A stretch of DNA of 31,167 bases. It comes from a bacterium. GTDB taxonomy: Bacteria > SZUA-182 > DTGQ01 > JAFGSM01. The stretch covers positions 1 through 31,167 of the forward strand of contig JBLIRP010000045.1 in assembly GCA_049472355.1 (NCBI GenBank), in the 5' to 3' direction. The position numbers and the translations under genes were made by a program. The notes below the pieces were generated by a model that saw only the letters and a program-made list of their open reading frames with translations, was not told the origin of the DNA and searched no databases. Below are positions 1 to 31,167 of the stretch, in pieces. Positions within the stretch are counted from its first letter, which is position 1. Each line of letters opens with the position of its first letter.

Positions 1-1336
1 GGTTTCTCTTCAGATATTCGAGCACCCGGGCGGTCCATCCGGCAACACGCGCCACCGCAAAGATGGGGGTGAACATCTCCGCATCGATTCCCATGGACCG
101 GTAGACGAGGCCTGAATAAAAATCAACATTGGGAAAGATCTTCTTCTCCTTTCCGAGGGTGGATACCACCTCCCGCTCCAGCGCCCGGGCCACGTCGAAG
201 AGCCCCTTCATCTGGGGGTGTTCCTGCACCAGCAACTTCGCCAGGGGGCCAAGGACCCGGGCCCGGGGATCATATGCCTTGTACACCCGGTGCCCGAACC
301 CCATCACCTTGTGATTGCCCTTTCGGGCGTCCTCGTACCACGACTGCACGAACTCGACCCTCCCGATCTGTTCCAGCATGTGCATCACCTTTTCATTGGC
401 GCCGCCGTGGAGGGACCCGTTGAGGGCGGCGATCCCCGATCCGATGGAGAAGTAGATATCGGACAGGGTGGAGGCCACCACCAGGGTGGCGAAGGTGCTG
501 GCATTCATGCCATGGTCCGCATGCAGGATCAGGCATATGTCCATGATACGCTCTTCAAGCGGTGTGGGACGCTGACCGGTCATCATGTAGAGCACATTGG
601 CGGCATGGCTCAACTCCGGATCGGGCTCCAGGGGCAGGTGGCCGGTGCGCAACCGGGCAATGGAGGCGGCAATGCTGGCCACCCCGGAGATCAGGTGGTA
701 ACAGCTCTCGATCCCCTCGGCGCTCAGGAGCTGCGCCTCCATTTTTCTCTGCTCCCTGTAGGTTTGTTTGTGGAATTCATAGATGGATTTCTTGTCCCCG
801 GCAGGCACCGTCTCCATGGGGATGGAGTCCTCGTCCGTGGCGATAAACACCCCCGGGGTTTTTGCGGTTTTCTTGTCGCGGTAGGTCTGTTTCTGGCGCA
901 TAAGATTGACGCCGAGACGCAGGGCAGCCATGGTGTTCATCTCTTCGACCGGAAAGCTCATGAGGAGCCGTTCGGTGTCAGGGAGGAGCCGGTATCGGGC
1001 CAGCTTGCGCTTGTACTGGTCAAATTCCTCGGCGGTGGGAAGCCGTCCGTGCAGGAGCAGGTAGGATACCTCCTCGAACGAGGAATGGGCGCACAGGTCG
1101 AAGATATCATATCCCCGGTAGATCAACAGCCCCTTCGAGCCATTCACATACCCTATCTCGCTCTCACAGGCGATGGCCCCTTCCAGGCCCGGGCCCACCG
1201 TACAGGTAACCGGCCATTTTACCTTCCTGGTGAGCTCGGGCTCCGGTCCGGCATCGATTTCCCGGTAGGCCTGCACCTTCGCCTTGAGAATCACTTCCCT
1301 TACCTTGTCGACCTCGGACAATCCTGCCTTGCTCAT
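1..1336 (-). CDS. gltA: Citrate synthase (citrate/2-methylcitrate synthase family), 3' end beyond window edge
   Basis: Manual translation from ATG at 1336 (AAGGAG SD upstream): GLEGAIACESEIGYVNG..LIYRGYDI..SFEEVSYLLLHGRLP, ILHADHGMNASTF, GPLHGGANE, HRVYKAYDPRA, FPNVDFYSG, FTPIFAVARVAGW. Absent from the ORF track because no stop lies in the window; prpC/citZ not excluded. Confidence 0.93.
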   Translation of the reverse strand, partial: MSKAGLSEVDKVREVILKAKVQAYREIDAGPEPELTRKVKWPVTCTVGPGLEGAIACESEIGYVNGSKGLLIYRGYDIFDLCAHSSFEEVSYLLLHGRLPTAEEFDQYKRKLARYRLLPDTERLLMSFPVEEMNTMAALRLGVNLMRQKQTYRDKKTAKTPGVFIATDEDSIPMETVPAGDKKSIYEFHKQTYREQRKMEAQLLSAEGIESCYHLISGVASIAASIARLRTGHLPLEPDPELSHAANVLYMMTGQRPTPLEERIMDICLILHADHGMNASTFATLVVASTLSDIYFSIGSGIAALNGSLHGGANEKVMHMLEQIGRVEFVQSWYEDARKGNHKVMGFGHRVYKAYDPRARVLGPLAKLLVQEHPQMKGLFDVARALEREVVSTLGKEKKIFPNVDFYSGLVYRSMGIDAEMFTPIFAVARVAGWTARVLEYLKRN

Positions 1337-1437
1337 ATGTTACTCCTTATGTTCAGATCTCACCGTCGTCGCGAATACTCTTTTCTTCATTATACCCCAT
1401 AAGGCACCGATCGTACGACCAACCAGGCTGATCAGGC

Positions 1438-2958
1438 TCACATGCGTCTTTCAAAGACAACCGCATTGGGGGCGTTCATGGTCATTGCCCACACGCGGCT
1501 CACCCGAAGCCAGGGGGTCATGAGCTGAATCTCCCATGACCGCTTGTGCAGGACAATGACCTCGATAGTGTACCGTGCCGTCAATTGGGCGAAGTAATAG
1601 GGGTTCCGGAGCTGCTGGAGGGTGTTGAGGAAATCCCCGTACACCTCCCACCTTCCGTCGAGCGACACCTGCTTGCGCGGATACAGCTTCCAGATCAGAT
1701 ATCCCCCGATGTCGGAGCTGTTGAAGATATTCCCTTCGAAATCCTTGTCCCGGAGGTACTCGACCGCCTCGGCAGGATAGTAGTCGGACTCCCCGAGGCC
1801 AAATGCCCTCAGGTACTGTAACCGGCGATAGAGTCCATTGGTGGCGACATAGGCACAGAGAAGCCCGATAAGGAGAATCAGGCAGGCACTGGCCGCGGCG
1901 AAGACCGAGGGGCGGAAGATGACCGGCCCGGCGCGTCCCTGTGCAAAGAAATCCAGTATCCCGAAGACATTGTGGATGGTGATGGGCGTTGCTACGATGG
2001 CGAAAAGGGGCATATTCCGTACCGCCAGAACGGACAGATAGAGGAATGCGCCGAAGGGAAGAAGGTGTGCGAAGCGAACGTGCCGCAACCGGCACAGAAT
2101 GACCAGGATGGATATGACCAGAAAGATCTTGTAGATGATGGAAGGGTCGGGAAACCAGGCATGCTTCATGGCAAAGGGGGAGACGAGTTCGGTGATCCGG
2201 GAGAACACGGTCTGTTTTGTGGTGAGCTCCCGGAATATCCTGAATGGATAGAGTATCCCCTCCGTGCCGTTGGCATTGGCGAGAAGCGCGCCGGCGGTCA
2301 ATCCCAGGAGCAGGCCCCTCTGTTTCCATTCCCTGCCGGTGACCGGGACGGGATCGATGAGGGAGGTGTGTCCGGAAAGCACCGCCTGTATACCATCCCC
2401 GAGGAGATACAGAAACACGAACACCACGCCCAGGATGTGAAGCCCGTGCATATTTGCCCAGAGCGCCTGGCACAGGGGGATGATCACCAGGAACAGGCGC
2501 GGATGTTCGGAAAAATGCTCCATGCAGTACAGGAATAGCGCCAGAAAGAGAAAGGTGAACAGCTCCGGCCGCAGGAGAAACCGCTGAAACGAGATGAACA
2601 GCGGGAAAAGACACACGAGTATGGATAGGGGGAGGTACTCCTCCCGGTATATGGTGAACAAGAGGATGAGGAAGGTAAGGGTCAAGAGGAGGATGCGGAA
2701 AAATATGACCCCGGTGGCGCCCCCGAGTACATACCAGCCGAACAGGACCACTTGAAACAACCAGTGGGAATCGACCCATTTGTTTCCCCCGGCAATATAC
2801 GAGAATATGTCTTGGGTGGGTATGGATCGGTTGGTGACGATATATTCCCCTGCCTTCAGGTGCCAGCCGAAATCGAAGTTCACGATCCTGAAGAGCCCCA
2901 GAAAGACCACGATGGTGATAAAGGAAATGATCACTGCGTACCGCAGGATACGTTTCAT
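1438..2958 (-). CDS. Polytopic integral membrane protein, GT-C glycosyltransferase-like
   Basis: Likely start MKRILRYAV at 2958 (GGGGTG upstream). Many hydrophobic segments; motifs DFGWHLKAG..DIFSY, RPELFTFLFL, LWANMHG, and a C-terminal soluble domain with FNSSDIGGYLIW/DGRWEVY. Function is inferred. Confidence 0.7.
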   Translation of the reverse strand: MKRILRYAVIISFITIVVFLGLFRIVNFDFGWHLKAGEYIVTNRSIPTQDIFSYIAGGNKWVDSHWLFQVVLFGWYVLGGATGVIFFRILLLTLTFLILLFTIYREEYLPLSILVCLFPLFISFQRFLLRPELFTFLFLALFLYCMEHFSEHPRLFLVIIPLCQALWANMHGLHILGVVFVFLYLLGDGIQAVLSGHTSLIDPVPVTGREWKQRGLLLGLTAGALLANANGTEGILYPFRIFRELTTKQTVFSRITELVSPFAMKHAWFPDPSIIYKIFLVISILVILCRLRHVRFAHLLPFGAFLYLSVLAVRNMPLFAIVATPITIHNVFGILDFFAQGRAGPVIFRPSVFAAASACLILLIGLLCAYVATNGLYRRLQYLRAFGLGESDYYPAEAVEYLRDKDFEGNIFNSSDIGGYLIWKLYPRKQVSLDGRWEVYGDFLNTLQQLRNPYYFAQLTARYTIEVIVLHKRSWEIQLMTPWLRVSRVWAMTMNAPNAVVFERRM

Positions 2959-3709
2959 TGACACCCCGCCTTGGCGATGATGAGCGACATGCCGCCCAAG
3001 GGTGTGAACGGCCGTTATCGCCTCCGATGTGGGCAATGCTCGTTTTGAGCCTTCATACATGGAGCATGTGGACATGTCTGTTCATAACGATGCAATGTCA
3101 CAATCAGCATTGCCGTTCCGGTATCACTATACTTGACACACATGCGGTTCGTCAATTGCCGGCCATGACCCTCACAAAACCATGCGGCACAGCGCCGCAC
3201 ATCCTCCCGGACGGATCAAGCCGTCACTGTTGCCGGGCAGCACGAATTACCAAGGAACAGCAGGATAAATGATCCGCCGTGCAAAAATTTAAGGAAGACT
3301 TCCTGTACCCGGCCGTAAACATGTCCGCCGCAGCGATGTAATGGCACAATTGGAATTGCCGGGTTACGAAAGGGTGCATAAGATTCCTATATACTATATA
3401 ATAAATACTATCCAAAACACCCTCGCGACCGTTTGGCTTGCGAGAGGTATACAATGTTGTTCAACTGGATTTGTTATGGCCCCTGAATAGGCCGCCATGT
3501 TTCAATCCGATTTCGCAAAGCCATGTTCACGAAAAAGGCATCACGCCGCTGGCCTTCCTTGCAGGGCATGGAATGCACGGATACGTTTGTTCCGAAAATA
3601 GATTTTCATGCCTCGTGGTGTCACAAGGTGGTATGAGGGTTTGCTGCAAAAAACTGATATTTCAAGACCTGACCCCATTTTGCTGTGCCACCCCGGGCAG
3701 CCGTGAGAA

Positions 3710-5860
3710 ATGGGTGATGGTATACCTATGAAGGCAATAGAAACGGAAGGCACCGGCCACACGCCTGAGCTGCCCATACGAAAAAAGGCTCCCATTAAGC
3801 CGGGGAAGCACACGGTGCGAAGGAACCAGAAAAAGACCAACAAGCCAAAGAAGGTTCCTTGGGGAGGAGAAAGGATCTGGCAACCGGTCGCCGGCATGTT
3901 TGCAGTGCTCTTTATCCTGCTATGGCTGAATGAAATCTTCGATCTTCCGCACCATATACTGGGAACCATTCAAACCCCCATCAATTGGGCGCAGGCCCTC
4001 ATCGAATCGGCCGTGGTGCTGGTGGTCGGGGGCCTGACCATAGCGGTGCTCATCCGCAACGCCTCCATGAGGCTGGAGGCCGAGCAGGTGGTGGTCGAGG
4101 CCCGGGATCGGGCGCAAACGTACCTGGATGTCGCCGGGGTCATTCTCCTTGTGATCGACACGGATCAAAGGGTGGGGCTTATCAATAAAAAGGGGTGCGA
4201 AATCCTGGGGTATGAGGAAGGGGACATCGTGGGGAAAAACTGGTTCGACCACTTTCTCCCCGAACGATGGCGGGAACGGGCCAGGTTCTTCTTTGAACAG
4301 TTGATGAATGGGAAGAAGGGGCTCGTGGAATACTATGAAGGGCTGATTCTCACCACCGAGGGGGAGGAGAGGATCATTGCATGGCATAACACCGTGTTGA
4401 AGGATGAAGCGGGTAGGGCAACCGGGATCATGTGCTCGGGTGCGGACATCACCGAGCGAAAGACAATGGAGGAGACCCTCAGGGAACGGACCCGCGACCT
4501 TTCCCGCAAGGTGAAGGAGATCAATTGCCTCTACGCCATATCCCGTTTTATGGAACGTAAGGACACCTCGCTGCAGAAAATCCTCCAGGGGATCGTGGAT
4601 CTGATCCCCTTGGCCTGGCAGGACCCGAAAATCATATGCGCCAGAATCAGCATGGAAGGGGCGACGGTCACAACATCGCGGTTTGATGAAACCCCCCTCA
4701 AGTACTCGAGCGATATTCTCGTGCACGGCAGGAAAATCGGCTCTCTCGATGTATTCTGCCTTGAAAAGCACCCCAGTGAGCCTCCCCTTTTTGTCGAGGA
4801 GCGGGATCTCCTTGAAACCATTGCCGAACGACTGGGGAAGATCATAGAGCGAAAACGCTCGGAGGACGAGACCAGGCGGCTCAAGCAGCAGATCGAGTTC
4901 ATTCTGGGGGCCACGAATACCGGGCTCGACATCATCGATCCCCTGTGCAACATTGTGTACGTGGATCCCGCATGGAAAAAGAGGTATGGGAATCCGGACA
5001 ATAAGCGGTGTTATGAATACTTCATGGGCAGAGACACCATATGCCCCGGTTGCGGCGCCATGAAGGCCCTGGAAAAGAGGGATGTCGTGGTACACGAGCA
5101 GATCCTCACCAGGGAAGGAAACAGGCCGGTTCAGGTGACCTCCATACCCTTCCGGAACGAGATGGGGGACTGGCTGGTTGCCGAGATCAATGTGGACATC
5201 ACGGAGCGAAAACAGGCGGAGGAGAAGATTCGGCAATCGCTCGCAGAGAAGGAGGCGCTTCTGAGGGAGGTCCACCACCGGGTCAAGAATAACCTCCAGA
5301 TCATCTCAAGCCTGCTCAAGCTCCAGGCGGAGCGGGTGCAGGACGAAAATCTGAAAAGGGTGTACCAGGAGAGCAAGGGAAGGATCTCCAGCATAGCCCT
5401 GGTGCACGAAATACTCTACCATTCGGAGGACCTTGCCGAAATCGATCTAAAACAGTATATTATATATATATCACGGAATATCTTTAAAATTTTCGGTGTG
5501 CCAGCCAAGGATATTGATATTAGTGTGGATGTTCATGGCATCAACCTGGGAATCAACCAGGCCGTTCCTATCGGTTTGGTTCTCAATGAGATCATATCCA
5601 ATTCCCTGAAGCATGCGTTCTCCGAAACGGGAACGGGAGCAATACGGATCGGCGCACATACAAGCGGGGATGGAGTAATTGAATTGACGGTGAATGATAA
5701 CGGGAAGGGGATTCCTGATGGGATAGATTACCACAATGCAAAAACCTTAGGGCTTAGACTCATCAAGGGATTGGTTGAGGAACAGCTCAAAGGCGAAATA
5801 CTCCTTCAACGAAATCAGGGGACCCGCTATACCATACGATTCAACCGCAAGGATCTATGA
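3710..5860 (+). CDS. Membrane-anchored multi-PAS sensor histidine kinase (HisKA_2 type)
   Basis: Two N-terminal TM helices, PAS/PAC domains ending DITERK twice, H-box LREVHHRVKNNLQIISSLL, N-box NEIISNSLKHAF, G1 DNGKG, G2 LGLRLI. Start may be 3728. Confidence 0.92.
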   Translation: MGDGIPMKAIETEGTGHTPELPIRKKAPIKPGKHTVRRNQKKTNKPKKVPWGGERIWQPVAGMFAVLFILLWLNEIFDLPHHILGTIQTPINWAQALIESAVVLVVGGLTIAVLIRNASMRLEAEQVVVEARDRAQTYLDVAGVILLVIDTDQRVGLINKKGCEILGYEEGDIVGKNWFDHFLPERWRERARFFFEQLMNGKKGLVEYYEGLILTTEGEERIIAWHNTVLKDEAGRATGIMCSGADITERKTMEETLRERTRDLSRKVKEINCLYAISRFMERKDTSLQKILQGIVDLIPLAWQDPKIICARISMEGATVTTSRFDETPLKYSSDILVHGRKIGSLDVFCLEKHPSEPPLFVEERDLLETIAERLGKIIERKRSEDETRRLKQQIEFILGATNTGLDIIDPLCNIVYVDPAWKKRYGNPDNKRCYEYFMGRDTICPGCGAMKALEKRDVVVHEQILTREGNRPVQVTSIPFRNEMGDWLVAEINVDITERKQAEEKIRQSLAEKEALLREVHHRVKNNLQIISSLLKLQAERVQDENLKRVYQESKGRISSIALVHEILYHSEDLAEIDLKQYIIYISRNIFKIFGVPAKDIDISVDVHGINLGINQAVPIGLVLNEIISNSLKHAFSETGTGAIRIGAHTSGDGVIELTVNDNGKGIPDGIDYHNAKTLGLRLIKGLVEEQLKGEILLQRNQGTRYTIRFNRKDL

Positions 5861-5870
5861 GGGACGCATC

Positions 5871-6881
5871 ATGCAGGGGACAAAGCCAAGAATAATGATC
5901 GTTGAGGACGAGTTTGTTGTTGCGGAGGATATCAGGGAATGCCTGGAACACCTGGGATATGCCATTTCCTCCACCGCATCGTCGGGGGAGGAGGCATTGG
6001 AAAGGATCGAGCAGGATGCCCCCGATCTGATCCTCATGGACATTGTACTCACCGGGGAAATCGACGGCATTGAGACCGCCTGTCGCATTGCCGGAAGACA
6101 CCACATTCCCATCATCTTTCTCACCGCCCACTCCGAGGACACGATGGTGCTGCGCGCAAAGATGATTGAGCCCTATGGATATATCCTCAAGCCCTTCGAC
6201 GACAGAAGCCTTCTCGTCAATCTCGAGATAGCGCTTCAACGGTCTCAAACGGACCGGCAGCTCCGGGAAAACGAGAGGAAATTCCGCGAATTCGTTGAGG
6301 GCACGGATGACCTCATCATCAGGATAGACACGCAGGGAAATCCTGTGTATATGAATCCCGCCGCTATGCGGATTCTTGGTCCTCAATCGGAGGAGCCAAG
6401 CAGTGCCACCATCCTGGAATTCCTTCACCCCGAAGACAGGGGAACAATGGAGAGGCTTCTCTATACCTGGATGAGGGACAGGAAGGATGACATGTCAATC
6501 GAGAACCGGATCATCGACCGGGATGGCACCGTCCGCGATATACTCTGGGAGATGAACTGGTACTGTAACGACCGGGGAGAGGTTGCGGGGATGAATATGA
6601 TCGGCCGTGATATCACGGAATTAAAGAGGGGCGAGGATGATCTCAAGGAAATAAACAGGCACCTGCGTGAATCCCTTGCCAAGATAAAGCGGCTCAGCGG
6701 ATGCTATTCCATGTGCGGACATTGCAAGAAGATACGGGACGAAAAGGGCCAGTGGCGGCATGTGGAGGAGTATATCCGAACCTTCTCCGATGCGGACCTC
6801 ATTCACACCATTTGTCTCGAGTGTTTGAAAAAGATCTACCCGGATATTTACCACAAGGACATGGGAGGGAAAAAGGGTTAG
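5871..6881 (+). CDS. Response regulator: receiver + PAS + C-terminal Cys/His zinc-ribbon-like domain
   Basis: IMIVEDE, DLILMDI, IIFLTAH, YILKPF receiver motifs; PAS ending GRDITELK; C-terminal CGHCKKIRD...HTICLEC. ATG 5871 follows GAGGG, 10 nt after the kinase stop. Confidence 0.9.
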   Translation: MQGTKPRIMIVEDEFVVAEDIRECLEHLGYAISSTASSGEEALERIEQDAPDLILMDIVLTGEIDGIETACRIAGRHHIPIIFLTAHSEDTMVLRAKMIEPYGYILKPFDDRSLLVNLEIALQRSQTDRQLRENERKFREFVEGTDDLIIRIDTQGNPVYMNPAAMRILGPQSEEPSSATILEFLHPEDRGTMERLLYTWMRDRKDDMSIENRIIDRDGTVRDILWEMNWYCNDRGEVAGMNMIGRDITELKRGEDDLKEINRHLRESLAKIKRLSGCYSMCGHCKKIRDEKGQWRHVEEYIRTFSDADLIHTICLECLKKIYPDIYHKDMGGKKG

Positions 6882-6938
6882 CCCGGGGCCTTACGGCATT
6901 GCATGATGGGAGGGAAAAAAACCGACCCCCTGTACTGC

Positions 6939-7406
6939 TCATCCCCCCTTCGACTCATTTCTTCTTTCGTGCTCATAGAGAAATCTGACGAAATTCAGCA
7001 GCTCCTCCCTCCTCTTAAAGGAAAGCTGCTCATACACGTGGAAGATGTATTCGAGATGCGGATCAAGCCGGACTACGTCATCGGGTGTAAGGTGTGCCGT
7101 TCTTCCCACCAGGTAGTCAACGGTTACATTGAGGGCATCGGCCAGTTTCTTCAATGCCTCTGATTTCAATTCCTTGACTTGACCACTTTCCAACCTGGAG
7201 ATTGTTGCCGGGGTAATGCCCGAGGCCCTGGCAAGTTGTCTCTGGTTCATGTTCAATTTCTCCCTCTGCGCCCTGAGCACATCCCCAAGGGTATTGCCCA
7301 CCCCGGGTTTCTTTGTCTTGGCGCCCTTGAGGGCGATAAACCATTCCTCCAGGTTCTCGTATTCCTTATCGTGGTTCATGCCCGCCATCCCTTTCATGCC
7401 TCCCAT
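6939..7406 (-). CDS. XRE-family helix-turn-helix transcriptional regulator
   Basis: LRAQREKLNMNQRQLARASGITPATISRLESGQVKELKSEALKKLADALNVTVDYLVG is a typical HTH_3 pattern. Start ambiguous (7406/7397/7388/7379). Confidence 0.9.
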   Translation of the reverse strand: MGGMKGMAGMNHDKEYENLEEWFIALKGAKTKKPGVGNTLGDVLRAQREKLNMNQRQLARASGITPATISRLESGQVKELKSEALKKLADALNVTVDYLVGRTAHLTPDDVVRLDPHLEYIFHVYEQLSFKRREELLNFVRFLYEHERRNESKGG

Positions 7407-7777
7407 TAAAAAAATGGGCGGCGTGTGTTACGGTGCAGCAATGCTGCGATGCAACCACGAAAATCTTCCGCCGGCGAAAAACCCTCAATGCCTTGCCCCC
7501 CGATCCTCCAACAAAATCGGCCCACCGTGCACGGCATCGTGTTGTAGTCAATAACCATTATCGGTCGAATGCACATCAGTGCATCGGATTCCTTTTCTAC
7601 CATATATATCGTCCGATCTGCCAAGACCATTGCATGCAGTTCACCTGCTTCCCGGACAACGGGCCTTGCATCCATTACAAAAAGGCGTGTAGGCGGCAAT
7701 GGAGGGAAAGGGGATAGGGCCACGGCACAAGGAGAAAGGTAGTCATACCATACCACGATGAGGAAAAAGGGGCGAGA

Positions 7778-7812
7778 TAAAAAAAGAGGGTGGCATTCTT
7801 ACCACCCCCCCC
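7778..7812 (-). terminator. Intrinsic terminator
   Basis: Minus strand GGGGGTGGTA-AGAA-TGCCACCCTC followed by TTTTTTT. Confidence 0.75.
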
Positions 7813-8057
7813 TTAGCCGCTTAAACAGAGTGAGCAGAAACTATGATGGTGCGGCTAATTATCAAATATTAGCAGCTCATCCCATAACTCATAGTTTCAT
7901 AAAGGATCAGTGCCGGAAACCGGTCAACCCTTTGTACCCACAGTTATAAGACGAGTACTACTACGATACAATCGACCGATGGCACAATCACTCTCACCGT
8001 CGACCTATACTCAGGGTTGATAAAACGGTAGGCCGGCATAGAGAGCGAACCCTTTAT
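7778..8057 (-). ncRNA. Candidate structured sRNA or attenuator leader (~280 nt)
   Basis: Lies between a sigma70-like promoter (8064-8092) and a terminator, with no convincing ORF. Nested inverted repeats 8051-8060/7896-7905, 8033-8038/7911-7916, 8013-8020/7924-7931, and a second hairpin 7889-7898/7837-7846. Confidence 0.5.
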
Positions 8058-8063
8058 GAATAT

Positions 8064-8092
8064 ATCATACCTGAAATATGAACAAGTTTCAA
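8064..8092 (-). promoter_or_regulatory. Sigma70-type promoter
   Basis: Minus strand TTGAAA-17 nt-TATGAT; predicted TSS ~8057. Confidence 0.55.
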
Positions 8093-8163
8093 CACATATT
8101 TAAGACGGAAGCCATCCCCTGTTTCTTACGGAAAAGTCTCATACATCGTAATCACGCCCCGTA

Positions 8164-8373
8164 TGCATCAACCAAGCTTGCCAGGGCGGAGCGCAGCGGA
8201 GCCTCTATGCTCCTCTCCCCAATCCTAAAAAAGGTCACAAACTCACCATCCAAGCTTGCCAGGGCGGAGCGCAGCGGAGCCTCTATGCTCCTCTCCGCAG
8301 TCCCCAAAAGGCTCAATAAACTCACCATCCAAGCTTGCCAGGGCGAAGCGCAGCGACGCTCCTATGCTCCTCC
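8164..8373 (+). repeat. Tandem ~78-bp REP-like repeat, 3 copies
   Basis: CCAAGCTTGCCAGGGCGGAGCGCAGCGGAGCCTCTATGCTCCTCTCC starts at 8172 and 8250, with a variant at 8329; the linkers are also similar to each other. Confidence 0.9.
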
Positions 8374-8519
8374 CTCCATTACACAAAAATCCTCGTGAAC
8401 AGCCATTGAAAAACCCTGTCAACAAGCCCAGCCACCAAGTATTGATGGGTGACAGGCCGATATAAAGGGTAAGGATCACGTGAGGCCTGTAAATCGATGC
8501 AACCTTAAGGGAACCACAC

Positions 8520-9365
8520 ATGTTGAATCTTATCTCATCCATCCGAAACATTGCCATTCGAAGGCATCTGAAGGAAAGGGCGCTTGTGTGGAAGATGTTC
8601 ATCCCCCCCGGGAAATATGCCATCATCGGCGACAACCATGGTTTTCTGGATATTTACCGGGAAACCGTCTATGAAATCATGGAAAGGCACCACGATATAA
8701 AGGGCGTGTTCCATCTTGGAGACATGTTCGGCGCCAATGCCCCCCTCGAGGAGTGTATCGAGTGCCTCCGGTTCACCATAGAAAACCGTATCATCGCCGT
8801 CAAGGGGAATCACTGCCGGAATGTGTTGAATTGTGACACCAAGCACAAATATTCCCCGAGAAAGGACAAATACAACCGGCAGTTGTACGAGCTATTGATT
8901 GAACAGCCCGATCTGTACAAAAAAATGCTCCGGTTCCCCGACAAGATCGAAAACGACTATTTTGAACTGGTGCACTCGAGCGTGTACAGGCCATACTATT
9001 CCAACACCCGGTACAGCAACGAGTTCTGTGTCACCTATGACCTGGTCTCACGCCCTGTATTTGCATCCCATGAGCATAGATTTCAAATGACCTTCAAATC
9101 CGGCATCGGTGCGAAGAGGACCGATCTGGCATTCGATGAGGAGATCCCTGTTGATACACCCTGCATCATATCGGTACCCACGATGACCTACTCACGGCAA
9201 AGACAGAAATACGAACATGGATACACCATTGTAACCATTCAGGAAAACGGCGCCCTTTCAATCCGCGCCTACCACATGGGGAAATCCTTCACCCGGCAGG
9301 AGCCCCTCGCCAGGGATACCAGGTCGCAGAACCAGATCGCCATCAAGGACATCGAATGGAACTGA
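8520..9365 (+). CDS. Calcineurin-like metallophosphoesterase
   Basis: Five metal-binding motifs in order: IIGDNHG, FHLGDMFG, VKGNHC, LVHSS, FASHEH. Confidence 0.8.
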   Translation: MLNLISSIRNIAIRRHLKERALVWKMFIPPGKYAIIGDNHGFLDIYRETVYEIMERHHDIKGVFHLGDMFGANAPLEECIECLRFTIENRIIAVKGNHCRNVLNCDTKHKYSPRKDKYNRQLYELLIEQPDLYKKMLRFPDKIENDYFELVHSSVYRPYYSNTRYSNEFCVTYDLVSRPVFASHEHRFQMTFKSGIGAKRTDLAFDEEIPVDTPCIISVPTMTYSRQRQKYEHGYTIVTIQENGALSIRAYHMGKSFTRQEPLARDTRSQNQIAIKDIEWN

Positions 9366-9378
9366 TCACCCGCCCGAG

Positions 9379-9393
9379 GAGGGGAAGCCCCTC
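9379..9393. terminator. Small hairpin between convergent genes
   Basis: GAGGGG-AAG-CCCCTC; no U tract, so weak. Confidence 0.3.
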
Positions 9394-9409
9394 GATTGCA
9401 TGAAGGGAT

Positions 9410-10648
9410 TCAGGCCCTTGACGCATCGGGATAGTAATTGGTAAAGAATCTCAGAACCTCGATGTAGGAAAAAAAGACCTTGATCAATTCCGGATCGAAC
9501 TGCCTTCCTGCATTGTCGAACATCTCCTCGAGCACCCGCTCCTCACCCCAGGGCTCCTTGTATGATCTTCGAGAAGAGAGCGCGTCATAAACATCGGCAA
9601 CCGCAACGATCCTTCCGAAAAGTGGTATTTCCTTTTCCTTTTTGGGCAATGGTCTGTTCCCCGGCCCTGAGAATCCGGGGAGCGGTTTGCCGGTGAGAAG
9701 GTCGATATGGCCCGGATATCCCGTGCCATCCCAGCGCTCATGGTGGTTGAGGGCAACCTCGGCAGCCACCTCATCGAGTTCCGATCGCATGCCGTTGAAA
9801 AGCCTCGCGCCCAAATAGGTATGGCTCTTGATTATCTCATACTCTTTCGAGGTCAGGCGTCCGGGTTTCTTGAGGATGACATCACTCACCGCCACCTTAC
9901 CGACGTCGTGTAACATGGCGGCCATTCTCAACATATCCTTCTTGCCGTCGATCTCGGAATGAGAAAGGCCGTTTCTCAATCCCCAGCCCTCGAAGAGGAC
10001 CACGGCATATGAAGCGACCCTGTTGACATGCGCACCGGTTTCATCGGGATCGCGCAACTCGGCCATGCTTATCATCCGAAGAATGAGGTCCCGTGTTACC
10101 TGTGCACGTTCCACGGCAAGGGCGACACTCGTAGCAAAGTGCCCTATCATGTCCTCGCTGGAACGCGCAAAGGGGATAACCTCCCCCTCCTCATCCTTGG
10201 CATTGATGACCTGCAAGACACCAAGCACCTCGCCGCGCTGATCGGTCATGGGAACGGCAAGAACTGAACTGGTCCTGTAATCCGATACCTGATCAAAATT
10301 CTCGTCAAAGGTATACGCCTCCGAACCACTCAGGACATACACATCGGGGATGTTCAGTATCTGCTGATTCCTGGCGACATACCCCGCAATGGAATCATTG
10401 TCGATCGGTATGGAGAAGGTGGTATAGAGGAGTTTTTTGTTGGGTCCCATGCGATTCGCAAGCGTGTCGTTCTGGGTGTAGCTGAATTTCAATTTGTCGC
10501 CCTGTTTGAGATAGATAGAGCCTGCATCCGCATTAAAAAACCTTCTGACATTGGTGAGTATTCGCTCGAGGAGGATGTCGAGGTCCTTTACCTTGTTGAT
10601 ATCAAGGCTTATCTGGGTAATGAGTTCTATCTTTTCCCGTTCGTTCAT
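9410..10648 (-). CDS. GAF domain + HD-GYP cyclic dinucleotide phosphodiesterase
   Basis: GAF (SIAGYVA..IPDVY..FD..SDYRTSSVLAVPM..GVLQVIN) then RDPDETGAHVNRV, LHDVGK, HHERWDGTGYP, RIVAVADVYDALSSRRSYK. Confidence 0.93.
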   Translation of the reverse strand: MNEREKIELITQISLDINKVKDLDILLERILTNVRRFFNADAGSIYLKQGDKLKFSYTQNDTLANRMGPNKKLLYTTFSIPIDNDSIAGYVARNQQILNIPDVYVLSGSEAYTFDENFDQVSDYRTSSVLAVPMTDQRGEVLGVLQVINAKDEEGEVIPFARSSEDMIGHFATSVALAVERAQVTRDLILRMISMAELRDPDETGAHVNRVASYAVVLFEGWGLRNGLSHSEIDGKKDMLRMAAMLHDVGKVAVSDVILKKPGRLTSKEYEIIKSHTYLGARLFNGMRSELDEVAAEVALNHHERWDGTGYPGHIDLLTGKPLPGFSGPGNRPLPKKEKEIPLFGRIVAVADVYDALSSRRSYKEPWGEERVLEEMFDNAGRQFDPELIKVFFSYIEVLRFFTNYYPDASRA

Positions 10649-10796
10649 AAATAAAGCGCCCCCGTCTACTAACTAATCGGCAGGGGAAAATCCCCTCATC
10701 CGGTTCGGGGTGTGGTATCGAATCGGGCGCATATGGTGTCTTCCCGAAACGGGATCGTTGTAACCGTTCAATAAATCCTGGAGATATGACAACATT

Positions 10797-10899
10797 AGTA
10801 GCGTCGCTGAGATCCGCATGACGAAGTTTGGTTGATGTATTCGCAAGCCTTTTTGGGACTGCAAAGAGGAGCATAGTGCTTCGCTTCGCTCCGCATGAC
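10797..10899 (-). repeat. Diverged inverted copy (about 1.3 units) of the 8164-8373 repeat
   Basis: Reverse complement GCGGAGCGAAGCGAAGCACTATGCTCCTCTTTGCAGTCCCAAAAAGGCT...CATCAACCAAACTT...CAGCGACGCT aligns with copies 2-3 at 8264-8360. Confidence 0.8.
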
Positions 10900-11463
10900 A
10901 TAGTTCGGTCTCCCCCTTGCCATGGGATCATGCATGATTGGAGTTACTCGATCCTGCCCTCAATCGCAGGTCAAAGCGTGGTGCTGGAGGTGACAAACTG
11001 CCTACTACCATGATGTCGGGAAATCAAGGGCCCCGATTCGGCAATTCTACTCAAGCCATGGAGAGATATAAATCAAAACTCGAATCACTGATTGAATGCA
11101 GTCTGACTGCCTTTACATTGCTTTGATAAAAAGGCGAATTCTGTCTTTACTCTTAGCCAGGTAAAGCAAATACTCATCATATGTCATAGTCATAACATAT
11201 TATAACGGGTGCAATGGCCGCTTTTGGGTATGGGTTTTAACAGCGAACAGGTAAAAGTGTAGATGGAAAAGGGGGTTGTACGTTTTCCATTAAATAGAAA
11301 CAATAAATTATAGAATATGGCATGGATGAGGGCAGTGGGGCAATGTATTTTATTTGTAACAAATCGAGGGAATATGTTCTTTTTTTTGCAGCCTTGCCGA
11401 ATAAAATTTCACAATCAGCAGTATAAATGTCTTTATTTTTTACAATCAAATGAATTATCTATA

Positions 11464-11479
11464 TGGTATATTTATTGCT
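11464..11479 (+). promoter_or_regulatory. Sigma54 (-24/-12) promoter of the DUF11 operon
   Basis: TGGTATATTTATTGCT has the exact GG-N10-GC spacing of TGGCAC-N5-TTGCW. It sits 75 nt upstream of ATG 11555, after an AT-rich tract. Confidence 0.6.
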
Positions 11480-11554
11480 TACAAACTATAGCTTTTAATA
11501 AGCCGTAGTCATTTTTGCGGATCTTTCTGAATCAATCTTTGTGAGGGGGGAGAC

Positions 11555-12547
11555 ATGAGATTCACGACATGCTGCATACTGCTCACCTGTGCCGCTTTCA
11601 TCCTTTTATCTTCAGCAGCGCCGCCCGCCCTGGCCGTCGGCACACCGGCCGGGACCTTCATCAGCAACAAGGCAACGGCCACCTATACCGTGGGCACGGT
11701 AAGCGGGCTGACCAAGGATAGCAATACATACACCATTACCGTTGATGAGCTGATTGATGCAGATGTTACCTGGGAGGATGCATCCCAAGTGGTCGTGACA
11801 CCGGGCGCCGCATCCCAGGTGCTCACCTTTCTTGTAACCAATACGGGTAATGGCCCGGAAGCCTTCACCCTCTCTGCCCACAGCACCATCACGGGCGATG
11901 ACTTTGACCCGACCCTGGTGGACATCTTCTTTGATGATAATAAGAACGGCGTCTACGACTCGGGCGAGACACAGTACGAGGTGGGAGAGAATGATCCTTT
12001 CATTGCAGCGGATGCCAATGTCACCGTCTTCGTCCTCAACAATATCCCGCTCGATCCCAATGACGGCGACACAGGAGACAGCAGGTTGACCATCACATCC
12101 AAGACCGGAACGGGTGCAGGGACAATCATCGTGGGGGGCGGCCAGGGAGGAACGGATGCGGTCATCGGCTTCTCCGGAGGCACGGACAACGCCACCGGTA
12201 CCTATCTTGTGTCCAGCATAGTCCTGAGCATTGTGAAATCAGCGCAAATACTCGACCCATTCGGAACGGATAGGCCTGTTCCGGGGGCAACGATAACCTA
12301 TTCCATTGTCGTGACCGTGACCGGTTCAGGAACAGCCAAGAATGTCATTATCGAAGACCCCATACCAACGGCGACAGGATATGTGTCGGGCACACTGAAA
12401 TTGAACACAGCGCCTCTATCTGACGATGAGGATGAAGATGCAGGTGATGTCGGGGTAACCAAACCGAACACGGTTACGGTTGCACTAGGGGATTTGACCA
12501 GCGCATCTGCGACACAAACCATCTCTTTTAAGGTCACTATTGATTAA
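11555..12547 (+). CDS. Secreted DUF11 / pilin-like subunit 1
   Basis: GAGGGGG SD; signal peptide ending ALA|VGTPAGTFISNKATATY; middle Ig-like domain (LTFLVTNTGN, DDNKNGVYD loop); C-terminal DUF11 half (IVKS..VPGATITY..IEDPIP..ISFKVTID*). Confidence 0.85.
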   Translation: MRFTTCCILLTCAAFILLSSAAPPALAVGTPAGTFISNKATATYTVGTVSGLTKDSNTYTITVDELIDADVTWEDASQVVVTPGAASQVLTFLVTNTGNGPEAFTLSAHSTITGDDFDPTLVDIFFDDNKNGVYDSGETQYEVGENDPFIAADANVTVFVLNNIPLDPNDGDTGDSRLTITSKTGTGAGTIIVGGGQGGTDAVIGFSGGTDNATGTYLVSSIVLSIVKSAQILDPFGTDRPVPGATITYSIVVTVTGSGTAKNVIIEDPIPTATGYVSGTLKLNTAPLSDDEDEDAGDVGVTKPNTVTVALGDLTSASATQTISFKVTID

Positions 12548-12579
12548 TTAACACACAATACGATGGAGGGAGAGGAGCA

Positions 12580-13080
12580 ATGAAAAAAATATGTACCCGC
12601 GTGGTGCTGCCTGTCATCTTCCTCGCATTCGCCCTGAGTTACCCGGCGATAGCGCAGGAGAAGGGTCATATCGAGCTTACGTGCATTGCCGAAACGGAGA
12701 TCGAGACGGTCAACGAAAAGGGTGAAAAGGAGATACAGCGGGTGGAGGCATCCAAGGTGGTGCCCGGAGACACGGTGATCTATACCATTTTTTACACCGT
12801 TATCGGAAACGATACGGTGAACGATGTTGTCATCAACAACCCCATCCCAGAGCACATGGTCTACAAGGGGGAAACTGCCCTGGGGGAGGGTGCTTCCGTC
12901 ACCTTTTCCATTGACGGTGGAAAGGTCTTCGATTCCCCCGAAAATCTCAAGGTCAAGGATGAGGAGGACAAGGAGCGGGTGGCGATGGCCTCGGAGTACA
13001 CCCACATACGCTGGTCGCTCACCCATGCGGTGAAGCCGGGGCAAACAGGCCAGGTATCCTACCGCGCCCAACTGGAATAG
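12580..13080 (+). CDS. Small secreted DUF11-like protein
   Basis: GAGGAG SD; signal peptide ending AIA|QEK; VVPGDTVIYTI..INNPIPEHMVY..FSIDGG..YTHIRW..VSYRAQLE. Confidence 0.85.
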   Translation: MKKICTRVVLPVIFLAFALSYPAIAQEKGHIELTCIAETEIETVNEKGEKEIQRVEASKVVPGDTVIYTIFYTVIGNDTVNDVVINNPIPEHMVYKGETALGEGASVTFSIDGGKVFDSPENLKVKDEEDKERVAMASEYTHIRWSLTHAVKPGQTGQVSYRAQLE

Positions 13081-13183
13081 AAAAAGGAATATGCCGCCTT
13101 GAGACGCTTTGAGATGCCATGATGCATACGATATACATGGCAACACAGATTTTTGGTATGTATCTAAACAACGGAGGGATGTA

Positions 13184-14293
13184 GTGAAAACCAGGGATTT
13201 CTTCTACACGGCAATTGTTCTCGTATTGACAGGCGCCCTTCTCTTTTGCGTGACGCAAAGGGTTTATGCGGCCGGGACCGCTGCGGGTACCCCCATCTCC
13301 AACAGCGCTACCATTGATTATACGGTTAACGGCATAGAGCAGACTCCCATAGAAAGCTCGCCATCTACATTCGTAGTGGACAACAAGGTGGATCTGACGG
13401 TTGAAACGCAGGGTACAGCACCTGTATCGATAACCCCCGGTGGCACCGAGTATGTCTTGACCTTCCTGGTTAACAATGAAGGCAACAGAATCCAGGATTA
13501 CCTTCTGGCTGCAACTGCTGTGATCACAGGGGGTGAGACCAATTTCGATAATGAATACGACGATTTCGACATGAATGTCCCCGTCGCTATATATGTTGAT
13601 ACGAATAACAATGGCACCTATGAACCGGGAACCGATACTGCCACCTTTATCGATAATCTGGCTGCGGATTCGAGTATTTACGTATTCATCGTAGCCAATG
13701 CACCATTGAGCGCCACAAACGGACAATATGCTTCCTATTACCTCACGGCAACCACTCGTGACGGGGAAACTGGCGGTGAAATCTCCGAATCCGGCACTGA
13801 CGACCCAAATAACATAGATATAGTGTTTGCAGATCCCAATGGTCCTCAGGACGACTCACGAGATGGGAAACATTCCGCTCAGCATGATTACAAGTGTTTA
13901 TCATCGGTACTGACGATTAACAAAACATCGGAAGTCAAATCTGATCCTATTAATGATGAATCGAATCCTAAACGCATTCCTGGCGCTGTCGTCGAGTACA
14001 CCATAACCGTTTCGAATGCTGCCGGAGCAGCGACAGCCACCGGTATAACCGTATCGGACGACCTGAGTACGGAGATTGGCCTCACTAACATTGAATTCCA
14101 TCCTGATGGCTATGCTTCAGGCTACGGTATCCAGGTAACCGCGCCCAATATCAATGGAGGTTCTTCGAAGGATCTCTCAAACGTTTCGGGTGATGACGAG
14201 GGTGCTTTTTCTGCAAATACGGTTACCGTGACCGGAATAGACCTGGATGGAGGGGAATCCGCCACGGTTACGTTCCAGGTCGAAATCCAGTAG
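13184..14293 (+). CDS. Secreted DUF11 / pilin-like subunit 2
   Basis: GTG start after GGAGGG; signal peptide then GTAAGTPISNSATIDY. Paralogous to 11555 (LTFLVNNEGN, DTNNNGTYE); C-terminal INKTS..SDPIN..NPKRIPGAVVEYTITVSN..VSDDL..VTFQVEIQ*. Confidence 0.85.
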   Translation: MKTRDFFYTAIVLVLTGALLFCVTQRVYAAGTAAGTPISNSATIDYTVNGIEQTPIESSPSTFVVDNKVDLTVETQGTAPVSITPGGTEYVLTFLVNNEGNRIQDYLLAATAVITGGETNFDNEYDDFDMNVPVAIYVDTNNNGTYEPGTDTATFIDNLAADSSIYVFIVANAPLSATNGQYASYYLTATTRDGETGGEISESGTDDPNNIDIVFADPNGPQDDSRDGKHSAQHDYKCLSSVLTINKTSEVKSDPINDESNPKRIPGAVVEYTITVSNAAGAATATGITVSDDLSTEIGLTNIEFHPDGYASGYGIQVTAPNINGGSSKDLSNVSGDDEGAFSANTVTVTGIDLDGGESATVTFQVEIQ

Positions 14294-14555
14294 AAAACAT
14301 CGGAATGGTGCCCTGCGATAAAGGTGTGTATCTGCATTAATCCCCTATGATAATGCTGGTTGCTGTTCGCGGAAGGGATAAGGGTTTGCTGCCTTTGAGT
14401 GCATATACCCAGGCCCGTGGCATAGATCCATATAACCACTTAAACAGTGAAGGTGCAGACAAACTGAAGGTACAGGAGCCCTATGGATCAGTAAACAGGT
14501 GAGACATTCAATTACATTAGGAATCAGACAGGATGGCCAACATCCCTGGAGGGAC

Positions 14556-17500
14556 ATGAAGAGACGTTTTTCCCTCCCGCTTTCCGGCATGACCCTGGCA
14601 TGTGCCTTTCGGGGTTGGATAGCGGGATGGATTGAAATCCTCTCCCGGTTTTCCCGGGTATGTCACCGGTCCCTCTATTCCTTGTATTCCTTCCCTGTGC
14701 ATGTCTTTTTCATCCGGGGGCCTCGCAATCCCCCGATGCTTCTCATACTTCTTTTCATCCTTCTTCTTTCATCCTATCTATGTGCTGAAGAGACTAACCC
14801 TTTTCCCAGGAAGGTCCTCAATACGGCTACTGCATCCTTTCGGATCGGCGATGAAGGCGCGCAGACGGCCCAGTCCAATACCGTGGCCATGGCGATCGAG
14901 TTCCGCACACCCTCGGAGCTGAGCTTCCGGCAATATGCGCCTTATGTCTCCTGCGGGGAATCATTCAGCGTCGCAGTAACGGAATATGATGCCGGCGGCA
15001 GCGGGGATTTCCTCACTATGGGAGCCCCGGTCATATTCGGCACACCCCTTGACATCAGCGGACCGGTTACCCTTACCCAAGGGGGCGTATACCACAAGGG
15101 CGAGCCCATCTTCCTGGTGCTCAGGGATCAGGATCAGGATGTCGACCCTGACCGCAGGGATACGGTCCTGGTGACCATAGCCATCGATGCCCTCGGCGAG
15201 AAGGAGGTCCTTCGTCTCACGGAATCAGGGGAAAACACCGGTGTTTTTGCCGGCTATATCCAGACCAGCAGTATTTCCCCTGCCATGTATGACGGCCTCC
15301 TCTCTGTTGCCGACGATGTCAGGGTGGTGGCGACATACTCCGACAAGTGGGACGGGACGGACACGGATGCATCCGCCGCACTGGTGGACCCATACGGAAT
15401 CATCTTTGACAGCATGACCGGGCTTCCGGTGAACGGGGCAACCATCACCTGCATCGATGCGGATACCGGCCTCCCTGCCGCGGTTTTCGGGGATGACGGG
15501 GTAAGCGTCTTCCCTTCCACCGTTATCTCGGGCGGGAGCGTCAAGGACAGCAGCGGCAGGGAGTATCTCTTTGAACCGGGCACATTCAGGTTCCCGTTCA
15601 TAGCCCCGGGCAATTACCGCTTCGAGATCACCCCCCCTGCGGATTATTTCTTCCCCTCCACCGTATCCGTGAGCATCATCCAGTCACTCCCCGGTGCGCC
15701 CTTTGCCATAGACACGGGATCGCTCGGCGGGATATTCGTGGTGAATCCGGGCCCTGTCGTGCATATCGATATCCCCCTCGACCCTGCTGCATCGGCCCTT
15801 TATGTGAGAAAAACCGCATCCAAACATACGGCTTCGCACGGTGACTTCATCCAGTTCATGGTGAGTGTTGAGAATCCGAGCGCTGCCGCCACCGTTCCGG
15901 GTGTGGAGGTCAAGGACCTGCTCCCCCGGGGATTCCGCTACCAGAAGAATTCAACCAAAATAAACGGAGAGCAAGGGGAAGAGCCCCTCATTTCACCCGA
16001 TGGCCGCAGCATGACCCTTGCCATCGGGGACCTCCCGGCCCATTCCAAGGCGAGTGTGAGCTATGTGGCGGAGGTGGCCGCAGGCGCCAGGATCGGTGAT
16101 GCGGAGAACCTCGCATGGGCAACGGGCGCAGGGGGCGAGAATTCCAATATAGGTAAGGTTACCGTGAAGGTCCGCCATGAGTTCATGCGCTCTGCGTGCA
16201 TCATCCTCGGGCAGGTGACAATCGAGGGATGTGCGGACAACGAAACCACGCAAAAGGAAAACGGCAAAAGGGAGGACAGGGGACAGGTCCCGGCCCCCTG
16301 CGTGCTTCCGGGTGTGCGGGTGTATCTTGAAAACGGCTCCTCGGTGATCACCGATAAAAACGGGATGTATCATTTTGAAGGGGTTGACCCGGGCGTGCAC
16401 GTGGTGCAGATGGATGTGGAGAGTATCCCTGAGGAATACCAGCCGAAGGAGGGGAGAAACGACCGGTTTGCGGGGAATGCCTTCTCCCGGTTCGTGGATC
16501 TCCAGGCAGGCACCATGTGGAGGGCGGACTTCACGGTCTGTCCGAAAAGGCCGCCGCAGGGCGAGGCATTCATGTCGATTGAGGCCGAATCCCCGGACGA
16601 TGGAGAAACAAGAGGATATTATGTTCATATGGGCGGCACGGGTGTGCCGCTGCGGAATGTCCGCATTGTGCTGATGCTCCCGGAGGGTGTTGCCTACGAG
16701 GAGGGGAGCGCCCTCCTCGATGCGATGCCGGTTCCCCCGGAGATTGCCGATGGCGCCCTCACCTTTCGAATCGGGGACACCCAGGCGGAATGGATGAAGA
16801 ACCTCCGGGTAAATGCCTGCCTGTCCGATGCAAAGGGTGGGCAGGGCATGCTAAGGGGCGTGATGCTTTTTGATACGGAGACGCTGCGCAACCAGCGCAC
16901 ACCCGTTGCCGGGATAGACGCGCATGCCAGAGAAGGTGACAGCGGGCTCATGAAGATGCAAACCGAGGGGGCTGCACAGGGAAAGGGAAAAGGGACAGCA
17001 CAACCTGATCAGGACACCGGCGCGAAGGGGGCTTCCTTTGACGATGCATGGCTTGAGTCAGCGCCATCCGGGTTTGAATGGCTCTTTCCCGCAGAGGGGT
17101 ATCTCCCCTCCATCCCGAGCATCAAGGTGGTGATAAAACATCACCCTTCCGAGCGGATCAGCCTGCTCCTTGACGGGAAGGAGGTGGATCCCCTGAATTT
17201 CGACACCCTGATCAAGAACAAGTCGGGCACGGCAGCGCTCAGCGTATGGCGGGGGATCGATCTGCACGAGGGTGACAACCGCTTCGAGGCCGTGCTCCTG
17301 AACAGCAGGGGAGAGGGTGCAGGCCGCATTGCACGTTCCATCCATTACTCGGATATACCTGTCGATGCGGAGGTCCGGGAAGGGGATTCCGCCCCCTTTG
17401 CCGACGGGAAGACCCCTCCGGTGATAGCCATACGCCTCACCGACAAATATGGCTATCCGGCACGGCAGGGCATTATCGGCGAGTTTTCCATAGATCCACC

Positions 17501-20153
17501 CTATGCCGCATTGCAGGAGTCTGAGGTGTACCAGAATGTTCAGTTGTCCGGCATGAACCAACACCGCCCGCGCTATACGGTGGGCAGGGATGGGATCGCC
17601 CTGTTGAGGCTGCAACCCACCTCCTCCACCGGCGAGGCGGTCATCCGGCTGAATCTCGCAGGGGGCGAGCGGGAGATCAGGACATGGCTGAAGCCCGCTG
17701 CCAGGGAGTGGATACTCGTGGGGCTTGCACAGGGGGGCATCGGGTACGCGACCGTGCGCGATCATATGGAAGGCTCAAATGAGACCGGCATGGAGGAGGG
17801 GATGATCACCGATGGCGGTGTGGCATTCTTCGCAAAGGGGCAGATCAAGGGGAAATGGCTGATGACCATCGCCTATGACAGCGAGCGGGATACGCACAGG
17901 GAGGATAAAAACCTCCACCAGACCATCGACCCCGATGCCTACTACGGCCTGTATGGCGATTCCACGAGCCAGGTACCTGAGGCGGCAAGCGCCGAGAAGC
18001 TGTATCTCAGGATAGAGCGCGGGCAGTTCTACGCCCTGTTCGGGGATTACGACACCGGCCTGACGGTCACCGGGCTTTCCCGCTATAGCCGGAGCCTCAC
18101 CGGATTCAAGACCGAGGGGCAGTCGGAATATTACACCTTCAGCGCGTTCGTGAGTGAAACAAACCAGGCCTTTGTCAAGGACGAGATACGGGGAAACGGC
18201 ACCTCGGGCCTCTACCACCTCTCCAGGAGCAACATCGTCCAGGGCTCCGATAAGGTGACCATCCAGACGCGTGACCGTTTCCGCAGTGAAAGGATCATTT
18301 CCGTCCGGCAGCTCACCAGGCACCTCGATTATGCCATCGATTATGAGACCGGCTCCCTCTATTTCAAGCAGCCGGTCATGAGCAAGGATGAGCAGTTCAA
18401 CCCCGTTTACATCGTTGTGGATTACGAATCCTATGACGAGGGGGACCGGTCGGCGAATTACGGAGGCAGGGGTGCGGTGAGGCTCATGGACCGGAGGCTT
18501 GAGATCGGTGCGACCCACATCCACGAGGGCAGGGTGGGTGGTGAGGGGAACCTCTATGGCGTGGATGTGACCTATGACCTTTTCCATGGGAACAGCATCA
18601 AGGCGGAGGTTGCGCACTCCAGCACCGATTTTGGCGGTGCAAAGAGGCAGGGGGATGCCTACAGCGCCGAGGTCATCCACCAGTCGGATCAGGGGCATGG
18701 ATCCGTATATATCCGCGAGGAACAGGACGGCTTCGGCCTCGGCCAGCAGAACGGGGGCGAGACAGGGACGCAGAAGGTGGGTGTGGAGGCATCCAGAAAG
18801 GTGAATGAGCAGGTGACCCTTACGGGACAGGCATATCGCCATACATTCCGCTCCACAGGCGCGGTGCGTGACGTTCTTGAGGGGGATGGCACATACCGGA
18901 ACGGGGGCTATTCCATCAAGGCCGGCATGAGGGGCGCGGCGGACGAGCTGGGGGATGGCAGGGTGAACAGATCCAATCAGCTTCTGACAGGCGCCGGATA
19001 CGATGCATTCGGCAATCGTCTGAATCTCTCGCTGGAACATGCACAATCGGTGGGCGGGGATAACGGCAGCGGGGATTTTCCCACCCGCACCAGGCTGGGC
19101 GCCGATTATCACATTGCAGCGGATACGACCCTTTTCGGTGTTCATGAAATAACCGACGGAAGGTCGGAGGATGCGCAGATCTCCCGCATAGGGCTGAAGA
19201 CAAGGCCATGGTCGGGGGGGGAGATGCAGACCTCCATGCAGCAGGATATCAACGAGAACGGCCCCAGGACCTTTGCCAATCTCGGTTTGCGCCAGACATG
19301 GCAGGTCACGGAGCAATGGGCTCTGGACGGAAGCCTTGACCAGGCAAGGACAATCAAATCCCCGGGGAATACCCCCTTGAATCTCAATGTCCCTCAGGCA
19401 TCCGGCGGGGGGGATGATTTCACCTCCCTCTCCCTGGGCGCTACCTATACAAGGCAGAAGTGGTCATGGACCTCCCGTGTCGAGCGTCTCATCTCAGACA
19501 CCAGCCACAAATGGGGGCTTTTCACCGGCATCCTTGGCGAACCCCGCCATGGGCTTGGCCTGTCGCTCAGCGCGCAGGTGTTCCATACCGAGCATGCCAC
19601 GGGAGCAGAGGACAGCACGGGCGATATCCGGCTCTGCCTCGCCTATCGGCCAACGCATACGGATTGGATAATCCTTGACCGTCTGGACATCCTCTTTGAC
19701 AGCCGCACGGATGAAACTACGGACCTCGACGGTTGGAGGGTCGTCAATCACCTGAATGCGAATTACACCCGCGAAAAGACGCAGATCTCCCTCCAGTACG
19801 GGGCAAGGTATGTCATAGAGACCATGGATGGCGACAGGTACAGGGGATATACCGACCTTGCAGGCATCGAGGGGCGTTATGATATCACGAAACGTATGGA
19901 TGTGGGGATCCGGGTGAATGTCCTGCACTCATGGAATGCCCGGCAGTTCGATTATTCCTATGGCCCCTCCGTCGGCATGTGCGCAGCGAAAAACCTCTGG
20001 GTCAGCATCGGATACAATATCACCGGATTTACCGACAGGGACTTTTCATACGCGAATTACACGGCACAGGGTCCGTATCTGCGCTTCCGTTTCAAGATAG
20101 ACCAGACAAGCGGCCAGGATATCACAAGGCTGATTCGGATGCTTTTCTTATGA
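14556..20153 (+). CDS. Very large outer-membrane protein: Ig/DUF11/SdrD-B-like domains plus predicted C-terminal beta-barrel
   Basis: ATG 14556 after GGAGGG (alternative 14736 gives a compact signal peptide ending LCA|EE). Complete DUF11 (YVRKTAS..KDLLP..ENLAW..SN), Cna-B/SdrD-like GVRVYLENG..TDKNGMYHF, and a long Gly/aromatic alternating-strand C-terminal region ending LWVSIGYN..GPYLRFRFKIDQ. Confidence 0.8.
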   Translation: MKRRFSLPLSGMTLACAFRGWIAGWIEILSRFSRVCHRSLYSLYSFPVHVFFIRGPRNPPMLLILLFILLLSSYLCAEETNPFPRKVLNTATASFRIGDEGAQTAQSNTVAMAIEFRTPSELSFRQYAPYVSCGESFSVAVTEYDAGGSGDFLTMGAPVIFGTPLDISGPVTLTQGGVYHKGEPIFLVLRDQDQDVDPDRRDTVLVTIAIDALGEKEVLRLTESGENTGVFAGYIQTSSISPAMYDGLLSVADDVRVVATYSDKWDGTDTDASAALVDPYGIIFDSMTGLPVNGATITCIDADTGLPAAVFGDDGVSVFPSTVISGGSVKDSSGREYLFEPGTFRFPFIAPGNYRFEITPPADYFFPSTVSVSIIQSLPGAPFAIDTGSLGGIFVVNPGPVVHIDIPLDPAASALYVRKTASKHTASHGDFIQFMVSVENPSAAATVPGVEVKDLLPRGFRYQKNSTKINGEQGEEPLISPDGRSMTLAIGDLPAHSKASVSYVAEVAAGARIGDAENLAWATGAGGENSNIGKVTVKVRHEFMRSACIILGQVTIEGCADNETTQKENGKREDRGQVPAPCVLPGVRVYLENGSSVITDKNGMYHFEGVDPGVHVVQMDVESIPEEYQPKEGRNDRFAGNAFSRFVDLQAGTMWRADFTVCPKRPPQGEAFMSIEAESPDDGETRGYYVHMGGTGVPLRNVRIVLMLPEGVAYEEGSALLDAMPVPPEIADGALTFRIGDTQAEWMKNLRVNACLSDAKGGQGMLRGVMLFDTETLRNQRTPVAGIDAHAREGDSGLMKMQTEGAAQGKGKGTAQPDQDTGAKGASFDDAWLESAPSGFEWLFPAEGYLPSIPSIKVVIKHHPSERISLLLDGKEVDPLNFDTLIKNKSGTAALSVWRGIDLHEGDNRFEAVLLNSRGEGAGRIARSIHYSDIPVDAEVREGDSAPFADGKTPPVIAIRLTDKYGYPARQGIIGEFSIDPPYAALQESEVYQNVQLSGMNQHRPRYTVGRDGIALLRLQPTSSTGEAVIRLNLAGGEREIRTWLKPAAREWILVGLAQGGIGYATVRDHMEGSNETGMEEGMITDGGVAFFAKGQIKGKWLMTIAYDSERDTHREDKNLHQTIDPDAYYGLYGDSTSQVPEAASAEKLYLRIERGQFYALFGDYDTGLTVTGLSRYSRSLTGFKTEGQSEYYTFSAFVSETNQAFVKDEIRGNGTSGLYHLSRSNIVQGSDKVTIQTRDRFRSERIISVRQLTRHLDYAIDYETGSLYFKQPVMSKDEQFNPVYIVVDYESYDEGDRSANYGGRGAVRLMDRRLEIGATHIHEGRVGGEGNLYGVDVTYDLFHGNSIKAEVAHSSTDFGGAKRQGDAYSAEVIHQSDQGHGSVYIREEQDGFGLGQQNGGETGTQKVGVEASRKVNEQVTLTGQAYRHTFRSTGAVRDVLEGDGTYRNGGYSIKAGMRGAADELGDGRVNRSNQLLTGAGYDAFGNRLNLSLEHAQSVGGDNGSGDFPTRTRLGADYHIAADTTLFGVHEITDGRSEDAQISRIGLKTRPWSGGEMQTSMQQDINENGPRTFANLGLRQTWQVTEQWALDGSLDQARTIKSPGNTPLNLNVPQASGGGDDFTSLSLGATYTRQKWSWTSRVERLISDTSHKWGLFTGILGEPRHGLGLSLSAQVFHTEHATGAEDSTGDIRLCLAYRPTHTDWIILDRLDILFDSRTDETTDLDGWRVVNHLNANYTREKTQISLQYGARYVIETMDGDRYRGYTDLAGIEGRYDITKRMDVGIRVNVLHSWNARQFDYSYGPSVGMCAAKNLWVSIGYNITGFTDRDFSYANYTAQGPYLRFRFKIDQTSGQDITRLIRMLFL

Positions 20154-20292
20154 AACTGCGAATGTCGAATGTTGAATGTCGAATGTTGAATGTTGAAGTG
20201 AAAGTGAAACGCACATGAGCCGGATGAAACTGCGAATGTCGAATATCGAATGTAGAATGTAGAAGTGAATGTAGAAGTGAAACGCAGATGAG
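20150..20292 (+). repeat. Two ~74-bp units built from GAATGTY heptamers
   Basis: ATGAAACTGCGAATGTCGAAT... at 20150 and 20224, each ending GAAGTGAAACGCA(C/G)ATGAG-like; unit 1 overlaps the stop of the large gene. Confidence 0.85.
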
Positions 20293-20340
20293 ACTTCGGC
20301 TCACAAGGAAGCATGAAAATGCCCCGGAGGGGATTTTCAG

Positions 20341-23052
20341 ATGAAAGGGATGCACTTTCAAGAGGACAACCGAGCAATGGACCGGACCGTTTGCAGCGCA
20401 ATACAGATAACGAAGATCATTATTGCATGCGCACTCATCATCCTTCCCCTTTTTTGCTTTCTCCTTCTGGAGGGTGCAGACCCAGTCTATGCCGGGACAC
20501 CGGTGACCTTGTACCGAAGCTTTGCGGGAAATATCGATTTCACCAGCACCGGGGGGACATTGAGGACACAGCCGAATCCGGTCGATGCCTGCGCGGTGAC
20601 GGACCATGGCTCGGCACCCCTTTTCGATATCCCTTCCGGCGCCGTGATCAGGGCGGCATATCTCTACTGGGCAGGCTCATATGCCGACCGAAAGGGATCA
20701 ACGCGGCGAACCCCCGATTATGACATAACCTTCGAGGCATATAACCTGACCGCAGACCGCACATTCACCGAGACGTTCCCCTTCTCAGGGACGAACCATG
20801 ACTTTTTCTGCGGTTTTGCCGATGTAACCCCGATCGTTGCCGCAAAAGGGAATGGCACCTATTCATTCGGGGGGCTGAGCGTCAACAGCGGCGCCCCTCA
20901 TTGCGGCAGCAAGGGTGTGGTGGCGGGCTGGGCACTGGTGGTCGTGTTTGAGCATCCGGGGGAGCACTTCCGGGTCATCAACCTGTTCGACGGGTTCCAG
21001 TACTACTGGGGGAGCCAGATCATCCTGACCCCGGGCAACTTCCGCATTCCCGTTTCTCCCATAGAGGGGAGGCATGCGCACATAAGCTGGGAGGGGGACG
21101 AGGAGAATTCAAATCCCTTGAACGGCTATACGGAGGGCCTCATCTTCAACGGAAATGTGCTCACGGACGGCCTCAGCCCGGTCAACAACCAGTTCAACTC
21201 AACGATCAACAGCCTGGGTGTGGATGACAGCTACGGCGTGGATATCGACACGTACGATATCAGCGCCTACCTTCATGCAGGCGACACCTCGGCCACCACC
21301 ATATACCGCTCGGGCGAGGATATGGTGCTCCTGAGCGCAGAGATCATCTCGGTGACCAACACCCCTGTGGCGGACCTTGCGATTGCCAAGAATCATGCGG
21401 GGGGATTCACCGTCGGAGAAAACGGCGCGTATACCATTGTAGTCAGCAACAACGGTCCCCATGATGCGGAGGGCCCCATTACCGTGAGCGATACCCTGCC
21501 TGCAGGTCTTGATTATGTTACAAGCTCCGGCACCGGCTGGACGGCGGACACATCCGCATTGCCGGTCATCACCTGGACACATCCCGGCCCGCTGCCCGAA
21601 GGGGAGGGATTGCCTCCCGTAACATTGACCGTGTCCGCAGGTCCTGCGGCCGTCCCGCAGGTAACGAATACGGTGACCGTCTCGAGCCCCACCTTCGACA
21701 ATCAGGCCGGCAACAACAGCAGCAGCGACCCGACCGCGGTCCTCGGCCCTGACACTGCCAACAAGCCGCTGTATCTGTATGGAAGCCCGGGGCTTCAGCT
21801 TTCCCGGACCCCGCCCCAGGGGTCACCGGCATCGGTGACCATCCAGGGAAACGGGAGATCCGTTCAATGGAGCATGACACCGGCGACCGCAGCCCCTCTC
21901 ACCCTCGCCGCAGGGCTTCACCCGGTCAGGCTCTGGATCAGCCGTGATCGCAAGGGGACATCCCGGACGCTTACCGTGGCGATTGCCTCCACCGGCGCCA
22001 CATCCGGTCCCATCGGGGACCCGGTCACCAGAAGCTTTACCATTTCCCATGGGCGCCGGGGCACCACACAGATACCTTTCAATGTGTCCCTGCCCTCGGA
22101 AGTCACCCTCTTGCCGGGCTCCCGGATCACCTTGACCGTAACCAACGGATCCTCTCATAAGGATCATTCCGTGACCGTGCATACCTCCTTTGAGGACGAA
22201 AGCTCACGGGTCGATCTGAATGCCTCGACGGTCATCGATATCCATACCGCAGGGGCATACGATGCGCCCTATCCCGGAGGGGCTGTCCCGCCCTGTTTTC
22301 TCCCCGGCTCCCCTGTGCATATCAGGGCCATGGTAGCTGATCCCTTCGGGAGCTTCGATATAAGCGGCGTCACCATCACCATCATCAATCCGGAAAATTT
22401 CATCGTCATTGCAAACGCCCCTATGCCAAAGGTATTCGATTCAGGGGGATCGGATGCAGTCTATGAATATCCGTATGATCTGCCTTCATGGCCCACCGGT
22501 ACATGGCAGGCGATCATCAGGGCCATGGAGGGGACAGAGGACCTGGTGAACGACGAATATGTCTTTTCATTCCCCGTCGGCGGACCGGAGATCCTGGTGA
22601 TGAAAAGCGTCTACACCCTTTCGGATCCATACAACGAAAATGTCAATCCCAAGGCGATCCCCGGTGCTACCATGCTCTATACGATTACCATCACCAATCA
22701 GGGGATCGGCCCTGTGGACGGCAACACCATGGTGATCACAGACCCCGTCCCCGAACATACATCCCTGTTTGTGAACGATATTGATGCCCCCGGCTCAGGG
22801 CCCCTCCTCTTCCTGGACGGGACGGTCCCGAGCGGCCTGACCTATACATTCACCAGCCTGGAGAGCGCAACGGATGATATCGACTTCTCCAATGACGGCG
22901 GGATGACATACACCTACGTGCCCCTATCGGATGCCCAGGGATTTGACGGGAATGTCACCCATATTCGGGTGTCTCCCCAGGGTGCCTTCCAGGGGAGCAC
23001 CACACCGCCCGCCCCATACGCTGACCTGAAATTCAAGGTGCGAGTGAACTGA
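20341..23052 (+). CDS. Secreted multidomain DUF11 adhesin-like protein
   Basis: Signal peptide ending VYA|GTP (start may be 20377). N-terminal beta-sandwich with AAYLYWAG, GWALVVVFE, DIDTYDIS (DUF3344-like); complete DUF11 (ADLAIAK..SDTLP..TNTVTV..NNSSSD); C-terminal DUF11 half (VMKSV..SDPYN..NPKAIPGATMLYTITITN..TDPVP..LKFKVRVN*). Confidence 0.82.
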   Translation: MKGMHFQEDNRAMDRTVCSAIQITKIIIACALIILPLFCFLLLEGADPVYAGTPVTLYRSFAGNIDFTSTGGTLRTQPNPVDACAVTDHGSAPLFDIPSGAVIRAAYLYWAGSYADRKGSTRRTPDYDITFEAYNLTADRTFTETFPFSGTNHDFFCGFADVTPIVAAKGNGTYSFGGLSVNSGAPHCGSKGVVAGWALVVVFEHPGEHFRVINLFDGFQYYWGSQIILTPGNFRIPVSPIEGRHAHISWEGDEENSNPLNGYTEGLIFNGNVLTDGLSPVNNQFNSTINSLGVDDSYGVDIDTYDISAYLHAGDTSATTIYRSGEDMVLLSAEIISVTNTPVADLAIAKNHAGGFTVGENGAYTIVVSNNGPHDAEGPITVSDTLPAGLDYVTSSGTGWTADTSALPVITWTHPGPLPEGEGLPPVTLTVSAGPAAVPQVTNTVTVSSPTFDNQAGNNSSSDPTAVLGPDTANKPLYLYGSPGLQLSRTPPQGSPASVTIQGNGRSVQWSMTPATAAPLTLAAGLHPVRLWISRDRKGTSRTLTVAIASTGATSGPIGDPVTRSFTISHGRRGTTQIPFNVSLPSEVTLLPGSRITLTVTNGSSHKDHSVTVHTSFEDESSRVDLNASTVIDIHTAGAYDAPYPGGAVPPCFLPGSPVHIRAMVADPFGSFDISGVTITIINPENFIVIANAPMPKVFDSGGSDAVYEYPYDLPSWPTGTWQAIIRAMEGTEDLVNDEYVFSFPVGGPEILVMKSVYTLSDPYNENVNPKAIPGATMLYTITITNQGIGPVDGNTMVITDPVPEHTSLFVNDIDAPGSGPLLFLDGTVPSGLTYTFTSLESATDDIDFSNDGGMTYTYVPLSDAQGFDGNVTHIRVSPQGAFQGSTTPPAPYADLKFKVRVN

Positions 23053-23092
23053 TCCGCTCGTGGCAATGCCCACCGGAATCCACCCCGTTCCC

Positions 23093-23121
23093 TTTACATT
23101 TTGTGCTACCCTTGTTAAAAT
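23093..23121 (+). promoter_or_regulatory. Sigma70 promoter with extended -10
   Basis: TTTACA-17 nt-TAAAAT with TG at 23113-23114. Confidence 0.6.
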
Positions 23122-23463
23122 TTATAGTAAATAAAAGGGTTTTTTCCCGGCAATGACTATGAAGGGGGATTGTACCGATTCCCTCCATGGACTCGGCAGT
23201 CCTTCCATACCCTATGATTGACGACGTGAGGGGTGGTGTTTAACCCCTCATGCACACAGAAGGCGCTCCCTTTCCAGAAGCCTGTTCGATGAATCGAGAC
23301 GAAGGGAGGTGAGAAGTAACCATCCGGTATAAGGCATCCTTTGAACACCTGTCGATTCGTTCCACAAGGAGGTATATGCAGTTCCTTTAAACACACATGA
23401 ATTGCACCTTACGTGAGTTCCGTTTTGCGTTGTCCACGTTTTTTTGCATTTAGGAGGTTTGCC

Positions 23464-24015
23464 ATGTTTGGAAAAATAAACATTTTGAAATGGGGGATAA
23501 TGGCACTTGTAATCCTGACGGCGGTGGTACTCATCAGTGCACCATCGGCACGTGCCCAGTACTGGTCCGCCCTTCCCCCGTATAATCTTCTCTGGCCGCT
23601 CTGGTCTCCCGCACTCTCTCCCGTCGATGCAGTCACCGGTCTTGCGACCCCCCTGATTTCCCAATTGACCGCCGGCACCAGCCTGCCTGTTCAACCGAGC
23701 CTCGCATGGGACCCTGCGCGTCAATTTCCGTGGCTTCTGTACAATATCCCCGGGATACTGGGAGGCGGCATAACCTATTTCGATCCCTATTTCGGTCTCA
23801 ATCCATGGCCCCCGTCATATCTCCTCGATTCCTCCGGGCTGGCCGCACCCCTGACTCTCCCTCTCGATTTCGGGCTCCTTCCCCCCACGGACCTCGCTGC
23901 ATTCGGTCCATTCGTCGGGCAGGCCAATCTCTCATTCCTCGCGACCTATCCCACGGCGAACTTCGGCATTCCGCTGGCGAGCTTGCTGACGGCAGCCCGG
24001 ATATGGGGGCTGTAG
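23464..24015 (+). CDS. Secreted Pro/Leu/Trp-rich hypothetical protein
   Basis: AGGAGG SD, ATG 23464, signal peptide ending ARA|QYWSALPPYNLLWPLWSP; codon usage looks native. Confidence 0.8.
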   Translation: MFGKINILKWGIMALVILTAVVLISAPSARAQYWSALPPYNLLWPLWSPALSPVDAVTGLATPLISQLTAGTSLPVQPSLAWDPARQFPWLLYNIPGILGGGITYFDPYFGLNPWPPSYLLDSSGLAAPLTLPLDFGLLPPTDLAAFGPFVGQANLSFLATYPTANFGIPLASLLTAARIWGL

Positions 24016-24266
24016 CCCATCTGATATAATGGGTATTCTTTCACATTGACAGCAACGGATGGAATGAGGCCGTCTGACACCATAAAAAACATGCTGACCC
24101 TTACGACAGGGCCGGTGGAAGACGGCCTCTTCACATTGTTCACCAATCATGCCATGTGCCTGATGATTCATGATACCGGTCATCCCACGTTTCACCGCGC
24201 GTTGTTTCGGACGATCCATCAACGGCACATGAAACCCCCTTCCGTATCGATCCGTGAGTCAAAAAA

Positions 24267-24295
24267 TTGCCTGTACGTCGTTTATGGTATACAAT
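24267..24295 (+). promoter_or_regulatory. Sigma70-type promoter
   Basis: TTGCCT-17 nt-TACAAT, about 105 nt upstream of ATG 24401. Confidence 0.5.
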
Positions 24296-24400
24296 AATAA
24301 GAATGACACCATGGATTCTCCTGCCACCTGCTGGATATTACAAGGGGTTCACTCCCTCTGACACGACAGTGAAACTTTGCCGTTACATGGGTAGTGGTAT

Positions 24401-25711
24401 ATGAAATCGACCGACACAACCTCCCGGCGAAAAACCGCGTTTCCCCATAAGAGGTTTCTTACCCTTGCCGAGGAATATGCCCACGGTCTCTTGAGCCAAT
24501 GCATGATCGTCGAAGGGCGGAATCCCGAACGTATGATCCGCAGCAGGGCATTCCTGAGCATGCTCATCGCCAATGCACGGATGTTGGAGGACTTTTTGGA
24601 TGATCATGGGGCACGGCGGAATAAGCGATGGTTCTATTTCAGGGAGCTCGTGGCCACCGCCCGGGGATTTGGACAGACCGGGTATCTGATCGTCTTCATT
24701 CAAAAACGATATCCCCCGGACAGTATCGAGCTGAAGGATTTTACGGAATTCTTCCATCGGCTGGACCAGGTCCAGCATTTCCACGAAAAGGCCCTTGCCC
24801 ACATCTTCAAAAAACTGTTGCTGCGCGCACGGCAACTTGGTATCCAGCCTTCTAAAAAAGACTTCGACGTGGTTGAGGAGGATACGTCCCTTGAGCACCT
24901 CGCCCTTCCGATTACCAAGGTGCGGACATTTTACGGCAACGAAGAGAAGGATATCGCGAAGATCTGCTCCCTCTACCAGAACCTTGCCCAAAACTTTGAC
25001 CCGATCGCCTGTCACACCGATAAACAAAAGGTTAAAAAAATAAAACAGATTGTTCCCGATGTGATCAACGAGGAATGCATCCGGAATTTTGAATTGGAGA
25101 TGCACAACCTCGAATCCGTCTATGACACCTATGTCAATAACCGATCCCGTGAGGACAAGGATCCCCGGCTGGTGCATCTGCGGAATTATATCTCCATTCC
25201 CCTGTTACTCCTGGAGGCGACCCGGGCGTGGACGCATTTTTACGAACGTCATCCGAAGATACATCAGGAGATACACCGGGAGATCCAGACGGAGTGCATC
25301 CTTGACTATATCGTCACCTGGGCATTGAACTGTTGCAGGAAGTTCGTGGCGTACGGGAAGAACCTCGCCGACGAGCTTCTGCACGATTATACCTCGAAGG
25401 ATTCCATTGAATTGCCTATCCCCAGAAACCTCGGCTTTCACCTGAGGCCGGCCACCCTCGTCGCAAAGATCGTCAATCACTACGGTTCAGAGGTATCCAT
25501 GTATGTGGGCGAAGACCGGTTCGATGCAAGCAGCATCCTGAGCATCACCTGGGCAGGCGGGAAATTGGCCAGGGACAACATACAAACGGTGACCTTTGTC
25601 GGTGATAAGAGGGCGCTTGAGGACCTGAAAATCCTGGCGAGCGTCAATTACGGAGAGGATACCATGGGAACGGATCAACCCTTGCCCAAGGAGCTCTCCT
25701 ACCTGCGATAG
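24401..25711 (+). CDS. Long HPr-domain protein (uncharacterised N-terminal region + C-terminal HPr)
   Basis: C-terminal LGFHLRPATLVAKIVNHYGSEV..FDASSILSI carries the HPr His15 and Ser46-region motifs; about 330 aa of helical-looking sequence precede it. Confidence 0.85.
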   Translation: MKSTDTTSRRKTAFPHKRFLTLAEEYAHGLLSQCMIVEGRNPERMIRSRAFLSMLIANARMLEDFLDDHGARRNKRWFYFRELVATARGFGQTGYLIVFIQKRYPPDSIELKDFTEFFHRLDQVQHFHEKALAHIFKKLLLRARQLGIQPSKKDFDVVEEDTSLEHLALPITKVRTFYGNEEKDIAKICSLYQNLAQNFDPIACHTDKQKVKKIKQIVPDVINEECIRNFELEMHNLESVYDTYVNNRSREDKDPRLVHLRNYISIPLLLLEATRAWTHFYERHPKIHQEIHREIQTECILDYIVTWALNCCRKFVAYGKNLADELLHDYTSKDSIELPIPRNLGFHLRPATLVAKIVNHYGSEVSMYVGEDRFDASSILSITWAGGKLARDNIQTVTFVGDKRALEDLKILASVNYGEDTMGTDQPLPKELSYLR

Positions 25712-25897
25712 GTCCTTCCTCATCCCTGTATAAGGGTATATTCCCGGTTTCATTCAGTTCGATTAAAGGACTCCAGGGTTGACGCTCCATCTCCTTGAGC
25801 TCGGCAACCATGGCATCGTTCCTTGCATTGCTTAAGGATGCATAGAACGAGACTCGAGTACGATAGTTTTCAAATTATTTCCTCCGTTTTAATATGC

Positions 25898-25957
25898 AGT
25901 GGCTTGTGCGGATCGGGCGCGGATTATTTCAAATCGCCTGCATCCGGCTTGTTCGAC
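25898..25957 (-). mobile_element. Degenerate attC-like site
   Basis: Minus strand GTCGAAC-AAGC-CGGATGCAGGCG-loop-CGCCCGATCCG: R''-like ..AAC plus paired L boxes with an extra base. The closing GTT is missing. Confidence 0.4.
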
Positions 25958-26820
25958 ACGCTTTTGATCCTGAAGCTATTCAAATCCAGCGTGCTCTCCC
26001 ATTGGGGCAACCTTTCAGCCGGGCCTTCGATCCGCACGAGCGGGGGGTTGCGCTCCGCAAGTGCATTGATCTTCGCCCACAGTGTGATGTCTCCCCAGAA
26101 TTGCGGAGGCGTATCCGCCGCTGCCACGGATGAGAAGATTGTGCCCGGCGTATCACAGCCGCTACGGATGGCATCAAGGGCGAGATGCTCCAGCCGTCCC
26201 AGTCCGGTTGTCGGGTCCGGCTGTTCCTGAAGCCATCGCCTCACTGCCGGGGGTATCCATGGCAGGGGTGCGTCGATTCCTTCAGCCAGATCGGAAAACA
26301 GGGCCGAATCCTGCAGGGCAAATGCCCTGTCCACGAGGGCGGCGTACCGGAACTGAGAATCCGTGACCGGGTGTCTGCGGTCATACATCGAGGCAAACTG
26401 AGAGGGCTGAATCTGGCCAAGACCGTTGAACGGCACGATTCCCGGAAATGCATCCACACAGAGAAGCTCCGCCCTCCGGATGCCCTGGTGCATCATGCAG
26501 GTCAGGATGTGCACGAGCATAGACTGATCGAACAGACATGCGTCAAACCACAGGACGATGCGGTCATAGCCTGCCGCATCTGCGAGCTTCCGGTATTGGT
26601 TGTTCAGCGTTTTTAAAACAAACTCCCGGTCCAGTCCGCCGGCGGTTGTCTGCTCAAGGAACCACGCGCGGGCGTTGAGGGTGTCCCCATCGGGCCAGCC
26701 GGGGTTGCGGGGGCCATCGTAAAGGATATCGTGCCATACGAACACCTCCCCGGAAATACCCGACTTTGACAGGCTGCCCCCTGCGCGGTCGCCGCTCGTG
26801 ATATGAAGCACATCACTCAT
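25924..26820 (-). CDS. DUF1835-domain protein
   Basis: MSDVLHITSGD..VWHDILYDGP, IVLWFDACLFDQ, FNGLGQI, GLGRLE, FWGD; AGGGG SD before ATG 26820. Confidence 0.75.
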   Translation of the reverse strand: MSDVLHITSGDRAGGSLSKSGISGEVFVWHDILYDGPRNPGWPDGDTLNARAWFLEQTTAGGLDREFVLKTLNNQYRKLADAAGYDRIVLWFDACLFDQSMLVHILTCMMHQGIRRAELLCVDAFPGIVPFNGLGQIQPSQFASMYDRRHPVTDSQFRYAALVDRAFALQDSALFSDLAEGIDAPLPWIPPAVRRWLQEQPDPTTGLGRLEHLALDAIRSGCDTPGTIFSSVAAADTPPQFWGDITLWAKINALAERNPPLVRIEGPAERLPQWESTLDLNSFRIKSVSNKPDAGDLK

Positions 26821-26855
26821 GAAACTAATCCCCTTTGCCGATAGTGGCTCATGGG

Positions 26856-27227
26856 TCAGGTGCCTCGCAGGGACTGCCGGTACAGCGACTCTCCGGATGC
26901 GGTGAGCTTCTCTATCCACATCTCCTTGAGGGCACGGAGATCCTCGGTTGGATCGCAGGCCGGTTCATCTCGCGGCTCCAGTCGGTCCAGCACCTCGAAC
27001 TCGAATGCATCAGGGCCGAGTTCATCCCAGTCCCTCTGCAAATCCTTATCGGGGTGCGCACCGTTTTCGAGCTGAAACCGCTGGCGGTTCAGCATGCCGG
27101 GAAGGTTGGCGGTCGATCCGATCAGCGACCTCCCCGTCTTGATGTTGCGAACCCGATAGATGCCTGCGGGCCGGGGCGTTTCCTTGTACTCGCGAATGCG
27201 TGTTTTGCGGTCAATCATCTGACTCAT
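26856..27227 (-). CDS. Small GIY-YIG superfamily protein
   Basis: YKETPRPAGIYRVRN..SLIGST.NL..LNRQRFQLENGAHP..LQRDW..FEFEVLD; AGGAG SD before ATG 27227. Confidence 0.8.
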   Translation of the reverse strand: MSQMIDRKTRIREYKETPRPAGIYRVRNIKTGRSLIGSTANLPGMLNRQRFQLENGAHPDKDLQRDWDELGPDAFEFEVLDRLEPRDEPACDPTEDLRALKEMWIEKLTASGESLYRQSLRGT

Positions 27228-27247
27228 GATAGTCTCCTGCACCGGCT

Positions 27248-28972
27248 TTACCCGGATGACACCCAGAGATCCACCGGTTGAAATCGATCCACATCGACGA
27301 GGCCCTTATCCGTGATCTTGAGCCGTGGAATCACGGGCAGGGCCATGAATGAAAGCGCCATGAAGGGATGATCCAGGCCGCTCCCGAGGGAGCGCGCCGC
27401 CTGCTCCACCCGTCTCCAGGCGCATGCCACCTCATGCAGAGGCTTATCGGACATGAGGCCAGCAATGGGAAGGGGGAGCGTTGCCAAAATCCTTTCCCCG
27501 GACACGACCACAGCCCCTCCCCTCATTTCCTCTATCCGCCTCACGGCATGGAATATATCCCTGTCATTTGTCCCCACCGCGATGATGTTATGTGAATCAT
27601 GAGCCACGGAGGATGCAATAGCCCCCGTCCTGAGGCCGAATCCCCGTATAAATCCAAGCCCGATGTTCCCTGTTCCTTTATGCCTTTCCACAACAGCGAT
27701 CTTTAGTATGTCGTGTTCCGGGTCTGCTACGGCGAGGCCATTCTCAATGTGCGGCCTTGTTCTGAGCACCTCCGTAACGAGCTGGTTTTTCACAAGCCCG
27801 ATCACCTGTATGGATCCATCCGATTCTGCTCGAATCCTGAATGAGTCGATAGCATAGGGTTTGATGCGCATGGAGCTGAGGTCATCCGAGAAGGTGCGAC
27901 CAGGAAATTCATATTTCATCCTGCCTTCGGCATAGATCTGTTGACCCTTTTTGAATACGGATCGTATGGTAATTGGTTTCAATGCAGATACCCTGAGGAT
28001 ATCTGCGTCATAGCCGGGGGCTATGGCCCCGGATCGCTTCAACCCGAAATATCGGGCGGGGTTCAGCGTCACCATCTGGATGGCGAGAAGGGGATCCAAT
28101 CCCTCTGAAATGGCCACATTCAAGATATGATTGATGTGGCCCTTGTCCATCAAGTCATCAGGATGGACATCATCCGTGACAAACATGCATCTTCTCGCAG
28201 AGCAGGGCGAGACAAGGGGCAGGAGGGACTTCAGATTCTTTGCCAGGGAGCCCTCACGGATCATGACATGCATCCCCCGCCTCAGTTTCTCCCGTGCTTC
28301 ATCTATGGAGCTGCACTCATGATCGGATTCGGGCCCTGCCAGAATATAGGCATTCAGATCCTTGCCTGTAAGAAGCGGGGCATGGCCATCGATGACTGCG
28401 TTTTTAAACACCGCTATTTTTGAGAGGGATTCATCCCCCCCGTCAATGACACCGGGGACATTCATCACCTCTGCGAGACCCAAAACCCCGGGTTTCCCTC
28501 TAAATCCCGCGATATCATGTGCATCCAACCGGGCGCCGGATGTCTCCATATCGGTTGCAGGCACACAGGAGGGAATGAGCAGGAATATATCCACGGGGAG
28601 CCCAGTGCCTGCATGCAGCATGTAGTCGATACCCTTGCTGCCAAGTACATTCGCAATCTCATGGGGGTCCGCCACCACAGCGGTTGTCCCCATGGGAAGG
28701 ACCGCCCTGGAAAATTCTGCAGGGGAGAGCATGGTGCTTTCTATGTGCACATGACCATCGATAAAACCGGGAACAAGATAATCCCCTGCAATGTCAATAG
28801 CATTTGGTCCATCGTAGTGCCCCACACCGGCAATCACGCCATCGTGGATGGCCACATCCGATGACTCGACCTCGCAGGAGAAGGTATTCACCACCCTCCC
28901 GTTTTTTAGGACCAATGCAGGGGGATGCACGCCCCTTGCAACCTCAATCAGCCTTTTTAGATCCTTGCTCAT
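27248..28972 (-). CDS. ade: Adenine deaminase
   Basis: Start MSKDLKRLIEVARG; PGFIDGHVHIESTML, ADPHEIANVLG, PSCVPAT, LAEVMN, DGHAP, SDHEC, IREGS, VTDD, VAHDSHN, LPVIPRLKITDKGL. Confidence 0.95.
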   Translation of the reverse strand: MSKDLKRLIEVARGVHPPALVLKNGRVVNTFSCEVESSDVAIHDGVIAGVGHYDGPNAIDIAGDYLVPGFIDGHVHIESTMLSPAEFSRAVLPMGTTAVVADPHEIANVLGSKGIDYMLHAGTGLPVDIFLLIPSCVPATDMETSGARLDAHDIAGFRGKPGVLGLAEVMNVPGVIDGGDESLSKIAVFKNAVIDGHAPLLTGKDLNAYILAGPESDHECSSIDEAREKLRRGMHVMIREGSLAKNLKSLLPLVSPCSARRCMFVTDDVHPDDLMDKGHINHILNVAISEGLDPLLAIQMVTLNPARYFGLKRSGAIAPGYDADILRVSALKPITIRSVFKKGQQIYAEGRMKYEFPGRTFSDDLSSMRIKPYAIDSFRIRAESDGSIQVIGLVKNQLVTEVLRTRPHIENGLAVADPEHDILKIAVVERHKGTGNIGLGFIRGFGLRTGAIASSVAHDSHNIIAVGTNDRDIFHAVRRIEEMRGGAVVVSGERILATLPLPIAGLMSDKPLHEVACAWRRVEQAARSLGSGLDHPFMALSFMALPVIPRLKITDKGLVDVDRFQPVDLWVSSG

Positions 28973-29134
28973 AGTGTGACGCAAATATGCTCTTATTGGG
29001 TGACGGCGTGCCGCAGGAACAGCCCAATACCCCTCTTGACGCCTGTGAGGAATCGATTGTTCCTGCCCTTTAGGCTTCCAACTTTTCAATCCCGATATGC
29101 CATTAATTCTACAAATACTCAGAAGGAAATGAAA

Positions 29135-29212
29135 GTGGGCGTGCTGTTCGGCTTCTTCCCCGCGCAAAAGGCCGCCCGCATCAACCCCATCGATGCCCTC
29201 AGGCACGAGTAG
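29135..29212 (+). pseudogene. C-terminal remnant of a MacB/FtsX-family ABC permease
   Basis: VGVLFGFFPAQKAARINPIDALRHE* is the typical MacB C-terminus; upstream sequence is unrelated and AT-rich. Confidence 0.8.
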
Positions 29213-29354
29213 ATACATCAAGCATGCTTCACATATGGGAAAAAGCCCATCCGCCAATAGCCAGCCACCGGATGCCTTAAATCCAGTTTTTTTGACTATG
29301 TCACGAATCCATGTTATCATAATATCAAATTTTGTAAGCATGGAGCTATTCAAT

Positions 29355-29599
29355 ATGGTAAGAACTCAGGTTCAATTAACAGAGAAACAAGCCGAGCTTA
29401 TAAAAAAATTGGCTAAGCAAAAAGGTGTATCTATGGCAGAGATTGTTCGTCAAGGGATAAATGCCATTTTTGAAGAAGAGAAGGCTATTATTACTGAAAA
29501 AAACAAAAACGTGCACTTGCTGCAGTAGGCAAATTTCATTCCGGTCTAAGTGATATTTCTGAAAAACACGATGAATATCTGGAAGAGACCTATAAGTGA
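29355..29599 (+). pseudogene. CopG/RHH (VapB-like) antitoxin, frameshifted
   Basis: MVRTQVQLTEKQAELIKKLAKQKGVSMAEIVRQGI continues in the -1 frame after the A7 run (29497-29503) as QKRALAAVGKFHSGLSDISEKHDEYLEETYK*. Confidence 0.8.
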
Positions 29600-29655
29600 G
29601 CATAATCTTTATTGACACATCAGCATTATACTTAAATGTTGCTCGAAATTTCTAA
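29596..29655 (+). pseudogene. vapC: Truncated PIN-domain (VapC) toxin N-terminus
   Basis: GTG overlaps the antitoxin TGA (GTGA). MSIIFIDTSALY is the first PIN motif; unrelated sequence and a stop follow. Confidence 0.7.
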
Positions 29656-29990
29656 CAAAGCCATGAACGGCTTATTACATAAGGGGTTTCAGGGATCAAG
29701 CCTCTTAGAAGCCTGAAAATACTGACAAGGAGAGGAAGTGATCTCCCTGCTGCGTATCCACGCAAAGATCTCGCATTGTTTAAGTATCAACAATGTTTTT
29801 AGTGATCACAGGGAGATCATCATAAAGTATATCACCAAGACCAGGAGACAGTAAACCCTGTTTTCTCCTAAACGAAAAATAATTTAATTTCAATGAGTTA
29901 TTTATTGTACTGGACATCGCTCACTGGTTAATATACAGTAGAATCGCCTCCGTGCGGTTGTTATCATCAACAAACAAAACGGAGGCATTC

Positions 29991-31167
29991 ATGAATTACA
30001 GCGAGTATAGAGATTGGGTATCCTGTTATATAGGGGTAAAGGGGCGGATCAAAAAGGTCTGCACCGGATACATCCTCTTTCTCATGGTGTCGGTGCGCAA
30101 GCATTCATTGGATGAGGCATCCCGCCTTTTCGAGCACAGCACATCAGGATACAGCAAGTTTTTAAAAAACCATGCGGGATGAGCGGTGAAGAGTTTAGCC
30201 CATCTATCCCGCAAGCAGGCAAAAAGGATAGCCAAGGACCTGAAGCATTTGGCAGCCGATAAACTCCCGTGGAAGATTGCGATTGTCGTTGACAGCACAA
30301 TACAAAAAAGATCGACCAGGCATACGGACAATGCCCAGCGATTCAACCATGGAAAGGGGTTTGTCATCGGCCATCAATGGACCAATAGCATCATGCTGCT
30401 CAACGACACGGTCGTGCCGCTTCCCCCGATCCCCTTTCATACCAGGAATTATTGCCAAAAACATGCCCTTGAGTATACAACGGAACATGACTTGGTTGCC
30501 GCATATATAAAGGACCTGCAGTTAGAAGACTATATCGGGCCATATCGTGATCAGGAGGTAGTGGTCCTTGCCGACAGCGGCTATGACAACAAAAAGATCC
30601 AGAATGCGGTTGCACAAAGGAAGTGGAATTTTATTATCTCCCTGGGCAAGACCCGGAGTGTGAAGTCCGAGAAGACCTATGCAGATACCCCTGAATCGAA
30701 GGGTTGGATCACGGTGGCTGATCTTTTCAGGAATCATCGCAGGCTCAAGTGGCAGACTATTCGTATTGCTGCGAATAGTTCGAAAAGGAAGCGAATTGAT
30801 TTTCGCGCCCGACAACTCGTTGGCTATCTGCGCTCCGTGGGGATGGTCAAATTGGTTTGTTCGGAATTTAAGAAAAGACCGGATGGTCGAAGAAAATACT
30901 TGGCCTGCAATGATCTTAACGCAACGCTTCGGCACATCGTGATGGGGTACCGCATGCGATGGCGTATTGAGATCTTCCATAAGGAGGTGAAAATGCACCT
31001 TGGGTTTGAGGATGTATCCACCCGATGGTTCCAATCGGTAACGGCCCATGTCCACTGGGTGTACTGTGCCTACATCCTGCTCCATGCCCCTCCCCCCGGG
31101 ATCTCGGACCAGGCTCAGTCCCTGGTCGAAAGGCAGCGCAAGATAAGGCAGATAATTGACTCAAGGC
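29991..31167 (+). mobile_element. DDE transposase, IS4/IS701-like, with in-frame TGA at 30180-30182; runs off window
   Basis: GGAGG SD and ATG 29991. The same frame continues past the stop: IAIVVDST, VLADSGYD, YRMRWRIEIFHKEVK (Y-2-R-3-E-6-K signature). Confidence 0.88.

Follow-up and report, generated by a model that had tools for sequence, protein, structure and literature searches.

The five genes between positions 11,555 and 23,052 of the window (the whole 31,167-nucleotide stretch of bacterial DNA analysed here) raise the question of what is assembled by proteins of which four end in an incomplete copy of the same domain. All five open reading frames lie on the + strand, in the order pilA, small, pilB, barrel protein and adhesin, names that serve only as labels of this analysis, and their features are collected in Table 1. 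We put at roughly 60% the probability that the products of this operon form a fibre on the surface of a bacterium with two membranes, made from a CLIPPER/DUF11 Ig-like domain that is split between neighbouring subunits. No published description of such a pilus was found in the literature.

Table 1. Genes, domains and donor hairpins of the operon (positions are those of the window; residues are those of the respective ORF).
Feature	Position	Strand	Residues	Description
pilA	11555-12547	+	330 aa	Signal peptide, donor hairpin, middle domain D1, truncated CLIPPER/DUF11 end domain D2
pilA donor hairpin	11636..11743	+	28-63	VGTPAGTFISNKATATYTVG...DSNTYTITV; Asn38
pilA D1	11744..12217	+	64-221	Macroglobulin-like beta-sandwich
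pilA D2 acceptor	12218..12544	+	222-330	Strands 1-7 only; Lys228, Asp268; end ..ISFKVTID
Small protein	12580-13080	+	166 aa	Signal peptide and one truncated DUF11-type domain, no hairpin
pilB	13109-14293	+	394-aa ORF	Second pilin; Lys272, Asp317; end ..TVTFQVEIQ
pilB donor hairpin	13271..13378	+	55-90	AGTAAGTPISNSATIDY...ESSPSTFVV; Asn65
Barrel protein	14499-20153	+	1884-aa ORF	Donor hairpin, ~900 residues of Ig-like domains, C-terminal giant beta-barrel
Barrel-protein donor hairpin	14787..14897	+	97-133	..KVLNTATASFRIGDEGAQTAQSNTVAMAI; Asn108; directly after signal peptide
Complete CLIPPER/DUF11 domain of barrel protein	15765..16172	+	423-558	Lys438, Asp473, Asn537 in one chain
Run of ~32 membrane-length beta-strands	18402..20093	+	1302-1865	From AlphaFold2 and fold matches
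Adhesin	20341-23052	+	903 aa	Signal peptide, DUF3344, complete CLIPPER/DUF11, middle region, truncated acceptor; no N-terminal hairpin
Adhesin DUF3344 domain			55-338	
Adhesin complete CLIPPER/DUF11 domain			345-467	Lys350, Asp384, Asn443
Adhesin acceptor domain	22573..23049	+	745-903	Lys755, Asp801; end ..LKFKVRVN

CLIPPER/DUF11 domains are present in the products of all five genes. Every protein scores above the TIGR01451 cut-off of 24 (pilA 39.6, small 26.0, pilB 28.2, barrel protein 35.7 and adhesin 47.1 bits), and with DUF11 (PF01345; 24.5, 21.3, 29.8, 38.2 and 76.8 bits, in the same order) only pilA and small fall slightly below the cut-off of 24.6 bits. The pilA family is large, with 1849 of 8000 scored candidates at E<=1e-3 and 1066 cluster representatives at E<=1e-30. 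Its middle domain D1 carries two motifs of invariant columns, TNTGNG and DxNxNGxYDxGxD, and resembles the MG domains of bacterial alpha-2-macroglobulins (4u48 and 4ziu; VIA-align Z 9.8, rmsd 2.7 A over 106-108 residues). The layout of pilB is like that of pilA, but pilB is more variable, and its start probably lies later than the ORF start, near 13184.

In pilA, small, pilB and the adhesin the C-terminus falls right after strand 7 of a CLIPPER/DUF11 domain. The endings that an earlier note on this DNA had quoted for these truncations (..FKVTID, ..YRAQLE, ..FQVEIQ and ..FKVRVN) were all confirmed, and its other strings, including the hairpin ENLAWATGAGGENSNIGKVTVKV that it took as the end of a complete domain (16104-16172), were each found where it had placed them. 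The complete domain of the barrel protein served as reference for the parts absent from the truncated copies. Against a complete-DUF11 profile of 146 positions built from 41 barrel proteins, the alignment of pilA stops at residue 325 of 330, at position 100, and that of pilB at residue 393 of 394, at position 104. In a profile-profile comparison, pilA residues 243-329 fall on positions 23-102 of the complete domain, which has 138 residues (probability 96.6, E 6e-10), so that about 32 residues, corresponding to the last hairpin, are absent. Across related loci the C-termini lie 0-2 residues past FxVxIx in every class, except for a few extended pilB.

The missing two-strand hairpin was found directly after the signal peptide in pilA (cleaved, as judged by eye, between ..ALA and VGT), in pilB and in the barrel protein, whose signal peptide ends ..YLCA at ORF residue 96, which puts the true start upstream of 14736. 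A profile built from pilA residues 28-67 matches pilA itself (E 1.7e-21), pilB 55-91 (E 1e-9) and barrel-protein residues 106-130 (E 1e-5), and the three hairpins have the common motif xNxAxA ... SNxxxxxV. The same profile found no match in the adhesin or small protein of the operon, nor in any of 30 adhesin ORFs and 58 small proteins among relatives, and it matches 34 of the 45 barrel ORFs that include their N-terminus, with the motif visible by eye in the other 11. Likeness of the hairpin to the end of the complete domain is weak and non-significant alone (hhalign probability 10, E 0.003), and a Pfam search with the three hairpin peptides gave no hits; the hairpin is therefore argued from its position, its motif and its conservation across related loci. 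The connecting loop agrees with it, as pilA retains 1 residue after strand 7 and has 10 residues before Asn38, and the same loop, intact in the complete domain of the barrel protein, has 10 residues. That the pieces in pilA add up to the intact loop length supports the two being complementary halves. The distribution described in the earlier note (donor only in the barrel protein, donor and acceptor in both pilins, acceptor only in the adhesin and small protein) holds, and is the same across phyla.

The hairpin of a pilin could also complete the end domain of its own chain, perhaps with an intramolecular isopeptide bond, in which case the pilins would stay monomers in the envelope or on the surface, and pairing would be limited to the barrel hairpin with the adhesin or small protein. 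We regard this circular permutation as quite improbable, even though the AlphaFold2 monomer of pilA is very confident (pLDDT 96.5, pTM 0.80) and docks the hairpin, as two long strands with pLDDT 92-97, inside the monomer, which is compatible with cis closure. The hairpin lies outside the D1 fold match, which begins at model residue 37-41, and placing D1 beside D2 appears geometrically allowed by reasoning rather than computation; coevolution analysis gave no placement for the hairpin. However, simple permutation explains neither the lack of a hairpin in all 30 adhesin ORFs nor the presence of a hairpin in a barrel protein whose DUF11 domain is already complete, and it leaves unexplained the cut at the same loop in four protein classes, the motif common to three hairpins, and a dedicated protein, catcher-like but lacking the Lys/Asp pair, that is always encoded between the two pilins.

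The structure of the CLIPPER domain 9IFR indicates what the two halves may do when they meet, since the portion of that report available to us describes an Asp-assisted Lys-Asn isopeptide bond (K715/D748/N806; PMC12617251). When the complete-domain profile is aligned to 9IFR (E 3.5e-6), all three triad residues are in register, and both complete domains of the operon hold the full triad (K350/D384/N443 in the adhesin, K438/D473/N537 in the barrel protein). In the split domains the truncated end domain contributes Lys and Asp, and the hairpin contributes Asn. Lys is kept in 284, Asp in 283 and the hairpin Asn in 255 of 286 members of the pilA family; Lys occurs with Asp in 54/55 aligned pilB-class ORFs, and Asn in 52/54 pilB-class hairpin matches and 45/45 barrel-protein hairpins. 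Adhesin end domains, which accompany no hairpin of their own, keep Lys in 27/27 and an acidic residue in 27/27 (Asp in 25, Glu in 2), another feature that cis closure leaves unexplained. The joints are thus probably covalent, linked by Lys-Asn isopeptide bonds, as judged from residue conservation; this split of the triad, and with it the probable covalent linkage, was absent from the earlier note. In the remaining 31 of the 286 the hairpin Asn is replaced by Ser, Thr or another residue while Lys and Asp are retained, so that a covalent bond is impossible at some joints.

Joints in trans fit equally well with a fibrillar adhesin of fixed length that is delivered in pieces, in which the barrel protein, pilA, pilB and the adhesin, in one copy each, are linked into a single defined stalk with no pilA homopolymer. 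Three donors against three covalent-type acceptors (pilA, pilB and adhesin) would give just such a 1:1:1:1 chain, and the loss of Asn in 31/286 pilA hairpins but in none of 45 barrel hairpins looks as if heterotypic joints mattered more. We nevertheless consider this unlikely. Strong conservation, a first-encoded position and possession of both halves usually characterise a subunit that is abundant and repeated, and pilA has both halves, is encoded first and is by far the best conserved, at ~50% identity across phyla; moreover, the motif common to the three hairpins leaves no obvious bar to pilA-pilA joints. We prefer a fibre with pilA as its likely main subunit.

Conservation of the operon bears on whether the complementary halves are a coincidence. 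The earlier note had named, beforehand, the scattering of the gene set in homologs as one observation that would count against it; among related loci with room, the order pilA-small-pilB-barrel gene is kept in 41/44 (pilA-small adjacent in 54/56, with pilB in 45/47). An adhesin-type gene lies in at least 17 of 32 complete flanks, a modest share that weighs against the fibre model. These loci come from at least 9 phyla, carriers including Pseudomonadota, Desulfobacterota-type bacteria, Myxococcota, Zixibacteria, Eisenbacteria, Krumholzibacteriota, Fibrobacterota, Nitrospirota and, distantly, Bacteroidota; one carrier, Erythrobacter rubeus KMU-140, is a cultured strain. With gene order kept in 41/44 loci, the pattern of complementary halves, as read from sequence, is not due to chance. 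One further ORF (P0122), a singleton on a 4.1-kb contig, has an adhesin-type end domain continuous with a mature pilin and no signal peptide between them, and gives weak support to the fibre as an apparent natural end-to-start fusion.

The small protein differs from the adhesin in a way that the earlier note overlooked. Thr34 takes the place of the Lys and Asn87 that of the Asp, and in its family (n=57) 23 members have K in the Lys column, whereas the Asp column shows 45 N and 12 D, with K and D together in only 8. Without the Lys/Asp pair it is unlikely to be a mere second tip, and we propose that it acts as a non-covalent hairpin cap or chaperone. The adhesin acceptor domain resembles pilA D2 (probability 94), and in the tip genes of other loci matches to the adhesin cover only ~745-903, the remainder being variable.

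In the structural model, the last 884 residues of the 1884-aa protein form a very large barrel of the outer-membrane type, with about 32 strands. AlphaFold2 with 41 sequences gave pLDDT 75 overall, 80-93 in the strand run, and pTM 0.68; fold matches were only to large outer-membrane barrels, with SlpA and SprA first by Foldseek and the FimD/PapC ushers first by VIA-align (Z 15-17, ~3 above generic barrels, at an rmsd of 6-11 A and 8-11% identity). The two termini of a barrel with an even number of strands normally lie on the periplasmic side, which would leave the N-terminal region of the barrel protein, and the chain attached to it, periplasmic, and the operon might then form an envelope scaffold with no adhesive fibre, tethering the outer membrane to other layers or forming an S-layer-like coat. 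The barrel protein also matches, weakly, a family of anammox S-layer proteins (E 2.7e-6, 25 bits, where the cut-off is 1400), which points the same way. Such a scaffold nonetheless seems very improbable to us, because the barrel is far bigger than anchoring requires, the variable, domain-shuffled N-termini of the tips (DUF3344 and others) resemble outward-facing binding modules, and CLIPPER domains are known from surface adhesins and pilins, as the accessible part of PMC12617251 describes.

The sequences show that each subunit has a signal peptide for its export, that its last domain ends after strand 7 with Lys and Asp in it, and that the loop, strands 8-9 and Asn are found at the mature N-terminus of the next subunit. 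In the preferred fibre model, the hairpin of subunit i would enter the end domain of subunit i-1, completing it so that the domains stack like a tandem Ig array, and Lys and Asn would react spontaneously to an isopeptide bond at most joints. Polarity follows from the halves that each protein carries: the adhesin, acceptor only and with a variable binding part, would form the tip; pilB and pilA, with both halves, the shaft; and the donor-only 1884-aa protein the base, its barrel acting as outer-membrane anchor. As the sole conserved outer-membrane component, the barrel protein is probably the export pore as well. The catcher-like small protein probably binds hairpins reversibly in the periplasm and prevents pilins from closing on themselves or joining prematurely, or it may serve instead as a non-covalent cap.

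The working principle is comparable to that of chaperone-usher pili (type 1 and P pili; FimH-FimG-FimF-FimA(n), FimC, FimD), which also have an acceptor-only tip adhesin with a variable binding part and a dedicated outer-membrane barrel; FimH-type tips likewise combine a conserved acceptor part with a variable rest. Membership in that class was rejected, since Usher (PF00577) and PapD_N (PF00345) gave no match in the five proteins or the 87.5%-complete genome, where no sortase was found either, in agreement with the absence of PapC/PapD and sortase claimed earlier. The donor is a two-strand hairpin here and one strand in chaperone-usher pili, and the fold is a CnaA-like CLIPPER domain rather than the pilin Ig fold. 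With about 32 strands, against 24 in ushers, the barrel is larger, and it is fused to a donor-only base subunit. Unlike those of chaperone-usher pili, the joints are probably covalent, and the candidate chaperone would hold the donor, whereas the chaperone of that system fills the acceptor groove.

Covalent donor-strand fibres have precedents in other families. BsaA of Clostridium perfringens (TasA family) forms biofilm fibres by 'exchange and lock', in which donor-strand exchange leads on to an isopeptide bond between molecules, formed without a sortase, and mutating the bond residues is reported to abolish oligomers; as far as the available text of that report goes (PMC11580942), it differs from the operon in its TasA-like fold, Gram-positive host, single N-terminal strand and lack of an outer-membrane barrel. 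The Saci_0406 thread of Sulfolobus acidocaldarius combines donor-strand complementation with a proposed isopeptide bond between the N-terminal amine of Asp24 and Asn57 of subunit n+2, with no sortase known, and in the sections of its description at hand (PMC9715654) this archaeal thread has no DUF11 domain, barrel, or tip and anchor set. 9IFR belongs to the same DUF11 family as the domains of the operon, and there, from the portion consulted (PMC12617251), all three triad residues belong to a single chain, where they stabilise a stalk domain, as in fibrillar adhesins; in the operon, four end domains lack strands 8-9 and Asn, which are on other proteins, and the bond, if formed, would join subunits.

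Sortase-assembled Gram-positive pili (SpaA, RrgB, EbpB, T6) also have CnaA/CnaB isopeptide domains and covalently joined subunits, and the complete domain weakly matches EbpB, T6 and Spb1 by sequence (E 0.006-0.009), but their joint is made by sortase at LPXTG, whereas the proteins of the operon end at strand 7 without a sorting signal. Split isopeptide domains have been engineered from Gram-positive adhesin domains as SpyTag/SpyCatcher, SnoopTag/SnoopCatcher and isopeptag, in which Lys and the catalytic acid are on one part, the partner residue is on a short tag, and the two bond spontaneously once docked. These pairs are laboratory-made; if the fibre model is true, the operon would be their natural counterpart, an evolved split that serves assembly.

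All five proteins of the operon match the CLIPPER/DUF11 family of Ig-like domains (PF01345; TIGR01451), and Sec-type signal peptides are apparent by eye at the start of each of them. The PF01345 scores were 29.8 bits for pilB, 38.2 for the barrel protein and 76.8 for the adhesin, all over the cut-off of 24.6 bits, with pilA (24.5) and the small protein (21.3) slightly under it, and all five proteins exceeded the cut-off of TIGR01451. Pfam placed DUF3344 at residues 55-338 of the adhesin and found CarboxypepD_reg-like matches in the barrel protein as well, and the ESM Atlas connected the small protein only to clusters of 164-178 aa that were either unnamed or DUF11, with no functional lead.

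Positions of the operon genes and of neighbouring or internal features in the window
Feature	Position	Strand	Size	Remark
pilA	first ORF of 11555-23052	+	330 aa	
small protein	second ORF of 11555-23052	+	166 aa	
pilB	third ORF of 11555-23052	+	394-aa ORF	true start probably near 13184, inside the ORF
barrel protein	fourth ORF of 11555-23052	+	1884-aa ORF	signal peptide extends to ORF residue 96
adhesin-like protein	fifth ORF of 11555-23052	+	903 aa	
Asn38 of pilA	11666-11668			hairpin Asn
Asp/Asn-rich loop of pilA middle domain	11900-11980		residues ~115-141	D127, N129, N131, G132, D138 invariant
gap before barrel gene	14294-14735		~200-440 nt	size depends on true start
conserved stretch ahead of the barrel	17949-18398		ORF ~1151-1300	RGxGTSGLY, RDRF, DYxIDY, NFNPxFIVVxYE
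gap before adhesin gene	20154-20340		~190-220 nt	
Pro/Leu-rich ORF directly 3' of operon	23413-24015	+	200 aa	hydrophobic N-terminal stretch
HD-GYP-type phosphodiesterase with GAF domain, just upstream of operon	9410-10648	-		
PAS histidine kinase	3710-5860	+		
PAS response regulator	5775-6881	+		
DDE transposase gene	30186-31166	+		runs off contig end

Only two DUF11 domains of the operon are complete, one in the barrel protein (residues 423-558) and one in the adhesin (345-467). When a profile of the complete domain, built from 41 homologs of the barrel protein, was run on the other proteins, the alignment stopped at residue 325 of 330 in pilA (profile position 100 of 146) and at residue 393 of 394 in pilB (profile position 104), and a profile-profile comparison put pilA 243-329 on positions 23-102 of a 138-residue complete domain (probability 96.6, E 6e-10). 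Because of these alignments, the end domains can be said to stop after strand 7, with about 32 residues, a loop and strands 8-9, absent. The C-terminal end lies 0-2 residues past the FxVxIx strand in every class, a few pilB proteins with a short tail excepted. A profile of the N-terminal hairpin of pilA (residues 28-67) matched pilB 55-91 (E 1e-9) and barrel protein 106-130 (E 1e-5), neither the adhesin nor the small protein of the window giving a match, and the hairpins have a motif in common with the last strands of the complete domains (xNxAxA, turn, SNxxxxxV). Compared directly with the complete domain, the hairpin profile gave a probability of 10 and E 0.003, in register on the second strand and not significant alone, and none of the three hairpin peptides was matched by Pfam. 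The loop lengths also add up, with 1 residue after the end of strand 7 and 10 before the hairpin Asn in pilA, and 10 residues in the intact loop of the barrel protein's own complete domain. Across loci, the hairpin profile matched 34 of the 45 barrel ORFs that include their N-terminus, and in the remaining 11 inspection by eye showed the motif immediately behind an AxA-type cleavage site; among 30 adhesin-class and 58 small-class ORFs the profile had no match. The earlier note, in which every quoted string and coordinate was correct on re-check, had described truncated ends and N-terminal hairpins as complementary halves of one domain, and at the level of sequence the profile alignments and hairpin matches confirm that observation.

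According to PMC12617251, the bond in the solved CLIPPER structure 9IFR is intramolecular and links Lys715 to Asn806, close to Asp748. When the complete domains of this system are combined in a profile, 9IFR is matched at E 3.5e-6 (a PDB search with the complete domain of the adhesin alone gave no relevant match), and the conserved Lys, Asp and Asn of the profile are in register with three residues of 9IFR: its Lys, an Asp in the xDxL motif, and an Asn that follows the Lys by 91 residues. The Asp of 9IFR lies 34 residues past the Lys by the printed alignment versus 33 by the paper's numbering, a discrepancy of one residue. With this spacing and within one domain, the triad is confined to the complete internal domains, of which there are two (adhesin K350/D384/N443, barrel protein K438/D473/N537). 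The four terminal domains lack strands 8-9 and have no Asn in cis, which makes them a split variant of the family; pilA (K228/D268), pilB (K272/D317) and the adhesin (K755/D801) retain Lys and Asp, the small protein having neither, and an Asn is found in the hairpins of pilA (N38), pilB (N65) and the barrel protein (N108).

In the pilA family, Lys is present in 284, Asp in 283 and the hairpin Asn in 255 of 286 sequences; pilB has Lys and Asp together in 54 of 55 and the hairpin Asn in 52 of 54, and the barrel hairpin has its Asn in 45 of 45. The end domain of the adhesin, a protein with no hairpin, has Lys in 27/27 and Asp in 25/27 (Glu in the other 2), in a count that leaves out three rows, two cut at the locus end and one too short. 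The small protein, also with no hairpin, has Lys in 23/57 and Asp in 12/57 (Asn in 45), the two occurring together in 8/57, and the copy in the window has Thr34 and Asn87. Judged from these alignments, the triad is divided between chains, and the strongest single arguments for joints in trans come from the two ends of the putative chain: on the tip side, the adhesin has an invariant Lys and acid, yet no Asn strand in the whole protein, and on the base side the barrel protein has an invariant Asn hairpin beside domains that are complete already. It is the conservation pattern that would point to an intermolecular Lys-Asn bond. In 31 of the 286 pilA relatives the column of Asn38 holds another residue, in most cases Ser or Thr, and frequently a Gln comes next (..ITSQAT..), with Lys and Asp retained; the joints of these proteins would be either non-covalent or dependent on another chemistry or partner.

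The AlphaFold2 model of pilA, made from 73 sequences, reached a pLDDT of 96.5 and a pTM of 0.80, with the hairpin modelled as two long strands (pLDDT 92-97). The fold of its middle domain, D1 (model 37/41-194), is close to that of macroglobulin-type domains (Z 9.8, rmsd 2.7 A), with the hairpin outside the match, and D1 includes an Asp/Asn-rich loop which we take to resemble a calcium-binding loop. A PDB search with the pilA profile gave no relevant match, and against adhesin 430-903 the same profile matched the end domain alone, with no D1-like module found in the middle of the adhesin. Complex predictions for two mature pilA copies scored 0.39, 0.50 and 0.23, where the mark was 0.42 and three controls each scored 0.00; these scores came without an interface and count neither for nor against pairing. 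Mean-field DCA on 286 pilA sequences (Neff 242) ranked within-domain pairs on top, and the hairpin pairs among the top 300 were not enriched for either domain, 24 being with D1 and 21 with the end domain, D2, the hairpin being too conserved. Pilins closing on themselves, the hairpin completing the end domain of its own chain, would explain neither the Lys and acid of the adhesin nor the Asn hairpin of the barrel protein; we consider this reading improbable.

One protein is a natural end-to-start fusion. P0122, a 1335-aa singleton on a 4149-nt contig, begins with its own N-terminal hairpin and a D1-like domain; repeats follow, then an adhesin-type end domain and a complete mature pilin, and the end domain runs into the mature pilin start at 1030/1031 with no signal peptide between them. 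This junction would be the one predicted by the fibre model. By eye, the fused end domain appears to have neither Lys nor Asp; no relatives share the junction, and a search for longer, fused forms returned 14 proteins, none of them close.

A fibre assembled from these halves is the most likely reading as a whole, with a probability of about 0.6. The subunits would reach the periplasm by Sec, the hairpin of an incoming subunit would complete the end domain of the subunit before it and a Lys-Asn bond would form spontaneously at most joints, giving a chain of adhesin, pilB and/or pilA in n copies and the N-terminus of the barrel protein, whose barrel would anchor the fibre and probably export it too. 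The small protein would act as a mostly non-reactive catcher that either holds hairpins reversibly or caps them. The earlier note had proposed a donor-strand fibre running from barrel through pilins to adhesin; the distribution of the halves and the conserved residues speak for completion of a subunit fold in trans by the next N-terminal extension. This interpretation is supported in part, and extended now by the divided isopeptide triad. The analysis shows complementary halves, a divided triad, a conserved gene set and the fold class of the barrel, and from these we infer trans insertion, the covalent bond, polymer length, topology, growth direction and what the small protein does. A fixed four-part stalk instead of a polymer would use the same kind of joint; we regard such a stalk as unlikely.

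The last 884 residues of the barrel protein, modelled with AlphaFold2 on 41 sequences (pLDDT 75, pTM 0.68), contain an uninterrupted run of about 32 strands, each 8-17 residues long (model 302-865, pLDDT 80-93), followed by a terminal helix and preceded by strands at model 109-231 and a beta-rich stretch at 232-301. This run fits the closed, C-terminal barrel of amphipathic strands and short turns that is typical of outer-membrane beta-barrel proteins. Foldseek returned 134 matches at E<=0.001, the leading ones all outer-membrane barrels, among them Deinococcus SlpA (E 1.9e-9, TM 0.28), SprA, LptD, TonB-dependent receptors and FimD. VIA-align put the FimD/PapC ushers on top (Z 17.4-15.2, rmsd 6-11 A, 8-11% identity), about 3 Z units above AlgE, VDAC and SlpA; this likeness to FimD/PapC (Z 15-17) indicates no more than a large barrel. 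A PDB search with the C-terminal profile found no sequence relative at E<=10. The fold class is clear from the model, which points to a very large outer-membrane barrel and to nothing more specific. Conservation in the C-terminal part is highest outside the strand run, at model 61-90 and 151-300; the conserved stretch ahead of the barrel, after the first strand block, recalls by its position an usher plug, which is only a guess. The alternative of a scaffold within the periplasm or envelope seems to us very improbable.

The pilA family is large, with 1849 of 8000 scored candidates at E<=1e-3 and about 50% identity across sources, and 1066 relatives at E<=1e-30 among representatives of 50%-identity clusters. 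In 59 loci obtained from contigs, one genome per species, the order pilA-small was found in 54 of 56 loci with room for it, pilA-small-pilB in 45 of 47 and pilA-small-pilB-barrel gene in 41 of 44, and homologs indeed keep the gene set together, as the earlier proposal demanded. An adhesin-type gene lies on either side in at least 17 of 32 loci with room; this count is a minimum, since the flanking sequence stops close to the barrel gene. With the adhesin of the window, the adhesin-type genes of other loci have only the last ~160 residues in common. The loci are labelled as Gamma-, Alpha- and Betaproteobacteria, 'Deltaproteobacteria'/Desulfobacterales/Geobacter, Myxococcota, Zixibacteria, Eisenbacteria, Krumholzibacteriota, Fibrobacteraceae, Nitrospirota and, distantly, Bacteroidota; this is a conserved system and not a local oddity. 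Among its cultured carriers is Erythrobacter rubeus KMU-140, which has the full gene set (locus L052). A pilA-type gene (E<=1e-30) occurs in 2 of 20 genomes of the window's own small phylum, namely this genome and a second from its genus, and this patchiness, in a system common in unrelated phyla, suggests horizontal spread. One locus (L015) has pilA and the small gene on a 3565-nt contig of a MAG labelled as a Halobacteria archaeon, for which a binning error is likelier than an archaeal copy.

The gaps before the barrel and adhesin genes are unusually long for an operon, and in many other loci the barrel ORF adjoins pilB at once. No terminator or RNA family stood out, Rfam gave no match across the window and none in 10600-14900 at E<=1, and promoter-like sites (12 vs 10.0 expected) and terminator-like sites (15 vs 11.7 expected) were not above chance. 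The Pro/Leu-rich ORF downstream had no match in Pfam or NCBIfam. The HD-GYP gene, with the PAS kinase and PAS regulator genes near it, makes a link between c-di-GMP signalling and the putative fibre possible; the Rfam scans of the window and of 10600-14900 found no c-di-GMP riboswitch.

Pilus classes are told apart by the machinery that assembles them, and to our knowledge they are few, namely the chaperone-usher, type IV, curli, type V and sortase pili; if the fibre model holds, a new class would be added from families unrelated to these. In its widest form, which we offer tentatively and with some doubt, the proposal is of a pilus class in at least nine two-membrane phyla, assembled by self-ligation of split CLIPPER domains without sortase, usher or PapD, with the giant protein as pore, terminator and covalent anchor, and a disabled catcher as hairpin chaperone. 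If true, it would represent a major overlooked route of attachment and aggregation in environmental Pseudomonadota, Desulfobacterota-type bacteria, Myxococcota, Nitrospirota and several candidate phyla, and would give fibres that are joined covalently with no enzyme, either in the periplasm or at the cell surface. Tag/catcher pairs are split isopeptide domains invented by protein engineers; this system would be nature's own split isopeptide domain and a possible source of orthogonal pairs, including a ready-made non-reactive catcher. The barrel, with its ~32 strands and no solved sequence relative, would rank among the largest single-chain outer-membrane barrels and would be a new export route for folded proteins.

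Chaperone-usher pili are alike in working principle, yet neither usher nor PapD was found here: PF00577 had no match in the five proteins (E<=0.01) or in the genome, which is 87.5% complete, and PF00345 had none in the proteins of the window or in the genome. Gram-positive sortase pili have the same building block, but here PF04203 had no match in the genome and there is no LPXTG-type sorting signal, all four acceptor proteins ending at FxVxIx; the earlier statement that no PapC, PapD or sortase genes are evident agrees with these searches of the 87.5%-complete genome. With TasA/BsaA and archaeal thread filaments the likeness is in mechanism only, the five proteins showing in Pfam and NCBIfam only DUF11-type and other Ig-like families and no TasA-type or Saci_0406-type homology. 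A search of mainly open-access literature found no DUF11/CLIPPER donor-strand pilus for two-membrane bacteria. The haloarchaeal tafi are another donor-strand proposal, from other families (PMC11821415), and the DUF11 grappling-hook protein is one giant chain that is not split (10.1101/2025.08.19.671072), GhpA being the best PDB sequence match of the complete-domain profile. BsaA (PMC11580942) and the archaeal threads (PMC9715654) share strand exchange followed by a lock, and differ in fold, host envelope and machinery. The principle has precedents in the archaeal threads and BsaA, and the novelty of the proposed fibre would lie in its parts, its host envelope and its machinery.

Follow-up and report, generated by a model that had tools for sequence, protein, structure and literature searches.

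A five-gene cluster encoding split CLIPPER/DUF11 subunits of a probable surface fibre, predicted to lock itself without sortase

The window, i.e. the whole analysed stretch of 31,167 nucleotides, contains five adjacent, co-oriented genes on the + strand, encoding, in this order, pilin 1, a 166-aa protein, pilin 2, an 1884-aa protein and a 903-aa protein. The profile TIGR01451, which describes DUF11-type repeats, exceeded its cut-off in all five products; the cut-off of PF01345 was passed by three of the five, pilin 1 scoring just below it (24.5 vs 24.6) and the 166-aa protein below. Signal peptides of the cluster proteins were judged by eye only.

Pilin 1 (330 aa, 11555..12547) is composed of a putative signal peptide (residues 1-27), a donor hairpin (residues 28-63, 11636..11743), a complete Ig domain with a CLIPPER-like fold, whose first strand carries no Lys (residues 64-220, 11744..12214), and an incomplete CLIPPER acceptor (residues 221-330, 12215..12544). 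The candidate bond Asn, N38, is encoded at 11666-11668 within the hairpin, and the acceptor carries K228 (12236) and D268 (12356). The 166-aa protein (12580..13080) is a putatively secreted CLIPPER protein, made up of an acceptor only. Pilin 2, a candidate shaft subunit, occupies positions 13184..14293 of a reading frame open from 13109; its likely start is the GTG at 13184, preceded by GGAGG, and its residue numbers are counted from the TTG at 13109. It contains a donor hairpin with N65 (13301), a middle domain and an acceptor with K272 (13922) and D317 (14057). The 1884-aa outer-membrane protein (14499..20153, likely start ATG 14736) includes an N-terminal donor hairpin with N108 (14820), an intact CLIPPER domain, further domains and a C-terminal beta-barrel (17700..20150), predicted by AF2 to be very large; it is donor only and a candidate for both anchor and export pore. 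Finally, the 903-aa protein (20341..23052), a candidate tip adhesin, contains a DUF3344 head, an intact CLIPPER domain (K350, D384, N443) and a C-terminal acceptor with K755 (22603) and D801 (22741), and no donor hairpin was detected in it.

The DUF11 domain has been renamed CLIPPER in a study whose main text describes a solved internal Lys715-Asn806 bond, with Asp748 as the presumed catalyst (triad K715/D748/N806; PMC12617251). A CLIPPER HMM was based on 467 intact repeats, 465 of them from 17 giant tandem-repeat proteins and two being the intact copies of this cluster, with no pilins included. Residues 223-330 of pilin 1 align to HMM positions 10-100 (62 bits), and the protein ends there. 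Residues 30-65 align to positions 102-137, i.e. to the last two strands of the domain (8.9 bits, weak alone), N38 falling on the column of the bond-forming Asn. Both halves of pilin 2 match the model in the same split arrangement. The N-terminus of the 1884-aa protein gave a weak match (0.9 bits), borne out by its family, where N108 is found in 60 of 65 rows; the C-terminus of the adhesin and the 166-aa protein match the acceptor half of the model only. A contiguous, whole domain was found only in the two intact copies, at residues 343-470 of the adhesin and 431-561 of the barrel protein (K438, D473, N537). The acceptors stop at about HMM position 100, and 0-3 residues follow the last strand in all of the 82 rows aligned. 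Judged from these alignments, the cut in the CLIPPER domain precedes its last two strands and separates the Asn from Lys and Asp. The pilins are confirmed, at the sequence level, as a circular permutation of CLIPPER, since they begin with the two strands missing from their C-terminal domain.

A preliminary description had proposed a Lys-Asp-Asn triad split across subunits. In the HMM alignment, its residues fall on the Lys, Asp and Asn columns of the CLIPPER (DUF11, CnaA-like) isopeptide domain. All of the residues it cites were found at the numbers given there (K228, D268 and N38 in pilin 1, K755 and D801 in the adhesin), and the donor Asn of its VLN motif corresponds to N108 of the outer-membrane protein. 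The span to which the triad was assigned, 11636-14293, holds the pilin residues; K755 and D801 of the adhesin and N108 of the outer-membrane protein lie outside it. The Asp, described as being of D-x-x-P type, is present in the acceptors named there, although in pilin 2 no Pro follows it. Of the two adjacent Asp in the VSDD motif of pilin 2, D317 is conserved (65/66 rows, plus one Glu), whereas D318 is found in 12/66. Within the same span a fourth acceptor had been missed, i.e. the 166-aa protein, which is devoid of the Lys and, in most relatives, of the Asp.

Conservation of the three residues was evaluated in an alignment of 325 pilin-1 rows, partly redundant, which combines database proteins of 280-460 aa with ORFs from the surveyed loci. 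K228 and D268 are each kept in 320 rows, N38 in 295 and all three together in 288; in the 30 rows where N38 is replaced, Lys and Asp are mostly retained. The other eight Lys columns of pilin 1 reach 17% at most, so that the proposed residues are conserved beyond chance. For pilin 2, the alignment includes 66 of 73 pilin-2-like ORFs, after a length filter, and contains N65 in 66/66, K272 in 66/66 and D317 in 65/66 rows. Among 16 related adhesin C-termini, one of them a fragment of pilin 2, Lys and Asp are kept in 14 and lost together in two. In the intact repeats Asp and Asn often persist after loss of the Lys (45/467); for this reason, Asp and Asn alone are no proof of a bond, which is strongly indicated only by the Lys. 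N57 was ruled out as an alternative bond Asn, since the matching column of pilin 2 contains Asn in only 13/66 rows and N38 lies on the bond column. A mean-field coevolution analysis of 326 rows (Neff ~262) placed only seven hairpin-acceptor pairs among the top 150, not above noise, and was discarded.

Four genomes encode a pilin 1 lacking the Asn. In two of them, which are alike and probably reflect one event, the adhesin lacks both Lys and Asp; in the other two it retains both. Two more rows apparently lacking the Asn (L019 and L027) derive from upstream ORFs, which are not pilin-1 orthologues; they were excluded from this count and kept in the conservation counts of pilins 1 and 2.

In the 166-aa protein the Lys column is occupied by C35 (Thr or Ser in most relatives) and the Asp column by N87. 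Lys is found in none of the 75 rows of its family, and the Asp column contains Asn in 67 and Asp in eight, with the same fold signature as the other acceptors. The register of the Lys column was set by the alternating hydrophobic pattern, and the adjacent column has Lys in 14 rows. The absence of Lys from all 75 rows, despite the same fold signature, indicates that the CLIPPER fold itself does not need this residue. The protein is best read as a reversible, non-covalent holder of donor hairpins, acting as a candidate chaperone, the alternative being a cap at the tip. A weak match to SipW substrates was also seen in it (E 0.055), far under the cut-off.

The C-terminal 817 residues of the 1884-aa protein were modelled by AF2 as a barrel (pLDDT 79, pTM 0.77), with about 36-37 long strands, as counted from the DSSP string, and a 6-strand plug-like insert after approximately the eighth. 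Its best structural matches are all partial, namely SlpA (Z 15.2, rmsd 11.8, 441 residues aligned), FimD (Z 14.8, rmsd 10.0, 364 aligned), PapC (Z 13.9, rmsd 6.1, 299 aligned) and AlgE, and its Foldseek TM values are at most 0.28.

The survey of the cassette covered 80 loci in genomes of many phyla, the linkage counts being restricted to loci with enough DNA. Linkage to pilin 1 is constant for the 166-aa gene (71/71), for pilin 2 (64/64) and for the large barrel gene (59/59). An adhesin gene was seen at 14 of the 80 loci and, in three further genomes checked, lies on another contig. Within the host's own phylum the cassette is patchy (3/20 genomes). A pilin-1 profile retrieved 1067 clusters (50% identity, E up to 1e-30), some of which are tandem-repeat adhesins. 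Thermus thermophilus HB8 carries a version of the system on pTT27. The proteins of the Deinococcus radiodurans 'S-layer-like array', which are the subject of PMC5382914, may be linked to it as well, judging by gene names.

The host genome, 87.5% complete, gave no match to the sortase family PF04203, the control being positive in three Gram-positives. No match to the usher family PF00577 was found in the barrel protein or in the same genome, the control being positive in E. coli; Omp85 genes are present. Among the cassette proteins there was no match to PapD, the only small secreted partner being the DUF11 acceptor. The pilin chains stop at their last beta-strand and lack the hydrophobic tail of a sorting signal. 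They do not match the TasA families, and there is no peptidase gene among the five genes of the cassette.

The AF2 monomer of pilin 1 (pLDDT 95, pTM 0.77) comprises the hairpin, the complete middle Ig domain (64-220) and the acceptor. A model of three copies obtained a score of 0.67, the best of three controls reaching 0.00; the mark used to judge such scores is attained by 20 of 30 solved homo-pairs and by one of 23 single chains, and is only rough for three copies, having been calibrated on two. Likeness to the solved CLIPPER folds may help this score. At least 95% of the contacts are common to the runs, and the partner pLDDT is at least 91. The modelled assembly is an open head-to-tail chain, where residues 28-66 of one copy are placed against residues 218-330 of the next; copy 1 takes part in the interfaces with donor residues only, copy 2 with acceptor-side residues only and copy 3 with both. 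According to the modelled contact pairs 264-44', 266-40', 268-40' and 271-36', the strands of N38 and D268 run antiparallel, D268 being in contact with A40 of the adjacent copy; the listed interface ranges include all three of N38, K228 and D268. The pair K228-N38 is not among the 25 best contact pairs, which are given as contacts, not as distances; we infer a Lys-Asn-Asp geometry at the modelled joint. The earlier proposal that the triad is assembled in trans is supported by this model, which builds a CLIPPER domain from two chains, and by natural length variants opposing closure in one chain.

In a comparison with solved structures, the middle domain of pilin 1 matched 9IFR (VIA; Z 8.2, rmsd 3.3, 113 residues aligned), many other Ig folds being found at like Z. 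No solved fibre of this kind is present among the 50 VIA matches listed for the pilin-1 model, and no solved structure was retrieved with the sequence of pilin 1 as query. Foldseek detected generic tandem Ig proteins only, with TM at most 0.30, and the protein-atlas matches were DUF11 clusters or clusters without a name, apart from two single rows resembling porins.

The same residues could be joined within one chain, if the hairpin closed its own acceptor in an intramolecular circular permutation, with an internal isopeptide, or if small closed swapped rings were formed. The hairpin has a pLDDT of ~97 in the monomer model, and CnaA domains formed from distant parts of one chain are described in the main text of PMC12617251; the trimer model is, however, an open chain, and the length variants speak against closure. 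Nine minimal pilins (160-187 aa), from two lineages, contain, besides the signal peptide, just the hairpin and the acceptor, with no middle domain, and keep the triad in 9/9 cases. Their Asn-to-Lys spacing is 34-36 residues, the value for adjacent repeats of intact stalks being 35.5 (median; range 25-52, 376 pairs). In the established Ig geometry, the termini of a stalk domain are found at opposite poles. With a stalk-like spacing and no spare linker, the minimal pilins cannot therefore close on themselves. In the pilins of Thermus, Meiothermus and Deinococcus, which contain Lys and Asp in 14/14 cases and Asn in 13/14 (one is truncated), the Asn and the Lys are separated by 730-765 residues, and about 740 residues between the two halves are again hard to reconcile with self-closure, as is the fact that the cassette also encodes donor-only and acceptor-only proteins. 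In one fusion protein (P0122, a single sequence), an adhesin-type acceptor is directly followed by a pilin hairpin. Closure within a chain is thus extremely unlikely, and complementation of an acceptor by the hairpin of another chain is very likely.

Complementation between chains could still produce a fibre that lacks covalent links, in which Lys, Asp and Asn would be relics or have a structural role. Retention of Asp and Asn by the 45 intact repeats without Lys, loss of N38 in 30 of the 325 rows and the existence of some DUF11 domains without isopeptide bond, according to the main text of PMC12617251, would all fit such a fibre. The buried first-strand Lys is nevertheless kept in 320/325 and 66/66 rows of the two pilins and absent from 75/75 acceptor-only rows with the same fold signature. 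A fibre held by strands alone is hence quite unlikely, and, given complementation between chains, a covalent lock is likely. Alternatively, the same covalent plugs may join adhesin, pilin 1, pilin 2 and barrel, approximately one each, in a short chain of fixed composition, the product then being not a long pilus, but a fibrillar adhesin whose parts are delivered separately. The single copy of each gene and their fixed order agree with this, as do the long multi-domain Thermus subunits, which would give reach without polymerising, and the two genomes where loss of the Asn of pilin 1 is accompanied by loss of the Lys and Asp of the adhesin, a pattern that a dedicated adaptor would produce. Co-loss fails, on the other hand, in two other genomes, pilin 1 is modelled as a self-complementing chain and each pilin contains both halves. 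Such a short chain is unlikely, and a covalent polymer of split-CLIPPER subunits is fairly likely. Pilin 1 may be an adaptor and pilin 2 the shaft, co-loss fitting this in two of four genomes.

The cluster is rather probably devoted to a fibre on the surface of a bacterium with an outer membrane, made from split CLIPPER/DUF11 domains and self-locked without sortase. Subunits would be exported by Sec, as their putative signal peptides suggest. The incomplete C-terminal Ig domain of a subunit would then be completed by the two strands of another subunit's N-terminal hairpin, as indicated by the sequence match and modelled for pilin 1. In the core of the joint, the donor Asn would come to lie beside the Lys and Asp of the acceptor, and the Lys-Asn isopeptide would form by itself, as in intact CLIPPER. 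The domain content suggests a polarity, with the acceptor-only adhesin at the tip and pilins 1 and 2, having both donor and acceptor, in the shaft; at the base, the donor-only barrel protein would plug the last acceptor and tie the chain to the outer membrane. The Lys-less 166-aa acceptor might hold donor hairpins reversibly until exchange, the weakest step of the scheme.

In chaperone-usher pili (type 1, P), an incomplete Ig fold is completed by the N-terminus of the next subunit, as a non-covalent single strand, and the chaperone is a strand donor. Type V pili of Bacteroidia start from a lipoprotein precursor and have a protease-triggered C-terminal donor strand. The cassette proteins do not match the Pfam families of type V pili, and their donor is N-terminal in the trimer model. 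With chaperone-usher pili (see also PMC11821415), the cassette would share the completion of an Ig fold by the N-terminus of a neighbour, an acceptor-only tip adhesin, a periplasmic helper and a plugged outer-membrane barrel in one operon. It differs from them in that the helper looks like an acceptor, not a strand donor, the genome has no usher match and the barrel is predicted to be much larger and bears its own donor hairpin.

The principle has a published precedent, which the preliminary description did not mention, in the BsaA biofilm fibres of Clostridium perfringens, where strand donation is combined with an autocatalytic Lys-Asn lock and mutants are reported, in the available preprint text, to lose oligomers (10.1101/2024.11.04.621531). 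As in BsaA, an N-terminal donor would complete the sheet of the neighbour, with a donor Asn, an acceptor Lys and an acidic catalyst and no sortase, although here this derives from a model. BsaA, as far as its preprint describes, has a TasA fold, a Glu catalyst, one donor strand of ~11 residues, a SipW peptidase and a Gram-positive host; the present system would have a split CLIPPER domain, an Asp catalyst, a two-strand hairpin of ~36 residues, multi-domain subunits and an outer-membrane barrel of its own. The intramolecular CLIPPER/DUF11 domains (PF01345, PDB 9IFR) belong to the same family and have the same Lys-Asp-Asn columns, but in the main text of PMC12617251, where the word 'donor' is absent, they are whole and repeated in one chain, whereas here the cut precedes the Asn strand and two chains would share the domain. 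Sortase-free intermolecular isopeptides are also described, in the text available for each, for the archaeal thread (PMC9715654), where Asn is linked to the N-terminal amine of subunit n+2, and for the A-ENA sporesilk (PMC13111695), whose filaments, with no known sortase, are made of helical hairpins; in neither of them is a CLIPPER fold or a link to an outer-membrane barrel described. Four further candidates were set aside as different systems on the basis of their accessible texts: CryoSeek TLP-1 (PMC11494351), where one strand comes from subunit n+4 and isopeptides are never mentioned, the glycofibril (preprint), tafi (PMC11821415) and the Litorilinea DUF11 hook, a single chain of 6596 aa. 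No paper on this cassette was found in the literature covered, i.e. the main texts of mostly open-access papers. Donation and autocatalytic lock are thus already known; the split CLIPPER domain, the two-strand donor, the dead acceptor partner and the giant donor-bearing barrel were not found in that literature.

There is about an even chance that these genes represent an undescribed pilus class, found in outer-membrane-bearing bacteria of many phyla, in which CLIPPER subunits, acting as natural tag-and-catcher pairs, would polymerise covalently with no enzyme involved. In such pili a catalytically dead acceptor would work as an inverse chaperone, shielding the donor hairpin, a barrel of ~36 strands would export the chain and end it with its own hairpin, and interchangeable tip adhesins, some encoded elsewhere in the genome, would plug in via the shared acceptor. 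The system is directly testable, since the version of Thermus thermophilus HB8 and minimal subunits of 180 aa exist. If this reading is true, it would provide natural thermostable tag-and-catcher pairs, along with a barrel of unusual size, and would explain a very common gene set annotated as 'DUF11 / hypothetical'. It would also show how a tandem adhesin stalk can be turned into a polymer by the shift of a single cut point, and diderm bacteria would have a pilus that is covalently continuous, needs no enzyme and comes with an assembly machine of its own.

Within the middle domain of pilin 1, a conserved loop rich in Asp, Asn and Gly is found at about residues 125-148 (window 11924-12000), which includes D127, N129, N131 and Y134, and which we take to resemble a calcium-binding loop.

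A 72-nt element is present in three intergenic copies, spaced by 78-79 nt, at 8166-8394, and an inverted partial copy of it is located 2.5 kb from the array, at 10846-10876; taken together, the set looks like a REP-type repeat. Two blocks of short 7-nt units are located at 20136-20264, between the genes for the barrel protein and the adhesin.

The adhesin gene is immediately followed, on its 3' side, by a Pro/Leu-rich ORF of 200 aa (23413-24015), likely carrying a signal peptide, for which neither a match in Pfam or NCBIfam nor any sign of cassette membership was found. A 436-aa protein (24401-25711) features a C-terminal HPr domain, preceded by a long N-terminal part to which Pfam and NCBIfam assign no domain. 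At the window end, an open-ended ORF (30186-31166), adjoining a low-GC stretch (29001-30000), reads like a DDE transposase when its sequence is judged by eye.

In other genomes, the cassette is also found on plasmids. In Novosphingobium sp. THN1 it is carried by a megaplasmid (L090:13617-19721), where the barrel gene and pilin 2 are split into several pieces; similar breaks, found at three further loci (L024, L049 and L078), may, like those of THN1, be sequencing errors. Plasmid pTT27 of Thermus thermophilus HB8 (L093:11433-25789) contains a version with five genes: one for a small acceptor, one for a pilin of 888 aa, one for another protein that bears a donor, one for a protein of 1795 aa and one for a DUF11 protein. 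The architecture of the partners was read from the T. brockianus locus, L092.

Finally, adhesin-type acceptors, in which both the Lys and the Asp are present, are located on contigs separate from the cassette at loci L094 (G020:C36), L097 and L098, one of them ending a 3356-codon open frame. Because such acceptors occur away from the cassette, fibre tips may be interchangeable.
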